Source: an uncultured Eubacteriales bacterium | GTDB taxonomy: Bacteria; Bacillota; Clostridia; Christensenellales; CAG-138 | Length of the DNA: 64,000 nt | NCBI GenBank assembly: GCA_902802575.1 | Contig: CADCMN010000001.1 | Coordinates: 18,410 to 82,409, forward strand | Direction: 5' to 3' | Shown here: positions 1 to 64,000 of the stretch, one piece after another | Layout: every line of letters begins with the position of its first letter | Numbering within the stretch: the first letter of the stretch is position 1 | Made by a program: the position numbers and the translations under genes | Notes under the pieces: generated by a model | Databases searched by the model: none | Seen by the model: only the letters and a program-made list of their open reading frames with translations | What the model was told of the DNA's origin: nothing

Positions 1-810
1 AGCGAGGATCATTACAGCGTGTTTACCGAAGGACCGGACGGGTTGTTGCGCAAGACCGATTATTTGGAAGAGTATCATCTCGAAGCCGACGGAGAGGATG
101 ATGAGGCTGTTGATTCCTACACCGGTACGGAAGGGGAGATTGATTCTGCAACCTATGCGCAGCGGCTTTCCGTGCTGAAAGCGCAGTGCGGCGATCTGGT
201 TGCTTACTGCGGGACGCCTGCCGCCGATCAGATCACAAACAGCCGGGCCATGACCTTGGGGACGGCGACAGCGTGGCTGGACATGCATATCGGTTTTCTT
301 GCGGATCATGATCTCATCCTGCAGCGGATGCCGACAAAATTCTGGTTCGCTTCCGGCGTCGGGGCGTGGGCGACGGAACTGACGATTCAGCCGAACGGCA
401 GAGTGATCGGATACTATCACGATGCGGATGCGGGCAGCGCTGGGAACGGATATGATGGAACGCTGTATTACAGCAACTTTGTCTGTTGGATCGTCGGATT
501 GAAGAAGATCAATTCCTATACCTACGAGTTTCGCTTTGCGGACGTCTCCTATGTTGGCGGACGTCCCGGAGATGAAGAGATCCGAAAAGAAGGCCGCGAG
601 CGGACGCTGTACGTTTTCACGGAGTGCTATGGCGTTGTTGAAGGATGGCCATTTGAACTGTACACCGACGCCGCGCCGATCGCCAAGCTGCCGGAAGGAT
701 ATGTGGAAAACTGCGAAGGTTGGGCACCTGATCTCGACAAAAACACAACATTGCCATTTTACGGTATGTATAGCGAAGAAGCGAACATTTGGTATTTTTC
801 TGAAAAATAA
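1..810 (+). CDS. hypothetical protein, probably 5'-truncated by window edge
   Basis: ORF track 19..810 (263 aa). The same frame has no stop back to nt 1, so GTG at 19 may be internal. No family motif recognised. Confidence 0.45.
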   Translation, partial: SEDHYSVFTEGPDGLLRKTDYLEEYHLEADGEDDEAVDSYTGTEGEIDSATYAQRLSVLKAQCGDLVAYCGTPAADQITNSRAMTLGTATAWLDMHIGFLADHDLILQRMPTKFWFASGVGAWATELTIQPNGRVIGYYHDADAGSAGNGYDGTLYYSNFVCWIVGLKKINSYTYEFRFADVSYVGGRPGDEEIRKEGRERTLYVFTECYGVVEGWPFELYTDAAPIAKLPEGYVENCEGWAPDLDKNTTLPFYGMYSEEANIWYFSEK

Positions 811-939
811 TACAAGAAACATCAAACCTGAAAGAGGGATCCTGCGTCTATATGCTGTAAACGAAAACAGCCAGAACAGAAAAGCATTTTGAGAAAGCTG
901 AATGGGACAAGATGAACAGCAGTAAAGGAGTCAAAGACA

Positions 940-2007
940 ATGTTTTGCGGTAATTGCGGAAAGATGATACGGGACGAAGCCACCTTCTGCCCGTTCTGTG
1001 GAAAACCGGTGAAAGCGAGAAACGCTTCCGCACGGGTCTCGCCGCCCATGCCATCCACCGAACCGGTCGATAAGGATGGGATTCGTAAGCCTGTTGCGAA
1101 GCAGCCGGCAGCTTTTACGCCCCAAGAGAAGGGGGATCGGGCGAATCGTGTTGTTGCGCCGGATATGGATCAAAAGGCTCCTGCCGTCGGCGGCCAGGAG
1201 CGGCGCCCCCGGCCAACCCGTCCGGCGGAGAGCGCGCGCGAGGCAGGCCGAAGGAATGAGCAAGCCGCTGCAGCCGGAAAAAGCGGAAGGGATGCCGCCC
1301 GGCAAGGGGCGGCCGGAAACAGCAAACGCAGGAAGACAGCCGGCAAGAGGGAGGATAGATCGTTCTTCCTTCTGTCCCTCTTTTCCAAATTGGCTCTGCT
1401 CCTGATCCCGCTCGCCGCCTACGTGCCCTATTGCCAGATCGCCTATTCCGCGGAACGGACGGCCGATATGCCCCTGTGGAAGCTGATCCTGGGCGGAACG
1501 TACACCATGGGCGCTTCCAATCCTCTGGCTTTTACCCTGAAAGCTCATCCCATTCTGATTGCCCTGCTGGCGCTTCCCCTGCTGGCGGTGCTGATCTCCT
1601 GCTTCAGAAGGACCAGGGCAAAGCTGCCCATCGCTTCCCTGATGCTGCAGGCCGACGGGGCGGCGGTGTTGATACTGAACATTCGGACGCTGCGGACCAT
1701 TCAGAGCGCGGTGGAGGGACTGTCCCTGGACACCTTTGAAAAACAGGTTGTCAGCATGAATGGGATCATTGTCAAATGGGTCCAGAACGCCATCGCCCAA
1801 AATAAGGCCATGGCGGATACCTTCTATGTGACGACGAAACTTGGCTTCTGGCTGCTGCTCATACTTGGCGGCCTCATGGCGCTGCTGGGCGTGATTGGCA
1901 TGATCCTGTGGATCGTGTATCTCTTGCGGAAGACGGAAGACGCGGAGGCGGATGACGACGAGGCCGAAGAGGACGATGTGCCGGAACTGGCGGAGGATGA
2001 ACTATGA
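940..2007 (+). CDS. zinc-ribbon domain membrane protein
   Basis: 355 aa. N-terminal CGNCG..CPFCG ribbon, Arg/Ala/Pro-rich low-complexity linker, about 4 hydrophobic TM segments, acidic D/E tail. Stop overlaps next start (ATGA at 2004-2007). Confidence 0.7.
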   Translation: MFCGNCGKMIRDEATFCPFCGKPVKARNASARVSPPMPSTEPVDKDGIRKPVAKQPAAFTPQEKGDRANRVVAPDMDQKAPAVGGQERRPRPTRPAESAREAGRRNEQAAAAGKSGRDAARQGAAGNSKRRKTAGKREDRSFFLLSLFSKLALLLIPLAAYVPYCQIAYSAERTADMPLWKLILGGTYTMGASNPLAFTLKAHPILIALLALPLLAVLISCFRRTRAKLPIASLMLQADGAAVLILNIRTLRTIQSAVEGLSLDTFEKQVVSMNGIIVKWVQNAIAQNKAMADTFYVTTKLGFWLLLILGGLMALLGVIGMILWIVYLLRKTEDAEADDDEAEEDDVPELAEDEL

Positions 2008-3866
2008 TCTGCAAAAATTGCCAAACCGAGTTTGATACCAGCATGATCCAGCCGGGCGAGAACGTGCGCTGCCCCGGCTGCGGCAAGCTGTACACCAGAA
2101 AGGCGGCACCTGCGCCGCAAAAGGCCCAGCCGGTCAAAAAGAGCGTGCCCAAGGCCCCCGCATATCCCGTGAAGCGCCGCAAGAAAAGGACCTTCGGCGG
2201 GCTGCTGGTGCTGCTGATCTGCTTCATCCTGCTGTCCTTGACGGCGTTGGGCGTCATCGGCCTGCATCATTTCGCCCCGGAAACCTTTCACAAGGTGACC
2301 TTCGGCCTGTTCGCGGAAAAGACTGCCGAGCAAGCGGAGGAACCGTATGTCCTGGTATCGTTGACGTCAAAGCAATACGATACAGATGGCACCGAACGCA
2401 GCTCGGCAACTTCGCATATATCGTACTACCCGAACGGACTTGTACGCGGCGGATATGCAGACGGTGAAGCGTATCGTATTGAATATGAATACGATGATGC
2501 CGATTATCCGTGCAAAATGCGATATGGCATGGATGGTGCGGATGAGCGTTGGGATGAGGTGACCATCCAAACGGAGCATCAGAAAAACGGGATCGTACAA
2601 GTCACATTCGAAGGGATGAACGGCGACGTTTCTCAGTCTTTCTTGAACCTGCTTGCGGCATCCCCCTTATATCGAAACGCCGATCTGACGGACGGCAATA
2701 CTCTTGTGCAGATCCGGGACGGAGAGGCAGTTTTGAGCCGTAATGTCTATGATACCTTTATCGTTTCAAACGAAACGAAAGCCCATGACGACGGCAGCAA
2801 AACGGTGCGGAATACCACCGCTTACAACAATGGCGAAGAGACCGTGACCGTATCGGAGTATGACGCCGGGGGACGCCTGCTGAGAATGAGCTGGCAGCAA
2901 GGCGAGGAATCGGGCGCGCTCGAGCTGCAATACTTCCGCGAAGAGAAGGAAAATGGCGAAGGATATGTAGAACACGGGATGATCGTCCGCTGTAAAGGCG
3001 CCGCTTCTGTACTGACCGGGACTGAAACGGTGCTTGGCGGCATCCTGCTCCGATATACCTATACTGATAAAGGAGAGATGACTGCAGAGGAACGGTTCGA
3101 TCTGATCCATTCGGAGCCGTCCCAACAGACGTTCTTTGAGAAAGGCAGAGTGATTCGTGTCGTCAGTGCATCCTATGTATCTGACGGTCGGATCGGTTTC
3201 CAATCAATTACGGAATACGCGCCGCTTTCCCAGGCGCTGAAGCAAAGCACGGACGAATGGCCGTCATATCAAAAAGCAGACCCCGTCCCTGCCCTAACAG
3301 AAGACCCTGCTCCTGCTCTTCCCGCCGCGGAGAAGCAGGAGACCGGTGCTTCGGCGGAACCGGGGACCGTTCCCTCAACCGCAGATGTTACACCCACCCC
3401 CACCGCTACGCCCACCGCCACGCCCACAGCGACGCCCACGCCCACGCCGACGCCCACAACCACGCCCACGGCGGAAGCGCCCAAGAAGGCCACGATCCTT
3501 CATTGCAACAGAGCGGCCAACGTGCGGGAGGAGCCAAATTCCGGCAGCACGAAGCTGGGAACGATTGCCTGGGGCAAATCCGTGACGGTGCTGGGCCAGG
3601 TGGGCGAGTGGACCATGATCGAGTATAAGGGCGGCGTGGCCTACGTGTTCAGCGAGTACGTGGCCATCCATCATATGGGCACCGTAGTCAAGGTGAACAA
3701 CCGGGTCACCGTGCGGGTGGCGCCGGACGAGAACAGCGAGCGGCTGGGCGCCATCAACAAGGGCAACGCTGTGGAGGTCATCGAGATCGACGGCGACTGG
3801 GCCATGATCGTCTACAAGAACGGCATCGCCTATATCCACAGCAAATTCGTCGAACTGGACGACTGA
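2004..3866 (+). CDS. zinc-ribbon single-pass membrane protein with YD-like repeats and tandem SH3b domains
   Basis: 620 aa. CKNC..CPGCG ribbon, one TM (LLVLLICFILLSLTALGVIGL), YEYD / YDAGGRLL-type motifs, Thr/Pro linker, two C-terminal SH3b-like repeats (GEWTMIEYKGGVAYVFSEYV, GDWAMIVYKNGIAYIHSKFV). Confidence 0.7.
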   Translation: MICKNCQTEFDTSMIQPGENVRCPGCGKLYTRKAAPAPQKAQPVKKSVPKAPAYPVKRRKKRTFGGLLVLLICFILLSLTALGVIGLHHFAPETFHKVTFGLFAEKTAEQAEEPYVLVSLTSKQYDTDGTERSSATSHISYYPNGLVRGGYADGEAYRIEYEYDDADYPCKMRYGMDGADERWDEVTIQTEHQKNGIVQVTFEGMNGDVSQSFLNLLAASPLYRNADLTDGNTLVQIRDGEAVLSRNVYDTFIVSNETKAHDDGSKTVRNTTAYNNGEETVTVSEYDAGGRLLRMSWQQGEESGALELQYFREEKENGEGYVEHGMIVRCKGAASVLTGTETVLGGILLRYTYTDKGEMTAEERFDLIHSEPSQQTFFEKGRVIRVVSASYVSDGRIGFQSITEYAPLSQALKQSTDEWPSYQKADPVPALTEDPAPALPAAEKQETGASAEPGTVPSTADVTPTPTATPTATPTATPTPTPTPTTTPTAEAPKKATILHCNRAANVREEPNSGSTKLGTIAWGKSVTVLGQVGEWTMIEYKGGVAYVFSEYVAIHHMGTVVKVNNRVTVRVAPDENSERLGAINKGNAVEVIEIDGDWAMIVYKNGIAYIHSKFVELDD

Positions 3867-3903
3867 TCGGGACTATAGTTCGTAATAAGGGGAGAGACAT
3901 CGT

Positions 3904-6900
3904 ATGAAAAAGAGAGTGATCGCGGCAGTTTTTGCCTTGCTCATTTGTATCATGGCATTATCCATAAACGCTTCGGACTCGTATGCCGATACGAATGGAC
4001 ATACGCGAGCAGAAGCCGTTGCATGGGCAAAAGGAATGGAAAACACAGCCCAAAAATACTATACCCAACCGACGACGTTGGAATGTATGGATTTAGCCGG
4101 TCATTACTATGCATATCTTGGTCACCCCGTCTATAACCTTGGTTGCCCAAATTATATTATTGCAAATACCAATAACAGAGCCGGCGAGAGGGCGTCAACC
4201 GATTTGGGATGGGCTATGTACGGCAGCGATACGGATCCCATGCCCGGAGACCTGGTTCTGTGGCAAAATATAAATTATGGTCATATTGGAATTGTGCTTG
4301 AAGTCTATTCAGATTCATTCCAATATATCGATTATAACGGAAACGGTGCGCACTGTGGCGGCGTGATCCGTTCCATAGAAGGGAAGCGTAGTTTTGACAG
4401 AATAATCCGGCCTGATTTTCCAGACAAATTGACCCTGGACGTCAACGGCTGGCTGGACGGGAAAGACGTGACCAACGTCTATGGCTACGGCACGTTCGAT
4501 ATGTACCTGGGCGGAACCCGGGTGAAGCAAAGCGAAGGCGATTATTGGAATCAGGAAGTCAAGACGGGCACATCCTACACGATAAAGAATGTCAAAGCCG
4601 CCGACGGCAAGGTGTTCGCCGGGTTCAAATCCGGCAAGTACAAGGGGACGGTGTCGCAGAACACCACCGTCGTCATGGAGTTTCGCACCCTCAACAGCAA
4701 GGAATGGGTCAAAAAGCATTCCCCGGCGCAGACAAAGTCCTTTGGCGGTCATACCTACAAGTATTATGCCGACAAGGTGACCTGGATCGAGGCGTTCAAT
4801 TATTGCCAAAGACTGGGCGGCCATCTGGTGGTGATCGATTCAAAGGAAGAGAATGCTTTCGTCAGCGGCCTGATCAAGGAAACCGTCTGGCTGGGCGCGG
4901 TGGATTCCCTGAAGGAGGGCACTTTCATTTGGCTCGACGGTAAAAACATGTCTTACAGCAATTGGGCGACCAACCAGCCGGACAACGACAAGAGCAATGC
5001 CGAGGGCGGGGAGGACTTCGTGTCCATGTATGGACCGGAAACCAGCCAGAGCGGCAAATGGAACGATGTGTACAGCTACGCCCAGTACGGTTTCGTCTGT
5101 GAGATCGACAAAGATGACAATCGCTATACTCTGGACGTGAACGGCTGGCTGGACGGGAAGGAACTGGACAACATCCAGGGCATCGGTACCTTCGATTCCT
5201 ATATCGACAACAAGAAGACTGAAAACGACATCTACGATTATTACAACACCATCCTGCCCAGCGGCACCAAGTATGAGTTCAAGGACATCAAGGCCGCCGA
5301 AGGATATGAGTATGTGGGCGTAAAAAGCGGCTCCCTTTCCGGCACCATGAACGGGAACGTCAAGATCGTGCTGGAGTTCCGCAAAAAGGCGGAACCGTCC
5401 TTCACCTTCCAGGTGGATACAAACAAGTTCGAGGTGGGGGAGACCTATGCCCAGATCGGGTATTTCAAGGTCTATTCCAATATAGATGTGAACCAGATAA
5501 AGCTGGTGGGTTGTGCGCTTTACGCCGCAGACGGCACATATTTGGCTGGCGATGAGGAAAGCGCCTATGCGCAGGGTGACCATCTGACCCATTATTTCCA
5601 CATCAGCGGCGATTCCGGGGAGCAGGATATCCGCTATGCCCTTTCGCCCAACACGAAGTATTACGTGCGCATGTACGTGATCTGCGAGGGAAAGAAGTAT
5701 TACAGCGACAAACAGGCGTTTACCACGAAGGGGTCGGCCGAACCGGCGCCGCCGCAGGTAGTGTATCACACGGTGACCTTCGATGCCGGTGGCTACGGCG
5801 TGTCCTCCGAGACCTCCCGACGGGTGGAGCACGGCAAACCCATCGGTGAGCTGCCGAAGGTGACGAAGACCGTGGATACCCATGAGCCGTTCTTTTTTCG
5901 CTGGGATACGCCGGCTGAGACCATCGTCACCTCGGATATTACCGTGACCGCCATTTGGAAGTGGGGGACGCCGCCTCCGATAACGCCGACGCCTACGCCG
6001 CGGACAGTGACGCCCACGCCCACCAAGAAAACCACGGTCACACCCACGCCCACCAAGAAACCTACGATCACACCGACGCCCCGGCCGGTGACGCCTGGGC
6101 CGACAACGTCCCAAAGCGCATATGTGACGATCAGCGGCTTGAAGAACAAGCTGAGCGTTTGGAAGGAGGCAAATAATCAGGGAGGGCGCCTTGGATACGC
6201 GTATAACGGCGACGTGTTTGAGCTGCTGGCGCTCAAGGGGGATTGGTACATGATCCGCTACAACGGCAAAATAGCGTATGTCACCGGCGAGCATGTGTTC
6301 GCGACCAATACCGATCTGGTGCCTCATTATAAGTCAGACCCTACCCCGACGCCCCGCGCATATGTGACGATCAACGGGCTGAAGAACAAGCTGAGCGTTT
6401 GGAAGGAAGCGAACAATGAATCAGGCCGACTGGGATACGCCTATAACGGCGATGAGTTCGATCTGCTGTCGGTCATAGGGGAATGGTATGAGATCCGATA
6501 TAACGGTATGACCGGATATGTGACCGGCGATCATGTGTATGCGACGAATGAAGCTCTCGTTCCGCATACGGACAAGAACTGGTGGACGTATACCCCGAAA
6601 CCGACGCCGAAACCCACGCCCAAGCCCACGCCGACCAGAGAAGTCTATGTCACGGAGCCTCCTGCTTTCGTCACAGAGCCGCCACCCGAGGTGTATATCA
6701 CTCAGCCGCCTGTCACGGAGGGCCCTGCCCAAAGCGTCATCACGGAACCGCCACAGCAGACGCCGTCCCCGGAATCTGATGTTCTCTTGCCCACGCTTTC
6801 TGCGGCGAATATGCCGACCGAGTCCGCCGACACTGGCGGGGCTGAGACGGAGCCGTCCCCGAAAGCGAGGAAGGACGCGGAGGCGACCGTCACGAAGCGG

Positions 6901-7074
6901 CCTAAGTCGGGAAGGACCGCCTCCACGGAGGAGGATGACGATCCGAAATCCGATGTCCGGCTGGGCATCGCCCTTATCGGCATCGGAGGCATGCTGGTGG
7001 CCAGCCTGGGCGGCGTCGCCGCCATCCTCATCCACCGCCGGCGGATCAATTCCAAAAAGTACAGGAACAGGTAA
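3904..7074 (+). CDS. secreted multidomain wall protein: CHAP amidase + C-type-lectin-like domain + Listeria-Bacteroides repeat + 2x SH3b + C-terminal membrane anchor
   Basis: 1056 aa with signal peptide. CHAP-type Cys/His context (LECMDLAGHYY; PGDLVLWQNINYGHIGIVLEV). CTLD motifs WIEAFNYCQRLGGHLVVIDSKEENAFV, WLGAVD, FIWLDG, QPDN, WNDV, FVCEI. Two flanking DVNGWLDGK domains. TVTFDAGG..FRWDT repeat. Two SH3b repeats between PT linkers. C-terminal TM followed by HRRR. Confidence 0.8.
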   Translation: MKKRVIAAVFALLICIMALSINASDSYADTNGHTRAEAVAWAKGMENTAQKYYTQPTTLECMDLAGHYYAYLGHPVYNLGCPNYIIANTNNRAGERASTDLGWAMYGSDTDPMPGDLVLWQNINYGHIGIVLEVYSDSFQYIDYNGNGAHCGGVIRSIEGKRSFDRIIRPDFPDKLTLDVNGWLDGKDVTNVYGYGTFDMYLGGTRVKQSEGDYWNQEVKTGTSYTIKNVKAADGKVFAGFKSGKYKGTVSQNTTVVMEFRTLNSKEWVKKHSPAQTKSFGGHTYKYYADKVTWIEAFNYCQRLGGHLVVIDSKEENAFVSGLIKETVWLGAVDSLKEGTFIWLDGKNMSYSNWATNQPDNDKSNAEGGEDFVSMYGPETSQSGKWNDVYSYAQYGFVCEIDKDDNRYTLDVNGWLDGKELDNIQGIGTFDSYIDNKKTENDIYDYYNTILPSGTKYEFKDIKAAEGYEYVGVKSGSLSGTMNGNVKIVLEFRKKAEPSFTFQVDTNKFEVGETYAQIGYFKVYSNIDVNQIKLVGCALYAADGTYLAGDEESAYAQGDHLTHYFHISGDSGEQDIRYALSPNTKYYVRMYVICEGKKYYSDKQAFTTKGSAEPAPPQVVYHTVTFDAGGYGVSSETSRRVEHGKPIGELPKVTKTVDTHEPFFFRWDTPAETIVTSDITVTAIWKWGTPPPITPTPTPRTVTPTPTKKTTVTPTPTKKPTITPTPRPVTPGPTTSQSAYVTISGLKNKLSVWKEANNQGGRLGYAYNGDVFELLALKGDWYMIRYNGKIAYVTGEHVFATNTDLVPHYKSDPTPTPRAYVTINGLKNKLSVWKEANNESGRLGYAYNGDEFDLLSVIGEWYEIRYNGMTGYVTGDHVYATNEALVPHTDKNWWTYTPKPTPKPTPKPTPTREVYVTEPPAFVTEPPPEVYITQPPVTEGPAQSVITEPPQQTPSPESDVLLPTLSAANMPTESADTGGAETEPSPKARKDAEATVTKRPKSGRTASTEEDDDPKSDVRLGIALIGIGGMLVASLGGVAAILIHRRRINSKKYRNR

Positions 7075-7127
7075 GACGATACCGGTTTGAACCAAATAAC
7101 TCGGCTTTTCGTATAGGAGGACAAAAA

Positions 7128-7778
7128 ATGTTTGAAGATTCTGGAAGTAAAATCAAGTCGGTGGCCAAGGTGCTCTTTGTGTTGCTGCTGATCTGCCTGT
7201 TCGTCTGCGGCGTGGTCTCCTGTCGATCCTTCAGCGCCATGAGCGGCAAAAAAATCCCAGGAATGGGATTTCTGTCCTTTCTGCTTATCGTCGGCGTTGG
7301 TTCCCTTTCCGCATGGATCAGCTGCCTTATCATCCATGCTTTAGGGGAGATGGTGGAGAACACATCGAAAGCCGTGGAAAAGCAGGAGAAAATCGACAAA
7401 AAGCTGGACATGCTCCTGAAGGATCGGGCTGCCGCCGCGTCCAACCAGCAGTCGCCCCTTGCGGATGAATTTGTTTTTTGTCCCAAGTGTCATACCGCAA
7501 ATCCCAGGCAGTACCACTATTGCAAGGTTTGTAAAACCCCGCTGCCGGAAGGAAATACGGTGCTCTGTCCGTATTGCGGTCAAGTGAATCCCAAATCCAA
7601 CAAAACATGCGCAAAATGCGGGAAATATCTGCCCCTCATCCTGTCCTCCCAGGTCGATGCGCCTGTGGAACCGGCTCCCCCGACGCCCGTGGTCCGCAAC
7701 AAGGTCTGCCCCAAGTGCAAAAAGGACAACCCCGCCGATTACCTCTATTGCCAGTATTGTGGCGAACGGTTGAGCTAA
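7128..7778 (+). CDS. membrane protein with C-terminal multiple zinc ribbons
   Basis: 216 aa. Two N-terminal hydrophobic helices, then CPKC..CKVC, CPYC..CAKC and CPKC..CQYC ribbons. Confidence 0.7.
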   Translation: MFEDSGSKIKSVAKVLFVLLLICLFVCGVVSCRSFSAMSGKKIPGMGFLSFLLIVGVGSLSAWISCLIIHALGEMVENTSKAVEKQEKIDKKLDMLLKDRAAAASNQQSPLADEFVFCPKCHTANPRQYHYCKVCKTPLPEGNTVLCPYCGQVNPKSNKTCAKCGKYLPLILSSQVDAPVEPAPPTPVVRNKVCPKCKKDNPADYLYCQYCGERLS

Positions 7779-7806
7779 AGCAAACCGTCCGACGCATCAG
7801 AAAGGA

Positions 7807-9447
7807 ATGCAAGTTATGAAACGGATCCTGGTTTTCACCTTGGCCCTGCTGATGATCTTGGGAGGCTGCAGGACGGCGAACAAGCGCGAGAAGAAAGAGG
7901 ACGTCTTCGACCATCTGGCGGAAACAGATGAGCGGGGAAAGGAGACCCATGTGCCCGCTTCGCCGGAGCCGACCCCGGAGCCCACACCGGAGGCTACAGA
8001 GGAACCCATGGCGGAAGTGACGGCAGAGCCTACGGCGGAACCGACGCTCGAGCCCACTCAGGAACCGACGCCGGAACCTACCCAAGAGCCGACACCCGAG
8101 CCTGCGGCGGAGCCCTCGTCTCAGGCGCCCGTCGTTGAGAACGGTGTGCTGATAGCCAACGAGATCGAGCCCATGGAGACCCATGTGCCTGAGGCGACGA
8201 TCCTCAGCTGGTCCGGCAGCTTTAAGAAGGAAGAACAGATCGACAGTTATACCTTCACCACGGAGCGAGCCGGGGTGTACTGCTTCTTCTTTACGGACAT
8301 CCTGGATGGGCAGGAATACGCCATCCGGCTCACCAATGCCGCGGGGAACGCCGTGTTCAACGGAAACTATAACTATACGTATGGACTGGATGAATCCGCC
8401 GATCTTACGCTGAAGAAGGGCCAGACCTATACGCTGTCCGTGCGTCAGAAGGGCGACTATTACGGCGAGTATACCATCAACGTGGGCGTCCAGAAGGAAT
8501 ATCTGGAAGTGGGCGACTATACGGCCATCTACGACAGCTTTGAATTCGTTCATCAGCAGAACGGCTACACATTTGTCCCGAAGGTCAGCGGCACATACTG
8601 TTTCGGGGTGTCGGGGCTCCCGGAAGGATATTCCTGCGGCATCCAGGTGGTCAACGCCGCCGGAAAAGCCATCACCAACAGCAATTGGAATTACTCATAT
8701 TCGGACAAACAGGGGCATGCGGTCACCTTGTCCGCAGGCCAGACCTATGTGGTGAAGTACCGGGAGAGCGGGTATCGCGGTCCCTATTGCGTGGAAGTGG
8801 GCCTGTATAAGCAGGTGGGGGACGTGAGCAACGTCTTTGGGGTGGATGACAGCATCCAGTTTTTGAACCAGCGGAACCTGTACACCTTCGTCCCGGAGCA
8901 GACCGCCTCGTACCAGTTCGGCTTCTCAGGCATACCCGAGGGCTATTCCTATATGATCCAGGTCGTGAATCCGGTGGGTCAGGCCATCACCAACGGAAAC
9001 TGGAATTATTACTACGGCAACCACGAAAGCCAGTGGGTCAACCTGACGGCCGGACAAACCTATACCATCGTCGTGCGGCCCAGGAACGCGCTGTATGGGA
9101 AATACCGCCTCGACATCAGCGCCTTTTGTGCGCCGGTGGATGTGAAGCTGGACGAGCCCGTACAGGATTCGATCCAGTACCGCCTGCAGAGGAATATGTA
9201 CACCTTTACCCCGGGATCGGACGGCAAATACAGCATCGAACTTAGCGGCATGCCCCCCGAATACAGCTACTACATCCAGGTGTGGAACGGCATCGGGCAG
9301 ATCATCAGCAACGGGAATTGGAATTATACGTACAAAAACGGCAGTTCGCAGACCTTGGATCTGCAGGCCGGCCAGACCTACACCATCATCGTGAAGCAGA
9401 ACGGCAACTTCCTAAGCGACTACACCATCCGCATCCGCCGGAAATAG
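7807..9447 (+). CDS. lipoprotein with four tandem ~105-aa beta-sandwich (pre-peptidase C-terminal-like) repeats
   Basis: 546 aa. Lipobox-like LLMILGGC, Glu/Pro/Thr linker, four repeats each ending in (A/K)GQTYT..V......Y. Alternative start ATG at 7816 has the better RBS. Confidence 0.75.
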   Translation: MQVMKRILVFTLALLMILGGCRTANKREKKEDVFDHLAETDERGKETHVPASPEPTPEPTPEATEEPMAEVTAEPTAEPTLEPTQEPTPEPTQEPTPEPAAEPSSQAPVVENGVLIANEIEPMETHVPEATILSWSGSFKKEEQIDSYTFTTERAGVYCFFFTDILDGQEYAIRLTNAAGNAVFNGNYNYTYGLDESADLTLKKGQTYTLSVRQKGDYYGEYTINVGVQKEYLEVGDYTAIYDSFEFVHQQNGYTFVPKVSGTYCFGVSGLPEGYSCGIQVVNAAGKAITNSNWNYSYSDKQGHAVTLSAGQTYVVKYRESGYRGPYCVEVGLYKQVGDVSNVFGVDDSIQFLNQRNLYTFVPEQTASYQFGFSGIPEGYSYMIQVVNPVGQAITNGNWNYYYGNHESQWVNLTAGQTYTIVVRPRNALYGKYRLDISAFCAPVDVKLDEPVQDSIQYRLQRNMYTFTPGSDGKYSIELSGMPPEYSYYIQVWNGIGQIISNGNWNYTYKNGSSQTLDLQAGQTYTIIVKQNGNFLSDYTIRIRRK

Positions 9448-9474
9448 ATCAATCCACCGGAAACAGATCAAAAC

Positions 9475-9507
9475 AATGAGCCGAAACGCCATCCGTTTCG
9501 GCTCATT
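9475..9507. terminator. bidirectional intrinsic terminator between convergent genes
   Basis: Perfect hairpin aatgagccgaaacg / cgtttcggctcatt with a 6-nt loop, followed by ggctttt. Confidence 0.7.
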
Positions 9508-9521
9508 GGCTTTTGGTTGCA

Positions 9522-11180
9522 TCAGTTGAAATTCACTTTGACGGCGTTATATTTCTTTTTGGTCCAGTATTCCAGCGCCCAGGGGGAGGTGCGATAGGTG
9601 TCGTTGGGATACGCGGTCACAGAAATATTTTTGACCTTGGTATAATTGAATGTTTTCGCCACGGCGATGGCCAGATCCTGCACCTTTATCATCTGGTTCA
9701 TCAGCGAGACCGACGCCGAGTTCAGGGAATTGCTCTTGCGCTTGGCGGCCTTGTTCGCTTCGCTGTCCGCGGTGCTGTATTGCTTTTTCAGAGCGCTCAG
9801 GGCGGATTTGAATTCCGCAAACTGGGCGCGCTGCGCATCGGTATACTTGGGGGTGCCGGGTTCTCCGTTTTCATCCACCTGGGCCGCTTGGCGATCATCC
9901 TCATCGATCAGCTTCTGCACGTAGGCTTTGAGCGGGTCGCAGATATCCATATACTGAGGCCGGAGCATCTTGCACCAGGTATATCGGCCATAGGCCAGGG
10001 AGTATTTGGGGTTGGTCTTGACATCCACGCCATAGATCTCTTTGATCAGAGCCACCCGTTCGGACTGCTTCGTGAAGACGAAGTTCCAGTGAAACAGAGT
10101 GGCCGAATCCCCGCTCATGGAATGGGCGCCGATGTTGTCCGGATCCAGCTTGTAGCCAAAGAGGGCCAAGGCGGCGGTCTGCTCCGGCGTGCAGTTTGTG
10201 AACAGCACTCCATCGAAAGAGGCCAGGATCTCGGGCACCTTCAAAACGAGATTCTCTTCCTTCATCTTTTTGAAGATGGCCACCATCATGTTCTTCTGCC
10301 GTTTGACACGGTTGCTGTCTCCGGTGGGCAGCTGCCCGTGTCCGGACTTGCGCACCCGCATATAATCCAAACAGGCCTGGCCGTCCATGTGCTGGAAACC
10401 GGCCTTATAGTAGCGCCCGCCGTTGTCGAAATTGCCTTCCAGGTTGTACCAAACGCCGCCGACGATGTCCACGATCTGTTTCACTGATTCCATGGTCACG
10501 GCATAATAGTAATCCACATTGATGCCGCCCAGCATCCATTCGGCCGCTTCGCACACCTTTTCGAACCCTTCCCCGTTCTCACAGAACAAGCCGTAGTTGG
10601 TGCCGTCCGTGCCGCAGTTGAGAGCCGCGTTGAGCTTGTATACGCCCTCCACGCCGGGAATGCTGGCATAGGTGTCTCGGGGCAGGGAAATGAGATCCAC
10701 CCGGTTTTCGTTGAAGTTGACGGCGCAGACGATCATCACATCGGAATGGAAGGAATTGCCGCCCTTGCCTGACCAGTTGTTGATCCGTGCCGATTCATAG
10801 TCCACGCCGATGAACATGATGTTGACGATGCCGTCCATCATGCCGGTGTCTGCCACCTTGGCAAGCTCTTCATAGGGCCCGGGCGTTTGCGTGGGTTGGG
10901 GGGTGTCTTCGATCATGGTCGGGGAGCACGATTCTGGTACAGGGACTTCTGTTGCGTCTATAGAAGGTGCAGCCACGGGCACGAAAGGACTTGCGGTGGG
11001 CAGGGGAGTCGCCCGGACTGTACGATCATCCGTGTTGAACAGATCCTGGCCGGAAAACAACACGCCGGAAATCTTTCCGCCAAGCAGGACACCCAGGGCA
11101 ACGGCCAATACCGCTGCGGCGGAAAGCAGCGCGTAGGTTCGGATGCGTTTTTTCTTTTTGGAATCTTTGCCCATTGACAT
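9522..11180 (-). CDS. LCP (LytR-CpsA-Psr) family glycopolymer ligase
   Basis: 552 aa. N-terminal TM anchor. LCP core NIMFIGVD..SDVMIVCAVNFNENRVDLISLPRDTY. Long C-terminal extension. Confidence 0.85.
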   Translation of the reverse strand: MSMGKDSKKKKRIRTYALLSAAAVLAVALGVLLGGKISGVLFSGQDLFNTDDRTVRATPLPTASPFVPVAAPSIDATEVPVPESCSPTMIEDTPQPTQTPGPYEELAKVADTGMMDGIVNIMFIGVDYESARINNWSGKGGNSFHSDVMIVCAVNFNENRVDLISLPRDTYASIPGVEGVYKLNAALNCGTDGTNYGLFCENGEGFEKVCEAAEWMLGGINVDYYYAVTMESVKQIVDIVGGVWYNLEGNFDNGGRYYKAGFQHMDGQACLDYMRVRKSGHGQLPTGDSNRVKRQKNMMVAIFKKMKEENLVLKVPEILASFDGVLFTNCTPEQTAALALFGYKLDPDNIGAHSMSGDSATLFHWNFVFTKQSERVALIKEIYGVDVKTNPKYSLAYGRYTWCKMLRPQYMDICDPLKAYVQKLIDEDDRQAAQVDENGEPGTPKYTDAQRAQFAEFKSALSALKKQYSTADSEANKAAKRKSNSLNSASVSLMNQMIKVQDLAIAVAKTFNYTKVKNISVTAYPNDTYRTSPWALEYWTKKKYNAVKVNFN

Positions 11181-11348
11181 TCTCCTTTTTCATTATCGTT
11201 ATCATATACTGCGAGGGCCGTTCTTTCTACATCATTATCCTTGATATTACAAACAGTTTACAAATCTGTGACATGTTCGATGATTTTTCTCTTCCTTTTT
11301 TTCAACGCTGTGGTATAATGAAAAAAGTTTTTTAGGAGAAACCGAAGT

Positions 11349-12380
11349 ATGATGATCGTTATCCCTGCCTACCAGCCCGATGAAAAACTGACTGGCGTGG
11401 TGGATACCCTGATTGAAAAAACAAACTTTCCCATCGTCATCGTGGATGACGGCAGCCGTGAGGACTGTCAGCCCCTGTTCGCGGCGCTTTCTCAAAAGGA
11501 TCATGTCACGGTTCTGCATCATGAAGTGAACCGCGGTAAAGGCGCCGCCTTAAAGACGGCTTTTCAGTATGTGTATGAGAACTGTCCCGAAGCGGAGGGC
11601 GTGATCACAGTGGACGCCGACGGACAGCATCTCCCGGACGACGTGCTGCGGGTGGCGGAGGCCTTTGCCAACCATCGCGACGCTTTGGTCACCGGTTCCC
11701 GCCGCTTCACCGGCAAGGTGCCCTTCAAGAGCCGGGCCGGCAACGCCATCACGCGATTTGTGTTTGCCATTTCCACCGGCGTGAAGGTATATGATACGCA
11801 GACCGGCCTTCGAGCCTTCTCCCGGGAAAACATCCCCCGCATGCTCTCCTTGAAGGGGGACCGGTATGAATATGAGATCAGCCAGCTGCTCTATTGCTGC
11901 CGGGAGATGATCCCCATCGTTGAGGTGCCCATCGAGACCGTCTATATCGAGGACAACGCCTCGTCCCATTTCCGCGCCCTTCGGGACGGCTGGCGCATCT
12001 ACAAGATGATCCTCATGTTCGTCAGCTCCTCGCTGCTGAGCTTTCTTTTGGAGTACGTCCTGTTTCTGTTCCTGATCTGGCTCACCAAGAGCTGGGCCCA
12101 GGCGTCCTCCATCCTGTTCTCCACGGCGATCTCCCGGGTGCTGAGCTCCATCTTCAATTACCTGTACAACAAGCGCCTGGTGTTCGAGGCGGCCAACCGG
12201 ACCAGCTTTCTCCGGTATACCGTCCTGGCGCTGTTCATCTTTGGATGCCATTATGGGCTGCTGTATCTATTCACGGTGCTCTGCGGCATCCCGGAGTGGA
12301 TCTCCTATGCCATCGTGCAGCTGATCGTCTACCCCATGAGCTTCGTGCTCCAGCGTAAATTTGTGTTTGTAAAGGATTGA
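11349..12380 (+). CDS. glycosyltransferase family 2 fused to GtrA-like membrane domain
   Basis: 343 aa. GT-A signature IVIPAYQP..VIVDDGS..VDADGQH. C-terminal 4-TM GtrA-like part (FNYLYNKRLVFE). Confidence 0.85.
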   Translation: MMIVIPAYQPDEKLTGVVDTLIEKTNFPIVIVDDGSREDCQPLFAALSQKDHVTVLHHEVNRGKGAALKTAFQYVYENCPEAEGVITVDADGQHLPDDVLRVAEAFANHRDALVTGSRRFTGKVPFKSRAGNAITRFVFAISTGVKVYDTQTGLRAFSRENIPRMLSLKGDRYEYEISQLLYCCREMIPIVEVPIETVYIEDNASSHFRALRDGWRIYKMILMFVSSSLLSFLLEYVLFLFLIWLTKSWAQASSILFSTAISRVLSSIFNYLYNKRLVFEAANRTSFLRYTVLALFIFGCHYGLLYLFTVLCGIPEWISYAIVQLIVYPMSFVLQRKFVFVKD

Positions 12381-12387
12381 GACCGAT

Positions 12388-13596
12388 ATGAGAGCAAGCA
12401 GTAAAAAACGGATCCTGCGCTGGGTCATCCTGGATCTATGCGCGTTTTGTGTGATGGCGTATCTCATCTGCGCTCAGGTGTTCCGCTTCTTCCCCTGGAA
12501 ACCGGTGGATATAACCGAAACGATGACCGTTTTGGCCACGCCGACGCCCGTCGTGACAACGCCCACACCGGCGCCCACCGACACGCCCACTCCCACCGAA
12601 ACGCCTGCGCCGACCACTGAAGGAACGGACGCCCCCGGCGGCAGCGATCCCCAGGCGGCAGCGAGCGCTCCGGCGGACACGCCCGAACCCACCGCAACCC
12701 CCGAACCCACGCCGGCGCCCACGGAGGAGCCCAAGGGGCTGCTTCGCGGTAAATATGCGGAGAAGTTCTCCGCCAGCCAGGTCGTTTCCACCGAAAAGGA
12801 ATATCGCAGCGAAAACGTGGCCATAGAGATGACCTCTAAAACCGGTTATGTGTGCAAAAAATGTTATCATACGTCGGAGAATTACGGGACCTGCCCGTTC
12901 TGCGGAAGCGAGTTGACCAACAAGTCCGGCAAGAACGGCAACAAATTGACCTATATGGTGGCGGATATCTACGTACAGGATGTCTCCAGCCTGCGGACCG
13001 CATACAGCGACAGCAATCAGAAGAGAGTTAAGGATATGTGCAAGGAGAACAACGGTCTCCTGGCCATCAACGGGGACATGTACATGACATCCCATAAAAA
13101 CAATTACGGATGGTTCGTCCGTAACGGGGTAGAGATCGCACGGCACAGCAAACTGCGCACCGATCTTTGCATACTGTATTCGGACGGTACCGTGGAGACC
13201 GTGGATATCCAGACCCAAACGGTGAACATTGAAGGTATCTACGCAAAGTACCCCCAGCAGATTTGGTACTTTGGACCGGCGCTTCTGGGGGCTGACGGCT
13301 CAGCCAAGGATACATTCACCATCGGCAGAAATGTGGCCGGCAACAATCCCCGTTCTGTATTTGGATACTATGAACCCGGCCACTATTGCTTCATCACGGT
13401 GGACGGCCGGGATAATGATAGGGGCATTTCCATGGCGGAGCTGTCCATGCTCTGCGCGGATATGGGCATGGCCGCAGCGTACAACATGGATGGAGGCGGC
13501 TCGTCCTGTATGTATTTTGCCGGAAAGAACTACGGGCAGAACACGCGCGGTACAACCGATATCGTCTACATAACTGAACCTGCAAAGGAGAATTAA
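12388..13596 (+). CDS. phosphodiester glycosidase (NAGPA/DUF2233) family protein with inserted zinc ribbon
   Basis: 402 aa. Signal anchor, Pro/Thr/Glu linker, CKKC..CPFCG ribbon, LLAINGDMY and AYNMDGGGSS family motifs. Confidence 0.8.
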   Translation: MRASSKKRILRWVILDLCAFCVMAYLICAQVFRFFPWKPVDITETMTVLATPTPVVTTPTPAPTDTPTPTETPAPTTEGTDAPGGSDPQAAASAPADTPEPTATPEPTPAPTEEPKGLLRGKYAEKFSASQVVSTEKEYRSENVAIEMTSKTGYVCKKCYHTSENYGTCPFCGSELTNKSGKNGNKLTYMVADIYVQDVSSLRTAYSDSNQKRVKDMCKENNGLLAINGDMYMTSHKNNYGWFVRNGVEIARHSKLRTDLCILYSDGTVETVDIQTQTVNIEGIYAKYPQQIWYFGPALLGADGSAKDTFTIGRNVAGNNPRSVFGYYEPGHYCFITVDGRDNDRGISMAELSMLCADMGMAAAYNMDGGGSSCMYFAGKNYGQNTRGTTDIVYITEPAKEN

Positions 13597-13598
13597 GT

Positions 13599-13904
13599 AT
13601 GAAAAAAAAGAAATCCGTTCCCCGCTGGCTGCAGATCGTTTCCACGGTTGTCGCCAATGCCGCCATCGTGCTGTCCGTCGTGTATATCGTCTTCTATATC
13701 CTTGACGGCTTCAATCCCATGCTTCATTTTCTGGGCGAGCAGGTAGCCGTCTCCAAGTATATGGACGTCATCATTGCCGGTGTGGCGCTTATTTTGGGCG
13801 TTCTGTTCCTGATCTGCACCTGGAAGATCTTCTATGGAAAGAAGGGCAAGAAAGCAAAGCGCATTCCCCAGTCTCAGTATGAGGAACAATACGCGGAGGA
13901 ATAA
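13599..13904 (+). CDS. small membrane protein
   Basis: 101 aa. Two hydrophobic helices, Lys-rich tail. Starts 3 nt after the upstream stop. Confidence 0.5.
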   Translation: MKKKKSVPRWLQIVSTVVANAAIVLSVVYIVFYILDGFNPMLHFLGEQVAVSKYMDVIIAGVALILGVLFLICTWKIFYGKKGKKAKRIPQSQYEEQYAEE

Positions 13905-13912
13905 AGCAAAAC

Positions 13913-13946
13913 CAAAAAAAACGGACGGCGGACCGTCCGTTTTTTT
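13913..13946. terminator. bidirectional intrinsic terminator
   Basis: A-run, cggacgg/ccgtccg hairpin, T-run, between convergent genes. Confidence 0.8.
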
Positions 13947-13963
13947 GTTGTGTATGGGTTGTT

Positions 13964-15208
13964 TTATTCCTGCGGCTTGGGCGCCCGCTTCCGATTCAGA
14001 TAGATATCCAGCTTATCCTTGATCTTGTCCGGTATCTCCCGCTTCACCGGGCAGCGGACGGCGTTGGCCATGCGGCCGGTGAACCCGGCGATGAACTCTA
14101 TATCTGTCACCACCTGCTGCGCGGAAACGATGGCGGGCGTATCGTACCGCTCATGGATGGACCCGGCTGTGGGCGGCGCAAGGCGGGCAAAGGACAGGCT
14201 GGGCACGCCCTTGTCGGCAAAGGGGGTGGAGTCGCTGGAATAGACGCCGCTGCGGGCGGCGATGGGGAAGCCAAGCTCGTCCGCCGTGTACTCCAGGAAG
14301 GATACCAGCCGCTCCTCCGCGGAGCAGCAGGCGATGAACTTGCCCATGATGCTGCCGATCATATCCAGGTTGATGTTCAGCACCACCTTCTCCAGATCCT
14401 TTTCATGGTCGGCACAGTAGGCCTTGGAGCCCAGCAGCCCCAGCTCCTCACCGCCGCACCAGATGAACCGAAGACCGCGCCGGTGAGGGGCTTTGATAAA
14501 CCGCTCCGCCACCCCCAGGATGCCGATGGAACCGGTCATATTGTCATAGCTGCCGCAGGAGAGGGGCGTGGAATCGTAGTGGGCCGTCAGCACGATCCAT
14601 TCGTCGATCTCACCCGGGAGCTCGGCGATCAGATTGTGGGCGTCGGCCTCATAGGCTTCCTGGTCGATTTCGATGGAGGCTTGCTGTCCGTTCCGGGCGA
14701 CGATCGGCATGGCGTCCTTGACGTTGATGTTGACGCCCAGGATCTTCTTGCCCAGACTGGTGGCCGGGCGCAGGGTCTTTTGGTCAATGTCACGATCAGG
14801 GCAGCTGTATCGGCCCGTGAAGGTGATGAAGCCCAGGGCGCCGTTTTCCAGCATATCCTGATAGGTCCACATCTTCAGGGGCTGGTCTGTCAGCACGATG
14901 CGATCCCTGCACAGGGACAAAGACAGGGCGTCGGTATCCCGCAGGTAGTAGAGGGGGGCTTCCACCTTGCCGCTGCCGCAGCCGATGTATGCTTTACAGG
15001 GATATGCCGTTCCATCCACGGTCAGATGGGCGCAGCGTATGTTCGCGCGCTCGATGGGGAAGGCTTCCACTCTGGTGGTCAGCCCGATCCTCTCACACAC
15101 TGCCTGCAAATAGGACAAGCATTTCATTTCTTCGGGACTTGCCGCCGTGTGGGGGTAGGCGGTGTCCTTCAGGATCCGTTTCACGTCGTTGATTTTCAAC
15201 ACGATCAC
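13964..15208 (-). CDS. M28 family metallopeptidase
   Basis: 414 aa. LTAHYDS, DNMTGS and WCGGEELGLLGSKAY metal-ligand contexts. Confidence 0.75.
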   Translation of the reverse strand: MIVLKINDVKRILKDTAYPHTAASPEEMKCLSYLQAVCERIGLTTRVEAFPIERANIRCAHLTVDGTAYPCKAYIGCGSGKVEAPLYYLRDTDALSLSLCRDRIVLTDQPLKMWTYQDMLENGALGFITFTGRYSCPDRDIDQKTLRPATSLGKKILGVNINVKDAMPIVARNGQQASIEIDQEAYEADAHNLIAELPGEIDEWIVLTAHYDSTPLSCGSYDNMTGSIGILGVAERFIKAPHRRGLRFIWCGGEELGLLGSKAYCADHEKDLEKVVLNINLDMIGSIMGKFIACCSAEERLVSFLEYTADELGFPIAARSGVYSSDSTPFADKGVPSLSFARLAPPTAGSIHERYDTPAIVSAQQVVTDIEFIAGFTGRMANAVRCPVKREIPDKIKDKLDIYLNRKRAPKPQE

Positions 15209-15321
15209 CTGCCTTTCTTATGAAACAGAATACCACAGAAGCTCAGGTAAAACAAGTGAGATCAATTTCAAAAAAAGGCTTGCAAATTATTAGACGATGC
15301 TGTATAATCTTTCTTGCGCGC

Positions 15322-15398
15322 GGGGATGTAGCTCAGCTGGTTAGAGCGCTGTGTTCACATCGCAGAGGTCTAGGGTTCGAGTCCCTACATCCCCACCA
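15322..15398 (+). tRNA. tRNA-Val (anticodon CAC)
   Basis: Manual cloverleaf. Acceptor GGGGATG/CATCCCC, D stem GCTC/GAGC, anticodon stem CTGTG/CGCAG with loop TTCACAT, T arm TAGGG-TTCGAGT-CCCTA, discriminator A, encoded CCA. Confidence 0.9.
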
Positions 15399-15437
15399 AA
15401 GAAACAGCCACCCAATGCGAGACACCGATAAGGAAGT
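15375..15437 (+). repeat. left arm of interrupted long palindrome (tRNA-Val T-loop through 3' trailer)
   Basis: Inverted match to 25517..25582 in three identical blocks: gttcgagtccct (12), accaaagaaacagccaccc (19), accgataaggaagt (14). Confidence 0.85.
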
Positions 15438-15583
15438 AAACAAATCATATCGGGTTTCGCAGTAAGGGCAAAGGATTTCGGAGAGAGTGAAAAAGCTCTC
15501 TCCGATTTTCATGTTTGCACATTTGTGTTTCTGTGAAGATGCTGATATGCTGAAAGCAGAAAAACACAAAGGAGGTGTGAAAC

Positions 15584-15958
15584 ATGGAAAAGTACATTGT
15601 GGATGAGCAGAACGGATTGGAGTATGAATTGGTCGGGGATTATTACATCGTCGCCGGTGAGGACGAACCGCCGGCGAGACCGATCGGCGTATGGGGCACT
15701 ATGCGGCGCGACTATCTGAAACGGTACCGGCAATCGCTGTATTATCAACTGTTGCTTTCGGGCAAACTGAACGATCACCTTGCCGACATGGAAGAACAGG
15801 CGCAGGATTTGATGTGGACGCTGACAAAGCAGATGGCAAAAGCTGAAGGCGTGACTGAGGAATTGAAACGCAAAGATCAGATGGCGTGGGTAGGCGCGAT
15901 GAACAGCATTCAATCTCGCGTGAGAGAAATAGTTAATCATGAATTGATTTTCTCATAA
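15584..15958 (+). CDS. tnpV: TnpV family protein
   Basis: 124 aa. Family-typical IGVWG..R.YLK..R...Y..LLLSGKLN.HLAD..EQAQ..., AEGVTEELK..DQMAWVG.MN and ELIFS C-terminus. Confidence 0.8.
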   Translation: MEKYIVDEQNGLEYELVGDYYIVAGEDEPPARPIGVWGTMRRDYLKRYRQSLYYQLLLSGKLNDHLADMEEQAQDLMWTLTKQMAKAEGVTEELKRKDQMAWVGAMNSIQSRVREIVNHELIFS

Positions 15959-15970
15959 CAGCCGTATGAG

Positions 15971-16006
15971 AATGCTCGTCGGATTCGTACCCGGCGAGCA
16001 TTTTTC
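15971..16006 (+). terminator. intrinsic terminator after tnpV
   Basis: aatgctcg..cgagcatt hairpin followed by ttttt. Confidence 0.75.
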
Positions 16007-16016
16007 ACAGATTCGG

Positions 16017-17027
16017 TCAGGATTGCAGAGCTTTCAATACCTCTCCACTGTCGCCGTCGATACAGATGGAGTACGGCTTGATCTGCTTCGGGCAGATCGC
16101 TTCGTTATAGTTTAGACAGGCGTAGACCGCATTCGGGTTCTCCACGGTCAGCGCCCAGAAGGGGTATTTGATGATGATCGGCGTATTGGCGCCCACGCCG
16201 ATCTCTAAGTACAGAACGTGCTTTTCCTTGCACGATTCCAAAAAGGCGGCGTAGCGAGCCGACGCTTCGCGCCAACCGGCGTCTTCCACGAAGGTATCGT
16301 CGGCGCGCAGATTCATCGTGACCGCGCTCCCGTCGTCGGGGCAGCGCGGGATCAGTTCGTGGGGAAGACGCATGGAGATCAGCCGATCCCTCGGAATCTG
16401 AAAGACACCGTTCCCGTCCGGAATAAAGCGCTGGGCAGCCATTGCTTTGATTACCCAGTCCCGATTGTCGTACGTCTTGCCGTTTTTTCCGCTGATCGTC
16501 TGGAACAGCCCGTAATCCCCCTGCGTATAGAACAGGCGTTTTTTTTCGAAGCCCGCACGCTGAAACTGATGATCCACGTTGGTGGTGATCACGAAATAGT
16601 TTTTATCCTTGACCAACGCAAGCAGATTCTTATAAACCGGCTTCGGCGCGTCGATATAGCGGTTATAGTAGATATGCCGCGCCCACCATGCCCAGCGTGT
16701 TTCCTCGTCCGGGAACGGATAAAAACCACCGGAATACATATCCGTAATCCCAAACTGCTTTTTGAAATCGAAGAAAAACCGCTCGAAGCGTTCGCCGGAA
16801 TAGGTCAGTCCCGCGGCAGTGGACAGGCCCGCGCCCGCGCCGATCACGATCGCGTCGGCCGTCTCCAATTCGTGTTTCAGCAGGGCGATGTTCTCCTCAC
16901 GGCTGCCTGTTCCGTAGGAAAGTCCGGCGCGGAACGACCGCACTGCGGCAAGCCCCTTTTCGATTGTTTCAAGATACCCATTGGGCTGTTCATGATAAGA
17001 GCGCTTCATAGTATCTTCTGTCCTCAT
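16017..17027 (-). CDS. SIR2 family protein, SirTM-like (macrodomain-linked sirtuin)
   Basis: 336 aa (start may be Met-7 at 17009). IGAGAGLSTAAGL, ITTNVDHQF and YTQGDYGLFQ motifs. Overlaps the upstream macro gene by 20-38 nt. Confidence 0.8.
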   Translation of the reverse strand: MRTEDTMKRSYHEQPNGYLETIEKGLAAVRSFRAGLSYGTGSREENIALLKHELETADAIVIGAGAGLSTAAGLTYSGERFERFFFDFKKQFGITDMYSGGFYPFPDEETRWAWWARHIYYNRYIDAPKPVYKNLLALVKDKNYFVITTNVDHQFQRAGFEKKRLFYTQGDYGLFQTISGKNGKTYDNRDWVIKAMAAQRFIPDGNGVFQIPRDRLISMRLPHELIPRCPDDGSAVTMNLRADDTFVEDAGWREASARYAAFLESCKEKHVLYLEIGVGANTPIIIKYPFWALTVENPNAVYACLNYNEAICPKQIKPYSICIDGDSGEVLKALQS

Positions 17028-17796
17028 CCTTGAATACGTTAAAGATCACGCGGTCGATCTGCCCTTCGTGCGTTTGCATCCAATCCTCAACCGCTTGAAC
17101 CGCGATCTCGGCGGCACGCTGCTGTGGAAAGCCGAACACACCCGTGGAGATACAGCAGAACGCGACAGAGCGCAGCCCTTTTTCGGCGCACAGATTGAGC
17201 GTGTTGGTGTAGCAATCCGCTAAGTCTTGTTCCAACGCAGGGGTGAGCCGACCGGACACGATGGGGCCGACGATGTGGATCACTTTCTTGGCGGGCAGGT
17301 TATAGGCGTCCGTCAGCATGGGCACGGCGGTCGGCTGCTCGTAGCTGCTGCCGTATCTTGCCCGCAGCCGATTCATCTGCCGATTGCACTCCGCGCGAAG
17401 TTGGACACCTGCAAATGTATGAATACAGTTGTCGATGCAGGTGTGCATGGGCACAAAGCAGCCCAGCATCTGCGAGTTGGCGGCATTCACAATGGCGTCT
17501 ACAGAAAGGCGCGTGATGTCGCCCTGCCAGATGGAAAGATAATCCCGAATAACGGGAATCTCCTTGACCGTTACGATCCCTTTTTCGGCATTCCGTTCGA
17601 TCAGATATTCGTCTTGGATCGCAAGCACCTCGTCCGGCAGCGCCTTCGGCAGACGAATGTTCATCAGAGAGCGAAGAATCCTTCGCTTTCCTTCCGAATC
17701 GGAAGGCGTCTGCAGGTCTCGGTATGTACCGGAATCTTCTTTGAAAGCCTCCACCAGATAGTCGAGGCGCTGATCGTTTGTCATTTTCTCATTCAT
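16990..17796 (-). CDS. macro domain protein (protein-ADP-ribose hydrolase, MacroD-like)
   Basis: 268 aa. WQGDITRLSVDAIVNAANS, IHIVGP and SVAFCCISTGVFGFP motifs. Confidence 0.85.
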   Translation of the reverse strand: MNEKMTNDQRLDYLVEAFKEDSGTYRDLQTPSDSEGKRRILRSLMNIRLPKALPDEVLAIQDEYLIERNAEKGIVTVKEIPVIRDYLSIWQGDITRLSVDAIVNAANSQMLGCFVPMHTCIDNCIHTFAGVQLRAECNRQMNRLRARYGSSYEQPTAVPMLTDAYNLPAKKVIHIVGPIVSGRLTPALEQDLADCYTNTLNLCAEKGLRSVAFCCISTGVFGFPQQRAAEIAVQAVEDWMQTHEGQIDRVIFNVFKDEDRRYYEALLS

Positions 17797-17801
17797 GTGC
17801 G

Positions 17802-18428
17802 TTACCTCTTTTCCACAGCGCTAACAGGACAGACCTCCATACAGTTTCCGCAATGCAGGCAGTGCGCCTGATCGATCACCAACGGTACGCTATCCACACA
17901 AATGCACTGCTGCGGACAGACCGGTACACAGGATCGACACCCGATGCAGGCGTCCGTGATGAAATATCCCTCAGTTTTTCTCTCTGCGCCGCCGAAGGTG
18001 AAGGACGCCCGCTCAATCGGCTTCTTGGAAAGATCGAACCATTCACCGCTGCCCTCATAGATGTGGAAAACGGTCAGCGCGTGCATGGACTCCTCTGTGG
18101 GATAGATCTCCCGCATATACGGGTTCTTTTCAAAAAGCATCGATATCGCTTCGTAACCGAGTTCTCTGACCTTTCCTCGAATGGAAACCGCAACAGAGGT
18201 CATAGTCGTTTCGCCCTTTATTGCGGTCAAAGCAAGAAAGCCACGCTTCTTGAGACGGTCATAGAAGCCCTTGCCTTTTGCTGTGAGGAAATATAATCCG
18301 TTTCCATCGCTGTCCATCATGTCGATGGCGGCGGTCACAGGCAGGCCTTCGTCATCTACCGTTGCGACAACAGCCGTATGGATTTCATTTACCAAGTAGG
18401 CGAGATAATCTTTCGTATTCATATCCAT
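17802..18428 (-). CDS. pyridoxamine-5'-phosphate-oxidase-like flavoprotein fused to 2x[4Fe-4S] ferredoxin domain
   Basis: 208 aa. N-terminal split-barrel-like region. C-terminal CIGCRSCVPVCP and CLHCGNCMEVCP. Confidence 0.75.
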   Translation of the reverse strand: MDMNTKDYLAYLVNEIHTAVVATVDDEGLPVTAAIDMMDSDGNGLYFLTAKGKGFYDRLKKRGFLALTAIKGETTMTSVAVSIRGKVRELGYEAISMLFEKNPYMREIYPTEESMHALTVFHIYEGSGEWFDLSKKPIERASFTFGGAERKTEGYFITDACIGCRSCVPVCPQQCICVDSVPLVIDQAHCLHCGNCMEVCPVSAVEKR

Positions 18429-18476
18429 GACTTTCGTGCAAAGAACGCCGGACGACGCTTTTGAAGTCCCTCGTTC

Positions 18477-18917
18477 TCATTCTCCATTTGCGATCCTTTC
18501 CAACGCGCCGTTTTTCAAGTCCTCGATGGTATATCGCTTCATCTCGTCCTCCATCGCGCATTGGATCGCTTTCAGCTTGTCATCCAAAAGCGCATGAATG
18601 TTACGTCCCACGGGACAATCCGGGTTAGGACTTTCATGGAAATGGAACAGATCGCCGTTTTCTACCGGCTCAATCGCTTCGTATACATCATAAAATGTGA
18701 TATCGGCAAGCGGTTTTGTGATGATTATGCCGCCGGTGCCTCGCAGAACTTCGATCAATCCCGCACTTTTCAACTGCGTCAGAATCTTGCGGATGATCAC
18801 GGGATTGGTGTTGATCGACCCTGCAAGAAAGTCACTTGTAACCTTATATTCATCCTTAAAGACTTCCACACAAGTGAAGATATGCAGCGCCACCGTGAAT
18901 CTGCTTGAAATCTGCAT
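18477..18917 (-). CDS. Rrf2 family transcriptional regulator
   Basis: 146 aa. N-terminal MQISSRFTVALHIF winged-helix signature. Confidence 0.8.
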   Translation of the reverse strand: MQISSRFTVALHIFTCVEVFKDEYKVTSDFLAGSINTNPVIIRKILTQLKSAGLIEVLRGTGGIIITKPLADITFYDVYEAIEPVENGDLFHFHESPNPDCPVGRNIHALLDDKLKAIQCAMEDEMKRYTIEDLKNGALERIANGE

Positions 18918-18932
18918 GAATACCGCCTCCTC

Positions 18933-19970
18933 TTAAAAGCATCTCTGCTTACGTTCGCTCTTGCAGCGCTCGATGTTCCCGCAACGATAGCAAAGCTCGT
19001 TGTCGCACATACCGCCGTTTTCAAAGTACGACAGGATGTTGTTCACGGTCGTCTCAGCGATGTTGTTCAGCGCTTCCTCGGTCAGAAACGCCTGATGCGA
19101 CGTCACGATCACGTTCGGCATGGAGATCAGCCGGGACAGCAAATCGTCATTCAGAATATGTCCGGAGCGATCTTCGAAGAAAATATCCGCTTCCTCCTCA
19201 TATACATCGAGACACGCCGCACCGATCTTGCGTGCCTTGATGCCGTCCAACAGCGCTTCCGCGTCGATCAGCCCGCCGCGGGAGGTGTTGAGGATTACGA
19301 CACCCTTTTTCATCTTCGCGATTGCATCAGCATCGATCATGTGCCGCGTTTCGTCTGTCAGCGGACAGTGCAGGGAGATCACGTCGCTCTTTGCAAACAG
19401 CTCGTCGAGCGTAACATATTCGATCCCGCTGTCTGCTGCCGGAAATCGGTCGTAGGCGATCACATGCATTCCAAAGCCGCGGCAGATATCAATGAAGATG
19501 CGGCCGATCTTGCCCGTACCGATCACGCCGATCGTCTTACCATGAAGATCGAAGCCGGTCAACCCTTTTAGTGAGAAATTGAACTCCCGCGTACGGTTGT
19601 ACGCCTTATGGATGCGGCGAACGGAAGTTAACAGAAGCGCCATCGCGTGCTCCGCAACCGCATAGGGCGAATAGGCGGGTACGTGAACGACGTGCACCTT
19701 GCCGAATGCGGCGCGGACATCCACGTTGTTATACCCCGCCGAACGCAGCGCGATCAGCTTGACCCCGTTTTTATAGAGCTTGTCGATCACGGCGGCGTTT
19801 GCCGTGTCGTTGACGAAGATGCAGACAGCGTCGCAGCCCGCCGAGAGCGCGGCGGTATCCCCGTTCAATTTGGTTTCAAGAAAGCGGAACTGCATGTCAT
19901 GCAGTTTTCCATATTTCTCGAATGACGGCTTGTCATATGGCTTTGCATCATAGAATGCAACTTTGATCAT
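18933..19970 (-). CDS. ldhA: D-isomer-specific 2-hydroxyacid (D-lactate-type) dehydrogenase with Cys-rich C-terminal tail
   Basis: Start chosen at MIKVAFYD (GGAGGG RBS 7 nt upstream). GVIGTGKIGR NAD motif. C-terminal CDNELCYRCGNIERCKSERKQRCF extension. Confidence 0.85.
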   Translation of the reverse strand: MIKVAFYDAKPYDKPSFEKYGKLHDMQFRFLETKLNGDTAALSAGCDAVCIFVNDTANAAVIDKLYKNGVKLIALRSAGYNNVDVRAAFGKVHVVHVPAYSPYAVAEHAMALLLTSVRRIHKAYNRTREFNFSLKGLTGFDLHGKTIGVIGTGKIGRIFIDICRGFGMHVIAYDRFPAADSGIEYVTLDELFAKSDVISLHCPLTDETRHMIDADAIAKMKKGVVILNTSRGGLIDAEALLDGIKARKIGAACLDVYEEEADIFFEDRSGHILNDDLLSRLISMPNVIVTSHQAFLTEEALNNIAETTVNNILSYFENGGMCDNELCYRCGNIERCKSERKQRCF

Positions 19971-20084
19971 GCACATCCCTCCGATTTGCTTTACATATAC
20001 GATTTCGCCGGACATATGCGGGCATACGTCCGGCGCTTCCTAATTGTATTCTACCGCAATTTGGCTGTAATTACAAGTATTACA

Positions 20085-20858
20085 TCAAAACTTGCCATTC
20101 TGGTTCTGCCACGTATCCTTGTCCGCGATTGTCTCCATGACGTCCCAGTGCTCAGCGATCTTGCCGTTCTCTACTCTCCACAGATCATAGTAAGAAGTAG
20201 GCACTCCGCCGAAGGTTCCTTCGGAAACCGCAAGAACATAATCGCCCTGTGCCAGCACCTGATGCACGGTGGTATAGATCATCTGGATGCCTGCTTCGGC
20301 AAGAGATGCCAGAGCTGCGCCGAGACCGGAGAGCCCATCAGCAATGCCGGTATTGTGCTGGATATACTTGTCGTCGTCGAAGTATTCAGGCGTTTTCTGC
20401 GGGTTATTTCCCTGCATCACGTCATACAGGAAGTTCTTGACCAACTCGCGGTTTGCTTCGGTCTTGTCAAGATCCTTCACGGAAGCGACATTATCGATCT
20501 GCGTATGACCGGAGGGGTTCGGTTCAGCTTTGGCAGCGAGGTTATCCCAATGCTCGGCGATCTTCCCATCTGCATCGAAGCGGAAGATGTCGAACGCAAC
20601 CTGCTCACCCATACCTGCGAAGTTGTAAACGGTCTGCAGGAATACCTTGTCGCCGTCCTCGTAGGCGCGGATGTTGTTAACTGTGGTCTTCACAGGAGCG
20701 GAGCCAAGATAGGCAACGCTGCCGACAAATGCATCCGCACCGGTGCCGTAGGCTAGGTTGTGCTGGATATAGCCGGGAGCCAGAAGTTCCTTCGCGGTCT
20801 CGGTGTCGCCGGTAACGAAGCAGTTGATCAGAGTAAGGGCTTTTTCGATGTTTGTCAT
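20085..20858 (-). CDS. tandem SnoaL/NTF2-like fold protein
   Basis: Start at MTNIEKAL (AGGAGG RBS). Two similar halves, each with ..YIQHN.. and ..IAEHWD.. motifs. Confidence 0.65.
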   Translation of the reverse strand: MTNIEKALTLINCFVTGDTETAKELLAPGYIQHNLAYGTGADAFVGSVAYLGSAPVKTTVNNIRAYEDGDKVFLQTVYNFAGMGEQVAFDIFRFDADGKIAEHWDNLAAKAEPNPSGHTQIDNVASVKDLDKTEANRELVKNFLYDVMQGNNPQKTPEYFDDDKYIQHNTGIADGLSGLGAALASLAEAGIQMIYTTVHQVLAQGDYVLAVSEGTFGGVPTSYYDLWRVENGKIAEHWDVMETIADKDTWQNQNGKF

Positions 20859-21322
20859 GGTAGTGACCTCCTGAAAGATATTTGATGTAACCGTCGTGAT
20901 TTCATCTGGATGCAATATAGCACATCCTTGTTGTAATGTCAATAGTTACATCTAAAATTTTTTGGTTTTTTGTTCTGTGTTGCTTCAAGCTATTTTTGAG
21001 GATTGTCTAAATGAAAAAGGAGAGCGGCATTGCAACACTCATTGTCGAATCCTGCAAAGGAGTTATATCGGGGTTTAAGGGGACACCCTTACGAACGGAT
21101 TTTGCGGCAAATGCCAGCAAAATCCAATGCTGGCTAATCCTCAACAGATCATCCTCTTTCTTCAGCGCCTTTCGGATCGGGTTTATCATGGGTATTATGC
21201 GCTGAAGGCGGATTAGAGGCGGCAGAAACGATCTCTTTCGCTTCCGCGCATGGCAGAATAGGATGCGAGCAAGTTACGAGTCCGAATAAACGGACTTGCA
21301 TTCTAAGTGAAAAATAAAGTTC

Positions 21323-21352
21323 TTGCTTTTTCGGCAAGGTGTGCCGTATAAT
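21323..21352 (+). promoter_or_regulatory. candidate sigma-70 promoter
   Basis: TTGCTT, 18 nt, TATAAT, inside a ~1.1-kb non-coding lower-GC stretch. Confidence 0.35.
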
Positions 21353-21358
21353 CGTATT

Positions 21359-21538
21359 GTCGAAAGCGGAACCGCCGAGACAAATTGAAAACTGAATAAC
21401 GCAAAACAGTTTCTAATCGCGCAAGCGGGGCAGGATCCGCAAGGACTGAAAAACCACCAAGCACCGTACGAAATTGGATTGAGATCGGATAGGAATATCC
21501 GCCGTCTCAGTTCATTTTGTACGGTGCTTTTTCTTTTC
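21359..21538 (+). ncRNA. candidate ~180-nt structured small RNA (family unknown)
   Basis: Lies downstream of the promoter above. Ends in a 10-bp helix AGCACCGTAC/GTACGGTGCT (21460-21469 / 21519-21528) followed by TTTTTCTTTT. Has internal GCGG..CCGC hairpins and no convincing ORF. Confidence 0.3.
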
Positions 21539-22072
21539 TCGGCAGCCGGACGATCAAAGTATTTTTGAACGATGTCGTTTTTCGGCATTCCAGCCCCCTG
21601 TAACTAAACAGAAAGGTCAAAAGGAGAGGCAACTAAATGCCGCAAAAATATATTTTCAAAAACCACCGCCCAAAAACGCAAAAATGTTCCCCAAAGAAAG
21701 TAGAGGGACTTATTCAGAAGCACCTTGAAAACCGAATATTGAAAACGCACAAATGAAGGATTTATGAACAGTTCCTCTGAAACTGCAAAAAACGGCTGCA
21801 ATTTCGCATTGGGTATGAGAGGCAGAGAATTGTGAAGAAACTGCAAATCCTTTCCAATTCACCTCTGAAATTTCACCAATGCACAGTGAAAGGATTTTGA
21901 ATGCGACCGGCAAGAGAGAACGCCGGTGCAGATACACCGTTTCCCCCGATCAAGGAAACGAGACCGTTGCCGCTTCGGGACGCCGGAGCGTTAAGAACTG
22001 AAATCGACGAAAGAGAGGTACAAACCATGAATCCTTACAACCAAACAAACAACCTTGCGGAGGCATCCCGAC

Positions 22073-22918
22073 ATGAAAGCATCCGGTGAAAAAGTAACGA
22101 ACATTGCGATCGATCAGATTCATCCGTTTCCGAATCATCCGTTTCAGGTGAACGACGACGAAGCAATGGAGCGCCTGAAAGAAAGCATTTCGCTCAACGG
22201 CGTGTTGACGCCCGCAACGGTACGGCAGTTGCCGGACGGATCGTTTCAGATGGTTTCCGGTCATCGGCGCATGGCGGCGTGTAAAGCGCTGGGTATGGAG
22301 AAGATGCCGGTGATCGTTAGGGAGATGGACGACATCACCGCAACGCTGACGATGGTGGATTCCAACCGGCAGCGCGAATCGCTGCTGCCGAGCGAGAAGG
22401 CGAACGCCTACAAAATGCGGCAGGACGCCTTGAAAAGCCGTTCCGTGGGACAAGTTGTCCCACAGGGCGGACGGACGACCGAGCAGATCGGAAATGAGAC
22501 CGGCGAAAGCTACAAGACCGTGCAGCGGTTTATCCGGCTGACGAAGCTCATCCCACCGCTGCTGCAAATGGTGGACGAAGGCAAGATGGGCATGATTCCG
22601 GCGGTCGAGCTTTCCTACCTTCCGACAAAGGAACAGGAGGCGGTGCTGTCCGCCATCGAAGCAGAGCAGAGCGTCCCGTCGCTCGCACAGGCGAAAGCGT
22701 TGCGAAAGAGCTATGTCGAGGACGAGTTCACCGACGATACCCCGCTTTGCGTTCTGTCTGACAGCAAGTGGAAACCGGCGGAGAAGCTGACGCTGCCTAT
22801 GGAGCGCTTTGCAAAGTTCTTTCCGAAAGACGCCACGCCGAAGCAAATGGAGCAGGCGATGCTGGAGGGCTTGGAACTGCGGCAGAAGCGGATTCGGTCG
22901 CGGCAGCAGGAACGGTAA
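22073..22918 (+). CDS. ParB N-terminal (ParB/Srx) domain protein
   Basis: ORF 22055..22918; ATG at 22073 has a GGAGG RBS. IDQIHPFPNHPF and VSGHRRMAACKALG motifs. Confidence 0.8.
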   Translation: MKASGEKVTNIAIDQIHPFPNHPFQVNDDEAMERLKESISLNGVLTPATVRQLPDGSFQMVSGHRRMAACKALGMEKMPVIVREMDDITATLTMVDSNRQRESLLPSEKANAYKMRQDALKSRSVGQVVPQGGRTTEQIGNETGESYKTVQRFIRLTKLIPPLLQMVDEGKMGMIPAVELSYLPTKEQEAVLSAIEAEQSVPSLAQAKALRKSYVEDEFTDDTPLCVLSDSKWKPAEKLTLPMERFAKFFPKDATPKQMEQAMLEGLELRQKRIRSRQQER

Positions 22919-23103
22919 TCGGAGATGGATGGGGCTTCCTTCTTTGGTAGGTATTTGGCATGGGGGACGCTGCTCCCCCGTACCGGATCGATCCGATGCA
23001 GCCATGGCTGCGTTGGATTAGCGAGCATTGAATTTTGCCGGCATTCGGCCAAATTCGTAACGTAAGGGAGTTCCCTTAAACCCCAGCATATGACAAAAAA
23101 GGA

Positions 23104-23515
23104 GATCAAACACATGAAACGCACCAATAAAATCACGTTCCGGCTATCGGATCAAGAGCTTGCCCGGTTCAAGCAGCAGGTCAAGGAAAGCGGATTGTTT
23201 CAGGAAACATATCTGCGGTTTCTGATCGAGGGCTTTTGCCCAAATCAGCTTCCTCCGCCGGAGTTCTGGAAAGAAATGGGAGGTTTTTTCAAAGCGTTGG
23301 GCAATCTGGATGAATTGGCAAAAATCGCGTATCGCACCGGAAACATCCATTACGAGGAAATCCGGGAAATGTATCGGGACATAGCCGAGCATATTCACCG
23401 GATCGAGGATGAAATCTTTCATCATGTTCCTATTGACCTGCGGAGCATTCCAAAGAAAGACCGTCCGAAACAGAAGTACAAAGCACCCGCGAAACAGGAG
23501 GAAGAACAGGCATGA
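23104..23515 (+). CDS. MobC-like / ribbon-helix-helix mobilisation accessory protein
   Basis: ORF 23090..23515; ATG at 23104 follows AAGGAG. KITFRLSDQELARFK..YLR pattern. Confidence 0.55.
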
Positions 23516-23715
23516 AAGATATGAACGGAAAAGCAGATGATTGCATCGTTTCGCTGATCCCTTATCTGTACGACAGCATGGAAGCGGCGACGCAGCCGGA
23601 GACCTTTACCGTGCAGATCGGGAAAACGGAATATGTGGTCAACACCCATTTCAATCCGAACGGTCGGCAAACCATGTTTCAGCAAATGAAGGACTTGATT
23701 CTGCGGCAAGATTGA
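23512..23715 (+). CDS. tnpW: TnpW family small protein
   Basis: 67 aa. IGKTEYVVNTHF....GRQT......KDLILR pattern. Start overlaps upstream stop (ATGA). Confidence 0.65.
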   Translation: MKDMNGKADDCIVSLIPYLYDSMEAATQPETFTVQIGKTEYVVNTHFNPNGRQTMFQQMKDLILRQD

Positions 23716-23737
23716 CAGGCGGAGCCGGGTGCAGTAG

Positions 23738-25468
<1,731 letters not shown>

Positions 25469-25516
25469 CGGAAACGGAGCAGCCCTTTCGGACTGCTCCG
25501 CCCCTCACACAAGAAA

Positions 25517-25582
25517 ACTTCCTTATCGGTATCGCCCTAATCGGGTGGCTGTTTCTTTGGTATTTTTGGGAGGGACTCGAAC
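25517..25582 (-). repeat. right arm of interrupted palindrome (inverted copy of tRNA-Val T-loop and trailer)
   Basis: Its reverse complement reads gttcgagtccct-cccaaaaat-accaaagaaacagccaccc-gattagggcgat-accgataaggaagt. Confidence 0.85.
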
Positions 25583-25729
25583 GGATGCGGGAGTGAAAGG
25601 AGCGCCGGTGGCGCTCCAGAGCCTGCCCATGGGCTTCGCCCGGCCTCACTGAAACAGCTCCACCGGAGCTTTTTCCTGGCGCTCGGCTCCAACCAAGCCG
25701 CAGCGTAAATTCGAGTCCCTATCCCGCCG
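25568..25729. repeat. multi-hairpin module closed by T-arm-like inverted repeat; right end is a tRNA 3'-end-like fragment
   Basis: GGGAGGGACTCGAA (25568-25581) pairs with TTCGAGTCCCTATCCC (25710-25725). A second helix is TGCGG/CCGCA. Internal hairpins: GGAGCGCC-GGT-GGCGCTCC, GGGC-TTC-GCCC, CAGCTCC-ACC-GGAGCT. 25710-25729 reads T-loop + CCCTA + TCCCGCC + G. Confidence 0.6.
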
Positions 25730-26159
25730 TCAGAGCAACAGTCTTGTCTTCCGACCTTTCCTCGCTTCTTGCCGGCAGAAACGCCATGGTCAGCAGGGAC
25801 AACAGCAGGCACAGGCCGCCGGATAGCCAATAAAACATGGTGAGCTGGCTGCTGGTGCCGTAGATCTCCAGGGCGCCGGAGAAAAGACTGCCCACCGTCA
25901 GGGCTGAGATGCCGAAATGCCACAGCTGCCAGGCCACGGCGGAGGGGAAACGGCGGCCATTTCTGGCCAGTAAAAAGGCGGGGAGGAGGCCGCCCAGCAA
26001 GGGGAAGGCGAAGGCATACAGCATACCGTAGGCATAGACGCCGTGGCTGAACAGTTCATACACCGCGCCAAAGGCGGCGCTGAAGATGGTGACCATCAGA
26101 TATCCAAATGCTATGCGAAAACAGGCCTTTCGCTGGGGTTCAAAGGGTGATGCAGACAA
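25719..26159 (-). CDS. small polytopic membrane protein
   Basis: 146 aa, about 4 TM helices. Its stop codon lies inside the tRNA-like fragment. Confidence 0.6.
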   Translation of the reverse strand: MSASPFEPQRKACFRIAFGYLMVTIFSAAFGAVYELFSHGVYAYGMLYAFAFPLLGGLLPAFLLARNGRRFPSAVAWQLWHFGISALTVGSLFSGALEIYGTSSQLTMFYWLSGGLCLLLSLLTMAFLPARSEERSEDKTVALTAG

Positions 26160-27144
26160 TGTCGCTCACGCTCCTTTCCGAAATCTTTTTTCCGTTGGTG
26201 GTGGGGCGGTTGACCACGTCGCCCTGGAAGACCATGGTGGAAGAGCCGCCGCCGTCCAGGTTATACGCTGTCTTCGCGCCCAAGTCCAGCAGCACCTGGG
26301 CCAGTTCCTGAAGGGAGAGTCCTTCGCTGACGCTGGTTCGTCCATCGGAGACGACGAACAGATAGTGCAGCGTATCGACGATGCCGATGGCGGTGCGCGG
26401 ATTGCTGGCCATGGCCTGCCCCACTTCATCGTTTTCGTCCACGGAGATATCGCCGTCGATCAACAGAGCCGGCCCGAAGGAGAGGACGTTCCAGGCCCCC
26501 TTGGCCAACAGCTCCTGCGCGGTGATCTCTGATTCGTTGACGATTTCAAAGCTGCCATCCTGGTAGATCACCAGATCCTCCCCATTTCGCTTGGCTTTGC
26601 TGCGGTATAGCACGCCGTTTCGTATGACGTAGCCGGATTCTCTTGCGCCGTAGTAATCCCCGTTGATGGCCAGAACGGCGTTCGCCTCCTCGGCGATGCT
26701 GCTGGTTTTCGCCTTCACGTTCCGCCCGTAGACGCTGTTCGCGAGAGCCGTTTGCAGATATTCGGGAGAGGAGAGGACCACGTCGGCCACATAGACGGTG
26801 GAATCATAGGCGCGTATTTCCGAAATGGTGATGGAAACATTGCCGTCCGAATAGCTGTTCTCCGTGGAGACGATGGGCACGGCCGTGGCAGGGGCCTGCG
26901 TCGCTTCCGGCGTGGCGCTGAGTATGACCGATTGCTCCTGCGTTGCGGCGGCAGAGGCGGCGACGGGCGCTGCTTCGGCCGATTGCACGGCCTGGGGGGA
27001 CGCTGTGGACGGGCTTTCGGCGGCGGAGGGCTCCACGGCGGAATAGGTGTGTTCGATCACAAAGGTGTCCAATGCCGCAAAGACGGTAAAGCCGAACAGG
27101 AGCATGGCCCACGCAAGGCTGATGATTTTTTGACCGCGCTTCAT
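26140..27144 (-). CDS. phosphodiester glycosidase (NAGPA/DUF2233) family protein
   Basis: 334 aa. Signal anchor. VLAINGDYYG and AYNLDGGGSS motifs. Paralog of 12388..13596. Confidence 0.8.
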   Translation of the reverse strand: MKRGQKIISLAWAMLLFGFTVFAALDTFVIEHTYSAVEPSAAESPSTASPQAVQSAEAAPVAASAAATQEQSVILSATPEATQAPATAVPIVSTENSYSDGNVSITISEIRAYDSTVYVADVVLSSPEYLQTALANSVYGRNVKAKTSSIAEEANAVLAINGDYYGARESGYVIRNGVLYRSKAKRNGEDLVIYQDGSFEIVNESEITAQELLAKGAWNVLSFGPALLIDGDISVDENDEVGQAMASNPRTAIGIVDTLHYLFVVSDGRTSVSEGLSLQELAQVLLDLGAKTAYNLDGGGSSTMVFQGDVVNRPTTNGKKISERSVSDIVCITL

Positions 27145-27169
27145 ACGGGCCTCCTTCCATACATGGTTT

Positions 27170-27838
27170 TCATAGGGCGTCGCTGTCCTCCATCTTTTCC
27201 GAGAGCAGTATCTCCAGATTCCCGTTCCGGCAGCGCAGCTCGTCGATGAAGGCTTGGGCGGCGTTGGGATCCTTCAGCTCCAGGTCATAGGAGAGCTTAT
27301 AGAGGCTCCCCATGTTGGAGGTCCGGGTCTTGATAAGCTTGTGGCGATTGGCGTAGCGGGCGAACAGGTCGTCGAAGGCGCCGGCGATCTGCAAGGTTTC
27401 GGGAACGGTGATGTGCAGCTCGTACATGGGGCGCTGACCAAAGGACAGGGTGGAGAGAAGGACCATCACCAGGCTCACCAGCAGGGTGAAGAACAGGGCG
27501 ATGACCACGTACCCGGCAGCGCAGGCTAGACCCGCCGTCATCACGAGAAAGATGGCGGAGATATCCCTGGCCTTCCCGGCTGCGGATCGAAAACGGACCA
27601 GGGAGAAGGCGCCCGCCACGGCAATGCCTGTGCCCACGCTGCCGTTGACCATGAGGATCACGGTGCAGACCACCATGGGCAGCACCACCAGGGAGATCAA
27701 AAACCCTTTGCTGGTATCGCCAAAGCGGCTCATGATGAGAGCGGCTATGAGGCCGCAAGCCCCGGCGACGGCCAGGCAGATCAAAAACAGGCTGACAGAA
27801 AAGCCGCCGGACAGTATGGAATCAAAAATTGCTGACAT
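27170..27838 (-). CDS. DUF4956 family membrane protein
   Basis: 222 aa. 4-5 TM N-terminal half plus soluble C-terminal half. Overlaps the upstream VTC gene by 17 nt. Confidence 0.7.
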   Translation of the reverse strand: MSAIFDSILSGGFSVSLFLICLAVAGACGLIAALIMSRFGDTSKGFLISLVVLPMVVCTVILMVNGSVGTGIAVAGAFSLVRFRSAAGKARDISAIFLVMTAGLACAAGYVVIALFFTLLVSLVMVLLSTLSFGQRPMYELHITVPETLQIAGAFDDLFARYANRHKLIKTRTSNMGSLYKLSYDLELKDPNAAQAFIDELRCRNGNLEILLSEKMEDSDAL

Positions 27839-28562
27839 TTTTTATCGCTCCTTTCATGGGAAATGGTTCGCTGTTCTCTTGGCGTGAGCGCAGATAGGCC
27901 GTGCCATACTTGGAGAAGGAAGTCGGCAGGATGGACAGCTCGTTCAGAGCCCGGGCAAAGGCAAGGGGCATGGCGGCGGCGCTCTTCACCTCCATCAGCT
28001 CCAGGCCCAAGGGCAGCAGAGGAGCGCCTCCCGAGCCGCGTTCCAGCAGCAAAGCGGTGTTTCGAGCCCGCGGCGCAGTATCGAAGGTGACGCGAAAGCC
28101 GGCGTCGTCCGCCCATGCATAGGCTTCCCGTTCATAGGAGATGAGCATGGCCGGCTTCGGCCATCCGTAATACCCCATGGCGTAGTCGATCTCCCGCCAG
28201 ATCTGGCTGTTTTCCGGCGGCTTTTCCCCCATCAGGTAGGCTTTGGCGGCGGCAAGCGGCAGGCTCACCCGGCGTTTATAGACCACTCCCTGATATTTCT
28301 TCTTCAGCTCCAGATACACGATGGAATCCGCCTTGGGCGTGCCGTAGCTCCTGAGCCGCAGCTTTTCCTTGTACGCGCCTGCGTCGATGGAGTTGCGGAT
28401 GATCCGATGATCCGGCGTGTCCAAATACAGGCTGCAGATGGTGCTTTTGCCATATTGATCCAATATCAGCTCGTTTTTCAATCGCTGCAGGAGCCGCTTT
28501 TTGGTGACGTCGTCCACAAAATATTTACATTCGATCCGTTTGAATATATAGGTGGTTTCCAT
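27822..28562 (-). CDS. VTC-domain (polyphosphate polymerase-like, CYTH-type) protein
   Basis: 246 aa. FKRIECKY..SLYLDTPD..KLRLRSY..YLELKKKYQGVVYKRR pattern typical of the VTC catalytic tunnel domain. Confidence 0.75.
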   Translation of the reverse strand: METTYIFKRIECKYFVDDVTKKRLLQRLKNELILDQYGKSTICSLYLDTPDHRIIRNSIDAGAYKEKLRLRSYGTPKADSIVYLELKKKYQGVVYKRRVSLPLAAAKAYLMGEKPPENSQIWREIDYAMGYYGWPKPAMLISYEREAYAWADDAGFRVTFDTAPRARNTALLLERGSGGAPLLPLGLELMEVKSAAAMPLAFARALNELSILPTSFSKYGTAYLRSRQENSEPFPMKGAIKNVSNF

Positions 28563-28812
28563 GGCAGGTTCGCTCCTTGTTTTGATAGGTCAATGATATT
28601 GGGCAAAGTTTAAGTTAACCTAAAACAAAAGAGTCGATTCCTGTGAAAAATGTAAACAGAGTGTGACCTGACAAGCGCAAAAGATTGCTCGGACGCCGCC
28701 TGTCAGATCATTTACTAAAAAAATAACGAAAAAGAAAAATGGCGAAAAATCACGTTTACAAAGATAACATATCGTGTTAAACTATTGATATAAACGATAA
28801 AAAGAGGATTGA

Positions 28813-29856
28813 ATGATGGAACAGAAAACGGTGAAACTGACCAAGCTGAGCAAATGCGCGGGCTGCGGCGCCAAGGTGGGCGCGGGCGTGCTGGCTAAAT
28901 TGCTGCAGGACATCAAGGTGCATTCCGATCCCAATCTGCTGGTGGGATTCGATCACAGCGACGATGCGTCGGTGTACAGGATATCCAACGAGTTGGCGCT
29001 GGTGCAGACGGTGGATTTCTTCCCGCCCATTGCAGACGATCCCTATCTCTTTGGGCAAATCGCGGCCACCAACGCCCTGTCCGACGTATACGCCATGGGC
29101 GGGGAGCCAAAGCTCTGCCTCAACATCATGGCGGTGCCGGAGAAAATGCCCATGGATGCGGTCCACGACATCCTGCGGGGGGGCTACGACAAGGTGTACG
29201 AGGCAGGGGCGCTGATCACCGGCGGTCACAGCATCCATGACGACGAACCGAAGTATGGCCTGGCCGTCACGGGATTCGTGCATCCCGACCATGTGCTGAC
29301 CAATTCCGGCGCGCGCCCCGGGGATGTGCTGTTCCTCACCAAGCCCCTGGGCATCGGCATCCTTAGCACGGCGGCCAAGGCGGATATGGTATCAGAGGCG
29401 GGGGAGAGGCGCATGTTTGCGCTCATGACCACCCTCAACCGGGCAGCCCGCGACGTGATGGTCAAATATGAGGTCCATGCCTGTACGGATGTGACGGGTT
29501 TCGGCCTCATGGGCCACGCCTTGGAGATGATGGAAGGGAGCGGCGTGCAGGCAGTCATCGACACCGGGGCGCTGGATCTGATCCCGGAAGCCAAGGAGCT
29601 GGCCAGATATGGGCTGATCCCCGCCGGAGCCTATCGCAACCGCGCCTTTGCGGAGAAGGCGGTGGCGCTGGATGGGATCGAGCTATGCGTCCAAGACATG
29701 CTGTTCGACCCGCAGACCTCCGGCGGACTGCTGATCGCCTGCGCGCCTCGGGATGCGGAGCGGATGTTCCGGGAGCTGCAACAAACCGTTCCCAGCGCCC
29801 AGCGCATAGGAATGGTACAGGCGTATGAGGGCGGGAAGCGGATCTTCCTTCGCTGA
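28813..29856 (+). CDS. selD: selenide, water dikinase (selenophosphate synthetase), Cys form
   Basis: 347 aa. LTKLSKCAGCGAKVG N-terminal active-site loop (Cys, not a TGA codon). AIR-synthase-like body. Confidence 0.9.
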   Translation: MMEQKTVKLTKLSKCAGCGAKVGAGVLAKLLQDIKVHSDPNLLVGFDHSDDASVYRISNELALVQTVDFFPPIADDPYLFGQIAATNALSDVYAMGGEPKLCLNIMAVPEKMPMDAVHDILRGGYDKVYEAGALITGGHSIHDDEPKYGLAVTGFVHPDHVLTNSGARPGDVLFLTKPLGIGILSTAAKADMVSEAGERRMFALMTTLNRAARDVMVKYEVHACTDVTGFGLMGHALEMMEGSGVQAVIDTGALDLIPEAKELARYGLIPAGAYRNRAFAEKAVALDGIELCVQDMLFDPQTSGGLLIACAPRDAERMFRELQQTVPSAQRIGMVQAYEGGKRIFLR

Positions 29857-30999
29857 TCAAGCCAAGGCGCCAATGGCGGCAATGGCGGCGTCCACGTCCG
29901 CCTCGGTGTTGGCGTAGCCCAGGGAAAAACGGACCGTACCCCGGGGGAAGGTCCCGAGGCTCCTGTGGGCGGCGGGGGCGCAATGCAGACCGCAGCGGAT
30001 CAGGATGCCGAAGCGCTGCTCCAGGGCAAAGGAGACGGCGGCGTTGTCCTGATCTACAAAGTCCAGCGAGAAGACGCCCACGCGGTGTTCAAGGCCTTTG
30101 GGACCGCACAGACGGACCCTGGGGATATCCCGGATGCCGTTGATGAACCGGCGCATCAAAAGGAGCTCGTGAGCCCGCAGAGAATCCATGCCGACCTCGG
30201 AAACATAGGCCATGGCGGCCTCCCAGCCATAGATGCCGGGCAGATTCATGGTGCCGGACTCGAACCGGTCGGGGAGGTATTCCGGCAGCAGCTCGCTGTC
30301 AGAAGCGCTGCCCGTGCCGCCGGCGATGAGGGGCGACAGCTGCCGCGCCATTTCATCGGTCAACAGTAGAGCGCCGATGCCCGATGGCCCCAGCAGCCCC
30401 TTGTGACCCGGAACGGACAGGGCGCTGAGATGAAAGCGTTCAAAGTCCAGGGGAAAATGGCCGGCGGTCTGGGCCCCGTCCAGCACGAAGGGGATGCCGT
30501 ACTGAGCGGCGATGGCGCCGACAGCTTCCGCATCCTGCACGGAACCGGCCACATTGGAACCGTGGGCCATGAGGATCAGGCGGGTGTTGGGCCGAATGAG
30601 GGCGTGGATATCATGGGGGTCGATGAACCCCTCCGCATCCGCCCGGACGCGGTCAAAGCTCACCTCCGGCAGCTGCAGCAAAGGCCGCATGACGGCGTTG
30701 TGCTCCATGCTGCTGACGATCACGTGATCCCCCGGGCGCAGATACCCTTTGATGATCAGGTTCAGACCGTAGGTGTTGCCGGGGGTCAGGATCACATGGG
30801 TGGCCTTCTCAGGAAAATGAAAGAAGCCCTTGAGCTGCTCCCGGAGGGACAGGGTCACCAGCTCCGTTTCCTGGGCGTTCCGGTAGACGGAGCGGTTGAG
30901 GGGCGCGCCCACCTCCGTGAGATAGCGCACCATAGCCTGAGCCACGGCTTCCGGTTTGGGGAAGGACGTGGCGGCATTGTCAAGATAGATCGTATTCAT
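29857..30999 (-). CDS. class V aminotransferase, cysteine desulfurase / selenocysteine lyase-like
   Basis: 380 aa. MNTIYLDNAATSFPKP start and a SVPGHKGL PLP-lysine context. Its stop abuts the selD stop (TGA|TCA). Confidence 0.85.
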   Translation of the reverse strand: MNTIYLDNAATSFPKPEAVAQAMVRYLTEVGAPLNRSVYRNAQETELVTLSLREQLKGFFHFPEKATHVILTPGNTYGLNLIIKGYLRPGDHVIVSSMEHNAVMRPLLQLPEVSFDRVRADAEGFIDPHDIHALIRPNTRLILMAHGSNVAGSVQDAEAVGAIAAQYGIPFVLDGAQTAGHFPLDFERFHLSALSVPGHKGLLGPSGIGALLLTDEMARQLSPLIAGGTGSASDSELLPEYLPDRFESGTMNLPGIYGWEAAMAYVSEVGMDSLRAHELLLMRRFINGIRDIPRVRLCGPKGLEHRVGVFSLDFVDQDNAAVSFALEQRFGILIRCGLHCAPAAHRSLGTFPRGTVRFSLGYANTEADVDAAIAAIGALA

Positions 31000-31068
31000 G
31001 GATACAGGATATCACAGACGATCCTAAAAGTCACATAGATTTTTTCCATACATCAGAAAGGAGAGAGC

Positions 31069-31983
31069 ATGCTCGATATCAGCGTTCGACAGTTGGAGGT
31101 ATTCGTGGCCACCGCGGAGTATTGCAGCTTCACCAGGGCCGCGGAGGACCTGCATCTCACCCAATCCACCGTCAGCATGCATATACGCACGTTGGAGGAG
31201 GTGCTCCATGCCTGCCTCATTGAACGAGGCGCCCGCAAAAAGGTCATTTTGACGGAGGAGGGGAAGCGGGTCTATTCCATCGCCAAGGATATCCTTTCCC
31301 GGATGGAAGCCCTACAGGACCATGGGGCGGAGGGGGCGGAAGAACCGATCCGCATCGGAACGTCCACCGTGCCCGCCCAATATCTGCTGCCCAAGCTCCT
31401 GTCCGGCTTTCTGAAAAAGTATCCCCAAGCCAGGTACATCCTGCGGCGCGGCGACAGCGAACATGTGCTGGACTGCATCCAAAAGGGCGAGGTGCGCATA
31501 GGGCTGGTCGGCTACAAAAACGCCGATCGATCCTTGATCTTTCAGGAAATTGCACGGGACCGCCTGGTGCTGATCACGGAAAACAGCGAGGCGTTTCGCT
31601 CCATGCAGGCAGCGGGAAAAAATGGCCAGGACTTGCTGGGCTTCCCCATGATCGCACGGGAGGCAAGCTCCGGCACCCAGCACGCCGCCGACCTTTTTCT
31701 GCAGCGGCTGGGCGTGAAAGCCCCCAATATCGTGGCCCGGATGGATAACCCGGAGAGCATCAAGACGAGCGTGGCCGAGGGCGTCGGCGTGTCCATCGTC
31801 TCCGATCTGGCCGTTTCGGCGGAGGTCAGGTCAGGCAAGCTCCTGGCCTTTCCGTTCACGCCGCGATCGGAGGAGAGGAAGCTGTATATCGTCTGGCCAA
31901 AGGACGCCCTGCTGACCACCGCGGAACTTAGATTCGTACAGCATGTGAAGACCCAAACCGGCGCTATTCTTTCATCGAAATAA
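31069..31983 (+). CDS. LysR family transcriptional regulator
   Basis: 304 aa. N-terminal wHTH (LEVFVATAEYCSFTRAAEDLHLTQSTVSMHI) and a LysR substrate-binding domain. Confidence 0.85.
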   Translation: MLDISVRQLEVFVATAEYCSFTRAAEDLHLTQSTVSMHIRTLEEVLHACLIERGARKKVILTEEGKRVYSIAKDILSRMEALQDHGAEGAEEPIRIGTSTVPAQYLLPKLLSGFLKKYPQARYILRRGDSEHVLDCIQKGEVRIGLVGYKNADRSLIFQEIARDRLVLITENSEAFRSMQAAGKNGQDLLGFPMIAREASSGTQHAADLFLQRLGVKAPNIVARMDNPESIKTSVAEGVGVSIVSDLAVSAEVRSGKLLAFPFTPRSEERKLYIVWPKDALLTTAELRFVQHVKTQTGAILSSK

Positions 31984-32087
31984 CCGATTTTTTGAAGCAT
32001 TCGATCTGTAATTCCCATTCGATTTTTGCCGAAAGAACGCCTATAATGGGAAGGAAGAATCCGATCCGTCGGATAAGGGAGGTATGT

Positions 32088-33191
32088 ATGAAAAAGATAA
32101 ACTGGACGGTCGTATTGGCCGGCGTGGTGGTGGGCGTGGCCGCGCTGATCCTGAGCGGTTTGGGAAATCCTGCGAACATGGGCTTCTGCATCGCCTGCTT
32201 CGAGCGGGACATCGCCGGCACGCTGGGGCTCCATTCCGCCGCTGTGGTCCAATATATGCGGCCTGAGATCATCGGCCTGGTGCTGGGCGCCATGATAATG
32301 GCGCTCGTCAAGGGCGAGTTCCGCGCCAAAGGCGGTTCCTCTCCCGCGACGCGGTTCCTGCTGGGCGCTTTGGTCATGATCGGGGCGCTGGTATTCCTGG
32401 GCTGCCCGCTGCGGATGGTCCTGCGGTTGGGCGGCGGCGACCTCAATGCGCTCCTTGCGCTGGTGGGCTTCGCGCTGGGCATCTTTGTGGGCACGCTGTT
32501 TTTGAAGCGGGGCTTCTCCCTGAAGCGGAGCTACACCCTGGCCGCGTCGGAAGGGTTCGTGCTGCCTGCGGTGCTTCTGATCGCAGGAGCGCTGTTCCTG
32601 ATCGTTCCGTCGCTGTTCAGGATCAGCACCGAAGGGCCCGGCTCCCAGCATGCGCCGTTCCTGATCGCGCTGCTCATCGCCGCGGTGGTGGGCGCCCTTG
32701 CCCAGCGCGCTCGGCTGTGCATGGTGGGCGGTCTCAGGGACGCCATGATGTTCAAGGACTTCAAGCTTCTGTATGGGTTTGCGGCTATTTTGATCGTCAC
32801 TATCCTGGGCAAGCTGGCGTTGGGCGGCCTTGGCTGGGGCAAGCTCACGCCCTTCAAGCTGGGCTTTGCCGAGCAGCCCGTGGCCCACAGCAACCATGTG
32901 TGGAGCTTCCTGGGCATGGCGTTGGCGGGCTGGGGGTCCGTGCTTCTGGGCGGTTGTCCCCTTCGGCAGCTGATCCTTTCGGGCGAGGGCAACGGTGATT
33001 CTGCCGTGGCCGTGTTCGGCATGATCGCCGGCGCCGCCATCTCCCACAACTTCGGCCTGGCCGGCAAGGGCGGCGCGGCCGCCGCGGAGGCTGTCTCGAC
33101 GAACGCCAAGGTCGTGATCCTGTGCGGCTTCGTGATCCTGCTGGCCATTTCCCTTATCAACCTGCCCAAAGGGGCAAAAAAGCAGGCCTGA
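32088..33191 (+). CDS. yedE: YedE family putative selenium/sulfur transporter
   Basis: ORF 31992..33191; ATG at 32088 follows AAGGGAGG. Polytopic, with GFCIACFERD and GGCPLRQ Cys motifs. Confidence 0.8.
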   Translation: MKKINWTVVLAGVVVGVAALILSGLGNPANMGFCIACFERDIAGTLGLHSAAVVQYMRPEIIGLVLGAMIMALVKGEFRAKGGSSPATRFLLGALVMIGALVFLGCPLRMVLRLGGGDLNALLALVGFALGIFVGTLFLKRGFSLKRSYTLAASEGFVLPAVLLIAGALFLIVPSLFRISTEGPGSQHAPFLIALLIAAVVGALAQRARLCMVGGLRDAMMFKDFKLLYGFAAILIVTILGKLALGGLGWGKLTPFKLGFAEQPVAHSNHVWSFLGMALAGWGSVLLGGCPLRQLILSGEGNGDSAVAVFGMIAGAAISHNFGLAGKGGAAAAEAVSTNAKVVILCGFVILLAISLINLPKGAKKQA

Positions 33192-33216
33192 ACGGCGCAG
33201 AAGGAGGTTATTTGCT

Positions 33217-33420
33217 ATGGTAGACGCGCGTGGTTATTCCTGCCCCATCCCGGTGGTCATGGTGCAGCGGGCGGTGAAGACGGATGATCCCAAGAGCTTG
33301 ACGGTGCTGGTGGACGAGCAGGTCTGCGTGGAGAACGTGACCCGCTTTGCCAACGCCGCCGGCTACAAGGTGACGGTCAGCCGGGATGGCGACGACTATC
33401 GGATGGAACTCACAAAATGA
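33217..33420 (+). CDS. yedF: TusA/YedF-like sulfurtransferase-fold selenium metabolism protein
   Basis: 67 aa. DARGYSCPIPVV active-site Cys-Pro motif. Confidence 0.75.
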   Translation: MVDARGYSCPIPVVMVQRAVKTDDPKSLTVLVDEQVCVENVTRFANAAGYKVTVSRDGDDYRMELTK

Positions 33421-33659
33421 AGGAGTACGTTGCCACCTTTCACACCCATCTGGCTGCATTGATGACCAGCCGAAATCTGAAAGCTGCGGGCGTTCCGGCG
33501 CAAATGATGCCCGTGTTCAGGAAGCTCAGCTCCTCCTGCGGCACCTGCGTGGTATACAGGGCTCAAAGCCCCTGCCTGGCGCAGATGGACGAGGATGTGG
33601 AAGGCGTGTACGAGATCATCGGCAACGAGGAGTACAGTCTTCTGTACGAAAACGAATAA
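33417..33659 (+). CDS. DUF3343-like small protein
   Basis: 80 aa. Start overlaps the yedF stop (ATGA). This family is commonly linked to Se/S carrier genes. Confidence 0.6.
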   Translation: MKEYVATFHTHLAALMTSRNLKAAGVPAQMMPVFRKLSSSCGTCVVYRAQSPCLAQMDEDVEGVYEIIGNEEYSLLYENE

Positions 33660-33677
33660 GGGTCAATGGAAGACAAA

Positions 33678-33708
33678 CGACGGAGCCGAAAAGCTCCGCC
33701 GTTTTTTT
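33678..33708. terminator. intrinsic terminator
   Basis: cggagc..gctccg hairpin followed by a T7 run, between convergent genes. Confidence 0.7.
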
Positions 33709-33720
33709 ACCGCATATGTT

Positions 33721-35325
33721 TTATGGCTCGTGCCGTTCGATCACGGCGGCAACCTCCTTGGCCGTCTCCTTCAGCTCGTGATTGCTGCGCCCGCCCATGC
33801 TGTCGATCAGCGCCATGAGCTTCTTTGCCACAGCCTTCAGGGATTCATACAGCGGATTCATACGGATCGGCTGCTTTTTGGCGATCCGCTTCCCTTCGGG
33901 CGCGTACAGCAGCTGTCCTGCGGCCAGGTCATATTCCGCGCCGGAGAAGGGAGCGATCACTTCGGCGGCGGGGAAGGACTCCCGCAGGAGCTGGGCAAAG
34001 GCTTCGCAGGCATCCTCGTCCCCGTGATTCACGAAGATGGTACCCGGACAGGCAGAGAATCCCTTGACCCAGTTCAGCAATCCCGCCTGGTCCGCATGGC
34101 CGCTGGTGCCATGGAGGGAGCAGATCTCCGCGTTGACGGCGATGGTCTCCCCGAAGAGCTTCACCTGCTTGGCGCCGTGGAGCAACGCGTGGCCCAGGGT
34201 GCCCACGGTTTGATATCCCACGAACAGGATCATATTTTTGGGATCCCACAGGTTGTGCTTGAGATGGTGGCGAATGCGGCCCGCATCACACATGCCGCTG
34301 GCGGAGATGATGACCTTGGGCCTGGGATCGTTATTGATGGCGATGGAATCCTCCGTGGTGACGGACAGCTCCAGACCATCGAACCAAACCGGGTTTTCGC
34401 CCCGATGGAGGATAGCTAACGCTTCCTCATCGAGATAGGATTCGTCCACATCCCGGAAGATAGCCGTGGCTTCCTGGGCCAGGGGACTGTCCAGGAACAC
34501 CGGCGCGTCGTCATGGCCGTGGAGCAGCCCGCGCCGTTTGATCTCCCGGATGCCGTACAGCAGCTCCTGGGTCCGGCCAACGGCAAAAGCGGGGATGACA
34601 AGGTTGCCACCCCGATCCAATACCCGCTGCATATAGGACGCAAAGTCAGCCACAGGGTCCATGCCCTCCGAGGGCTCATGGAGCCGATTCCCGTAGGTGG
34701 ATTCGATCAAAAGATAGTCGGCTTCCGCCACCGTCTGAGGGTCCCGGATGATGGGCTGATCTGTGTTGCCCACGTCGCCGCTGAAAACCATCTTCCGCGT
34801 TGTTTCCCCTTCCTGCATCCAAACTTCGATGCAGGCGGAGCCCAACAGATGGCCGATGTCGGTGAACCGCAGGCGAACAGCATCCGTCACAGAGACGATC
34901 TCGTTATAGCTGCAGGGGACGAAGAGGGGCATGAGGCCCTGCACGTCTTCCGCCGTGTACAGAGGCGTCACCATCTCCTCCCCGGAACGGGCGGCCTTGC
35001 GGTTTTTCCATTCGGCTTCGGATTCCTGGATATGGGCGGCGTCCAGCAGCATGATGCGGCAGAGACTGCAGGTGGCAGAAGTGGCATAGACGGCCCCACG
35101 AAAGCCGTCCTTATAGAGCTTGGGCAGCATGCCCGTGTGGTCGATGTGAGCATGGGTGATGAACACGGCGCTGATTTCCTGGGGAGCCACAGGCAAAGGC
35201 ACGTTTTCAAACAGATCCACGCCTTGTTCCATGCCCATGTCCACCAGATAATACTTGCCATCGTTCTCTAACAGGGTACAGCTGCCGGTCACCTCATGGG
35301 TGGCGCCGATAAACGTGATCTTCAT
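33721..35325 (-). CDS. MBL-fold beta-CASP metallo-hydrolase (RNA-specificity domain type)
   Basis: Start at MKITFIGATHEVTGSC (GGAGG RBS). HAHIDHTG motif. beta-CASP and C-terminal RNA-specificity regions. Confidence 0.85.
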   Translation of the reverse strand: MKITFIGATHEVTGSCTLLENDGKYYLVDMGMEQGVDLFENVPLPVAPQEISAVFITHAHIDHTGMLPKLYKDGFRGAVYATSATCSLCRIMLLDAAHIQESEAEWKNRKAARSGEEMVTPLYTAEDVQGLMPLFVPCSYNEIVSVTDAVRLRFTDIGHLLGSACIEVWMQEGETTRKMVFSGDVGNTDQPIIRDPQTVAEADYLLIESTYGNRLHEPSEGMDPVADFASYMQRVLDRGGNLVIPAFAVGRTQELLYGIREIKRRGLLHGHDDAPVFLDSPLAQEATAIFRDVDESYLDEEALAILHRGENPVWFDGLELSVTTEDSIAINNDPRPKVIISASGMCDAGRIRHHLKHNLWDPKNMILFVGYQTVGTLGHALLHGAKQVKLFGETIAVNAEICSLHGTSGHADQAGLLNWVKGFSACPGTIFVNHGDEDACEAFAQLLRESFPAAEVIAPFSGAEYDLAAGQLLYAPEGKRIAKKQPIRMNPLYESLKAVAKKLMALIDSMGGRSNHELKETAKEVAAVIERHEP

Positions 35326-35352
35326 AAGGTCTACCTCCAAATCGACGTTAGG

Positions 35353-36966
35353 TCACTTCTCGTTTTTGATCTTCAGCAAGCGGATCACAGCGTGCGTCAC
35401 AGCGTCTAAAATCAGGATGATGCCTACGGTGACGGCGTACCAGCGTATGGCCCATTGGGGGGCGACTAAAATAAACAGGCCGCACAGGGCAAAGATCACG
35501 GCTTCCGCCAGATGGAGCCAGAAGAACGTGCCCCATCGACGATCCTGTTTCAGTTTCGCGGCGGTGTAGTAGGCGTAGTACAGCAAGGCGCCGCCGAAGA
35601 GCGCGGAGCTGAGCACGAACAGGGCCTGCTCCTTCACCAGGATCAACAGGAAGATGACCAGCAGAATGAGACACAGCGTGATCCGGGTGCGCTCCTCGCG
35701 AACGTTCCAGCGGTTGTGAATGAGGCGGCGCACGGTGTATACGGTTTCTGCGGCAAACGCCAGAAACAGAACGCCGGCCATGACCAGGTCAAAGAAGTAT
35801 ACCGGCAGCAACAGCAGCAATATGCCGGTCAGGGCAATGGCCGCGTCCAGCAGATAGGGCTGATGAGCGATCTCCTTTTTCACCAGGACGGACACCTTAC
35901 TGGCCGCTTGTTTTTCCGCATGGATGGCGGCCTCCGGAAGCTTCAGCAAGGTTTCCTTGGTGACGGCGTCGGCGTCCAACATGGACACGATCACATTTTC
36001 GAAGGAAGCGGGCCACTTGTTCAGCACGTCAAAGAGGGTCTTGGAGCCATCCTTTTCCAGGGCCTCGAAGATGCTGTTGGTAAACGTCCTGCGCTCCTCC
36101 GGGGAAACATTCTCCAGCCATTTATCCAAAAGGGCTTCCAGGGCAAGGCTTTGGGGATCATACTCTTCCGCCAGGGCAAGGCGGCCGCAATCGACGCCCC
36201 AGGAGAAGATGGAGTGCTGCATACCGGCCTTCTGGGTGCTCTTCACGATGCGGCAATCGGTGATCTTCGGTTCGAAAATCTTGCCGATCACGCAGTATTC
36301 AGGGCGAATGGCCGTGGAGATGGCGTCGATGGAATCCAAAAGCCGGGGATCAAGCACCTCCTTGCAAAAGCCCGGACCATCGTTGATGTACAGATGTTTC
36401 AACTGGGCTTTCTGATGATCCGGCAGCAAAGCGGCGGCATAGAGGACCTCGTTGGCGCCTTTGCTGTGGCCCCCCACATAGTAGGCCAAATGAGGCTGGA
36501 TGTGATCCTTGAGGTATTCCAGACTCAGTTTTTGGGCCTTAGTCTCCATGAAGCTGATCATGAAATCTTCCTTCCAACCGGCGATGGAGCTGTCCGTACC
36601 GCGAAAGGCGATGTATCGGGTGGTCGAATCGAGGTGAAAGGTGACGGCGGAAAACTGGATGGGGACCTCGGGGAAAAACTCATCCACATAGTCGCTGACG
36701 AAGAGCTCGCCGAACCGTTTCGACGTGCAGGCATATCGGACGAAATCGGCCATGGTCTCGTCCGTGTCGGTGGTCATCATCTCTACTTTGCCCTCTTTCA
36801 GCGCAGCATAGCAGGCGTTGAGGGGGTGTTTGCCCGAAAGCCAGTCCATCTCGGGGAACTTCCAATAGGACAGAGCGCATAAAACCAGATTATCCACCTC
36901 GTTGAAGGGGAGGATATCGAAGGTGAGATCCGAGTACCAGCGGACATAGTCGATGATTCGCTCCAT
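35353..36966 (-). CDS. Mbeg1-like (DUF2974) alpha/beta-hydrolase fused to polytopic membrane domain
   Basis: 537 aa. N-terminal FNEVDNLVLCALSY, nucleophile-elbow-like GGHSKG, C-terminal ~5 TM. Confidence 0.7.
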   Translation of the reverse strand: MERIIDYVRWYSDLTFDILPFNEVDNLVLCALSYWKFPEMDWLSGKHPLNACYAALKEGKVEMMTTDTDETMADFVRYACTSKRFGELFVSDYVDEFFPEVPIQFSAVTFHLDSTTRYIAFRGTDSSIAGWKEDFMISFMETKAQKLSLEYLKDHIQPHLAYYVGGHSKGANEVLYAAALLPDHQKAQLKHLYINDGPGFCKEVLDPRLLDSIDAISTAIRPEYCVIGKIFEPKITDCRIVKSTQKAGMQHSIFSWGVDCGRLALAEEYDPQSLALEALLDKWLENVSPEERRTFTNSIFEALEKDGSKTLFDVLNKWPASFENVIVSMLDADAVTKETLLKLPEAAIHAEKQAASKVSVLVKKEIAHQPYLLDAAIALTGILLLLLPVYFFDLVMAGVLFLAFAAETVYTVRRLIHNRWNVREERTRITLCLILLVIFLLILVKEQALFVLSSALFGGALLYYAYYTAAKLKQDRRWGTFFWLHLAEAVIFALCGLFILVAPQWAIRWYAVTVGIILILDAVTHAVIRLLKIKNEK

Positions 36967-37016
36967 ACAGACTCCTTTTTCTTGAAAAGGCAGCCGGAAG
37001 GCTGCCGCAGAAAGGT

Positions 37017-37385
37017 TCAGTTCAGGGTCTTGGCAAAGGCTTTGATCCGTTCAAAAGAGGCGTCGCTGATATAATGCTCTATCTTGCAGGCGTCCTCCAG
37101 GGCTGTTTTCTCATCCACGCCGATGCTGATCAGAAAATGGAACAGGGTGGTATGCCGCTCATAGATCTTTTCGGCGATGGCCCGGCCCTCGTCGGTCAGA
37201 GTCAGATAACCGGTGGGGTCCATGAGAAGATAGCCGGCGTTTTTCAGAAGCCCTACGGCCCGTGAAATGCTGGGCTTGCTGAACCCCATGTGCTCCGCCA
37301 CATCCAACGAGCGCACATGTTCCAGCCGCTGAGAAAGGATCAGGATGGTCTCCAAATACATTTCTCCGGATTCCTGCAAGCGCAT
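37017..37385 (-). CDS. mntR: DtxR/MntR family metal-dependent repressor
   Basis: Start at MRLQESGEMYLETIL (GGGAGG RBS); 122 aa. Confidence 0.85.
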   Translation of the reverse strand: MRLQESGEMYLETILILSQRLEHVRSLDVAEHMGFSKPSISRAVGLLKNAGYLLMDPTGYLTLTDEGRAIAEKIYERHTTLFHFLISIGVDEKTALEDACKIEHYISDASFERIKAFAKTLN

Positions 37386-37621
37386 CGTCTCGCCTCCCTT
37401 CGTATAGAAGTATAGTATCATATATCCTGTTTTTTGCAACCCTTCCTCCGAAATCTTACAGCAAGTTCATAGGATAGGTCTTTCGTTTAGATGGTGTCGA
37501 TAGCTGGACGCAGGCCGTGGTTTTGACAAGCTGCGGCAGGAGCCGAGAAAAGTTCACCGTTTAAGAACGTGGAACGGGTTGCTATAGTGGGGGTGCTGAT
37601 CAAAAGAACGGGAGGTGTTTC

Positions 37622-37906
37622 ATGAGGAGCAAAGACTGTCGTCACTATTCCAGGCGGGAATTGATCGAAATCATCTATGAGCTGGAGCGCAGGGAGGCGG
37701 AGCTGGAACGGAAGCTGGAGAAAGCAAAAACCAGACTGAAGGAACGAAAGATGCATATGGAGCAGGCAGGGTCCCTGGCGGAAGTCTGTGCGGTGCTTGC
37801 AGGCCTGTTTGAAGCGGCGGATGAGACCGCGTCCATGTATCTGTCGGGCGTAAAGGCTCAGGCGGAGGGCCTGAGAAAAGCGGATCGAAAGGAAAAGGCC
37901 TCATGA
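37622..37906 (+). CDS. small coiled-coil protein
   Basis: 94 aa. ELERREAELERKLEKAKTRLKERK heptads. Stop overlaps the lepB start. Confidence 0.5.
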   Translation: MRSKDCRHYSRRELIEIIYELERREAELERKLEKAKTRLKERKMHMEQAGSLAEVCAVLAGLFEAADETASMYLSGVKAQAEGLRKADRKEKAS

Positions 37907-38493
37907 TCTATCAAACGCAGCGGGGACAAGCCATTCCGACGCTCATGCAGGTGCGGGAGGAACGACGGAAGCTGAATCGGCGGAGTCATCGCAGACGGGC
38001 CTTTGTCACCTTTCTGCTCTCCTTCATCATGACGATCCTGGGCGGCATGATGATCCTGCTGATGTTCCTTCCGGTGCTGGAGGTGTCGGGCAGCAGCATG
38101 GAACCCACCTTGCAGGATGGGGACATTCTGGTGCTGCAAAAGCCCGGCGACATCCATGCGGGGGAGATGTGCGGCATGTACGCCCAGGGACGTCTGATCC
38201 TGAAACGGGTCATCGGCCTGCCGGGAGACGTCATCAGCATGGATGATCGGGGGATGGTGTATGTGAACGGCGTACAGCTGGAGGAACCGTATATTTCCCA
38301 AAATGCGGTGGGCACCTGCGATCTGTCATTTCCCTACACGGTTCCCGAAGACAGCCTGTTTGTTTTGGGCGACCACAGAGAAACCAGCATCGACAGCCGC
38401 AGCAATCTGATCGGGTGCGTCAGGATAAACGAGGTCATGGGGCAGGTGGTGGCGCGAATCTGGCCGCCTAAAAGCATCGGGTGGGTGGGATGA
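37903..38493 (+). CDS. lepB: signal peptidase I
   Basis: 196 aa. SGSSMEPTL (Ser), LKRVIGLPGD (Lys) and GDHRETSIDSR boxes. Confidence 0.9.
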   Translation: MIYQTQRGQAIPTLMQVREERRKLNRRSHRRRAFVTFLLSFIMTILGGMMILLMFLPVLEVSGSSMEPTLQDGDILVLQKPGDIHAGEMCGMYAQGRLILKRVIGLPGDVISMDDRGMVYVNGVQLEEPYISQNAVGTCDLSFPYTVPEDSLFVLGDHRETSIDSRSNLIGCVRINEVMGQVVARIWPPKSIGWVG

Positions 38494-38599
38494 TTCGACC
38501 TGCGGGGGTACCGCCGGCGTTTGTTCTGCCCTGAGGAATTGACACGTCTTCCCGGAACAGGTAAACTAAGATTCAGTATAGTGCGACGGGAGGAAGGAT

Positions 38600-39445
38600 A
38601 TGCTCCATATCGAGACGATCGATCTATATGATCGGTATGCTGCCGAAAGAAAGGGCCCGGGCGGACAGCTGACCGTGTATGCCCTGCAGCCCATACCGAA
38701 GGTGGACCCCAACCGGCGGTTTCCCGCCGTCCTGATCCTGCCCGGCGGCGCCTACGCCTGGGTCTCTCCCCGGGAGGCGGAGCCCGTGGCCATGCGCTTT
38801 CTCAGTCGAGGCTTTTCCTGTTTCATCCTGAACTATTCCTGCGCCCCCGCCCGGTTCCCCGTGGCTCTTAGGGAGGCGGCCCTGGCCATGGCCTATATCC
38901 GCAGCGAGGCGGATCGGCTCCATATCGATCCCGCCAAAGTGGCCGCTCTGGGCTTTTCTGCCGGCGGGCATCTCTGCGGGACGCTGGGAACCCTGTATGA
39001 CAGGGATGAAGTGGCGGATATCGCTCCGGCGGACCGGCTCCGTCCGGACGCCCTCATCCTGTGCTATCCCGTGTCCGTTTCCCGAGGCAGGACTCACAGG
39101 GACAGCTTCGCCAACCTCTGCGGGGACGATCGGTTGCTGATGGACCGGCTCTCCCTGGACAGGCTGGTCCGGCGGGACATGATGCCGGTGTTCCTTTGGC
39201 ACACCCGGACCGACGATTCGGTCCCTGTGGACGGCACGCTGCAGCTGGCGGCGGCCCTGGCGGAGAACGACGTGCCCTTTTCTCTCCACGTCTTTTCATA
39301 CGGCAGACACGGCCTGGCCACGGGGGACGATCTGGTCTATCGCCGGGACAACCTCCCGCCCGTCAGCGACGGGGTCCTGGACTGGCCGGAGCTGGCGATA
39401 CGGTTTTTGTGGGAGAACGGCTTTCGTATCAGGGACAGCCAATAA
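38600..39445 (+). CDS. alpha/beta hydrolase (esterase-like)
   Basis: 281 aa. LILPGGAY and GFSAGGH nucleophile elbow. Confidence 0.75.
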   Translation: MLHIETIDLYDRYAAERKGPGGQLTVYALQPIPKVDPNRRFPAVLILPGGAYAWVSPREAEPVAMRFLSRGFSCFILNYSCAPARFPVALREAALAMAYIRSEADRLHIDPAKVAALGFSAGGHLCGTLGTLYDRDEVADIAPADRLRPDALILCYPVSVSRGRTHRDSFANLCGDDRLLMDRLSLDRLVRRDMMPVFLWHTRTDDSVPVDGTLQLAAALAENDVPFSLHVFSYGRHGLATGDDLVYRRDNLPPVSDGVLDWPELAIRFLWENGFRIRDSQ

Positions 39446-39502
39446 AATGTGCGGTACGAAAAAGCAGCAGGCCGAAAACCTGCTGCTTTGACGTTCCTTT
39501 GG

Positions 39503-40549
39503 CTACCGCTCCTCGCGGAAGTACGGCAGGCCCAGGGACATGGGCGGCTGATCCTCCTTGCGCTTGCGCAGGGCGACGAACAGCAGCACGAAGATGGTCA
39601 CCACGTAGGGGAGCATCTTGAACAGCTCCTGGGAGCTGCGGGTAAGGCCCCCGATGTAGAAGAAGGCCCAGTACAGCATGCCGAACAGGTAGGACCCCCA
39701 AATGGCCCTGAGGGGCTTCCAGGTGGCGAAGATGACCAGGGCCACGGCCAGCCAGCCCAGCGCTTCGATAGTGCCCTGGTTCTCCCAGGTGCCCTTGATG
39801 TAGTTCATGACGTAATAAGTGCCGCCGAAGCCCGAGACGCCGGCGCCGATGCAGGTTGCCAGATACTTGTATTTGGTGACGTTGATGCCGGCGGCGTCCG
39901 CGGTGGCTGTGTTCTCGCCCACAGCCCTCAGCGACAGGCCGTACCGCGTCTTCTTGAAAAACCACCAGAGGAAAATGGCCAGCAGGATGGCAAAGTAGGT
40001 CAAGAAGCCATAGGAGAACAGCATGGTGCCCAAACCGAACCCCAGCTTTGCCGTCCATCCGTCCACGGTCTTGACGAGATCCGTGGAGAAGGCGCGGAAC
40101 AGCTCGGAGGTCACCTTCACGTTCACCTGGCCTACGCCGCCGGCCAGGGTGTTCAGACTCCCGCCGAAGAAGTTGCCGATGCCGGAACCGAAGATGGTCA
40201 GCGTAAGGCCGGTCACGTTCTGGTTGGTCCGCAATGAGATGGTCAAAAAGCTGTAGATCAAGCCGCCGCAGGCCGCCGCCAGGAAGGTCGCGGCCAGGCA
40301 GATGATGATGCAGAGGACAGGATTGGGCGCGATATTGAGCCGGTGGCAGAGGAGGTTCTCATAATAGAACGTGGACGCCAGGCCCGCGATGCCGCCCAGG
40401 TACATGATGCCGGGAACGCCCAGATTCAGGTTGCCCGATTTTTCCGTCAGGATCTCACCAAGGGCGCCGAAAAGGATGACCGTGCCGAAGATGACCCCCG
40501 ATTGGAACAGGGACGGAAGAGACGTCAGAAAACTAACAAAGCCGTTCAT
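39503..40549 (-). CDS. ABC transporter permease (BMP/nucleoside-type system)
   Basis: 348 aa, polytopic. Follows the paralogous permease. Confidence 0.85.
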   Translation of the reverse strand: MNGFVSFLTSLPSLFQSGVIFGTVILFGALGEILTEKSGNLNLGVPGIMYLGGIAGLASTFYYENLLCHRLNIAPNPVLCIIICLAATFLAAACGGLIYSFLTISLRTNQNVTGLTLTIFGSGIGNFFGGSLNTLAGGVGQVNVKVTSELFRAFSTDLVKTVDGWTAKLGFGLGTMLFSYGFLTYFAILLAIFLWWFFKKTRYGLSLRAVGENTATADAAGINVTKYKYLATCIGAGVSGFGGTYYVMNYIKGTWENQGTIEALGWLAVALVIFATWKPLRAIWGSYLFGMLYWAFFYIGGLTRSSQELFKMLPYVVTIFVLLFVALRKRKEDQPPMSLGLPYFREER

Positions 40550-40561
40550 ACATTCGCCCCC

Positions 40562-41695
40562 TTACTGCTTTTGCTTGCCAAAGTGCACCTGGTAGTTCAA
40601 GAAGAATTCGCATCCCAGGATGAAGAACAGGATGATGCCCGTGATGATCTGGGAGACGTATTCGTTGAGGCCGAAATCGGAGGCGATCTGAATGGCGCCT
40701 TTGCTCATGAACGTGAGCAAGGCGGAGATGCCGATCATTACGAAGGGATTCATCTTGGCAAGCCAGGCTACGATGATGGCAGTGAAGCCTCGGCCGCCGG
40801 CGGTGTCGATGGAGATGGTGCGGGAAACGGCGGACACGGCAAGGAACCCGGCAAAGCCGCAGATGGCGCCGGAGATGGCCATGGTCCGCATGTAGACGTA
40901 GGGCACGCGGATGCCGGAATACCGGGCGGTGTTCTCCGATTCACCTACCACAGCGATCTCATAGCCCTGCTTGGTGTACCGAAGATAGATGTACATCAGA
41001 GCGGCCAGGAAAAGCACGATCAAAACCACGATCATGTAGTCGTCGTCAAAGCCCTTTTTGAACAGGTTCCCGATCCAGCCGATGTAGGTGTTGGGCTTGC
41101 CCGCACCGTTGATGGTGCCCACGGAGTTGGACCCCGGAGGGTATTCCCAAAGCGCCACACAAAAACTGGTCAGCTGGATGGCAATATAGTTCATCATCAG
41201 GGTGAACAGGGTCTCGTTGGTATTCCACCTGGCCTTGAAGAAACCGGGAATGAAGCCCCAAAAGGCGCCGGCCAGGATGGCGAACACCACCATGCACAGA
41301 AACAGCACCGGCGTGGGGACCTTGCCCGCCAGATTTATCATGCAGAACGCCGCGCCGATGGCGCCCACCAGCATCTGACCCTCGGCGCCGATGTTCCAGA
41401 AGCGCATCTTGAAGGCCGGGGCCAGGCCGATGGCGATGCAGGTGAGGATCATGCAGTCGCGGATGGTGATCCAGCTGCGCATCTTGGTGATCATCCAGGA
41501 GCTGGAGGTGCCGAAGGCGCCGTCGGCCATGGACATATAGACCTTGATGGGGTTCAAAGACACGCCGCGCATGGAGCCCACCATCATGATAACGAAGCCC
41601 GCCACCACCAGGGCGATCAGAACGGCGATCAGGCGGATCAGCCATGCCTTCCAGGTTGCGATCCCGTCTCGTTTTGAAATATGCATCTTATTCAC
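40562..41695 (-). CDS. ABC transporter permease (BMP/nucleoside-type system)
   Basis: 377 aa, polytopic. Overlaps the ATPase gene stop by 8 nt. Confidence 0.85.
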   Translation of the reverse strand: MNKMHISKRDGIATWKAWLIRLIAVLIALVVAGFVIMMVGSMRGVSLNPIKVYMSMADGAFGTSSSWMITKMRSWITIRDCMILTCIAIGLAPAFKMRFWNIGAEGQMLVGAIGAAFCMINLAGKVPTPVLFLCMVVFAILAGAFWGFIPGFFKARWNTNETLFTLMMNYIAIQLTSFCVALWEYPPGSNSVGTINGAGKPNTYIGWIGNLFKKGFDDDYMIVVLIVLFLAALMYIYLRYTKQGYEIAVVGESENTARYSGIRVPYVYMRTMAISGAICGFAGFLAVSAVSRTISIDTAGGRGFTAIIVAWLAKMNPFVMIGISALLTFMSKGAIQIASDFGLNEYVSQIITGIILFFILGCEFFLNYQVHFGKQKQ

Positions 41696-43322
41696 CTCCT
41701 CCGACCTTGGTCATCATGAGACCCACCTGCTCCTTGGTGATGGAGCGGCCGTCCACGATGCCGGAGACCTGGCCGCCGCACAGGACCAGGATCCTGTCGC
41801 ACAGCTCCAGCAGCACGTCCAGATCCTCGCCCACGTAGATGACGGCGACGCCCTGCATCTTCTGCTGGGTCAACAGATTATAGATGGTGTAGGACGTGTT
41901 GATATCAAGTCCGCGCACGGCATAGGCCGTCATCAAAACGGTCGGGCTTTGCTCGATCTCACGGCCCACCAGCACCTTCTGCACGTTGCCGCCGGAAAGC
42001 CGACGCAGGGGCGTGCGATTGATGTCGGGGGTCACCACCTCCAGGTCGTTGACGATCTTATCGGCCAGCTTGCGCGGCGTTTGCTGATCCAGCATGGGGC
42101 CGGCACCCTTGCGGTAGCTGCGCAGCATGACGTTTTGGGTGATGTTCATGCCGCCCACCAAGCCCATGCCGAAACGATCCTCTGGCACGAAGGACAGGAG
42201 GATGCCCTTGCGGATGATGTCCAGGGGGTCCATACCCTCAAGATGTATTCCCTTTCCCTGGGGGTCGATATAGGTGATATTGCCGCCCTCTTCCACATGC
42301 TGAATGCCGGCGATGGACTCCAGCAGCTCCTTTTGGCCGCTGCCGGCGATACCGGCAATGCCGAGGATCTCCCCGCCGTAGGCGGTGAAGGATACGTCGC
42401 TCAGCTTCTTGACGCCCTCTTTATTCTTGACGGTCAGATGCTCCACCCGCAGCCGCTCCTTGAGGGAATCGGCCATGGGCCGATCGATGTTCAGGCTGAC
42501 GGCGTGGCCCACCATCATGTCGGTCAGGGACTGCTGGGAAGCCTGGCTGGTGGGAACGTCCCCGATATACTGGCCTTTGCGCAGCACGGCCACCCGGTCG
42601 GAAACGGCCAGCACCTCATGGAGCTTGTGGGTGATGATGATGATGGCCTTGCCGTCCTTCTTCATGTTCTTCATGACGGCAAAGAGCTTGTCCGTCTCCT
42701 GGGGCGTCAGCACGGCGGTGGGCTCGTCCAGGATCAGGATGTCGGCGCCGCGGTACAGCACCTTGACGATCTCCACGGTCTGCTTCTGGGAAACGGACAT
42801 ATCGTAGACCTTCTGGTTGGGGTCGATCTCGAACCCGTAGCGGTCCGCGATCTCCCGCACGGCCTTGGCGACGGCGTTCTTGTCCAGCTTGCCGCGCTCG
42901 CCGGGCAGGCCGAGGACGATGTTTTCAGCGGCGGTGAACACGTCCACCAGCTTGAAATGCTGATGGATCATGCCGATGCGCAGATCGAAGGCGTCCTTGG
43001 GCGAGCGGATCTCCACCTTGCTGCCGTTGACGAAAATCTCTCCTTCATCGGGATAGTAGATGCCGGACAGCATGTTCATCAGGGTGGTTTTACCGCTGCC
43101 GTTCTCGCCGAGAAGGGATAGGATCTCCCCCTTATTCAGGGTCAGATCAATGGCGTTGTTGGCGACCACACTGCCAAATCGCTTGGTGATTCCCTTCAAT
43201 TCGATGGCAGGGACCTCAGAAGGGACTTGCTGATCGATCGGGCTGGGGATCTTGTTATCCTGTTTTGTTTCCAAAGACGCCGTCCTTTCTTCTTTGCGTG
43301 GGAAAAACACGGAAAGAACCAT
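41688..43322 (-). CDS. ABC transporter ATP-binding protein, duplicated ATPase
   Basis: 544 aa. Two Walker A / LSGG cassettes (GENGSGKTT; LSGGNVQK). The true start may be an internal TTG with a better RBS. Confidence 0.85.
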   Translation of the reverse strand: MVLSVFFPRKEERTASLETKQDNKIPSPIDQQVPSEVPAIELKGITKRFGSVVANNAIDLTLNKGEILSLLGENGSGKTTLMNMLSGIYYPDEGEIFVNGSKVEIRSPKDAFDLRIGMIHQHFKLVDVFTAAENIVLGLPGERGKLDKNAVAKAVREIADRYGFEIDPNQKVYDMSVSQKQTVEIVKVLYRGADILILDEPTAVLTPQETDKLFAVMKNMKKDGKAIIIITHKLHEVLAVSDRVAVLRKGQYIGDVPTSQASQQSLTDMMVGHAVSLNIDRPMADSLKERLRVEHLTVKNKEGVKKLSDVSFTAYGGEILGIAGIAGSGQKELLESIAGIQHVEEGGNITYIDPQGKGIHLEGMDPLDIIRKGILLSFVPEDRFGMGLVGGMNITQNVMLRSYRKGAGPMLDQQTPRKLADKIVNDLEVVTPDINRTPLRRLSGGNVQKVLVGREIEQSPTVLMTAYAVRGLDINTSYTIYNLLTQQKMQGVAVIYVGEDLDVLLELCDRILVLCGGQVSGIVDGRSITKEQVGLMMTKVGGGE

Positions 43323-43442
43323 ATTTATTCACAAATTATAGTAGCATATCAAAACGTGGATGTAAAGAAATATCGTCGCGTTTTATGCAAAAAAAGAGGA
43401 CGGCCGTCGTAAAGACAGCCGTCCTGAAGGAGCCTGGGATGA

Positions 43443-44672
43443 TTAGTTGAGCTCGGTGATGCCGTCGATCCTCAGAGAGAAGGAAGGCGCGGACTGGAAG
43501 TAGGACTCATGGTAGTAGCCGTCAAAGACCGCGTTGTCCGCATCGTTGACCCAGTCGCCGTCGGTATCGGTGGCAAAGGCCTCCTCGACCTTGACACCGC
43601 CCACGGTGAAGGTGTTGGTGTCGAACACGTTGAGCTTGCCGGCCTTGAAGGCGGCGATCAGCTCATCGACCTTCTCCTGGGTGCCGGGGGCGCAGGAGGG
43701 ACCCAGCTTGGTGACCGCGACAGCGTCATCCGCAAAGCCCTTGGCCCAGTTGGTGTCGAACTTCTCACCCTTGAGCACGGCGCCGATAGCGTAGGTGTAG
43801 TACTCGACCCACTCGTTGGTGGGGGAGGTCAGGGCGGCGGTGGGGGCGTTGGCCAGCATGTCCACGTTGTAGCCCACGGAGTAGACGGTGGTGTTCTTCT
43901 TGGTCAGGTACTCTTCGCAGGTGGCGGGAGCGCCGGTGGAGTCGGCGTGCTGACCGATGATGATGCAGCCGCGCTCGATCAAGGCCTTGGCAGCCTCGGA
44001 CTCAGCGGTGATGTTGAACCAGGAGTTGGTGTACTGCACGTCCATGACCACGTTGGGCACGACGGACTTGATGCCCAGATAGAAGGCGGTGTAACCGGAG
44101 ACCACTTCGGCGTAGGGATAGGCGCCGACGTAACCGATCTTGATGTTCTCGCCGTCCTTGTTCTTGTCTTCCACCTTGCCCTCGTCGATGAGCTGCTGCA
44201 GCTTCATGCCGGCGACGACGCCGCCCACGTAGCGGGCTTCATAGATGTTGGTGAAAGCGTTGTGGAAGTTGGCAAGGCCGGACTTCTTGGCGGTATCGCC
44301 CGTCATGGCGACGAACTCCACATCGGGATACTTGGCCGCCGCCTGCTCACAGAAGCTCTGATGGCCGTAGGAGTTGGTGATGACCAGCTTCGCACCCTTG
44401 GCGACGCAGTCAACGCACGCATCGTAGCACGCCTCGGTCTCGCCGACGGTGTACTTCCAGATGACGTTCTCCTCGGAGAGGCCAAGCCGCTTCAGAGCGC
44501 CCTTGATGCCCTCGATGTGCGCATAGGTATATCCCTCGTTCTCATCGCCGACCAGGACCGCGCCGACCTTGAACGGGGCCTCTTCCTTAGCGTCGGACTT
44601 AGCACCGCTCTGGCAGCCAACGATGGAAAGGACCATCAGCAGGCACATCAGGATTGCCAATAAACGTTTCAT
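43443..44672 (-). CDS. BMP family ABC substrate-binding lipoprotein
   Basis: 409 aa. Lipobox LSIVGC. PnrA/Med-like body. Confidence 0.85.
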   Translation of the reverse strand: MKRLLAILMCLLMVLSIVGCQSGAKSDAKEEAPFKVGAVLVGDENEGYTYAHIEGIKGALKRLGLSEENVIWKYTVGETEACYDACVDCVAKGAKLVITNSYGHQSFCEQAAAKYPDVEFVAMTGDTAKKSGLANFHNAFTNIYEARYVGGVVAGMKLQQLIDEGKVEDKNKDGENIKIGYVGAYPYAEVVSGYTAFYLGIKSVVPNVVMDVQYTNSWFNITAESEAAKALIERGCIIIGQHADSTGAPATCEEYLTKKNTTVYSVGYNVDMLANAPTAALTSPTNEWVEYYTYAIGAVLKGEKFDTNWAKGFADDAVAVTKLGPSCAPGTQEKVDELIAAFKAGKLNVFDTNTFTVGGVKVEEAFATDTDGDWVNDADNAVFDGYYHESYFQSAPSFSLRIDGITELN

Positions 44673-44918
44673 TCAGATTCTTCCTCCTATTTTTTGGCTT
44701 TATTGCAGACCGTCATCGGTCTTACAATCCAGTGGCACAACGGTTCATTGCTGCGAACACACATAAAAAAAGTATCGCACAATAAAACGTTGGCACTATA
44801 TTACCAGAAAAATACGGATTTGTACAGCCGTGTTTTTCAGATTCTTGCAAAAATGAGGGGGAACCGAGAGAATATATCATTTTGTCAAGGATTTTTTGGC
44901 GGCGGTACGGAAAAAGCT

Positions 44919-44947
44919 TTGAAAAAAGACGCACTATACAGTATACT
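44919..44947 (+). promoter_or_regulatory. candidate sigma-70 promoter of the alcohol dehydrogenase gene
   Basis: TTGAAA, 17 nt, TATACT, about 30 nt upstream of the RBS. Confidence 0.5.
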
Positions 44948-44975
44948 GGTATCATCTTCAGCAAGGAGGCAGATT

Positions 44976-46160
44976 ATGAACGGAGACTTTACGTTGTATA
45001 CCCCCACCAAGGTGGTGTTCGGACGGAAGACGGAAGAGAAGGCAGGGGAGCTGGTGGCTGCCTTCGGCGGCAGCCGGGTGCTGATCCATTACGGCGGCAG
45101 CAGCGCCGTGCGCTCGGGCCTCATCGACCGGGTGAAGGCGTCGCTGGATCGTGCGTGCATATTCCATGTGGAGCTGGGCGGCGTGGTGCCCAATCCTCAG
45201 CTCTCCAAAGTATATGAGGGTATCGAGCTGGCGAAACAGAACGGCGTGGACTTCCTGTTAGCCGTGGGCGGCGGGTCCGTCATCGACTCGGCCAAGGCCA
45301 TTGCCTATGCGCTCGCTGAGCCGGAATATGACGTGAAGGAGCTCTATGAGCATACCCGCAAGGCCAAGGCCTGCTTCCCTGTCGGCACCATTCTGACCAT
45401 CGCCGCCTCGGGCAGCGAGATGAGCGACAGCAGCGTCATCTCCTACGAGGACAAAAAGCGGGGCTACAACAGCGACCTGTGCCGGCCCAGATTCGCCGTC
45501 ATGGACCCGGAGCTCACCATGACATTGCCGGACTATCAGACATGCGCGGGGTGTTCCGACATCCTGATGCACACCATGGAGCGGTATTTCACCAACGGCA
45601 GCAAGCTGGAGATCACGGACGCCCTGGCCGAGGGGCTGCTGCGCACGGTGATGAAATACGCCGCCGTCCTCCACAGGGATCCCTTGAACTATGAGGCCCG
45701 GGCGGAGATCATGTGGGCCGGGAGCCTGTCCCACAACGGCCTCACCGGCTGCGGCAACGACGCCAACGACTTTGCCTCCCATCGGCTGGAGCATGAGCTG
45801 GGCGCTCTGTACGGCGTGACCCACGGGGCGGGGCTCACCGCGGTCTGGCCCAGCTGGGCGCGGTATGTGTACAAGAACTGCCTGCCCCGATTCGTCAGGT
45901 TTGCCGTGAACGTCATGGGCGTGGCTCCCGGCGCTTCCGACGAGGAGACCGCCCTTTCCGGCATCGCCGCCATGGAGGAATTCTTCCGCTCCATCGGCAT
46001 GCCCGTGACCATCCGGGAGCTTCTGGGCAAGGAGATCACGGAAGAGGAGATAGGGCTCCTCGCCAAGAACTGCGCCTTGGCCACCGGCGGCAAGGTAGGC
46101 AGCGCCATGGCCCTCTACGAAGAGGACATGGCCAACATCTTCCGCATGGCGAGGGCGTAA
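44976..46160 (+). CDS. iron-containing alcohol dehydrogenase (butanol dehydrogenase-like)
   Basis: Start at MNGDFTLYTPTKVVFG (AGGAGG RBS). GGGSVIDSAK and HxxxH metal motifs. Confidence 0.85.
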   Translation: MNGDFTLYTPTKVVFGRKTEEKAGELVAAFGGSRVLIHYGGSSAVRSGLIDRVKASLDRACIFHVELGGVVPNPQLSKVYEGIELAKQNGVDFLLAVGGGSVIDSAKAIAYALAEPEYDVKELYEHTRKAKACFPVGTILTIAASGSEMSDSSVISYEDKKRGYNSDLCRPRFAVMDPELTMTLPDYQTCAGCSDILMHTMERYFTNGSKLEITDALAEGLLRTVMKYAAVLHRDPLNYEARAEIMWAGSLSHNGLTGCGNDANDFASHRLEHELGALYGVTHGAGLTAVWPSWARYVYKNCLPRFVRFAVNVMGVAPGASDEETALSGIAAMEEFFRSIGMPVTIRELLGKEITEEEIGLLAKNCALATGGKVGSAMALYEEDMANIFRMARA

Positions 46161-46175
46161 GGTAGAATCGTTCAG

Positions 46176-46204
46176 AAAGAGGCGCTTGACGGCGCCTCCT
46201 TTTC
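46176..46204. terminator. bidirectional intrinsic terminator
   Basis: gaggcgc..gcgcctc hairpin with a flanking A-run and T-run, between convergent genes. Confidence 0.7.
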
Positions 46205-46205
46205 G

Positions 46206-47738
46206 TTATCTGTATATGCGCTGCAATCCGTTTTCCGTCAGGGTGCAGAGGATGGGCGTGACCTCCTCGATAAACTTTCTGTCGTGGGACACAGCCAGGA
46301 TGCAGCCCGGGAATTCGGAGAGGAGCTTTCGCACCGCGGGGCAGGAGAGGGGGCTGAAGTTCCGGGTGGGCTCGTCCAGAAGCAGCACGTTGCTTTTGTC
46401 CAGAATGGCCTTGAGCAGCAGGAGCTTGGCCCGCTGGCCGCCGGAAAGGTCGCTGACGGCGTGGTTCATCTCGTCGGTGGTGTACTTCATGCTGCCCAAG
46501 TAGATGCGGGCCTTGGTGACGCTCTCCTTGTCCCCGTCCGGGGCCAGGAACGCCTCGGGCCGCATGGAATAGCTCACGCCCTCGCCGTAGCGCTGGGGCA
46601 TATAGGTGCAGCGGATATCCTGGCGAGAGAGGAGCTCCCGGGCGATCCGGTCCATCAGCGTGCTCTTGCCGCAGCCGTTGGGCCCCAGGATGCAGATCTT
46701 CTCCGGGCCGATGATCTTGAGCCGCACATCCCGGGACAGAAGCCGGTCGCCCACCCGCAATTCGTCCAGGGCATAGTCCAACACCACCTTGCCCCGGCTC
46801 AGCTCCACGCCCGGCTCCCACTTGGGCAGGATGGCCCATTCCGCCTCGGGGAGCTGCGTTAGCTCTTCCTCATCCTTATCAAGGCGCCGTCCCATGGACT
46901 TGACCGCGTGCATCTTCTTTTTCAATAGTCGCCCACCGGAGGGATTGCCCCGACTGATGGAATCCTGGGCGTGCTCCACGGCATTGTAGATGGAGAGATA
47001 CCGATCCTTCTTCTTCCGAAAGTCCGCCTGCTCGAACCGGGCCTGTTGCTCCTGATGGGCGAACTGCCGTGCACGCTGATCCATATAGGCCCGATACCCC
47101 TCCCGGGACACGGTAGAGCGGCAGATGGTCTTTCGCCGCACCTGCTCCAGATGTATGATGACGTCCGCCGTCTCCTCCAACAGGACCTCGTCGTGGGAGA
47201 TGTAGAGGACTGCCCCGGGGAATGCGTTCATGAATTCGGACAACCATTCCAACGTCTCGATATCGAGGTCGTTGGAGGGCTCGTCCAGCAGCAGGATGTC
47301 GCACCGGCTCAGCAGCAGCGCCGAGAGCTGGACCTTCACCCGCTCCCCGCCGGAAAGAGTCTCCAGGGGGCGCGCCTCTTCGAAGAGGGCGGGGGAAAGG
47401 CCCAGGCGGCAGGCCACATCGTTGATCTCCCTGGGGGACAGGGCATAGAACCCGCAGGCCCCCTCCATATAGGCGCAGACGGGCAGGGCCTTCTCCTCAG
47501 ACGGCAGCTCCTGGGGGAGATAGCCCATCTTGCCGTCGATGATCCGCTGGCCCCGGACTTCGGCGTAGCCTTCCACCATGGCCGGGTCGAAGATCCATTT
47601 GAGCAGGGTGGACTTGCCGTTGCCCTCCTCGCCGATGAGGGCGGCCCGCTCGCCCTTGTGCAATGTGAAAGAAAGGTCGTCCGCCAGCAGACGGTCGTCC
47701 TTTCGGGAAAGGATGGTCACATTTCGAATTTGCAGCAT
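46206..47738 (-). CDS. ABC-F family ATPase (ribosome-associated, ARE-like)
   Basis: 510 aa. Two NBDs with no TM. Basic inter-domain linker (QEQQARFEQADFRKKKDRY..GGRLLKKKMHAVK). Confidence 0.85.
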   Translation of the reverse strand: MLQIRNVTILSRKDDRLLADDLSFTLHKGERAALIGEEGNGKSTLLKWIFDPAMVEGYAEVRGQRIIDGKMGYLPQELPSEEKALPVCAYMEGACGFYALSPREINDVACRLGLSPALFEEARPLETLSGGERVKVQLSALLLSRCDILLLDEPSNDLDIETLEWLSEFMNAFPGAVLYISHDEVLLEETADVIIHLEQVRRKTICRSTVSREGYRAYMDQRARQFAHQEQQARFEQADFRKKKDRYLSIYNAVEHAQDSISRGNPSGGRLLKKKMHAVKSMGRRLDKDEEELTQLPEAEWAILPKWEPGVELSRGKVVLDYALDELRVGDRLLSRDVRLKIIGPEKICILGPNGCGKSTLMDRIARELLSRQDIRCTYMPQRYGEGVSYSMRPEAFLAPDGDKESVTKARIYLGSMKYTTDEMNHAVSDLSGGQRAKLLLLKAILDKSNVLLLDEPTRNFSPLSCPAVRKLLSEFPGCILAVSHDRKFIEEVTPILCTLTENGLQRIYR

Positions 47739-47784
47739 ATCTGCCTCCTGTTTCCGCGCTCATAAAAAGCACGTCCGGCAGAAT

Positions 47785-47847
47785 AAAAAAAGCCTGCGGT
47801 CGTGATCCTTTGAGCGCACACACTGAGCGACACTCTCGTGCCGCAGG
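47785..47847 (-). promoter_or_regulatory. candidate leader terminator/attenuator of the ABC-F gene
   Basis: In the ~170-nt leader, CCTGCGG..CCGCAGG is followed by T7. A second CGTGC-T5 element lies closer to the start. A tiny uORF ATG-CGC-AAC-TGA lies upstream. Confidence 0.35.
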
Positions 47848-47918
47848 GGATGTTGTTGCGTTCAAAATCGATCAGTTGCGCATGCCTTACTTGAAGTGCT
47901 CCTTTGGTTGTTACAGTG

Positions 47919-47947
47919 AGTATAAAGGAGGAAAGAGGAAAAGTCAA
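47919..47947 (-). promoter_or_regulatory. candidate sigma-70 promoter of the ABC-F gene
   Basis: On the minus strand: TTGACT, 17 nt, TATACT. Confidence 0.5.
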
Positions 47948-47949
47948 TG

Positions 47950-47984
47950 AAAAAAATCAGGAGACGGTCAAAAGCCGTCTCCTG
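47950..47984 (-). terminator. intrinsic terminator after the AraC gene
   Basis: caggagacgg..ccgtctcctg hairpin followed by T7 on the minus strand. Confidence 0.7.
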
Positions 47985-47995
47985 CAGGGGGACCG

Positions 47996-48901
47996 TCAGT
48001 CTTTTTTGACGATGGGGAGCCAGATCTCGCAATAGTGAGAGTTGTTGACCGCCTCGTTCCCGTCCTCGAAGGGCCAATGGATCACGCCGATCTCCGGGGC
48101 TTCCCGCAGCATGTAGCCCGAGGACGGCAGCCATTGGGTGACGGCTTGCCGACGAAGATCGTCCACCAGCTCTATGGGAAACTTGCAGCGCTCGGTCTCG
48201 CATACGAGATAGGTCCCGGCGGGGATGGAAAGGTGTTCGTACCGCTTGGCAAACTCGCCCAAACATTCGTCGAAATCCTTCAGCGCCCAATGGGGCAGCC
48301 GGTAGGCGAAATAGAAGTCGTAGCCCTCGGGCGTAAAGTCAGTCATGACCGTGTAGACGAGCTCGTGCTCCCGGCTCATCCCTTCCAGCACATACTGCTC
48401 CACCCGGGTCTCGCAGGCAAAGCAGTGGTCCTGATCCTGTTTGTCGCAGGGGTCGCCAATAAAGCGGCGCTTGAAGCCGGTCAGGAGCATCTCGGGCTTT
48501 TCTTCGATACGATAGTTCATGATGTTGCCTCCTTCCAAAGTGACTTTGATGAACAGAGGGGAAAAGGACTTGAGCTTCGCCCCGCTTTTGCGGGCCTCGG
48601 AGGGCGTGATGCCGTGGAACTTTTGAAAGGCCTTGGCAAAGCTGTCGGGACTGTCGTAGCCGTATTGAAGGGCGATATCGATCACCTTCTCCTTCCCGGC
48701 GGCCAGCTTCGACCCGGCGATGGACAGTCTTCGGTTGCGGATGTATTCGCCCAGGGTGTTCCCGCACAGGATGCTGAAGATGCGCTGGAAATGGAAGGGC
48801 GAAGACAGGCTCTCCCGGGCGATGCGCTCATAGTCGAGATCGTCCTCCATATGGGTTTCGATGTAGTCCAGCGCGCGCTGTATGCCGGTGATCCAATCCA
48901 T
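47996..48901 (-). CDS. AraC family regulator with GyrI-like effector-binding domain
   Basis: Start at MDWITGIQRALDYIE (GGAGGGG RBS). AraC HTH region followed by a GyrI-like C-terminal half. Confidence 0.8.
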   Translation of the reverse strand: MDWITGIQRALDYIETHMEDDLDYERIARESLSSPFHFQRIFSILCGNTLGEYIRNRRLSIAGSKLAAGKEKVIDIALQYGYDSPDSFAKAFQKFHGITPSEARKSGAKLKSFSPLFIKVTLEGGNIMNYRIEEKPEMLLTGFKRRFIGDPCDKQDQDHCFACETRVEQYVLEGMSREHELVYTVMTDFTPEGYDFYFAYRLPHWALKDFDECLGEFAKRYEHLSIPAGTYLVCETERCKFPIELVDDLRRQAVTQWLPSSGYMLREAPEIGVIHWPFEDGNEAVNNSHYCEIWLPIVKKD

Positions 48902-49127
48902 GGCTTCCCCTCCTGTCAAGGACATCATAGCAGAGTCCGGGGCCTGATGCACGACTTTTTGTGCGCACAGGCATCGGACAGATACAGAATCAAAACTCCG
49001 TTTGTTTTCATGTTTGAAATGTTTTTGCATCCGCGCATCTCTCCGTTTATACTAAATAAAAACAGTTTTCGGAGAAATCAAACGCAGACAAACAGAACTT
49101 TTGCTATCCAGCAGGGAGGAAAACAGC

Positions 49128-49769
49128 ATGACGGAAAAACTATTATCCATGATCGGTGAACGGTATCCGATCCAAGAGATCGACGTGGGGCCCTATGGGG
49201 CCATCAAAGCAAAGGGCATGGTATTCTCCGCCCGCGCGTTCGAGGCGCAGGGGCTGGGACACATTTCGGTGATGCAGGCTAAAGGCTTCTTCGGCCTTAT
49301 GAAGATGGACACGCTGATCGTGAACCCGAAGGAGTTGGATCTGCCCCTGTATTCCTATGACCGCATCCTGGCCATGGGCAACGACACGCTGATCATCGAG
49401 CTGTACGACACCATGGTCGAAGCCTGCCCGATGGACGCGATCCATGGGGTGAACGCCAAGTATGAGAGTCTGCCGGAGCGCGACCCGGGCCAGCACTGGT
49501 ACGATTCCATCAAGCTCCCCGAGAGCGTTTCAAAGAAGGGGAAGAAGCTTTCGACCCGGTTTGACGCCTATACGACGGACTTCACAAAGGCGTACCTGTC
49601 GCTGCCGACCCAGCCGGTCGCGGACCCGGAGAAGAAGCGTGAAAAGACGAACGTCTATGTGGAGGGGCTGCTGCGCAACGGCGGACCGTCCACGGATGTG
49701 TTCAAGCAGGCCTTGGGCGAGGAGAAGTGCGCCGAGATGTTCCGGACCGTGCTCTTCGGAACGAACTAA
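49128..49769 (+). CDS. hypothetical protein (possible bilin-reductase-like fold, weak)
   Basis: Start at MTEKLL (GGGAGG RBS). See finding. No firm family assignment. Confidence 0.55.
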   Translation: MTEKLLSMIGERYPIQEIDVGPYGAIKAKGMVFSARAFEAQGLGHISVMQAKGFFGLMKMDTLIVNPKELDLPLYSYDRILAMGNDTLIIELYDTMVEACPMDAIHGVNAKYESLPERDPGQHWYDSIKLPESVSKKGKKLSTRFDAYTTDFTKAYLSLPTQPVADPEKKREKTNVYVEGLLRNGGPSTDVFKQALGEEKCAEMFRTVLFGTN

Positions 49770-49820
49770 TATAATTCCAATTGATCCGTTGGGTATGAGG
49801 AAGAAAAACGTATAGACAAA

Positions 49821-50072
49821 GTGATCGACCGATTCTGGCTCGAATCCATTGCGGCAAAGGACGCCGACACAGCGGAAAAAGCTTTCCGGCAACGGCAAGG
49901 GAAAGAGCTGTTTGCATGCTGGCGCGACAAGGATTGGTATCAAAGTGAAAAACCTGCCGATGAAAAGATGCTGCTTGCATACGAAACGGGCGGAATCGAT
50001 GCCTGCATGGCGCTTCTCACAAAAACCTGTCAGCGCAACATGAAAAAGCTGAAGGAAGGGGGCATTCTGTAA
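49821..50072 (+). CDS. hypothetical small protein
   Basis: 83 aa ORF with a GTG start and a poor RBS. Confidence 0.3.
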   Translation: MIDRFWLESIAAKDADTAEKAFRQRQGKELFACWRDKDWYQSEKPADEKMLLAYETGGIDACMALLTKTCQRNMKKLKEGGIL

Positions 50073-50100
50073 ATCAGCAGCCCGCACCGCGCCGATAACA

Positions 50101-50498
50101 GCATCCCACCGCTGAAGCATCCACAATATCGGTAAAAACCCGTTCGGATCCTGACGTCTCCGAATAAGGCCAAAACACAGGAATGGGGAGTACGGCCCCC
50201 AGATATTTGAATATATAACGGGGTGGGATTCGACCCGCGCTGCGGCGCGGGCCATGGGCTCGGCTCTCAGGCCCCACCGGGGCCTGATTCACTACCGAGC
50301 CCGTTCGAATCCCACCGTCTCCGGAAGGCCAAAACACAGAGGTGGGGAGAACGGCCCCCAGAGACTTGAGCGCCCGCCGGGGTGGGATTCTGCCCTTGCC
50401 GCTGAAAACGCCGCACTGCGGCGTTTTCTTAACGCGGCTTCGAATCCCGCCGTCTCCGGAAGGCCAAAACAAAACCACCCATGCGGGTGGTTTTGTTT
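50101..50498. repeat. array of tRNA-Ser 3'-end-derived fragments in alternating orientation with conserved spacers
   Basis: Plus-strand copies of TTCGAATCCCACCGTCTCCG at 50304 (20/20), 50439 (19/20) and 50143 (16/20). Inverted partners GGTGGGATTCGA at 50222 and 50381. Conserved spacer ggccaaaacacag..tggggag.acggcccccaga..ttga occurs twice. Confidence 0.75.
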
Positions 50499-50587
50499 TG
50501 GCGGAGACGGTGGGATTCGAACCCACGGAACATCGCTGTTCAACTGATTTCGAGTCAGCCCCGTTATGACCGCTTCGATACGTCTCC
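50499..50587 (-). tRNA. tRNA-Ser (anticodon CGA)
   Basis: Manual fold. Acceptor GGAGACG/CGTCTCC, anticodon stem GCTGA/TCAGT with loop CTCGAAA, long variable arm GAAC-AGCGAT-GTTC, T arm GTGGG-TTCGAAT-CCCAC, discriminator G, encoded CCA. Confidence 0.85.
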
Positions 50588-50604
50588 AGGCAGAGGGAAA
50601 AAAA

Positions 50605-51045
50605 TCAACGCTTTCTTTGAAAGAATTCCGTGAGCAGGGCGGCGCCGTCCCTTTCCAGGATCCCGCCCCAGGTCTCCACTGAGTGATAGAACCAATGGTC
50701 CGTCAGATCCACCCGGGAGCCTGTGCAGCCGCAGCTCGTATCGAAAGCCCCGAAGACCAGCCGGGGGAGCTTCAAAAGCACCATGGCCCCGGCGCACATG
50801 GCGCAGGGCTCCATGGTCACGTACAGGGTGCAGCCGGTCAGGGACCCGAGCTGCCGCTGGGCTTGACGAAGGGCCAGCAGCTCCGCGTGCTGGGTGGGAT
50901 CATTGTTTTGCCGGGACAGGTTGTGGGCCCGGGCCACGATCTCGTCATCCTTGACGACCACGGCCCCCACGGGTACCTCGTCCTCCTGTAAGGCGGCCTG
51001 AGCCTCCTGGAGCGCCGCCCGCATCCACTGTTCATCATTCCTCAC
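50605..51045 (-). CDS. tadA: tRNA adenosine(34) deaminase
   Basis: 146 aa. HAELLAL and TMEPCAMCAGA zinc motifs. Confidence 0.9.
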   Translation of the reverse strand: MRNDEQWMRAALQEAQAALQEDEVPVGAVVVKDDEIVARAHNLSRQNNDPTQHAELLALRQAQRQLGSLTGCTLYVTMEPCAMCAGAMVLLKLPRLVFGAFDTSCGCTGSRVDLTDHWFYHSVETWGGILERDGAALLTEFFQRKR

Positions 51046-51808
51046 GGGCGAGCACCTCCTCCGTGTCGAAGTCGGGATATTTCACCCGCCACAGCACCAG
51101 GCCGTGGGGCGGGGCTGTGGGACCGGCGTCCTTCCGGGAGAGGGAGGAGAGGGCTTTTTCCATGCTGTCAGGGGCTATCCGCCCGCTGCCCATGCCCACC
51201 ATAGTGCCCGCCAGGATGCGGACCATGTTGTAGAGGAATCCGTTCCCCTGGACGGTGTAGACGAGAAACTTTCCCTGCTTTTCCCAGCGGGACAGGCTAA
51301 CGGAGCGCACGGCGCTTTCCACCTCCCGGCCTGTGGACATGAAAGCCGAAAAGTCGTGGGTGCCCATCACGAGAGCGGCGGCCTCGTTCATCAGGTCAAA
51401 ATCGAGGGGCATATAGGCGTGGAGCGAGTATTTGCGGGCGAACACGTCCGCATGGGGGCCGGTTTGCACAAAGTAGCGGTACTGCTTCTCCTTGGCGGAG
51501 AAGCGGGCGTGAAAGTCGGGCGAGACCTCCTCGGAGCAGAGGACCCGGATGTCCGCAGGCAGATGGGTATTGAGGGCGATGGCAAACTTGTCCGCCGCCA
51601 TGCGGACCCCCGTGTCGAAGTGAGCCACCTGGGCCCGGGCGTGGACGCCGGAGTCCGTACGGCCGCTGCCCTGGAGGCTGACGCGCTCGCCGGTCACTTC
51701 CAGGATGGCCTTTTCGACCACTTCCTGGACGGCCACGCCGTTATTTTGGGTCTGCCAGCCCACGTAGTCCGTGCCGTCGTATGAAATTATGGTCCGAATG
51801 CGCCGCAT
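51035..51808 (-). CDS. truA: tRNA pseudouridine(38-40) synthase
   Basis: Start MRRIRTIISYDGTDYVGWQ at 51808, overlapping the ecfT stop (TGATG). GRTDSGVHA catalytic Asp motif. Confidence 0.9.
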   Translation of the reverse strand: MRRIRTIISYDGTDYVGWQTQNNGVAVQEVVEKAILEVTGERVSLQGSGRTDSGVHARAQVAHFDTGVRMAADKFAIALNTHLPADIRVLCSEEVSPDFHARFSAKEKQYRYFVQTGPHADVFARKYSLHAYMPLDFDLMNEAAALVMGTHDFSAFMSTGREVESAVRSVSLSRWEKQGKFLVYTVQGNGFLYNMVRILAGTMVGMGSGRIAPDSMEKALSSLSRKDAGPTAPPHGLVLWRVKYPDFDTEEVLAREE

Positions 51809-52602
51809 CACAGAAGCCTCGGGAAAAGCCCCTGGACCGTCAATATGACGGCCAGGAAGGCCATCGTCACCAGGGCGGCCACAAGGTCCCCCCGGCCCAG
51901 CTTCAGCTGGTGGAGCTTGGTCCTCCCCTCGCCGCCGTGATAGCAGCGGGATTCCATGGCCATGGCCAGCTCGTCCGCCCGCCGGAAGGAGGAGACGAAC
52001 AGGGGGATCAGGATAGGGATCATGGCCTTGGCCCGGGCGATGATGTTCCCGGATTCGAAGTCCGCGCCCCGGGCCATCTGGGCCTTGCGGATCTTGTCGG
52101 CCTCCTCCATGAGGGTGGGGATGAAGCGGAGGGCGATGGTCATCATCATGGCCAGTTCGTGGGCGGGGAAGCGGAGGGCCTTGAGGGGCGAGAGCATCCG
52201 TTCGAGGCCGTCCGTCAGGGCGATGGGGGAGGTGGTCAGCGTCATGATGGACGCGCCGGTCACCAGCAGGATCAGGCGCAGGGAGATGTAGACCGCCTGC
52301 CGCAGCCCTTCTTCGGTGATCTTGATGAACTTCCAGCTGTACAGAATCGTATTCCCCGGAGTGATGAACAGGTTCAACAGGAACATGAACACCAGCAAAA
52401 AGCGGATGGGCTTGATGGCTTTGCCGAAGTAGGTGAAGGAGATCTGCCCCAGCCCCAGGCACAGAAACACGTAGGCGAGGGGCACCAAAAACAAGGGCAG
52501 GGATTTCACCAGGAACACCATGACGATATAGACCAGCATCAGCACGATCTTCGTCCGGGGGTCCAGCCGGTGGATGCAGGAGTTGCCGGGGATGAATTGG
52601 CC
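51808..52602 (-). CDS. ecfT: ECF transporter transmembrane component (start unresolved)
   Basis: ORF 51808..52545. The same frame continues upstream as GGQFIPGNSCIHRLDPRTKIV (conserved EcfT N-terminus) to a TGA at 52606-52608 with no start codon. Confidence 0.75.
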   Translation of the reverse strand, partial: GQFIPGNSCIHRLDPRTKIVLMLVYIVMVFLVKSLPLFLVPLAYVFLCLGLGQISFTYFGKAIKPIRFLLVFMFLLNLFITPGNTILYSWKFIKITEEGLRQAVYISLRLILLVTGASIMTLTTSPIALTDGLERMLSPLKALRFPAHELAMMMTIALRFIPTLMEEADKIRKAQMARGADFESGNIIARAKAMIPILIPLFVSSFRRADELAMAMESRCYHGGEGRTKLHQLKLGRGDLVAALVTMAFLAVILTVQGLFPRLL

Positions 52603-53434
52603 CCCTCAACAGATATTCCTCCAGGTCCTCCCGGGTGCAGACGTCCAGGGGGGCGTCCACGCCCATCTTCCGCAGCAAAGCCGCCACCCGGCAGGGGGCA
52701 GGCAGGGAGAGCCCCATCTCGGAGAGCTCGTCGCTGTGGGAGAAGACGGCCTTGGGGGTGTCCAGATATTTGACCTCGCCCTGATTCATGACCAGGATGC
52801 GGTCCGCGTGCCGGGCCACGTCCTCCATGGAGTGTGAGACCATGATGATGCTGCAGCCCGTGTCTGAGCGCAGCTTTTCCAGCATGGCGAGGATGCTCTG
52901 CCGTCCCTGAGGGTCCAGGCCCGCCATGGGCTCGTCCAGCACCAGGTATTTGGGCCGCATGGCCAGGATGCCCGCCAGGGCCGCCCGCCGCTTCTCGCCG
53001 CCGGACAGCTCAAAGGGGGATTTTTCGGCGAACTGGTCCATACTGAGCCCGACCATGGACATGGCTTCGCTGACTCGGATAGAGATCTCCTCCTCGCTGA
53101 GCTTCATGTTCTGGGGCCCGAAGGCCACGTCCTCCCGGACCGTGTCCGCAAAGAGCTGGTATTCGGGATATTGGAACACCATGCCCACCAGGGATCGGAT
53201 GCGGGGACGCAGCTTTTTATCCGCGGTGTCGAGCCCGTCCACCAGCACCCGGCCGGCGCTGGGGAGCAGCAGGCCGTTGAGATGCTGGACCAACGTGGTC
53301 TTGCCGCAGCCGGTGTGGCCGATGAGGGACAAAAATTCGCCTTCGCGTATCTCAAGGGAAACGTCCTTCACCGCGGTATTGGACGTGACGCCGTCGAAAT
53401 AGGTATGGGACAGATGATCTATAACAATGGGCAT
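52603..53434 (-). CDS. ecfA2: ECF transporter ATPase A2 (no in-frame stop at expected end)
   Basis: N-terminal ~280 aa of the 799-aa ORF 51035..53434. GHTGCGKTT, LSGGEKRR, LVLDEP. Recognisable sequence ends near ..EDLEEYLLRG. Confidence 0.8.
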
Positions 53435-54199
53435 AGGGCCTCCGCAAGCTGTGTGTCGGTCAAAACGGAGAAAGGGAGAGACACGCTGTTCCTGGCCAGG
53501 TCCTCCCGGATGCGCACGATCTCCGGCACGTCGAGCCCGAGAGCGCGCAGTTCGTCGCCCCGGGAGAAGATCTCGGCGGGCGCGTCGTCCATGACGATCC
53601 GGCCCCCGCTCATGACGATCAGCCGATCCGCCATGACCGCTTCCTCCATGTACTGGGTGATCATGATTACGGTCATGCCGTTCTTCCGGTTCAGCTCATA
53701 CACCGTTTGCAAGAGCTCCTCCCGGCCCTTGGGGTCCAGCATGGCCGTGGCTTCGTCCAGCACCAAAATCTTCGGCTCCATGGCCAGCATCCCGGCGATG
53801 GCGACCCTTTGCTTCTGGCCGCCGGAAAGCCGATGGGCGGCGCTTTCAGCGTAGGCGGACATCCCCACCTTCTGCAGCGCTTCGTCCACACGGACGCGGA
53901 TCTCGGGGGAGGGGACGCCCAGATTTTCCGGCCCGAAGGCCACGTCCTCCTCCACGATGGTGGTCACCAGCTGGTTGTCCGGGTTCTGGAACACCATGCC
54001 CACCTGCTGGCGGATGGAAAGGAGGTTGCTCCGTGGGGAGCAGGAGCCCGTTGATGTGCTTCGAGAGGGTGCTTTTGCCGCTGCCGTTGTGTCCGGCTAC
54101 TACCAAAAAGATGCCGTCGGGGATCACAAGGTCGACGCCCTTGAGCGCCTCCGCCCCTTCCTCGTCATATTTGAATCTGACGCCTTTACATTCGATCAT
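53419..54199 (-). pseudogene. ecfA1: ECF transporter ATPase A1, frame disrupted (pseudogene or assembly error)
   Basis: N-terminal fragment ORF 53846..54199 (..GHNGSGKSTLSKHINGLLLPTE) and C-terminal ORF 53419..54003 (VGMVFQNPDNQ..) are in different frames. About 13 codons are missing relative to the in-window paralog ecfA2. Confidence 0.75.
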
Positions 54200-54319
54200 G
54201 CGCTTTCCTCCAAAACTATTTCATTATACCAAGGCAAACGCCATAAGACAAGCCTAAAATGGGGGATGACCGGAGAAGGAAAAGATGATATACTTCTTAT
54301 ATAGATCGGAGGTGGGATT

Positions 54320-55666
54320 ATGCGCACGCTGCTGAAGAACGTGGACACCGTGATCTCCTGCGACGGGGAGGATCGGGTATACCGGCATACGGACGTCTGG
54401 TTTTCGGACGGGGTCGTCGAGAGGATCGGCCCGGGGGAGGAAAAGCCGGATGAGGCGTATGACTGTACCGGGATGATCCTTTACCCCGGCTTCGTCAACA
54501 CCCATCATCATCTCTATCAGTATTTCACCCGGAGCCTTGCCAAGGTCCAGGGCATGGAGCTCTTCGACTGGCTTCGGACCCTCTATGAGATCTGGAAGAA
54601 CCTGAACGGGGACACGGTGTATCTCTCCTCCCTGGCCGCCATGGGGGAGCTGATGCGCTATGGCTGCACCACCTGCTTCGATCATCATTACGTGTTCCCC
54701 CGGGGCGCCGGGGACCTGATCGCCCGGCAGATGGCGGCGGCGGACAAATTGGGCGTCCGCTTCGTGGCCTCCCGGGGCAGCATGGACCTCTCGAAGAAGG
54801 ATGGGGGCCTGCCCCCGGACAGCGTGGTCCAGACCATCGACGAGATCCTGGCTGACAGCCGGCGGCTCATCGAAAGGTATCATCATCCCGATCAGGACCC
54901 CATGCACGACATCGTCCTGGCCCCCTGCTCGCCCTTCTCCGTCAGCGGCGACCTGATGCGGGAGAGCGCCAAACTGGCCCGGGCCTACGGGGTGCGGCTC
55001 CACACCCACGTGGGGGAGACGAAGGACGAGGAGAAGTACACCCTGTCCCGGTTCGGTATGCGCCCCGTGGCCTATATGGAATCCCTGGGCTGGGTGGGGC
55101 CGGACGTGTGGTACGCCCACGGCATCCACATGAACGACGAAGAGCTGGACCTGCTGGCCGCCACGGGCACGGGCGTGGCCCATTGCCCCAACTCCAACAT
55201 GAAGCTCCACAGCGGCGTCTGCCGGGTGCCGGACATGCTCTCTCGCGGCGTGAAGGTGGGCTTGGCGGTGGACGGCTCCGCCAGCAACGACGGCAGCAAC
55301 ATGATGGACGAGATCCGGACAGCGTTTCTGCTGCACCGCCTCACCTGGGGCGAGAAAGCACCCACCGGATACGATCTGCTGAAGATGGCCACGGCGGGCA
55401 GCGCCGCCCTACTGGGCCGGAGGGACATCGGCAGCATCGAGGCGGGGAAGGGGGCCGACTGCTTCCTGATCCGCAAGGAGCAGCCGGATCTGCTCTGCGC
55501 GGAGCTGGATCCCAAGAACCTGTTCGGCAACGTGGGGTATCATCGACCCTGCGACTTGGTGTTTGTGAACGGTCGGCTGACGGTCCGGGACGGGCGTCTT
55601 CTGGGCGTGGATGAGGAATGGCTCTATCAAAAGGGGCGGTGGGAGATCGAGCGGCTGCTCGGCTGA
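54320..55666 (+). CDS. amidohydrolase family deaminase (8-oxoguanine / cytosine deaminase-like)
   Basis: 448 aa. PGFVNTHHHLYQ metal motif, HTHVGET, and HG..M..EE..LL region. Confidence 0.8.
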   Translation: MRTLLKNVDTVISCDGEDRVYRHTDVWFSDGVVERIGPGEEKPDEAYDCTGMILYPGFVNTHHHLYQYFTRSLAKVQGMELFDWLRTLYEIWKNLNGDTVYLSSLAAMGELMRYGCTTCFDHHYVFPRGAGDLIARQMAAADKLGVRFVASRGSMDLSKKDGGLPPDSVVQTIDEILADSRRLIERYHHPDQDPMHDIVLAPCSPFSVSGDLMRESAKLARAYGVRLHTHVGETKDEEKYTLSRFGMRPVAYMESLGWVGPDVWYAHGIHMNDEELDLLAATGTGVAHCPNSNMKLHSGVCRVPDMLSRGVKVGLAVDGSASNDGSNMMDEIRTAFLLHRLTWGEKAPTGYDLLKMATAGSAALLGRRDIGSIEAGKGADCFLIRKEQPDLLCAELDPKNLFGNVGYHRPCDLVFVNGRLTVRDGRLLGVDEEWLYQKGRWEIERLLG

Positions 55667-55852
55667 GCCACCACCCGTTGTGACCCGTTCACAACCTGGT
55701 CACAGCATGTTGAATGAGCCATGACGGAAAATTGAATGACTCATGAATCGAATATGAACGCTCCTTAAACATTGTTCATAGATACTCATGCCCATTCAGA
55801 ATCTATACATCGGGACTGAATAGAATCTCAGCCCGGTGAATAACCAAAATCG

Positions 55853-55889
55853 CGGCGGCTTGCCTTTTGAGAGCCGCCGTTTGATTTTT
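55853..55889 (+). terminator. intrinsic terminator
   Basis: cggcggct..agccgccg hairpin followed by tttgattttt, about 190 nt after the amidohydrolase stop. Confidence 0.65.
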
Positions 55890-56010
55890 CCACACCATTT
55901 ATTCATCGTATACCCAAAAAACTTTCAAGATATGGTATGCATTTTCGGCGATTGACACTAAATATGGCGGTTGTTATACTTCCAACAGCAAGGTACACGG
56001 GGAGGGGCTT

Positions 56011-58075
56011 ATGATTCGACAGATCAAGAAGCGGGACGGACGCATCGAATCCTTCGATCAGGAGAAGATTAAAAACGCCATCTGGAAGGCGGCCAAGGCG
56101 GTGGGCGGCACCAACGAGGCCATCGCGGAGGATCTATCCGATCAGGTGGTCCAGATGGTGTCCCAGCGGTTTACGGACGCCATCCCCGAGGTGGAAGATA
56201 TCCAGGACGCGGTGGAGAAGGTTCTCATCGAGAACGGCCACGCCAGGACCGCCAAGGCCTACATCCTCTATCGGGAGAAGCGCCGGGCCACCCGGGAGAT
56301 CAACGCCATGATCGGCGCTACCATCGACATGTTCGCCGACTACCTGGACGACAAGGATTGGGGCACCAAGGAAAACGCCAACATGCAGCGGAGCGTCAAC
56401 GGCCTCAACAATTACGTCCGGGAGTCCTTCACCAAGAAATACTGGCTCTACAAGGTCTATCCCGAGGACGTGCGCAAGGCCCATGAATCCGGCGACGCCC
56501 ACATCCACGATCTGGGCTTCTTCGGCCCCTACTGCGCGGGCTGGGATCTTCGGCAGCTCCTCATGGACGGCTTCGGCGGCGTGGAGGGCAAGGTGGAATC
56601 GAGCCCCGCAAGACACCTTCGCTCCTTCCTCGGTCAGGTGGTCAACTCCACCTTTACCACCCAGGGCGAGACCGCCGGCGCCCAGGCCTGGTCCTCCTTC
56701 GACACCTACTGCGCCCCCTTCATCTACTACGATCATATGACCTTCGACGAGGTCAAGCAGTGCCTGCAGGAGTTCGTCTTCAACATCAACGTGCCCACCC
56801 GGGTGGGCTTCCAGTGCCCCTTCTCCAACTTGACCTTCGACATCAAGGTGCCGAGCACCCTCCGGGAGGAGCCCGTCATCATCGGCGGTGAATACAAGGA
56901 AAAAACCTACGGGGACTTCCAGAAGGAAATGGATCTCTTCAACCAGGCCTTCTGCGCCGTCATGCTGGAGGGAGATTCCAAGGGCCGGGTATTCACGTTC
57001 CCCATCCCCACCATCAACATCACCAGGGATTTCGACTGGGACAGCCCCGTGGTCAACAGCTTCATGGAGATCACCTGCAAGTACGGCATCCCCTACTTTG
57101 CCAACTACGTGAACTCCGACCTTTCGCCGGAGGACGCGGTGAGCATGTGCTGCCGGCTGCGCCTCGACAAGCGGGAGCTTCGCAAGCGGGGCGGCGGCCT
57201 CTTCGGCAGCAACCCCATGACGGGCAGCATCGGCGTGTACACCGTGAACCTGCCCCGGATCGGGTATCTGGCCACGGACAAGGCGGACTTCTTCGCCCGG
57301 CTCAGGCGGGTGGCGGAGCTGGGCAAGGTCTCCCTGGAGATCAAGCGCAAGATCATCGAGCACCAGACGGATAGGGGATTATACCCCTATTCCGCTCACT
57401 ATCTTCGCAACGTGAAGGCCCGCACCGGGGAATACTGGTACAACCACTTCAACACCATCGGCCTCGTGGGCATGAACGAAGCCTGCCTCAACTTCCTGGG
57501 CAAGGACATCGGCAGCAAGGAGGGACTTGCCTTCGCGTTGGAGGTCATGCACTTCCTTCGCGATCTCATGGTGGAGTTCCAGGAGGAGACGGGCCACAGC
57601 TACAACCTGGAGGCCACCCCCGCCGAGGGCACCAGCTACCGCCTGGCCCGGCTGGACAAGGAGAAGTACCCCAACATCATCCAGAGCGGCCACGACGAGC
57701 CCCAGTACACCAACAGCACCCAGCTGCCCGTGACCTATACGGACGACATCTTCGAGTGCATGGACCTGCAGGACGAGCTTCAGGATCAACGACGTGGAGA
57801 CGGTGAAGGACCTGATCCGCACCATCTTCACGAAATACAAGATGCCCTACATCTCCATCACGCCCACCTTCTCCATCTGCGAGGAGCACGGCTACATCTC
57901 CGGCGAGCATTTCTCCTGCCCGGAGTGCGGCAAGCCCACGGAGGTATGGAGCCGGGTGGTGGGCTACCTTCGCCCCGTGCAGAACTTCAACGCCGGGAAG
58001 AAGGAGGAGTACGTGCTGCGCAAGAAGTTCGTCCTGGACGAGAGCGAGCTCGTACACGAGCAGAAAGCCTGCTGA
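56011..58075 (+). pseudogene. nrdD: anaerobic ribonucleoside-triphosphate reductase, frame disrupted near C-terminus (pseudogene or assembly error)
   Basis: N-terminal ATP-cone and class III RNR body run in frame to ..CMDLQDELQ (57781). The glycyl-radical C-terminus (RINDVETVKDL..TPTFSICEEHGYISGEHFSCPECG..SRVVGYLRPV) is in the +1 frame (ORF 57794..58075). Confidence 0.8.
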
Positions 58076-58089
58076 GGATCGAAACACAC

Positions 58090-58118
58090 AAAGAGCCGGG
58101 GGAGGAACCCGGCTCTTT
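58090..58118. terminator. bidirectional intrinsic terminator
   Basis: agagccggg..cccggctct hairpin followed by tttt, between convergent genes. Confidence 0.75.
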
Positions 58119-58132
58119 TGCTGTCCATCGCC

Positions 58133-59770
58133 TTATCTAAGGGTGAATGTGAGGGCGTATTGGGGGTATTCGGTCCGCTGGAATTTCTGGCCCATGTACC
58201 CGTCGCTTGAATACTTGGGATTCTCCGTGCGCACGTTGAGGGGCAGCTCCACAAAAGTCTTGTCGGGGCCTTCAAAGCCGGTCACGTATCGCAGCACGGG
58301 GATCAGCGTCACCGTCTTGATGTTTCGGATCGTTTCCAGGTCCAGTCCCTGGATATTCTCGATGTGGAAGGTCAAGGTGCCATCCCCATTGGGCTGGATG
58401 CCGAAACCGCCGAAATGCCAGTTGCCCTCCTTTTCATCGATCAGGATCTTGAAGTTCAGGGGCAGCATGGAGGAAAGGTTGGTCCAGACCGCCCGGGCGG
58501 TCCCCTGCATGCTGTCGGGCAGAGTGATCTTCACGTCCAGATCGTAGATGCCCAGATCGTCGGCGTGGGCGCCGGGCATGGCCTCCATGGTCATGCCGTC
58601 CAGGGACGCAGGGCAGTTGGTGAACACCTGCAGGGCGTTGTTCCAGTCCGCGGCCGGCTTGGTGTGGTCCCGTTCATCCACCAGCTCCATATAGGTGAGG
58701 ATGGTGTCGCCCTGCCAAACGATCTTCTCCGGCCCGGCCTCCACCGCTCGCTGCTCGTTGGTCTGGTACCCGGTCACATTGAACCGGACGGTGCCGATCT
58801 CAGCGTTCAGCAGCTCCGTGGGGGGCAGATCGTAGTCCTCTTCCACGAACACATGGAAATAGGCTTTGGCGGTCACCATGCCGTTCTCGTCCGCATTCTT
58901 GCCCAGTATCTCCCGGCCTTCGGCCATCACCGTATAGGCGACGATCTCGTTCTTCTCCAGGAAAACCTGGTTCATCCGGTCGATCTTGGCCACTTCCGCC
59001 GGCTGCAGGTCGTCCCAATGGAAGCTTTTCGCTTCCAGGGCGGCCCAATGGGCTTTGAACGATTCCGTTTCGGTCTGATCCAGGAAGCCGGACATCCTGG
59101 ACCCGTCCGCAAACACCAACAGAAGCTCCGACGTGGGACGCCAATACATCTCCTTTTCACCGGACAAATATTCCCGGCCCGGACCGCCGGCAAAGAAATC
59201 GTACATCCGCTGGGGGTCCACCTTCACCAGGGTGGCGCCGCCGCCGGTCCAGCTGTCCAGCAGGGGCAAGGCCGCCGTGCCGCCCAGGCGCAGGGAAACG
59301 TAGGCGGTGCTGCCGTCGAACAGGGTATCGCCGATGGTGATGCGCACGTCCTGTTGCAGCAGTTGGGCCACCCTGAGGGCCCCTTCGCTGTTCACGGCGT
59401 TGGACTTGGTGCGGTCGATCTCCACCACATTCACCTTAGAGTCCTCCGGCTTGGCGGTGGTGATCATGCTGTCCAGCACGGGGATGGCGGGCCGAGAAGA
59501 GGGGTCCGCCGTCAGATAGTCCTGGGGCCGGGAGATGATCCCCAGCCAGGAGAGGACCTCCGCCCGGGCGGAGGGGATGGCCATGACGGCGGTGGCGAAC
59601 AGCAGCAGACAGGCTGCCGCGACCAGGCCGAACTTGCGATAGGAGAAGCTCCTTTTCTCCCGTGTCACGGCGGGGATGGCCGCAATGCGTCCATCCAGCG
59701 CCGCCTTCATCTTTTTCCCGTCCAGCAGGGACAGATTCAATGCTGTCTGATAGAATCTTGTTTCTTTCAT
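58133..59770 (-). CDS. anti-sigma-factor-like membrane protein with large extracytoplasmic domain
   Basis: Start at MKETRFYQ (GGAGG RBS), 4 nt after the sigma gene stop. One TM (FGLVAAACLLLFATAVMAI). Confidence 0.6.
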   Translation of the reverse strand: MKETRFYQTALNLSLLDGKKMKAALDGRIAAIPAVTREKRSFSYRKFGLVAAACLLLFATAVMAIPSARAEVLSWLGIISRPQDYLTADPSSRPAIPVLDSMITTAKPEDSKVNVVEIDRTKSNAVNSEGALRVAQLLQQDVRITIGDTLFDGSTAYVSLRLGGTAALPLLDSWTGGGATLVKVDPQRMYDFFAGGPGREYLSGEKEMYWRPTSELLLVFADGSRMSGFLDQTETESFKAHWAALEAKSFHWDDLQPAEVAKIDRMNQVFLEKNEIVAYTVMAEGREILGKNADENGMVTAKAYFHVFVEEDYDLPPTELLNAEIGTVRFNVTGYQTNEQRAVEAGPEKIVWQGDTILTYMELVDERDHTKPAADWNNALQVFTNCPASLDGMTMEAMPGAHADDLGIYDLDVKITLPDSMQGTARAVWTNLSSMLPLNFKILIDEKEGNWHFGGFGIQPNGDGTLTFHIENIQGLDLETIRNIKTVTLIPVLRYVTGFEGPDKTFVELPLNVRTENPKYSSDGYMGQKFQRTEYPQYALTFTLR

Positions 59771-59774
59771 GCTC

Positions 59775-60305
59775 TTACCTCCCGGTTTCCGAATCCGCAT
59801 CCTCCGCCGTCAGGTATGCCCGTATGGCCTTGCGGCCCCGGAACAAACGGCTCTTGACGGCCTCCGCCCCCATGCCCAGCTCCTTGGCGATCTCCGAGAC
59901 GGTCAGCTCGTAGCCGTAGTACAGCACGAAGATCCGGTAGGTCTCCCGGGGCAGGCGCTTGGCCTCCGCCAGGATATCCTCCGCCAGGGCCCGGTCCAGC
60001 ACCCCGTCCTCAAAGACCCAATCGTCCCGGAGCCGCTCTTCGGGCACGTCCTCCAGCAGCCGCACGGCGTGCTTCTCCCGCTCGGCGTACTGCTCGATGA
60101 TCTCCCGCTTGAGCATCTTCAACAGGAACGCTTTGGGAAGCAGCACGTCCAGATGGCCGTATCGCTCGATGCGGCGGCAGAAGGCGAGATACACGTTCTG
60201 CAGGGCGTCCTCCGCGTCCGTGGGATCGCTCAGATGGATGATGGCATATTTGAGCAAAGGTCGATATGTGGTTTCGTAGACTCGATCAAAGTATTGTTGA
60301 TCCAT
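59775..60305 (-). CDS. ECF-type sigma-70 family RNA polymerase sigma factor
   Basis: 176 aa. Region 2 (DAEDALQNVYLAF) and region 4 (LTVSEIAKELGMGAEAVKSRLFRGR). Confidence 0.85.
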   Translation of the reverse strand: MDQQYFDRVYETTYRPLLKYAIIHLSDPTDAEDALQNVYLAFCRRIERYGHLDVLLPKAFLLKMLKREIIEQYAEREKHAVRLLEDVPEERLRDDWVFEDGVLDRALAEDILAEAKRLPRETYRIFVLYYGYELTVSEIAKELGMGAEAVKSRLFRGRKAIRAYLTAEDADSETGR

Positions 60306-60377
60306 GCTTCTTTCTCTTTCTGTAAGCGCTTACACCCATATAGAGCCGAAAGAACTTTAATCGGTTGCATGAAAGAT

Positions 60378-60408
60378 GAAAAACGCAGCCTGCTTTCACA
60401 GGCTGCGT
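60378..60408 (-). terminator. intrinsic terminator after fba
   Basis: acgcagcctg..caggctgcgt hairpin followed by T5 on the minus strand. Confidence 0.8.
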
Positions 60409-60429
60409 CCATAGGTAGAGAGGCAGGAT

Positions 60430-61413
60430 TTACGCTTTGCCGTTGCAGCCCAGCACATGGATGAGCTTGTGGGTGACCATGGCCTTGATGGCCTCCCGGC
60501 CGGGCTTGAGGTACTGCCGAGGATCAAAGTGCTCGGGATGCTCCACGAAGTGCTTGCGGATGCAGGCGGTGAGGGCCAGCCTGAGATCGGAGTCGATGTT
60601 GATCTTGCAGACGGCCATGCGGGCCGCTTCCCTGAGCTGCTCCTCGGGGATGCCCACGGCGTCGGGCATCTTGCCGCCGCACTCGTTGATGATCTTGACG
60701 AATTCCTGGGGCACGGAGGAGGAGCCGTGGAGCACGATGGGGAAGCCGGGCAGCCGCTTTTCAACCTCTTTCAAAATGTCGAAGCGGAGGGGCGGGGGCA
60801 CCAGCTTGCCGTCGGCGTCCCGGGTGCACTGGGCGGCGGTGAACTTGTAGGCGCCGTGGCTGGTGCCGATGGCGATGGCCAGGGAGTCCACGCCCGTGCG
60901 GGTGACGAAGTCCTCGACCTCTTCGGGACGGGTGTAGGAGGAATCCTCGGCGGACACGTTGACCTCATCCTCGATGCCGGCCAGGGTGCCGAGCTCGCCT
61001 TCCACCACCACGCCGTGGTCGTGGGCGTATTCCACCACCTTGCGGGTCAGGGCCACGTTCTCCTCGTAGGGCTTGCTGGAGCCGTCGATCATGACGGAGG
61101 AGAAGCCGCCGTCGATGCAGCTCTTGCAGAGCTCGAAGGAATCGCCGTGGTCCAGGTGGACCGCGATGGGCAGGTCGAAGCCGGCGGTCTGCTCCGCATC
61201 CTCGATGGCGGCTTCGATGAGCTTCATGAGGTAGACGTGCTTGGCGTAGGCCCGGGCGCCCTTGCTGACCTGGAGGATCAGGGGGGCGTGCTGCTCGATG
61301 GCAGCCTCGGTGATGCCCTGGATGATCTCCATGTTGTTCACGTTGAACGCGCCGATGGCGTAGCCGCCGTCGTAGGCCTTTTTGAACATCTCTTTTGTGG
61401 TGACGATTGCCAT
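60430..61413 (-). CDS. fba: class II fructose-1,6-bisphosphate aldolase
   Basis: 327 aa. YAIGAFNVNNME, HLDHG and GTSHGAYKF motifs. Confidence 0.9.
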   Translation of the reverse strand: MAIVTTKEMFKKAYDGGYAIGAFNVNNMEIIQGITEAAIEQHAPLILQVSKGARAYAKHVYLMKLIEAAIEDAEQTAGFDLPIAVHLDHGDSFELCKSCIDGGFSSVMIDGSSKPYEENVALTRKVVEYAHDHGVVVEGELGTLAGIEDEVNVSAEDSSYTRPEEVEDFVTRTGVDSLAIAIGTSHGAYKFTAAQCTRDADGKLVPPPLRFDILKEVEKRLPGFPIVLHGSSSVPQEFVKIINECGGKMPDAVGIPEEQLREAARMAVCKINIDSDLRLALTACIRKHFVEHPEHFDPRQYLKPGREAIKAMVTHKLIHVLGCNGKA

Positions 61414-61578
61414 ATGATGATCTCCTTTGCAGATTTTTTACATCCATGTCAGTATATCATCTATGAACGGAAAATGCAACTGTAACAAAAATGCAAAAAA
61501 CAGCCTCGCCCCTTTGCGCCGGCGGGCGGATGCTGGTATACTTTTCCTATCGACAGCATAGCAGGAGGCGTATTTAAG

Positions 61579-62532
61579 ATGCAAGCGAACAAACGGCTTT
61601 CCCTCATCGTTCCGGTGTACTACGAGGAGGAGGTGCTGCCCCTGGCCTATCCCCGCATGAAGGCGGCCATGGAGAAGACCGGGTACGACTTCGAGATCAT
61701 CTTCGTCAACGACGGCAGCCGGGACGGCACCATGAAGATCCTGCGCGGCATCGCCAAGGCGGACAGGCGGGTGAAGGTGCTGTCCTTTTCCCGGAACTTC
61801 GGCCACCAGCTGGCGGTCACCGCGGGCATGGACCAGGCCGCGGGCGACGCCCTCATCATTATCGACGCGGATCTCCAGGATCCGCCGGAACTGATCCCCG
61901 ACATGGTGAAACTGTGGGAGCAGGGAGCGGATATCGTCTACGGCAAACGTAAGAAACGGGAGGGGGAGACTTTCTTCAAAAAGTTCACCGCCGCCTGTTA
62001 TTATCGACTGCTCACCAGCATGAGCGCTTACCCGATCCCTCTGGACACCGGCGATTTTCGGCTGATCGGCCGGAACGTGGCGGACGTGTTTTTGCGGATG
62101 CGGGAGCACGGGAGATTTCTCCGCGGCATGTCCGCGTGGATGGGGTTTGAAAGTGTGCCCATAGAATACATACGCCATGAGCGGGCGGCGGGGAAGACCA
62201 AGTATACCCTGAAGAAGATGCTGAAGTTTGCCCTGGACGGCATCACGGGCTTCTCCACCAAGCCTCTTACCCTGCCTCTTGCCTTTGGCGGTGTGGTCAC
62301 GGGCCTGTCGCTCCTGGGCTTCCTGGCCGTGCTCATATGCGCCTGCACCGTGGGCGCAGCGGCCTGGCTTTGGGGCTTGTGCGGCGTATGCCTCCTCCAG
62401 GGCGTCGTGCTGCTGTGCCTGGGCGTCCATGGCGCGTATTTGGGCCGGATCTTCGAGGAATCCAAGGGGCGGCCCCTCTATATCGTGGCGGAGGCGCTCA
62501 ATACGGATTTTGCATCGGAGGAAGAAAAATAA
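61579..62532 (+). CDS. glycosyltransferase family 2 (polyprenyl-phosphate sugar transferase, GtrB/ArnC-like)
   Basis: 317 aa. LSLIVPVYYEE, FVNDGSRD and IIDADLQDPPE motifs. Two C-terminal TM helices. Confidence 0.85.
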   Translation: MQANKRLSLIVPVYYEEEVLPLAYPRMKAAMEKTGYDFEIIFVNDGSRDGTMKILRGIAKADRRVKVLSFSRNFGHQLAVTAGMDQAAGDALIIIDADLQDPPELIPDMVKLWEQGADIVYGKRKKREGETFFKKFTAACYYRLLTSMSAYPIPLDTGDFRLIGRNVADVFLRMREHGRFLRGMSAWMGFESVPIEYIRHERAAGKTKYTLKKMLKFALDGITGFSTKPLTLPLAFGGVVTGLSLLGFLAVLICACTVGAAAWLWGLCGVCLLQGVVLLCLGVHGAYLGRIFEESKGRPLYIVAEALNTDFASEEEK

Positions 62533-62607
62533 ATATACCTTCCCTGTTGAAAACGGAGACGGGGTAGTATATAATATCTGCGACAAAAAATAAAAGGAGG
62601 CTTCCTA

Positions 62608-63675
62608 ATGTCTATCAAAGTTGCAATCAACGGTTTTGGCCGCATCGGTCGTCTCGCGTTCCGTCAGATGTTCGGCGCGGAAGGGTATGAGATCGTCGCC
62701 ATCAACGACCTCACCAGCCCCGCCATGCTGGCTCACCTCTTGAAGTATGACACCGCTCAGAAGGGGTACTGCGGCGTCATCGGCGAGAACAAGCACACCG
62801 TGTCCTCCAAGGAGCCCGTCTTCGAAGAGGACGGCAAGACCGTGAAGGTTCCCGGCTCCATCACCGTGGATGGCAAGGAGATCACCATTTACGCCGAGCC
62901 CAAGGCCCAGAACCTGCCCTGGAAGGCCCTGGATGTGGACGTGGTGCTGGAGTGTACCGGCTTCTACACCAGCAAGGCCAAGTCCCAGGCCCACATCGAC
63001 GCCGGCGCCAAGAAGGTCGTCATCTCCGCCCCCGCGGGCAACGACCTGCCCACCGTGGTGTTCAACGTGAACAACAACATCCTCACCAAGGAGGACAAGA
63101 TCATCTCCGCCGCCAGCTGCACCACCAACTGCCTGGCGCCCATGACCAAGGCCCTCAACGACAACTTCCCCATCGTCTCCGGCATCATGACCACCGTCCA
63201 TGCCTACACCGGCGACCAGATGATCCTGGATGGTCCCCACAAGAAGGGCGATCTGCAGCGTGCCCGGGCCGGCGCGGCCAACATCGTGCCCAACAGCACC
63301 GGCGCGGCCAAAGCCATCGGCCTGGTCATCCCCGAGCTCAACGGCAAGCTCATCGGCTCCGCCCAGCGCGTCCCCGTGGCCACCGGCTCCACCACCATCC
63401 TCGTTGCGGTGGTCAAGGGCAAGGACGTCACCAAGGAAGCGGTCAACGCGGCCATGAAGTCCCAGCAGAGCGAGTCCTTCGGCTACACCACCGAGAAGCT
63501 GGTCTCCTCCGACATCATCGGCATGACCTACGGCTCCCTGTTCGACGCCAACCAGACCATGGTCCAGAAGATCGACGACGACACCTATCAGGTCCAGGTC
63601 GTGTCCTGGTACGACAACGAGAACAGCTACACCTCCCAGATGGTCCGCACCATCAAGTACTTCGCCGAGCTGTAA
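62608..63675 (+). CDS. gap: type I glyceraldehyde-3-phosphate dehydrogenase
   Basis: 355 aa. INGFGRIGR and SCTTNCLAP active site. Confidence 0.95.
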
Positions 63676-63702
63676 TTCGCTGTCAGAGAATACCGCATCC
63701 CG

Positions 63703-63730
63703 CCGGAGGCCCCAGGGCCTCCGGTTTTTT
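63703..63730 (+). terminator. intrinsic terminator after gap
   Basis: ccggaggcc-ccag-ggcctccgg followed by T6. Confidence 0.85.
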
Positions 63731-63974
63731 GTTCAGGAACCTCTTCCATCTTTTGCCTGCGGCGCATGTGCACGAGGCGCGTGCAATGGCACACTCCCCA
63801 TGCTTGGTACAGGGGAGATTTTACATGCATTGCGGCGTCACGGTCCAAAACTACCGTTCGAGACAAATTTACTACCGCTTAAGCCAAATCTATTGCAATC
63901 GTTTTTTTCTTTTGATATGTTCAGCCTCGAGAAGGGTATTTTCCACGCTGCGGCGTGCAAAACAGGAGGATATC

Positions 63975-64000
63975 ATGGGGGAGAAGGACGGCGTGATCAG
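63975..64000 (+). CDS. start of an unidentified CDS running off the window
   Basis: AGGAGGA RBS 5 nt upstream of ATG at 63975. Only 8 codons are visible. Confidence 0.25.

Follow-up and report, generated by a model that had tools for sequence, protein, structure and literature searches.

C-type lectins are textbook receptors of animal immunity and adhesion, and the locus described here, from an uncultured gut Clostridia bacterium, raises the question of what a domain of that type is doing in a bacterial cell-wall protein and how it came to be there. The window (the whole stretch of DNA that was analysed, 64,000 nucleotides in length) carries on its plus strand a gene in which a C-type lectin-like domain (hereafter CTLD) follows a predicted wall hydrolase domain. 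The encoded protein reads, in order, as a signal peptide, a CHAP domain, a DVNG domain (so called here after its DVNGWLDGK motif), the CTLD, a second DVNG domain, a beta-sandwich, a Flg_new-like segment, a PT linker, two SH3b domains, a P/T/E-rich stalk, a TM helix and a basic tail. These parts, together with the neighbouring genes, whose synteny is kept at a locus (L012) in a related sheep-ileum Clostridia MAG from GenBank, are as follows:

940-2007, plus strand: upstream gene for a Zn-ribbon membrane protein (Pfam; same order in L012)
2004-3866, plus strand: upstream gene for a protein with a Zn-ribbon, a TM segment and two SH3_3 domains (Pfam; same order in L012)
3904..7074, plus strand: the whole ORF, 1056 aa, a single uninterrupted reading frame with the domain order given above
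3904..3987, plus strand: signal peptide of the Sec type, aa 1-28 (MKKR, then a hydrophobic core, then SYA|D), by direct reading of the sequence
4066..4338, plus strand: CHAP cysteine amidase/endopeptidase domain, aa 55-145 (Pfam PF05257)
4426..4695, plus strand: DVNG copy 1, aa 175-264, an unannotated beta-sandwich (phmmer self-repeat)
4729..5112, plus strand: CTLD, aa 276-403 (Pfam, PDB sequence alignments, AF2, Foldseek)
within 4729..5112, plus strand: predicted Ca2+/sugar ligands of the CTLD, D334, E338, Q358-P359-D360, N361, E370, D371 and W386-N387-D388 (alignment)
5122..5388, plus strand: DVNG copy 2, aa 407-495 (self-repeat, 43% identical to copy 1)
5392..5739, plus strand: presumed beta-rich segment, aa 497-612 (homologous segments in relatives P0055 and P0104)
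5758..5961, plus strand: Flg_new-like (Listeria-Bacteroides-repeat) segment, aa ~619-686, below the Pfam threshold
5962..6114, plus strand: P/T linker of 51 aa, aa 687-737 (composition)
6115..6579, plus strand: two SH3_3 (bacterial SH3) domains, aa ~738-803 and ~827-892 (two stretches matching PF08239, 51.6 bits)
6580..6957, plus strand: P/T/E-rich low-complexity stalk of 126 aa, aa 893-1018 (composition P25 T20 E13)
6958..7071, plus strand: C-terminal TM helix, aa ~1019-1043, and basic tail HRRRINSKKYRNR (hydropathy scan, sequence)
7128..7778, plus strand: downstream, co-oriented gene for a TM and double-zinc-ribbon protein (Pfam DZR; synteny in L012)

A canonical C-type lectin domain in a modular wall protein

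The fusion on which the original prediction centred, of a CTLD with a peptidoglycan amidase in a protein of CHAP-SH3b type, was recovered by Pfam searches, which returned two SH3_3 domains and a weak CHAP match lying above its cutoff (31.7 bits against 26 for PF05257). The candidate catalytic residues of the predicted amidase are C61, H127, D143 and N145; the Cys, His and (D/E)-x-N positions are aligned and conserved in the relatives P0055 and P0152 (both of which have (D/E)-Q-N), and the Cys and His are also present in P0175. When the CHAP region was compared with PDB sequences, no meaningful relative came up. Only two hydrophobic segments were found in the protein by hydropathy scan, one N-terminal and one C-terminal, and an LPXTG motif is absent from its C-terminus. 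Further along the chain, aa 497-612 match no Pfam family at E <= 10, and aa ~619-686, searched as an isolated segment, reached 21 bits against PF09479 (cutoff 27; E = 3.7e-4) at a position where relatives carry full Flg_new repeats after their CTLDs. A single PHROGs family, of unknown function, matches the ORF, over aa 688-878 (the PT linker and both SH3 domains).

The predicted duplication of a DVNGWLDGK-bearing domain on either side of the CTLD was likewise recovered, with the motif found at aa 179 and aa 411 in repeats of approximately 90 residues. Neither copy, in isolation, has a Pfam match at E <= 10; an AF2 model (pLDDT 95.7) is all-beta, and Foldseek searches with it returned weak similarity to Gram-positive pilin or CnaB-like Ig domains, with no family assigned. 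The DVNG domain is a candidate for a new domain family. The genes for wall polymers that lie nearby (LCP, GT2-GtrA and NAGPA) were also considered as possible partners of the protein, and because they are not syntenic in L012 no functional link to them was drawn.

The region between the two DVNG copies is a genuine long-form CTLD whose two Ca2+ sites are intact, as is its QPD/E/WND set of sugar-ligating residues. Lectin_C (PF00059) matches aa 291-400 (nt 4774-5103) across nearly the whole model (profile positions 2-106 of 107; E = 1.8e-19), and its score of 70.9 bits, against a curated gathering cutoff of 22.6, is far beyond chance and identifies the domain as the canonical CTLD that had been predicted. 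Lectin_C was the only Pfam family found over the region at E <= 0.1, with no match to FGE-sulfatase or a similar family. The residues quoted in the prediction were placed in the ORF as follows: HTYKYY at aa 283 (nt 4750), QPD at aa 358-360 (nt 4975-4983), EDFVSM at aa 370 (nt 5011), WND at aa 386-388 (nt 5059-5067) and FVCEI at aa 397 (nt 5092).

Structural comparisons led to the same assignment. At E <= 1e-3 the CTLD matches 191 CRD sequences from the PDB, and the solved structures that match are all animal CRDs. The AF2 model has pLDDT values above 90 over most residues, a beta-beta-alpha-alpha-beta...beta-beta-beta order of secondary structure, and a long-loop region modelled with high confidence except for one 10-residue block (pLDDT 73). 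Foldseek superposed this model on the CRDs of SRCL, aggrecan, CD23, ASGR2 and MGL with TM scores of 0.86-0.89 (rmsd 1.4 A for the aggrecan CLD), which is the lectin-type fold that had been anticipated. A compact or divergent bacterial CTLD fold, of the intimin/invasin, DGR/FGE-sulfatase or IgAse NTD type, was considered as well and rejected, since the long loop and both sets of Ca2+ ligands are present.

Ligand residues, disulfides and sugar specificity

The claim that the QPD and WND ligand motifs are intact was upheld by alignments, in which both fall exactly upon those of two galactose-binding references, CEL-I and a QPD mutant of MBP-A. Residues Q358, D360, E370, N387 and D388 are in register with the Ca2+ site 2 residues of the same references, their individual roles being presumed to be those assigned from the MBP-A structure. 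The site 1 residues D334, E338, N361 and D371 stand in columns where the reference CRDs have D, E, N/D and D, such that D334 and E338 fall on the D and E of 'TDEVTEG' and E370-D371 on the 'ED' of EDC. Conservation of at least 90% across a 42-protein set was found for W329, G331, D334, E338, P359, E370, W386 and D388.

Only two cysteines, C301 and C399, are present in the CTLD; they occupy the conserved outer-disulfide columns (in helix alpha1 and strand beta5) and are predicted to form the outer pair. It had been noted that two of the usual cysteines are replaced, which is correct in number and for the first position (EDFV in place of EDCV), but the second replacement is S391 rather than the tyrosine preceding FVCE. 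Alignment to CD23 and MBP-A puts F372 at the 'EDC' position and S391 at the 'WNDxxC' position, and thereby identifies the two as both partners of a single inner disulfide. That disulfide is missing from 119 of 173 sampled domains, across which position 372 is aromatic in 96 of the 119 (Y in 82 and F in 14), and both inner cysteines are also absent, by alignment, from CEL-I, which is a GalNAc-specific lectin according to its PDB molecule name.

The designation of QPD as a galactose-type motif stands only in part. The tripeptide is present and in register, but the Trp that follows it in galactose-binding CRDs, where it is said to stack on the galactose ring, is replaced here by Asp362 (QPDND, as compared to QPDNW in CEL-I and QPDDW in the MBP-A mutant), which could mean a low affinity for galactose or a different ligand; the corresponding position in bacterial-type QPD domains is mostly A, S or T. 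Furthermore, close orthologues display LPN or EPN at the same site, and across the 119 domains without an inner disulfide EPN (66) and QPD (34) are intermixed. The 76% orthologue (P0055) has LPN, whose Leu is unable to ligate Ca2+, so that orthologues do not strictly keep the canonical site. Galactose specificity is a weak prediction for this CTLD.

Proposed function and its alternatives

Judged from these comparisons, the domain, which belongs to a bacterial branch of Lectin_C, probably acts as the Ca2+-dependent module by which a peptidoglycan hydrolase tethered to the membrane is targeted to glycans. The domain identities, the fold, the conservation of ligand residues, the clade membership, the integrity of the gene and a recurrent fusion to CHAP or NlpC/P60 are directly supported; we infer Ca2+ and sugar binding, the type of sugar, activity as a hydrolase and what the target is. 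According to the proposed mechanism, the protein would be exported by Sec and then tethered through its C-terminal helix, with a head (the DVNG-CTLD cassette directly behind the N-terminal CHAP) carried on a long stalk that comprises the beta-sandwich domains, the PT linker, the two SH3b domains and the 126-aa P/T/E-rich spacer, and that ends in the membrane anchor. Peptidoglycan would be engaged by the SH3b pair, and the CTLD would bind, in a Ca2+-dependent manner, a Gal-type sugar (3-OH equatorial, 4-OH axial) on a cell-wall-associated polysaccharide, thereby placing the CHAP domain on the wall that it is to cleave. The target could be the wall of the producing cell, as it grows or separates, or that of neighbouring bacteria, the latter being a possible target in view of the distal position of the head.

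The DVNG domain (~90 aa) and the CTLD form a repeated cassette in Clostridia MAGs from gut and rumen, where it is found behind CHAP or NlpC/P60 and where the anchors (TM, SLH, CWB2 or dockerin) are interchangeable. The domains and tails found on relatives are dockerin, cohesin, SLH, CWB2, NlpC/P60, CHAP, Flg_new, LRR_EndoS, T9SS and RicinB. The occurrence of dockerin and RicinB on several family members fits plant or host glycans as well as it does bacterial walls.

'Glycan-targeted lysis or host-glycan adhesion', as the role was originally phrased, is plausible as a pair of options. If adhesion were the primary one, the CTLD and its DVNG spacers would bind host mucin or dietary plant Gal/GalNAc glycans for the sake of a gut niche, which would leave the CHAP domain a secondary role or one confined to cell separation. 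The QPD motif, the location of the lectin head at the outer tip of a long stalk, the recovery of the organism and its relatives as MAGs from ruminant, human and mouse gut, and the pairing of CTLDs in relatives with dockerin, cohesin and RicinB (which is typical of polysaccharide-binding cellulosomal proteins) all favour such a role. It is nonetheless a minority reading in our estimation, and rather unlikely, for three reasons: (i) in 9 of the 12 DVNG-CTLD proteins examined, an N-terminal CHAP, NlpC/P60 or C39-like match places the cassette in fusion with a papain-fold wall hydrolase, which would be unexpected for a pure host adhesin; (ii) no aromatic residue follows QPD to provide the stacking; and (iii) the variation of the tripeptide between close orthologues (QPD, LPN, EPN) is a better fit to variable microbial glycans than to conserved host glycans.

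That the domain has ceased to act as a lectin, and is instead a structural or protein-binding module (comparable to snaclecs, NK-receptor CTLDs or antifreeze proteins) in which QPD and WND are inherited and unused for sugar, is considered improbable. The LPN tripeptide of P0055, which should disable Ca2+ site 2, is consistent with that possibility, as is the potential loosening of the long-loop region by loss of the inner disulfide; however, that region is modelled with high confidence over all but the single block described above, and CEL-I likewise lacks the inner cysteines. Every ligand of both Ca2+ sites is present in the protein itself. Across the bacterial-type domains, the full site 2 ligand set is incomplete in 28 of 119, which would fit a non-lectin role, and kept in the other 91 (76%), and this degree of retention suggests selection for the ligand set.

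Returning to the glycan-targeting module of a wall hydrolase as the preferred assignment, a further and tentative proposal, which we regard as doubtful, is that the CTLDs of the clade are Ca2+-competent and serve as exchangeable heads (EPN, QPD or other) for surface peptidoglycan hydrolases. They would then support a lectin-guided, contact-dependent lysis of neighbouring cells by way of their surface glycans, and a switch of tripeptide between close species would retarget the enzyme.

Origin of the domain and comparison with known systems

The relatives of the CTLD were collected by exhaustive search and profile search; a word-indexed search with the CTLD alone returned two short matches and missed the protein itself. 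In the exhaustive search, which gave roughly 30,000 representative hits, relatives of the same architecture (98, 76 and 68% identity) were followed by bacterial proteins with several CTLDs (38-46%). Once the protein's own orthologue group is set aside, the bacterial domains that were sampled scored 83-111 bits per domain, and four-Cys, eukaryote-like domains scored 78 bits or less. In a neighbour-joining tree, the CTLD fell inside a clade of 112 domains without the inner disulfide, whose members joined one another before any four-Cys domain did. The clade of domains that lack this disulfide and have a DVNG partner is a grouping defined in this analysis, and the CTLD displays each of its traits: absence of the inner disulfide, an aromatic residue at 372, a DVNG domain directly N-terminal, and nesting among bacterial domains.

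From these sequence relationships, the CTLD is assigned to a large bacterial Lectin_C branch that would have lost the inner disulfide and acquired Tyr or Phe there, and not to genes recently brought in from animals. The label 'animal-type' that had been attached to it is not supported, since its nearest relatives are bacterial proteins of Clostridia that share the missing disulfide, the aromatic residue and the DVNG partner, and a recent horizontal acquisition of the domain from an animal host or a phage by a gut bacterium is judged highly improbable. The fact that every matching solved structure is an animal CRD (28-36% identity), and that the host organism lives in animal guts, would be in keeping with such an acquisition; however, the nearest sequences are bacterial and share derived traits that the four-Cys, eukaryote-like domains do not have, the CTLD sits in a cassette with a partner domain (DVNG) that is exclusively bacterial, and the G+C content of the gene (0.53 for the 4-6 kb bin) lies near the 0.55-0.57 of the DNA around it. 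Phage as the source, an idea also raised in the original prediction, was rejected on the basis of tblastn searches against phages, which returned only distant CTLDs, in five records at 28-30% identity. An ancient transfer of a CTLD, in either direction, may have occurred.

The likelihood of an artefact, in which a CTLD exon became attached to a bacterial gene through chimeric assembly or eukaryotic contamination, is negligible, since nothing beyond the unusual combination of domains suggests it and the same 1056-aa gene, uninterrupted, was recovered intact in four independent metagenome assemblies (L005-L008) with 1-9 aa differences (A318S being the only one within the CTLD), has its CTLD at the same position in orthologues at 76% and 68% identity, and has a syntenic copy in a GenBank MAG. 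Look-ups with GAPDH and the GT2-GtrA gene located same-species contigs; exact look-ups with the CTLD protein and the LCP neighbour matched no record.

Bacterial matches to Lectin_C were already visible in sequence databases, and the function proposed for this one is throughout a matter of inference. A fully canonical and apparently Ca2+/sugar-competent CTLD seems to be employed, in uncultured Clostridia of gut and rumen, as one module of cell-wall hydrolases, within a sizeable family for which no name, structure or literature was found. The steering of a lysin by a lectin, if true, would represent a new targeting principle for bacterial wall hydrolases, and the EPN/QPD tripeptide would then provide a readable specificity code, of use in engineered lysins and in probing the glycans of rumen microbes. 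If the exchangeable-head proposal is also true, the size and coherence of the clade would reopen the question of whether the sugar-binding CTLD predates animals.

When compared to animal CRDs (CEL-I, 1WMY; SRCL, 2OX8/2OX9; the aggrecan CLD, 1TDQ; CD23; and ASGPR/MGL), the domain displays the same Pfam family, fold, long loop, Ca2+ sites and QPD/E/WND set, and differs from them in its low identity, in Phe372 and Ser391 at the inner-disulfide positions, in the missing Trp after QPD, in having bacterial proteins as its closest sequence relatives, and in its carrier, a bacterial wall hydrolase where theirs is a collectin, receptor or proteoglycan. The N-terminal domain of the Thomasclavelia ramosa IgAse and the C-terminal domain of Legionella Lcl have been described as divergent bacterial CTLD folds (PMC12237041); all three are bacterial surface proteins with a CTLD-type core, and the domain in the present protein is a full canonical CTLD, detected from sequence with the Lectin_C profile E-value given above. 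A protein of Flavobacterium phage vB_FspM_immuto (MW353177), annotated as 'lectin C-type domain-containing protein', is another Lectin_C-type protein outside animals, but is approximately 30% identical over the CTLD, lacks the DVNG partner and belongs to a phage of another host phylum.

A further comparison is with the (DVNG-CTLD)n surface proteins of Clostridia (such as P0055/L012, P0104, P0044, P0069, P0149, P0150, P0152/L014, L013, L016 and L021), which derive from gut or rumen MAGs and have the cassette, the pattern of Cys residues and the Ca2+ ligands in common with this protein. Most of them, like this protein, have an N-terminal CHAP, NlpC/P60 or C39-like domain. They differ in the number of cassettes (1 to 3), in the specificity tripeptide (EPN, LPN or QPD) and in the anchor, which is a TM helix here and SLH, CWB2, dockerin/cohesin or LRR_5 elsewhere. 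Cluster and profile look-ups returned no names or described functions for these relatives, and a literature search brought up no account of this clade, nor of canonical CTLDs in Clostridia or wall hydrolases. Modular peptidoglycan hydrolases of Gram-positive bacteria combine a catalytic CHAP domain with a wall-targeting module (SH3b, LysM, CWB2 or choline-binding). The protein described here would follow the same logic, in which non-catalytic modules (SH3b among them) direct the CHAP domain, and differs in that its additional module is a lectin domain of the Ca2+ type and in that its anchor lies in the membrane at the C-terminus, with the enzyme at the distal end.

The lectin domain and its ligand residues

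The original prediction had placed a C-type lectin domain (CTLD) with QPD and WND sugar-binding motifs inside a CHAP-SH3b wall protein, and every string that it quoted was found in a single, uninterrupted reading frame (motifs from its translation, domains from Pfam).

Features of the CTLD protein (all forward strand)
3904-7074: open reading frame, 1056 aa
aa 55-145: CHAP, 31.7 bits against a cutoff of 26
aa 179 and aa 411: DVNGWLDGK, two occurrences
aa 283: HTYKYY
aa 291-400: Lectin_C, profile positions 2-106 of 107, E = 1.8e-19, 70.9 bits against a cutoff of 22.6
aa 358-360 (nt 4975-4983): QPD
aa 370: EDFVSM
aa 386-388 (nt 5059-5067): WND
aa 397: FVCEI
SH3_3, two domains

Because the quoted strings lie in this frame and the Pfam matches, with Lectin_C far over its cutoff, accompany them, the observation is real, at a level that chance cannot account for. 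Translation of the entire window in six frames gave no further copies of the CTLD or of the flanking domain marked by DVNGWLDGK (hereafter DVNG).

An AlphaFold2 model of aa 170-500, built on an alignment of 50 sequences, reached pLDDT values above 90 for the first DVNG copy and most of the CTLD, while the second DVNG copy was modelled poorly. Comparison of the model with the PDB using Foldseek returned carbohydrate-recognition domains (CRDs) including those of SRCL, aggrecan, CD23, ASGR2 and MGL at target-normalised TM scores of 0.86-0.89, with aggrecan superposing on the CTLD at 1.4 A rmsd over 124 columns; the model thus has a lectin-type fold, and the outcome named in the original prediction as refuting it, a fold of another kind or ligand residues out of alignment, did not occur. 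A phmmer search of all PDB sequences with the CTLD matched 191 CRDs at E <= 1e-3 (the best animal CRD at 76 bits), and the 60 matches listed were animal proteins throughout, among them PLA2R, DEC-205, Endo180, aggrecan, CD23, ASGPR, MGL and MBP-A.

Ligand residues were aligned by searching the PDB with the C-terminal half of the CTLD alone, which recovered single, sugar-binding CRDs. As predicted, QPD fell in register with the QPD of the GalNAc-specific lectin CEL-I and of a galactose-converted MBP-A mutant (1AFA), and WND with the reference WND; in addition, E370-D371 aligned on the 'ED' of 'EDC', and D334 and E338 matched D and E in 'TDEVTEG'. In the MBP-A structure the equivalent residues coordinate calcium at sites 1 and 2, so both sites appear complete on paper. 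The description of the site as galactose-type holds for the QPD itself and carries a caveat: a Trp directly follows QPD in CEL-I (QPDNW) and in the MBP-A mutant (QPDDW), whereas the window sequence is QPDND.

Two cysteines had correctly been noted as replaced, but alignment showed them to be F372 (the Cys of EDC) and S391 (the Cys of WNDxxC), that is, both partners of one inner disulfide; the second had originally been given as the Y before FVCE. The only cysteines remaining in the domain, C301 and C399, form the outer alpha1-beta5 pair. Both inner cysteines are likewise absent from the CEL-I alignment, so a functional lectin need not have them.

Relatives, the DVNG-CTLD cassette and a proposed function

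Searched exhaustively with HMMER, a set of 1.84 billion representatives matched the CTLD to 29,794 proteins at E <= 1e-3. In the three best single-domain matches the CTLD occupies the same position, and P0055 also carries CHAP, SH3_3 and a C-terminal transmembrane helix; the next relatives were bacterial surface proteins at 38-46% identity.

Best single-domain matches, and architectures of the 38-46% tier
P0034: 98% identical fragment
P0055: 1300 aa, 76% identity
P0104: 608-aa fragment, 68% identity
RicinB, five to six CTLDs, dockerin
C39-like, RicinB, two CTLDs, cohesin, dockerin
NlpC/P60, two CTLDs, three SLH
CHAP, two CTLDs, four Flg_new
CTLDs, LRR_EndoS
CTLD, three CWB2
HYR, T9SS sorting tail (Bacteroidota-type protein)

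The two DVNG copies flanking the CTLD (aa 175-264, nt 4426-4695, and aa 407-495, nt 5122-5388) are 43% identical to one another and matched neither a Pfam family, even at E <= 10, nor any PDB sequence. Their fold is confidently predicted to be an all-beta sandwich (pLDDT 95.7), with weak structural neighbours only (E >= 3e-3, TM about 0.5) among Gram-positive pilin and CnaB-type Ig-like domains, and this unit of about 90 aa is a candidate new domain family. Alternating DVNG-CTLD units occur up to three times per protein in relatives, and an N-terminal papain-fold domain (CHAP, NlpC/P60 or C39-like) was present in nine of the 12 such proteins examined; in CTLD-free proteins, DVNG adjoins Peptidase_M23, CHAP or Flg_new. 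Anchors are interchangeable, being a transmembrane helix in the window protein and P0055, and SLH, CWB2, dockerin/cohesin or LRR_5 in others.

A scan of GTDB species representatives located 26 loci (L012-L037), in which DVNG is widespread in surface proteins of gut and rumen Clostridia beside CHAP, NlpC/P60, Peptidase_M23, Flg_new and CTLDs. Twenty-five are from Clostridia-type (Bacillota) MAGs, including Ruminococcaceae, Oscillospiraceae, Lachnospiraceae, Eubacteriaceae and Christensenella, mostly from sheep, goat and cattle gut, with few from human or mouse. The remaining one (L036, CAMZIV010000036.1) is labelled 'Candidatus Saccharibacteria', which may reflect either misbinning or a transfer.

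Hydrophobic stretches of the window protein number only two: the signal peptide at its N-terminus, and a helix near its C-terminus, after which comes HRRRINSKKYRNR. It lacks an LPXTG motif, and would be exported and stay anchored through its C-terminus. Outward from the membrane, the probable order is a 126-aa P/T/E-rich spacer, two SH3b domains, a PT linker, a Flg_new-like segment, a presumed beta-rich segment of no assigned family, DVNG-CTLD-DVNG and, as the tip, CHAP, whose Cys61, His127 and Asp143-x-Asn145 are kept in aligned relatives. In the mechanism proposed here, the CTLD would bind, in a Ca2+-dependent manner, a Gal-type sugar on a wall-associated polysaccharide, and would thereby place the CHAP domain on peptidoglycan; action of such a distal head on neighbouring cells and on the cell's own wall are both compatible with this arrangement.

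The principal alternative is an adhesin for host or diet glycans, which the gut origin of the loci would accommodate and against which the recurrent papain-fold domains count. A second is a CTLD without lectin function. As specificity tripeptide the window CTLD and P0034 have QPD, the orthologue P0055 (locus L012) LPN and P0104 EPN, and multi-cassette proteins mix EPN and QPD; LPN implies that the canonical Ca2+ site is dispensable for the protein family, even with the window's own sites complete on paper. These differences among close relatives, and the mixing, argue from sequence that the site changes fast between species, as would fit a module reading variable glycans.

Origin of the domain and integrity of the locus

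The animal-type label, and with it the suggestion of acquisition from a eukaryote or phage, is not supported by comparison with these relatives. In its favour are the animal CRDs matched in the PDB. Many-domain matches at 30-34% identity are of eukaryotic appearance, such as P0003 (16 CTLDs with F5/8-C, LCCL and SUEL domains). When 173 CTLDs from 42 matched proteins were aligned, they split cleanly into 54 four-cysteine domains, including those of the eukaryote-like multi-CTLD proteins P0003, P0005, P0008 and P0022 (Pfam check for P0003 only), and 119 without the inner disulfide, to which the window CTLD belongs by its C-F-S-C pattern. In the latter group residue 372 is most often Tyr (82 of the 119), with Phe in a further 14, the site-2 ligand set is complete in 91, and the tripeptide is EPN in 66 and QPD in 34. 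With its own orthologue group excluded, the best per-domain scores were 83-111 bits for bacterial domains against at most 78 for four-cysteine ones, and in a neighbour-joining tree (without bootstrap support, from a sample biased to top matches) 112 no-inner-disulfide domains from 33 proteins joined the window CTLD ahead of every four-cysteine domain; phage matches amounted to five records at 28-30% identity. Because of these scores, the tree and the few, distant phage matches, the CTLD is placed within an established bacterial Lectin_C branch, and recent capture from an animal or phage was rejected.

Four tightly spaced, co-oriented genes, the CTLD gene among them, span 940-7778 and are possibly an operon. 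Their order is identical (37-53% identity) at L012, the locus nearest to the window's (71% identity), which comes from the sheep-ileum MAG Clostridia bacterium RGIG5797.

Neighbouring genes
940-2007, co-oriented with the CTLD gene: Zn-ribbon membrane protein
2004-3866, co-oriented: Zn-ribbon/TM/2xSH3_3 protein, 4-nt overlap with the preceding gene
7128-7778, co-oriented: TM and double-zinc-ribbon protein, fourth of the group
9522-11180, reverse strand: LytR-CpsA-Psr ligase (LCP)
11349-12380: GT2-GtrA fusion
12388-13596: NAGPA-family protein

In four same-species assemblies (L005-L008) the 1056-aa gene recurs with one to nine residues changed, of which only A318S lies in the CTLD, leaving the ligand residues unchanged; the same-species contigs are ENA metagenome assemblies, some with names bearing what we take to be rumen or ruminant-gut study codes. 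An artefact, whether chimera or contamination, is excluded by these copies, the L012 synteny and the gene's G+C (0.53, close to its surroundings). The downstream cell-wall glycopolymer group (LCP, GT2-GtrA and NAGPA, 9522-13596) is kept in same-species strains and lacks synteny with the CTLD gene in L012, so no functional link was drawn.

Two further features were observed. In the 546-aa lipoprotein-like product of 7807-9447, a linker rich in P, E and T accompanies four internal repeats (aa 111-225, 244-329, 354-435 and 460-541), with no above-threshold Pfam family. Directly after a tRNA-Val (15322-15398), a segment of about 10.1 kb (15417-25534) is present in the window and L005 and missing from L006, blastn placing clean breakpoints at 15416 and 25535; carrying a large serine recombinase (23756-25468), TnpV/ParB-like genes and a G+C dip (0.48-0.51), it looks like a strain-variable integrative element.

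Comparison with known systems

Sequence, fold and ligand residues all place the CTLD in the Lectin_C family. Classical CTLDs possess the inner disulfide, whereas the window domain lacks it, as do its whole bacterial clade and CEL-I; it is also unlike the divergent CTLD cores of T. ramosa IgAse and Legionella Lcl (PMC12237041). Bacterial and phage Lectin_C proteins already bear database names such as 'lectin-like protein' and 'lectin C-type domain-containing protein', so the occurrence of CTLDs beyond animals is in itself no novelty. For the Clostridia CHAP/NlpC-P60-DVNG-CTLD proteins, literature and database look-ups yielded neither a name nor a structure nor a paper, and what is new here is a known binding domain apparently serving as the targeting module of a wall hydrolase, together with an unannotated partner domain.

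Follow-up and report, generated by a model that had tools for sequence, protein, structure and literature searches.

A SirTM sirtuin and zinc macrodomain pair at the end of an Rrf2-linked redox operon carried by a transposon with a TnpX-like recombinase

Introduction

In Staphylococcus aureus and Streptococcus pyogenes, the extended SirTM operon combines genes for GcvH-L, a zinc macrodomain protein (Zn-Macro), a class M sirtuin (SirTM) and LplA2 with genes for OYE and LLM oxidoreductases, and GcvH-L is the sole SirTM substrate known so far. Stand-alone SirTM/Zn-Macro pairs have been described as well (Rack 2015; Ariza 2024, PMC11490716), and these “lone SirTM/Zn-Macro pairs” constitute one of three known contexts, the targets of which have been called an open question (Ariza 2024, PMC11490716). 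The locus described here raises that question in a specific form: what would a sirtuin and a macrodomain protein act upon when neither GcvH-L nor LplA2 is encoded beside them, and what do the genes that do accompany them suggest about their role? The original prediction for this DNA assigned no target to the pair, in agreement with the published position.

Data and scope

The window is the whole stretch of DNA that was analysed; it is 64,000 nt long, and the inspected part of the genome is these 64 kb. Relatives of the sirtuin were surveyed in species-representative genomes, at least 576 of which, mostly from gut and rumen anaerobes, encode one, and close relatives were found across phyla, archaea included. 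Butyrivibrio fibrisolvens 16/4, Johnsonella ignava and Eggerthia catenaformis are cultured carriers. The loci analysed are the best 80, with a top identity of 73%, and the window's own genome is absent among them; neighbour counts were taken from the 63 related loci with at least 3 kb upstream of SirTM. Searches for GcvH and LplA used the E. coli proteins as phmmer queries against the six-frame translated window, with a threshold of E ≤ 10, and against 91 loci.

Results

The SirTM and Zn-Macro genes

The pair consists of the following two genes.

16017..17009, minus strand: SirTM, a class M sirtuin and predicted protein mono-ADP-ribosyltransferase, 330 aa (PDB, AF2, Foldseek)
16990..17796, minus strand: Zn-Macro, a predicted zinc-dependent MacroD-type protein-ADP-ribose hydrolase, 268 aa (NCBIfam, PDB, motifs)

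Both open reading frames, which the original prediction had described as those of a MacroD-like hydrolase and a SIR2 protein, are confirmed on the minus strand at the positions expected. The sirtuin frame (16017-17027, minus strand) has an upstream ATG at 17027 and a second ATG at 17009, of which the second is the one supported: homologues are 330 aa long, gene callers choose it on identical elements, and a GAGGA precedes it by 11 nt; an exact look-up of the 336-aa frame returned no record. With the start at 17009 the overlap with the macro gene is 20 nt rather than 38 nt. The predicted overlap of the two genes is real, but it is a trait of the family: the macro and SirTM genes of the S. aureus/S. 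pyogenes operon have been described as overlapping too.

A sequence search of the PDB with SirTM returned 5a3a, the structure of the S. pyogenes enzyme (SpySirTM), at E 1e-51, and the fungal Mfs1 structure 8RSN at E 7e-24; over an alignment of 259 residues the identity to SpySirTM is about 40%. Its AF2 model has a pLDDT of 88.4, and a Foldseek search with this model placed 5a3a first (E 2e-24, TM 0.89) and 8RSN second, with SirTM folds ahead of canonical sirtuins. A Pfam scan of the protein yielded no family at E ≤ 0.01, so the identification draws on the PDB search, a weak NCBIfam match and the fold searches. The motifs GAGAGLS, TTNVDH and QGDYG are present, and with them all of those (GAGAG, TTNVDH, QGD) that the prediction had named; the first two correspond to the NAD-binding signatures GAGxS and TxN[VA]D of the sirtuin Rossmann fold. 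Residues N144, Q163 and R235, in the numbering from the 17009 start, align with N118, Q137 and R192 of the S. pyogenes enzyme and are invariant in the SpySirTM alignment; Asn118, Arg192 and the replacement of His by Gln are the features named for the SpySirTM catalytic site (PMC4518038). In the alignment the Gln of the QG motif sits where the catalytic His of the sirtuin HG motif would be, and from this substitution SirTM would be a protein ADP-ribosyltransferase devoid of deacylase activity. The proposal of a macrodomain-linked class M sirtuin is thus borne out by the match to 5a3a, by the top-ranking fold and by the retention of the N/Q/R residues, whose possible absence on alignment had been foreseen as the result that would count against it.

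The four zinc-binding cysteines of SpySirTM are absent from the window protein, in which CSQHC...CPEC is replaced by TISGK...CPDDG, while the region of the former zinc site is still confident in the AF2 model. These cysteines are missing in 72 of the 80 relatives and kept in the other 8. A small domain with four zinc-binding cysteines is seen in the SpySirTM and Foc1Mfs1 structures, and the missing cysteines imply a small domain unlike that of the characterised enzymes. A zinc-coordinating cysteine domain is a general sirtuin feature and does not define class M. The clade to which the window SirTM belongs has lost the zinc-binding cysteines, which is a new observation.

The assignment of Zn-Macro is supported at the family level by the Pfam family Macro (E 5e-32) and, over residues 5-267, by the NCBIfam equivalog NF003163 “protein-ADP-ribose hydrolase”, at 307.8 bits against a cut-off of 272. 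The closest solved relative is MorMacro of Methanobrevibacter oralis (8rsi, E 3e-71), and SauMacro (5kiv) matches at 1e-57; residues 5-85 align in sequence with the N-terminal three-helix-bundle extension of both. The motifs that characterise Zn-Macros are a Cx4HxC Zn-loop, which replaces the Gly-rich catalytic loop, NAAN and Dx3H (Ariza 2024, PMC11490716), and all are present here, as C113-FVPM-H118-T-C120, as VNAANS and as the dyad D122-NCI-H126, in alignment with MorMacro.

The macro gene lies directly upstream of SirTM, and a like arrangement is found in 44/63 related loci; a macro gene lies within 4 kb of SirTM in 52/63 and is lacking in 11/63. An intact SirTM without a macro gene also occurs on 8 contigs of a sibling transposon. 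The dN/dS ratio, computed against a copy about 86% identical in nucleotides, is 0.14 for SirTM and for the macro gene, and purifying selection acts on both. The pair recombines as a block, apart from the upstream genes, and the identical macro protein is encoded on at least 21 contigs, its contexts having been traced from an exact look-up of the macro protein. Taken together, the pair is confirmed as a real SirTM/Zn-Macro writer/eraser of the described lone-pair type, and the enzymatic activities of its two members would be those of their characterised homologues. Against this, a strict writer/eraser unit would hardly be expected to leave SirTM without macro, as happens in 11 of the 63 loci.

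Absence of GcvH-L and LplA2 partners

The original prediction that gcvH-L and lplA2 are not nearby holds for the window: phmmer with the E. coli GcvH and LplA queries gave no match at E ≤ 10 in its six-frame translation, and GCV_H and BPL_LplA_LipB are absent from its Pfam-scanned ORFs (the ORFs of the window other than four large ones for surface proteins and some short ones). The same queries matched nothing in the 91 loci, and neither GcvH nor LplA lies within 10 kb of SirTM in any of the 80 closest species-level relatives. The description of the pair as an “orphan” is thus apt in that the GcvH-L/LplA2 partners are lacking, but not in the sense of rarity, since lone pairs are already in the literature and 0/80 relatives have these partners. 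Genes for OYE and for luciferase-like monooxygenases are likewise absent from the Pfam-scanned ORFs of the window, and an OYE-type gene lies close to the pair in 4 related loci. Zn-Macros of lone pairs remove ADP-ribose from Glu/Asp-modified PARP1 and not from GcvH-L, and their modelled complexes with GcvH(-L) are poor (Ariza 2024, PMC11490716).

A six-gene redox operon

Four further genes precede the pair on the same strand.

20085..20858, minus strand: tandem SnoaL-like (NTF2-fold) protein, 257 aa, operon gene 1 (Pfam SnoaL_2 9e-21, two stretches)
18933..19970, minus strand: D-isomer-specific 2-hydroxyacid dehydrogenase (D-lactate-dehydrogenase-like) with a Cys-rich C-terminal tail, 345 aa (Pfam 2-Hacid_dh_C 7e-56)
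18477..18917, minus strand: Rrf2-family transcription regulator, 146 aa (Pfam Rrf2 2e-30)
17802..18428, minus strand: flavoprotein-ferredoxin fusion with a PNPOx-like FMN-binding split barrel and two [4Fe-4S] motifs, 208 aa (Pfam)

The order of the operon is SnoaL, D-2-hydroxyacid dehydrogenase, Rrf2, PNPOx-ferredoxin, Macro, SirTM, and its successive gaps of 69-114, 15, 48 and 5 nt are followed by the 20-nt overlap of the pair. There are no terminator-like sites between the genes, and the only minus-strand site anywhere in the operon is a weak stem of 5 bp within the macro gene. The SnoaL start at ATG 20858 is preceded by AGGAGG, and the gene calls also give 257 aa; the dehydrogenase frame reaches 20015, and the 345-aa start is the one used on identical elements. 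Gaps, strand and promoter agree with the earlier proposal that the pair closes an operon of Rrf2, flavoprotein-ferredoxin and D-2-hydroxyacid dehydrogenase genes.

The flavoprotein-ferredoxin, which matches Pfam PNPOx_N at 1e-8 and several Fer4 families, has eight cysteines that are kept in at least 90% of 21 orthologues adjoining SirTM. The dehydrogenase scores under the cut-offs of the VanH-type NCBIfam models, and its gene is absent from three otherwise collinear cassettes (L016, L042, L050). In the Rrf2 protein, H94, C101 and H108 show little or no variation, and comparison with its orthologues reveals no 3-Cys Fe-S motif; because only one Cys is conserved, an Fe-S-sensing regulator of the IscR/NsrR type is ruled out. 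The HypR equivalog is ruled out as well, at 45 bits against the 180-bit NCBIfam cut-off.

The regulatory features of the operon are as follows.

20914..20942, minus strand: sigma-70-type operon promoter, TTGACA, 17 nt, TATATT, with an extended -10 TG (11/12 matches)
20930..20952: putative operator palindrome 1, GATGTAA-N9-TTACATC with 1 mismatch, overlapping the -35 box
20884..20906: putative operator palindrome 2, immediately downstream of the -10 box
20064..20086: putative operator palindrome 3, between the SnoaL and dehydrogenase genes, where it overlaps a promoter-like site of lesser strength (20076-20048)

The promoter is the best site in the region, and its sequence is kept in distant loci. 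The palindrome GATGTAA-N9-TTACATC occurs 3 times in the window against an expectation of 0.08, and it is nearly invariant where the genes of the locus are only about 70% identical. The 80 related loci contain 19 such sites, distributed over 14 loci, as compared with about 0.1 in shuffled sequences, and most of them lie within about 1 kb upstream of an Rrf2 gene. This co-occurrence is the basis on which the Rrf2 protein may be paired with the palindrome, and the protein is probably a repressor of its own operon.

That a SirTM/Zn-Macro pair closes an Rrf2-linked six-gene redox operon with a strong promoter and three palindromes is new: Rrf2, ferredoxin, PNPOx, SnoaL and transposons are not mentioned in Rack 2015 or Ariza 2024, and a literature search for sirtuin, macrodomain and Rrf2 together found nothing relevant.

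Recurrent neighbours in related loci

Of the 63 loci, 22 have an Rrf2 gene no more than 5 kb from SirTM, 17 have a PNPOx homologue within that distance and on the SirTM strand, and 30 have one or the other; all of these Rrf2 and PNPOx genes but one are on the SirTM strand. The linkage of about half of the related loci to Rrf2 or to a PNPOx flavoprotein is a new finding, and, since the other half has neither, the cassette is one common context and not a universal one. Other neighbours of SirTM include FMN reductase, NAD(P)H-binding proteins, HxlR, OYE, aldo-keto reductases and glutathione peroxidase, and an Enterococcus plasmid has the arrangement Rrf2 | SDR-Macro-Sir2-PNPOx-NUDIX.

The transposon that carries the operon

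The operon lies within a mobile element whose features, with the flanking tRNA gene, are listed below.

15322..15398, plus strand: tRNA-Val(CAC), in the host flank (ARAGORN, Rfam)
15414..25541: mobile element, 10,128 bp (limits set by the end of homology to copies with different flanks)
15584..15958, plus strand: TnpV, at the left element end and convergent with SirTM (Pfam TnpV 2e-39)
22055..22918, plus strand: ParB_N/HTH_ParB protein (Pfam ParB_N 8e-18)
23090..23515, plus strand: NikA-like putative relaxosome accessory protein (Pfam E 1.3e-4, 22.4 bits, under the 27-bit cut-off)
23512..23715, plus strand: TnpW-like small protein (Pfam TnpW E 3.4e-5, 23.9 bits, just under the 25-bit cut-off)
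23756..25468, plus strand: TnpX-like large serine recombinase (Pfam Resolvase, Recombinase, Zn_ribbon_recom, DUF4368; start at 23789 and 559 aa according to gene callers)

Three copies of the element (L096, L097, L099) are at least 99.8% identical to it and have different flanks, and their homology to the window, like that of a fourth locus (L006), ends at bases 15414 and 25541. The loci L006-L011 carry a derivative of the element that lacks 21025-25207. The ends bear imperfect terminal inverted repeats with the core ACCGATAAGGAAGT, the left at 15414-15437 and the right at 25517-25541. The insertion lies 15 nt downstream of the tRNA-Val gene, in the loop of the hairpin that follows, with AAGAAACAGCCACCC to the left of the element and GGGTGGCTGTTTCTT to its right. 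An Rfam search of the element, which included the gene-poor stretch of 1.1 kb at 20943-22054, returned the tRNA only.

The original prediction of a mobilisable element is borne out as to mobility, which the near-identical copies in other flanks establish, and is not supported as to mobilisability: there is a recombinase and a NikA-like protein, and no relaxase family was found by Pfam in any ORF of the element. The NikA-like match is graded as weak on related contigs too. The presence of the operon as cargo of a 10,128-bp transposon with a TnpX-like serine recombinase is new.

Discussion

The explanation that is proposed for the locus as a whole, and that is given a probability of roughly 0.7, is that of a reversible protein mono-ADP-ribosylation switch which closes an Rrf2-controlled redox operon on a transposon and which consists of a SirTM/Zn-Macro pair of the class without GcvH-L/LplA2. 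In this scheme SirTM would draw on NAD+ to mark an acidic protein side chain with ADP-ribose, a mark that the zinc macrodomain would remove. The operon would be driven by its one strong promoter, which is bracketed by two palindromes, with the third located ahead of the dehydrogenase gene. Most probably the operon is repressed by the Rrf2 protein that it encodes, and repression is released on a redox, thiol or metal signal. The writer and the eraser would then be made along with the redox enzymes during stress. The whole operon is cargo of the 10.1-kb transposon with the TnpX-like recombinase, which is inserted in the terminator hairpin after tRNA-Val. The analysis establishes what the parts are, that the catalytic residues are kept, how the operon is laid out, that the operator is conserved and that the element moves, whereas enzymatic activities, repression, signal and target are inferred; for the target, the leading guess is another product of this regulon, for instance the neighbouring flavoprotein.

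A bolder form of this proposal, which is offered tentatively and is rather doubtful, is that the Rrf2/PNPOx-ferredoxin/Zn-Macro/SirTM cassette constitutes a second, GcvH-L-independent extended SirTM operon, switched on by a thiol- or metal-sensing Rrf2 repressor, in which SirTM reversibly modifies a protein of the regulon, likeliest the flavoprotein-ferredoxin. If this were true, the modification would serve anaerobes to adjust their electron flow or detoxification, and the module would be self-contained and hence able to pass on transposons between phyla and to archaea.

The pair might instead belong to an ordinary SirTM system that works in trans, in which the host encodes a lipoylated GcvH or GcvH-L and a lipoate ligase elsewhere and the pair modifies this GcvH protein as in Staphylococcus and Streptococcus. 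This is suggested by the standing of GcvH-L as the only established substrate and by the inspection of just 64 kb of the genome, but it has to be set against the absence of GcvH and LplA both from the window and from the 10 kb around SirTM in 80 related loci, against the failure of lone-pair Zn-Macros to demodify SpyGcvH-L and the poor models of their GcvH(-L) complexes (Ariza 2024, PMC11490716), and against the distribution of the genes, the same element being found in several different hosts or sites, and close relatives across phyla and in archaea. To this distribution a self-contained module or a universal target is better suited than a dedicated carrier protein, and action in trans is judged unlikely. 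The genes might also be passengers that have no function and are decaying on the transposon; deletion derivatives and rearranged copies do exist, but both genes have a dN/dS of 0.14, every catalytic motif is intact, the identical macro protein recurs on its 21 or more contigs and the family extends to at least 576 species, which leaves this explanation with hardly any credibility.

The original prediction had also raised the analogy of a DarTG-type toxin-antitoxin or anti-phage module, in which SirTM would be a toxic transferase or NADase, the macrodomain protein its antidote, and the element the beneficiary of the resulting stabilisation or defence. An eraser gene that precedes and overlaps the writer gene on a mobile element has the appearance of such a module, yet the same overlap exists in the non-toxic S. 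aureus operon. No PADLOC model matches SirTM or the macro protein, a Gln takes the place of the catalytic His of NAD-consuming sirtuins, the fold is of the SirTM type with no defence SIR2 in the Foldseek top 50, a DarT domain is absent, and the macrodomain is of the MacroD/Zn type. The neighbours are redox enzymes and redox regulators rather than defence genes, and SirTM persists intact where macro is lacking, in the 11 loci and on the 8 sibling-transposon contigs noted above. Searches of phage records and viral contigs for the SirTM family were negative or near-negative: among 2.9 million viral contigs only 4 carry a relative, which in three cases lies at the end of the contig. The defence reading is accordingly abandoned as very improbable, and the Rrf2-controlled ADP-ribosylation switch is retained as the preferred account.

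Comparison with known systems

With DarTG and the SIR2 defence systems (Thoeris ThsA, DSR, SIR2-HerA, SIR2-Argonaute) the locus has in common an NAD-using enzyme beside, or related to, a macrodomain or SIR2 fold. The writer is a sirtuin and not DarT (DUF4433), the DNA ADP-ribosyltransferase that DarTG pairs with the macrodomain antitoxin DarG, and, as compared with the SIR2 systems, the operon contains no SLOG/TIR, HerA, Argonaute or large DSR C-terminus partner and the catalytic His is absent.

Clostridial transposons of the Tn4451/Tn4453 type encode TnpX, TnpV, TnpY, TnpZ and TnpW, and their mobilisability comes from their own Mob/relaxase (TnpZ) and oriT. The window element shares with the Tn4451 type a large serine recombinase with DUF4368, TnpV, a TnpW-like protein, discrete ends and identical copies at different sites, but it has no TnpZ/Mob relaxase, its recombinase and TnpV lie at opposite ends, its cargo is a redox/ADP-ribosylation operon instead of a resistance gene, and its insertions are in hairpin loops.

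In the fungal Mfs1 fusions (8RSN) macrodomain and SirTM follow the same order within one polypeptide, whereas the window has separate, overlapping bacterial genes. The extended SirTM operon has a homologous writer and eraser with conserved N/Q/R residues and overlapping genes, and both operons are tied to flavin oxidoreductases and, by inference, to redox stress. The window differs from it in lacking GcvH-L, LplA2, OYE and LLM, in the loss of the SirTM zinc site, in the mobility of the locus, and in its partners, which are SnoaL, D-2-hydroxyacid dehydrogenase, Rrf2 and PNPOx-ferredoxin.

The closest counterparts are the lone pairs of Methanobrevibacter oralis (MorMacro, 8RSI-8RSK), Enterococcus faecalis and Treponema pedis (Rack 2015; Ariza 2024), which have the same macro-then-SirTM order with overlap, the same absence of GcvH-L and LplA2, and in common with the window pair the Zn-loop, NAAN, Dx3H and the SirTM Gln-for-His replacement. 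The window pair is distinguished from them by its place in a six-gene redox operon that would be operated by Rrf2 and is carried on a serine-recombinase transposon, and by a SirTM devoid of zinc-binding cysteines. It is in relation to these lone pairs that the locus may be most useful, because it offers them a conserved group of co-transcribed candidate partners, chiefly Rrf2 and PNPOx-ferredoxin, together with a candidate operator and promoter that can serve as handles for reporter and binding work, and natural variants in the form of the full cassette, the cassette minus the dehydrogenase, SirTM minus macro, and the cargo minus the transposon. The ADP-ribosylation module also proves to be very common among the anaerobes of gut and rumen and to move horizontally, which weakens the earlier view of SirTMs as chiefly a pathogen trait.

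The macrodomain and sirtuin genes

With both genes intact and under selection, the pair is a genuine example of the lone SirTM/Zn-Macro systems already known as a class. It consists, as originally predicted, of two overlapping ORFs; both are on the minus strand:

16990-17796, minus strand, Zn-Macro (268 aa), the upstream member of the overlapping pair
16017-17009, minus strand, SirTM, the downstream ORF, assigned by its match to structure 5A3A, its catalytic residues and its AlphaFold fold

The assignment of the upstream ORF as a MacroD-like ADP-ribose hydrolase is borne out by matches to Pfam Macro (E 5e-32) and to the NCBIfam equivalog NF003163 'protein-ADP-ribose hydrolase' (307.8 bits, cut-off 272). 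Among solved structures the product of the upstream ORF is closest to zinc-dependent macrodomains (M. oralis 8RSI, E 3e-71; S. aureus 5KIV/8RSL, E about 1e-57; S. pyogenes 8RSM, E 5e-49), and inspection of the sequence reveals all of the features that define Zn-Macros (Ariza 2024, PMC11490716): the NAAN motif (as VNAANS), the Cx4HxC zinc loop (C113-FVPM-H118-T-C120), the Dx3H dyad (D122..H126) and the N-terminal extension.

Pfam returns no match for the downstream ORF, and its predicted membership of class M is established by comparison with solved structures. It matches S. pyogenes SirTM (5A3A, E 1e-51) and the fungal macro-SirTM fusion (8RSN, E 7e-24), and the best structural match of its AlphaFold model (pLDDT 88.4) is again 5A3A (E 2e-24, TM 0.89), followed by 8RSN and then by ordinary sirtuins. 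Asn118, Gln137 and Arg192 of SpySirTM, which mutagenesis has shown to be needed (Rack 2015, PMC4518038), are invariant in the alignment with the window protein. Translation probably begins at the second ATG (17009), given the 330-aa length of homologues, the choice made by gene callers on identical elements and the GAGGA ahead of it; this start produces a 20-nt overlap with the macro gene. Both genes have a dN/dS of 0.14, which indicates purifying selection.

Membership of the lone-pair class

The predicted absence of gcvH-L and lplA2 holds within the window. GCV_H and lipoate-ligase families were not detected by Pfam in its plausible ORFs, other than four large surface-protein ORFs and some short ORFs, and phmmer searches with E. 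coli GcvH and LplA found nothing at E<=10 in the full six-frame translation, and nothing in 91 related loci with up to 10 kb of flank each. The suggestion that such an "orphan" pair is unusual does not survive, since lone pairs are already on record (Rack 2015, PMC4518038), the pair alone is one of three known SirTM/Zn-Macro contexts, the others being the extended operon and the fusion (Ariza 2024, PMC11490716), and at least 576 species representatives encode a SirTM relative. More than 8000 protein clusters match, the best 120 all being at least 70% identical. The best 80 of the species representatives (SirTM 55-73% identical), used here as related loci, come mostly from rumen or gut samples and include Clostridia, Lachnospiraceae, Erysipelotrichaceae, Selenomonas, Pseudoscardovia, Desulfovibrio, Leptotrichia, Succinivibrio, Endomicrobia and Spirochaetales, together with two archaea.

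A lone-pair macrodomain structure has been solved; lone-pair macrodomains do not demodify GcvH-L and do demodify Glu/Asp-modified PARP1, and the targets of these systems are described as unknown (Ariza 2024, PMC11490716). The co-transcribed PNPOx-ferredoxin flavoprotein is a reasonable candidate for the SirTM target.

SpySirTM and the fungal fusion carry a structural zinc in the small domain (Rack 2015, PMC4518038; Ariza 2024, PMC11490716). On alignment, the window SirTM has lost three of the four zinc cysteines and gained a 17-residue insertion there (residues about 170-225), in a region that AlphaFold still models confidently. The cysteines are missing in 72/80 relatives and kept, as Cx3C...Cx2C, in the other 8/80.

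The operon and its putative operator

The pair lies, as predicted, at the distal end of an Rrf2/ferredoxin-flavoprotein/D-2-hydroxyacid dehydrogenase operon, which comprises six genes on one strand with gaps of 69-114, 15, 48 and 5 nt and then the 20-nt overlap:

Gene 1, minus strand, tandem SnoaL-like protein
Gene 2, minus strand, D-2-hydroxyacid dehydrogenase
Gene 3, minus strand, Rrf2 regulator
Gene 4, minus strand, PNPOx-like flavoprotein fused to a 2x[4Fe-4S] ferredoxin
Genes 5 and 6, minus strand, Zn-Macro, then SirTM

The dehydrogenase ends in a Cys-rich tail past its Pfam domains (window 18933-19010, CDNELCYRCGNIERCKSERKQRCF), which is also found in the orthologue at locus L064.

Among the promoter-like sites of the region, the best is TTGACA-17-TATATT, extended by a TG (11/12 matches) and situated 55 nt ahead of the SnoaL start. 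When the upstream regions of collinear cassettes with coding DNA only about 70% identical were aligned, a 23-bp palindrome, GATGTAA-N9-TTACATC, was found to be nearly invariant over the -35 box. A second copy lies just past the -10 box and a third ahead of the dehydrogenase gene, so that the window holds 3 copies against 0.08 expected by chance; of the 80 related loci, 14 have such sites, 19 in total where shuffled DNA gives about 0.1, and most of these sites are within about 1 kb upstream of an Rrf2 gene. This co-occurrence suggests that the palindrome is the operator for the operon's own Rrf2 repressor. The Rrf2 proteins adjoining SirTM have a single invariant cysteine (C101), an invariant H94 and H108 in 90%, and lack the three-Cys Fe-S motif, which would make thiol modification or a metal a more likely signal than a classical Fe-S cluster.

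The mobile element

The 10,128-bp element has imperfect terminal inverted repeats, and its ends can be placed to the base by comparison with other contigs:

15414, left end, AATGCGAGACACCGATAAGGAAGT...
25541, right end, ...ACTTCCTTATCGGTATCGCCCTAAT

Its contents are TnpV, the six-gene cargo, 1.1 kb poor in genes, a ParB_N protein, a protein with weak similarity to NikA, a TnpW-like protein and a TnpX-like large serine recombinase with DUF4368. The description of the element as mobilisable stands as regards mobility, since copies at least 99.8% identical occur in at least three other flanks (contigs L096, L097 and L099); mobilisability is unproven, no relaxase having been found in the element. 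A derivative (L006-L011) has lost ParB through most of the recombinase, L098 carries the cargo without transposon genes, and the identical macro protein occurs on at least 21 contigs. Relative to L006, the cassette (window 16017-18428) is a mosaic, with about 86% nucleotide identity across macro-SirTM and 98-99% across the PNPOx, Rrf2 and dehydrogenase genes, and the breakpoint lies at the macro/PNPOx junction. The divergence pattern relative to L098 is the opposite, which indicates that the macro-SirTM pair recombines as a unit.

The host DNA flanking the element (window 15399-15413 and 25542-25557) forms an inverted repeat with a T-run after it (AAGAAACAGCCACCC before the element, GGGTGGCTGTTTCTT behind it), as at two other insertion sites (the ends of L097; L006 5640-5660 and 11601-11625); insertion seems to take place in the loop of a terminator-like hairpin, in the window the one after tRNA-Val. 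The gene-poor segment (window 20943-22054) contains short ORFs only, with no Pfam or Rfam matches, and a sibling transposon has a DUF6076 gene at the equivalent position. This sibling (L001 9809-11443, also L002-L005) has MatE and LysR cargo but no macro gene. Its SirTM, intact and 89% identical, sits between a 61-aa TnpV fragment and a full TnpV, and homology to the window ends exactly at the SirTM start codon.

Other features of the window

The anaerobic ribonucleotide reductase NrdD ORF (56011-58140) matches its Pfam model only to position 469/562, and its last ~110 residues look out of frame, which may reflect a frameshift or sequencing error. A single 799-aa ORF (51035-53434) joins an ABC/ECF-type ATPase, about 270 low-complexity Pro/Arg/His-rich residues and a TruA pseudouridine synthase; its middle probably represents a different gene translated out of frame. 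The genes at 28813-33659, encoding a SelD-like AIR-synthase-family protein, a class V aminotransferase, a LysR regulator, a YedE-like sulphur-transport membrane protein and a small Se/S carrier protein, are likely to be a selenium/sulfur utilisation cluster.

Neighbourhood across relatives and comparison with known systems

Linkage was counted in those related loci, 63 in all, that have 3 kb or more of upstream sequence. A macro gene lies within 4 kb of SirTM in 52/63 and directly upstream in 44/63. Linkage to Rrf2 and PNPOx genes is partly general: within 5 kb of SirTM, 22/63 loci have an Rrf2 gene and 17/63 a PNPOx-type gene, one or the other being near SirTM in 30/63, and these genes share the SirTM strand in all but one case.

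The writer/eraser arrangement, with overlapping genes on a mobile element, had been likened to DarTG-type toxin-antitoxin or defence logic, a reading which is not supported. Such overlap is common to the non-toxic staphylococcal operon (Ariza 2024, PMC11490716), and an intact SirTM without any macro gene is found in 11/63 loci and in the sibling transposon. In addition, PADLOC returns no matches, the catalytic His of SirTM is replaced by Gln, there is no partner of a defence type, the genes nearby are redox genes, and phage records and viral contigs contain almost no members of the family.

Rrf2, ferredoxin, PNPOx, SnoaL and transposons are not mentioned in Rack 2015 and Ariza 2024, nor was loss of the SirTM zinc site found in their main texts, and a literature search returned no published link of the pair to an Rrf2-type redox context. 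Relative to these sources, what appears new is the place of the pair in a redox operon presumably operated by Rrf2, with a defined putative operator, its presence on an active transposon of the serine-recombinase type, and a sirtuin small domain without the zinc site.

Recurrent neighbours among the relatives include NADPH-dependent FMN reductases, NAD(P)H-binding proteins, HxlR regulators, radical-SAM/SPASM enzymes, zinc-type dehydrogenases, aldo-keto reductases, OYE-type flavin oxidoreductases and glutathione peroxidase. A radical-SAM/SPASM gene lies beside the pair in 6 GTDB loci (e.g. L081 7928-8992). Two plasmids annotated in RefSeq are independent cases: on a Roseburia plasmid (NZ_CP135163, L104 1686-5882) the pair follows genes for an ACGX-repeat peptide and radical-SAM/SPASM maturase, a nitroreductase and a 4Fe-4S protein. 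The RefSeq order on an E. casseliflavus plasmid (NZ_CP068131, L105) is Rrf2, then SDR, protein-ADP-ribose hydrolase, Sir2, PNPOx-family protein and NUDIX hydrolase, the last two directly after SirTM (L105 5824-6876); the NUDIX enzyme could clear away the ADP-ribose that the macrodomain sets free. The redox neighbours of the pair resemble the OYE and luciferase-like partners of the staphylococcal SirTM operon (Rack 2015, PMC4518038).

Follow-up and report, generated by a model that had tools for sequence, protein, structure and literature searches.

A family of small non-coding DNA repeats, some with tRNA-derived arms, in gut and rumen Clostridia

Introduction

The stretch of 64,000 nucleotides analysed here (the window) comes from an uncultured bacterium of the order Eubacteriales. 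At 25568-25729 it contains a row of hairpins closed by a helix that resembles the 3' end of a tRNA, and one arm of this helix overlaps the end of a membrane-protein gene. What kind of sequence is this, and how is it related to the tRNA genes of the same DNA? A first-pass annotation of the window had noted the module and proposed that it is a repeated element or an RNA family. The hairpin module itself is confirmed as a real feature of the sequence; its origin, its relatives and its possible mode of propagation are considered below.

The module and its relation to tRNA-Val

The closing helix, annotated with a 2-nt bulge, is made up of a perfect inverted repeat of 11 nt, 25571-25581 (AGGGACTCGAA) and 25710-25720 (TTCGAGTCCCT), 100% complementary and with 128 nt between the arms, to which the predicted fold adds three G-C pairs past a 2-nt TA bulge (GGG 25568-25570 with CCC 25723-25725). 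The extension by TGCGG/CCGCA that had been proposed for this helix is absent from the minimum-energy fold, and the family alignment places CTGCGG in the loop region of a small conserved hairpin. Both internal hairpins with 3-nt ACC/GGT loops are present, at 25599-25617 (GGAGCGCC-GGT-GGCGCTCC) and 25655-25670 (CAGCTCC-ACC-GGAGCT), and they are near-copies of each other in inverted orientation. The segment 25560-25735 folds at -81.9 kcal/mol on the plus strand (z -3.75, with 1 of 200 shuffles as good) and at -82.6 kcal/mol on the minus strand (z -3.2).

The right arm indeed holds the TAG stop codon of the membrane-protein gene (CTA on the plus strand, 25719-25721; ORF 25719-26159, minus strand). 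Exact-protein look-ups gave no record of the long form of this protein or of the M28 peptidase, and for the 125-aa form of the membrane protein only the same strain matched. The derivation of the closing helix from the T-arm and acceptor 3' end of a tRNA is upheld. As to which tRNA, the right arm had been assigned to one other than tRNA-Val, but in a comparison with the tRNA species from 22 module-tRNA pairs it scores 13 with tRNA-Val and at most 10 with any other, and over 32 nt it shares 75% identity with the 3' end and trailer of tRNA-Val. The right arm of the module is a decayed tRNA-Val 3' end, and this outer arm is interpreted as a displaced, older end of that gene. The inner arm, as delimited in Table 1, takes in the left arm 25568-25581 of the first-pass annotation.

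Table 1. Features of the tRNA-Val and tRNA-Ser loci in the window (P2 and P3 are the stems of the conserved core described in the text)
Feature	Position	Strand	Description and basis
tRNA-Val(CAC)	15322-15398	+	ARAGORN and Rfam tRNA match; module arms copy the T-loop-to-CCA part, 15376-15398
Terminator palindrome, left half	15399-15416	+	AAGAAACAGCCACCC and loop bases AAT; element-type, parted from the right half by the serine-recombinase element
Integrative mobilisable element, 10.1 kb	15417-25541		Within the terminator loop; end inverted repeats GCGAGACACCGATAAGGAAGT / ACTTCCTTATCGGTATCGCCCTAAT; boundaries inferred, within a few bases
Large serine recombinase gene	23756-25468	+	Pfam Resolvase, Recombinase, Zn_ribbon_recom, DUF4368; at the end of the 10.1-kb element
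Terminator palindrome, right half	25542-25558	+	CGGGTGGCTGTTTCTTT
Inner arm	25559-25582	-	Minus strand GTTCGAGTCCCTCCCAAAAATACC; inverted copy of tRNA-Val T-loop and T-stem 3' strand, then diverged acceptor part and ACC
Conserved core, 3' part	25583-25629	-	Degenerate P2, internal loop GGCTCT / TTTCACTCCCG, hairpin P3 25599-25617 (minus-strand ACC loop)
Subfamily-specific insert	25630-25688	-	Common to L002 (tRNA-Leu) and L132 (tRNA-Gln); has hairpin 25655-25670, an inverted near-copy of P3
Conserved core, 5' part, and short linker	25689-25709	-	Minus strand CGCTGCGGCTTGGTTGG, counterpart of the family consensus CGCTGCGGCTCGGTCA; from alignments
Outer arm	25710-25741	+	Decayed direct copy of tRNA-Val T-loop, T-stem 3' strand, acceptor and trailer; from 75% identity over 32 nt and best match to own tRNA
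Membrane-protein ORF	25719-26159	-	Last codons run into the outer arm; 125-aa product called in another assembly
Third, partial unit	50141-50221	+	Degraded inverted arm 50143-50175 and spacer
Unit Ser2	50222-50336	+	Arms 50222-50233 / 50305-50316; core pattern match 50262-50297; nhmmer E 2.8e-9
Unit Ser1	50379-50460	+	tRNA-Ser-derived arms; own interior (hairpin 50404-50428), without the conserved core
Long palindrome	50433-50527		Centre at terminator loop 50481-50484; inverted copy of tRNA-Ser 3' end and half terminator, facing the real 3' end
tRNA-Ser(CGA)	50499-50587	-	ARAGORN and Rfam; anchors a tandem array of three units

A widespread family of repeats

Copies outside the window were first met in loci (numbered with an L) that had been fetched for another purpose, with a regular expression made from the shared sequence blocks. 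The neighbouring NAGPA gene had served to find orthologous loci among the GTDB representative genomes, but with closest relatives of only 72% identity and no synteny this comparison gave no empty site. Two of the loci compared in this way turned out to hold further copies of the family by chance, L002 beside a tRNA-Leu and L062 beside a tRNA-Cys.

A search pattern was then used in which the loops are fixed and complementarity of the stems is not imposed (GGCTCT-N4-8-CCACYGG-N4-8-WTTCACYNCCG). Metagenomes of human gut and rumen gave at least 120 stretches with this pattern and viral contigs gave 11, together holding 142 distinct copies among the matches listed. The repeated element that had been proposed is thus found, whereas the alternative of an RNA family is not supported. 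Many of the copies lie at contig ends, as is expected of a high-copy repeat. The module is one worn member of this small non-coding DNA repeat, which is widespread in gut and rumen Clostridia. The Val module matches the core pattern at 25588-25623 on the minus strand (nhmmer E 6.5e-7).

The family is apparently uncatalogued. Rfam 15 gave no family, either at the gathering threshold or with E up to 10, the best scores being 11-15 bits (E 1-4) against thresholds of 35-100. ARAGORN and Rfam called only tRNA-Val and tRNA-Ser in the window, with no tRNA or tmRNA match in 25450-25800 at E up to 10. A BLAST search of plasmid and phage collections with the consensus of the common type gave no match, and limited literature searches with sequence strings and keywords gave nothing relevant to the family.

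A structured core, probably constrained as DNA

The conserved structured core is about 75 nt long. In the orientation of the module it reads CTCTC, a small hairpin with a TGCG loop, TCGGTCA, the first strand of a stem P2, GGCTCT, a hairpin P3 of 8 bp with an ACC loop, ATTCACTACCG and the other strand of P2. Among 111 distinct cores, 99.2% of the P3 positions are paired, with up to four pair types per position, and P2 is paired to 89.6%. The covariation score is 0.52 against 0.156 in shuffles, none of 500 shuffles reaches this value, and slid controls give 0.07-0.16. Since the search pattern had left the stems free, their complementarity is a genuine result. The Val copy is degenerate, with a poor P2 and a 2-nt indel in an arm, and therefore it has little to say about activity.

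The kind of variation within these stems is informative. In the 39 stem variants of P3, 817 pairs are Watson-Crick, 3 are G·U and 2 are A·C; counted over the alignments, G·U makes up 2-3 of about 830-880 pair cells of P3 (3 of 828 in one of them). In P2 the count of G·U is 20 against 15 for A·C. As G·U is about as frequent as A·C in P2 and nearly absent from P3, neither strand is favoured. Changes by way of G·U intermediates with a preference for one strand, as would mark a structured RNA, were thus not seen, despite abundant compensatory changes. Furthermore, no sigma-70-like promoter was detected by a consensus scan, and a crude ORF-based count gave no bias of orientation relative to genes. 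Taken together, the almost exclusively Watson-Crick variation of the stems, the lack of a promoter-like site and the lack of a gene orientation bias suggest that it is hairpins or palindromes in the DNA, and not an RNA, that are under constraint. Two RNA candidates were discarded separately. In the common subclass the opposite strand has a hammerhead-like CTGATGAG, which was rejected by eye, the GAAA and parts of stem III being missing, and a tmRNA or permuted tRNA was rejected, since ARAGORN found none.

Arms and terminator of the tRNA-linked class

Among the matches listed, a convergent tRNA gene lies downstream in 25 of the 142 copies, representing 17 tRNA species, and any other arrangement with a tRNA occurs in only 4. 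The end of the motif is 51-73 nt from the tRNA in 18 of the 25 tRNA-linked copies. The outer (5') arm is an exact or nearly exact reverse complement of the 3' end of its own tRNA, usually from CCA to the T-loop (24/24 matches in L100, 22/22 in L104, 22/22 in L082 and 29/29 in L170), and the own tRNA is strictly the best match in 15 of 22 cases, the Val copy of the window included. Seen as direct repeats of the 3' part of the tRNA that flank the inserted sequence, these arms could be delimited at 14 loci; they are 10-62 nt long, mostly 17-29, and run from CCA or the trailer to the T-loop, the worn Val repeat extending over 32 nt. At the 14 anchorable loci they end at tRNA positions of about 53-57, an ambiguous Arg case excepted. 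The junction of arm and core falls in the T-loop, and the outer arm has arisen by recent duplication, at the DNA level, of the end of the tRNA gene with CCA and sometimes the trailer. A reading of the CCA-complementary arm as the primer-binding site of a retroelement was rejected, because the duplication can extend into trailer and terminator.

The inner (3') arm consists of the T-loop and the 3' strand of the T-stem in forward direction, in some copies with the acceptor as well. This arm and the left half of the terminator form an inverted copy of the right terminator half and the real tRNA end, and therefore a long palindrome arises that is centred on the terminator loop. Among 60 tRNAs from all fetched loci, an inverted T-arm copy downstream was seen only together with the core (15 of 15). 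The terminator is of one type, A-rich, CACCC, loop, GGGTG and T-rich, and 15 of the 19 occurrences of this type in 2.18 Mb are located within 150 nt of a core; it is specific to the element and travels with it. Where only a single unit is present, as in L104, a different terminator has been kept beside the outer arm and is read as the original one.

About 80% of the family is not located beside a tRNA and has no complementary arms (mean score 6.1 against 6.2 in the control); across all family members the closing helix was found in the tRNA-linked class only. The targeting of tRNA genes is therefore a property of one subclass.

A later insertion between tRNA-Val and its module

The module at 25568-25729 lies 10 kb from tRNA-Val because an element with a large serine recombinase was inserted into the terminator loop. 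This 10.1-kb element is bounded by inverted repeats (15395-15437 and 25517-25561), whose outer 19 nt (ACCAAAGAAACAGCCACCC) are most readily understood as a terminator hairpin cut in two by the entry of the element. The inverted repeat 15395-15416 / 25540-25561 is 95% complementary, and when the sequence up to 15416 is joined to that from 25542 onwards, the resulting palindrome folds at -56.3 kcal/mol (z -10.4). The rejoined palindrome resembles the intact one beside tRNA-Ser. Before entry of the element the site would have read tRNA-Val...ACCAAAGAAACAGCCACCC-AATC-GGGTGGCTGTTTCTTTGGT, with the module directly after, and the distance from the motif to the tRNA, counted on the sequence without the element, is about 64 nt, the modal value of the family.

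In three related recombinase elements, with identities of 85%, 69% and 63%, the gene content comprises NikA-like, relaxase, ParB and the recombinase, and the end motif ACTTCCTTAT is common to them and the element of the window. They occupy non-tRNA sites, without a core or a tRNA within 10 kb, and the window element is therefore a later, incidental insertion. It is not part of the module, which it split from tRNA-Val afterwards. The copy at 25568-25729 is thus an old, worn member of the family, separated from its tRNA by this event. The serine recombinase was also rejected as creator or mover of the module, given that the three related elements have no core and lie at non-tRNA sites.

Elsewhere, too, solo modules mark the distal border of islands or a prophage (L188, L191 and L202), the tRNA end or the terminator having been the point of entry, as in the window; the neighbouring genes include an HTH_17 excisionase-like gene in L188 and Abi_C in L191, and in L202, a viral contig, the tRNA end is truncated by foreign DNA. 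In the window the foreign DNA is located in the terminator loop and in L188 after the half terminator, and in neither case does it abut the core.

The tRNA-Ser locus and the turnover of arrays

The recurrence of the module at tRNA-Ser, as annotated, is partly retained: related modules are present at 50222-50316 and 50381-50451, but only the first, Ser2, has the conserved core. The arms of Ser1 are 50381-50390/50442-50451, and in the array as a whole a 33-nt arm occurs in three copies, 161 and 135 nt apart. Local alignment of the Val module on the minus strand with Ser2 on the plus strand gives a score of 46, against a mean of 17 and a maximum of 29 in shuffles, and the two are homologous; both point toward the 3' end of their own tRNA. 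The ACC-loop hairpins that had been likened to each other across the two loci are not homologous. By homology, the Val hairpin with the GGT loop, on the minus strand, is the counterpart of the hairpin CAGGCCCC-ACC-GGGGCCTG at the Ser locus.

A TadA identical to that of the window is encoded on 13 contigs, 8 of them shorter than 2 kb. Those that were read carry one to three units and two types of terminator, and Ser1 is present or absent; furthermore, the P2-P3 segment is flipped in one strain (L228), two strains have a truncation at the P3 loop, and one strain has a different variable arm within the tRNA. Tandem arrays also occur at Arg, Gln, Cys, Thr and Ala tRNAs (L109/L170, L132, L141, L082, L187 and L202, in addition to the tRNA-Ser of the window). 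L132 and L149 are 96% identical on the tRNA-Gln side, and past the tRNA 3' end they have only core-like pieces in common. The orientation of the core relative to the arms can flip as well (L139, L228). The units thus form tandem arrays that differ between strains; a clean pair of empty and occupied sites at the same tRNA of one species was not recovered.

No gene seems to accompany the units regularly. Among 150 neighbouring ORFs no Pfam family occurs more than twice, no Y1 transposase has two members, and no integrase encoded by the element was found beside the presumed att site. A recombinase or transposase linked to the units was not found, and the unit itself has no coding capacity.

Comparison with known elements

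Islands and phages of the P4 type, with a tyrosine integrase that targets tRNA genes, recombine by a crossover in the T-loop, leave a direct repeat of the tRNA 3' end and can accumulate in tandem. The units resemble them in the direct repeat that starts in the T-loop, in the tRNA that stays intact by means of a substitute 3' end, in the distal displacement of the older end and in the tandem accretion. Unlike these integrative elements, the units are only about 150-220 bp long, with no integrase or any other gene, and an extra inverted copy of the tRNA end makes a hairpin around the conserved core. Furthermore, an integrase family is normally faithful to a single target, but here 17 tRNA species go with one and the same core.

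A second likeness, of architecture only, is with the attachment sites of CTXphi and of integrons. The attP of CTXphi has two inverted dif-like sites about 90 nt apart and is used as a folded single strand, a recombinase encoded by the element not being required, and the attC site of integrons is likewise folded. In the units, too, inverted target-like copies are separated by a spacer of about 75-130 nt, and the folded stem is equivalent to the double-stranded target: the pair of arms corresponds to the T-loop/T-stem duplex of the adjacent tRNA, in some cases with the acceptor. However, the target is the T-loop of a tRNA rather than dif or attI, the R-box GTTRRRY of attC is absent from the units by inspection, and the spacer is itself a conserved structured core; a single-stranded intermediate is for the units purely conjectural.

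The units share with REP/BIME, BOX, Correia, ERIC and MITE-like elements that they are short, non-coding, of high copy number, built of modular hairpins and apt to break assemblies, and that they are scattered between housekeeping genes in either orientation without an adjacent transposase. MITE-like repeats, unlike the units, have fixed terminal inverted repeats and target-site duplications. The arms of the units are copied from the neighbouring tRNA and vary with it, and a terminator belongs to the unit; in the non-tRNA classes complementarity of the arms is not significant, and no fixed short duplication was seen. REP sequences are imperfect palindromes of 20-40 nt with a 5' tetranucleotide of the GTAG type and a cognate RAYT (Y1 transposase) gene, and such a tetranucleotide was not seen in the units. 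Finally, the module has in common with the tRNA and tmRNA families of Rfam the sequence of a T-loop and of the 3' strands of T-stem and acceptor, but it has neither a D arm nor an anticodon arm, and the T-loop bases are paired within the closing helix.

Possible origin and propagation of the units

On balance, and with only modest confidence, we favour the reading that the module is the distal part of a non-coding, hairpin-rich and non-autonomous DNA element of about 150-220 bp, which inserts or is duplicated at the T-loop of tRNA genes. In the direction leading away from the tRNA, a unit would consist of the stretch from T-loop to CCA, the terminator palindrome, an inverted T-loop and T-stem (sometimes with the acceptor), the core and a second, direct copy of the tRNA end. 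The last three of these parts, inverted arm, core and displaced end, would be the module of the first-pass annotation, with the inverted arm and the displaced end pairing as its closing helix. It could be imagined that an enzyme acting in trans brings the unit into the T-loop by site-specific recombination, the mobility of the unit being wholly inferred; that the unit thereby supplies a substitute tRNA 3' end and a terminator and pushes the older end outward; and that the hairpin of arm, core and arm, the stem of which equals the double-stranded tRNA target, acts as an attP-like substrate, perhaps in single-stranded form. The arrays would be built and reshuffled by renewed entry at the restored tRNA end together with recombination between the repeats. 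The arrays and their polymorphism could also be explained by local slippage and unequal crossing-over alone, and it counts against the favoured reading that an inverted inner arm matching the T-stem and acceptor of each tRNA would not be created by simple site-specific recombination. A bolder version, in which tiny non-autonomous elements home to the T-loop of essentially any tRNA through an attachment site in the form of a folded hairpin with a stem that copies the target, the core serving as a handle for a trans-acting and possibly host enzyme, is tentative and in our opinion rather unlikely as a whole.

The units could instead be what is left of large islands or prophages integrated in tRNA genes, the core being their terminal segment next to attP, the cargo deleted and the arrays the result of successive integrations. 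The outer arm does behave as a displaced tRNA 3' end, so that the decayed att remnants once considered for the module are in part recognizable, and the solo modules edge islands or a prophage (L188, L191, L202), just as the window copy stands beside a 10-kb element. On the other hand, the unit is discrete and conserved, and its size and layout are uniform (as in the 18 of 25 tRNAs at 51-73 nt), which is not expected from random deletions and does not look like random debris of large islands. Foreign DNA never abuts the core in the window or in L188, the relatives of the window serine recombinase have inserted away from tRNAs and have no core, the 150 neighbours show no enrichment of any integrase family, and one core serves 17 tRNA species. 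We therefore regard this origin as improbable. Still less probable is a gene for a small RNA of about 100-160 nt, transcribed toward the tRNA and having a bidirectional terminator in common with it, with a closing helix that mimics an acceptor/T-arm minihelix; a processing, stability or tRNA-sensing device may be mentioned as examples of its role. The strong covariation of the stems around conserved loops, the terminator after the 3' arm in the tRNA-linked class and a fold stability above that of shuffles are all in its favour. They are offset by the distribution of G·U pairs with neither strand preferred, by the results of the promoter scan and of the crude orientation count, and by the lack of an Rfam match even at E up to 10; in addition, the core can be flipped relative to the arms (L139, L228), and an arm has the complement of CCA and sometimes of trailer and terminator as exact duplicates.

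The neighbouring serine-recombinase element deserves separate mention, as a co-location with integrase att sites had been suggested for checking and is indeed seen: the left arm starts 17 nt from the attR junction. The inverted tRNA-end copies might then be dyad attB/attR half-sites of this element or have been made by it, and the quasi-palindromic nature of serine-recombinase sites and the position of the element exactly at the centre of the palindrome would agree with this. However, the same architecture is present at more than 20 tRNAs without a serine recombinase nearby, most modules have no such element in their vicinity, and the three related elements described above have neither a core nor a tRNA within 10 kb of their non-tRNA sites. 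This explanation is largely refuted and has very little probability left.

Conclusions

If the favoured reading holds, an abundant unannotated repeat remodels the 3' flank of many tRNA genes in gut and rumen Clostridia. The units would supply substitute tRNA ends and terminators and break metagenome assemblies, which explains the frequent contig breaks beside tRNAs in the taxa that carry them, and they would create long palindromes where other mobile elements land, as the serine-recombinase element did. Once recognised, the units need no longer be mistaken for tRNA pseudogenes, for att scars left by unknown islands or for new small RNAs. With one core and arms matched to 17 tRNAs, the question becomes how the target gets copied into the element. 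The matching of the arms could point to a recombination system with its specificity encoded in the arms of a DNA hairpin. If such folded-hairpin homing is true, the sequence of the arms, and not recognition of DNA by a protein, would set the target, and the units would represent a naturally re-targetable integration system.

Internal organization and strain variation of the units

Some of the features described in this part are listed in the table below. The two internal hairpins of the Val module, a worn copy of the repeat family, are mutual inverted near-copies (window positions 25599-25617 and 25655-25670) with 87% complementarity, and on this basis the subfamily-specific insert of the module apparently includes a further partial core in inverted orientation. 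In L139, a tRNA-Arg locus, and in L228, a strain variant of the tRNA-Ser locus, the core or its P2-P3 segment is reversed with respect to both the arms and the tRNA, which suggests a flip/flop inversion between the inverted repeats.

In two strains (L225 and L228), the tRNA-Ser array closes at its distal end with a unit that stops exactly at the tip of the P3 hairpin, after CAGGCCCC; there is one such end for each core orientation, and the same flanking DNA then follows. Breakage or cleavage may occur preferentially at the P3 loop. The unit adjoining tRNA-Ser in the window has a different interior, devoid of the conserved core; some strains carry this unit and others lack it. The contig L226 encodes the same TadA protein as window positions 50605-51045, and its tRNA-Ser is identical in the 5' part and carries the variable arm TGCGCGAAAGCGCAC in place of GAACAGCGATGTTCC. 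This different variable arm fits replacement of the 3' portion of the tRNA by incoming DNA.

The common subclass of the family, about 185-200 nt long, has no tRNA arms and carries a 5' extension, CTTTTGCC.ATTGGCA...GGCGACCCCTCAGTC. L205 holds two copies, near-identical across roughly 170-185 nt, which differ mainly in a stretch of about 14 nt within a hairpin; this stretch looks hypervariable.

Coordinates of the features
Feature	Position	Description
Integrative mobilisable element, 10.1 kb	window 15417-25541	large serine recombinase at right end
New terminator-like hairpin	window 25532-25548	TCGCCCTAATCGGGTGG then T-run; just downstream of recombinase gene
Unit adjoining tRNA-Ser	window 50379-50460	arms tRNA-Ser-derived; interior hairpin GAAAACGCCGCA-C-TGCGGCGTTTTC
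Common-subclass copies	L205 9057-9140 and 12694-12777; also L099, L112, L150, L165	

The inserted element and the neighbouring gene end

Among the cargo genes of the 10.1-kb element are those for Macro-domain, D-2-hydroxyacid dehydrogenase, Rrf2, SnoaL_2, PNPOx/ferredoxin, ParB_N and NikA-like proteins. The element shares the end motif ACTTCCTTAT with its relatives, in which a relaxase is present. The new terminator-like hairpin combines sequence from the element's end with the right half of the terminator that the insertion split.

The displaced tRNA-Val 3' fragment (window positions 25719-25741) holds the stop and the final codons of the gene for the 125-aa membrane protein. Since the homologue in L002, a tRNA-Leu locus holding a family copy, differs at its C-terminus, the repeat appears to have supplied the end of the membrane-protein gene.
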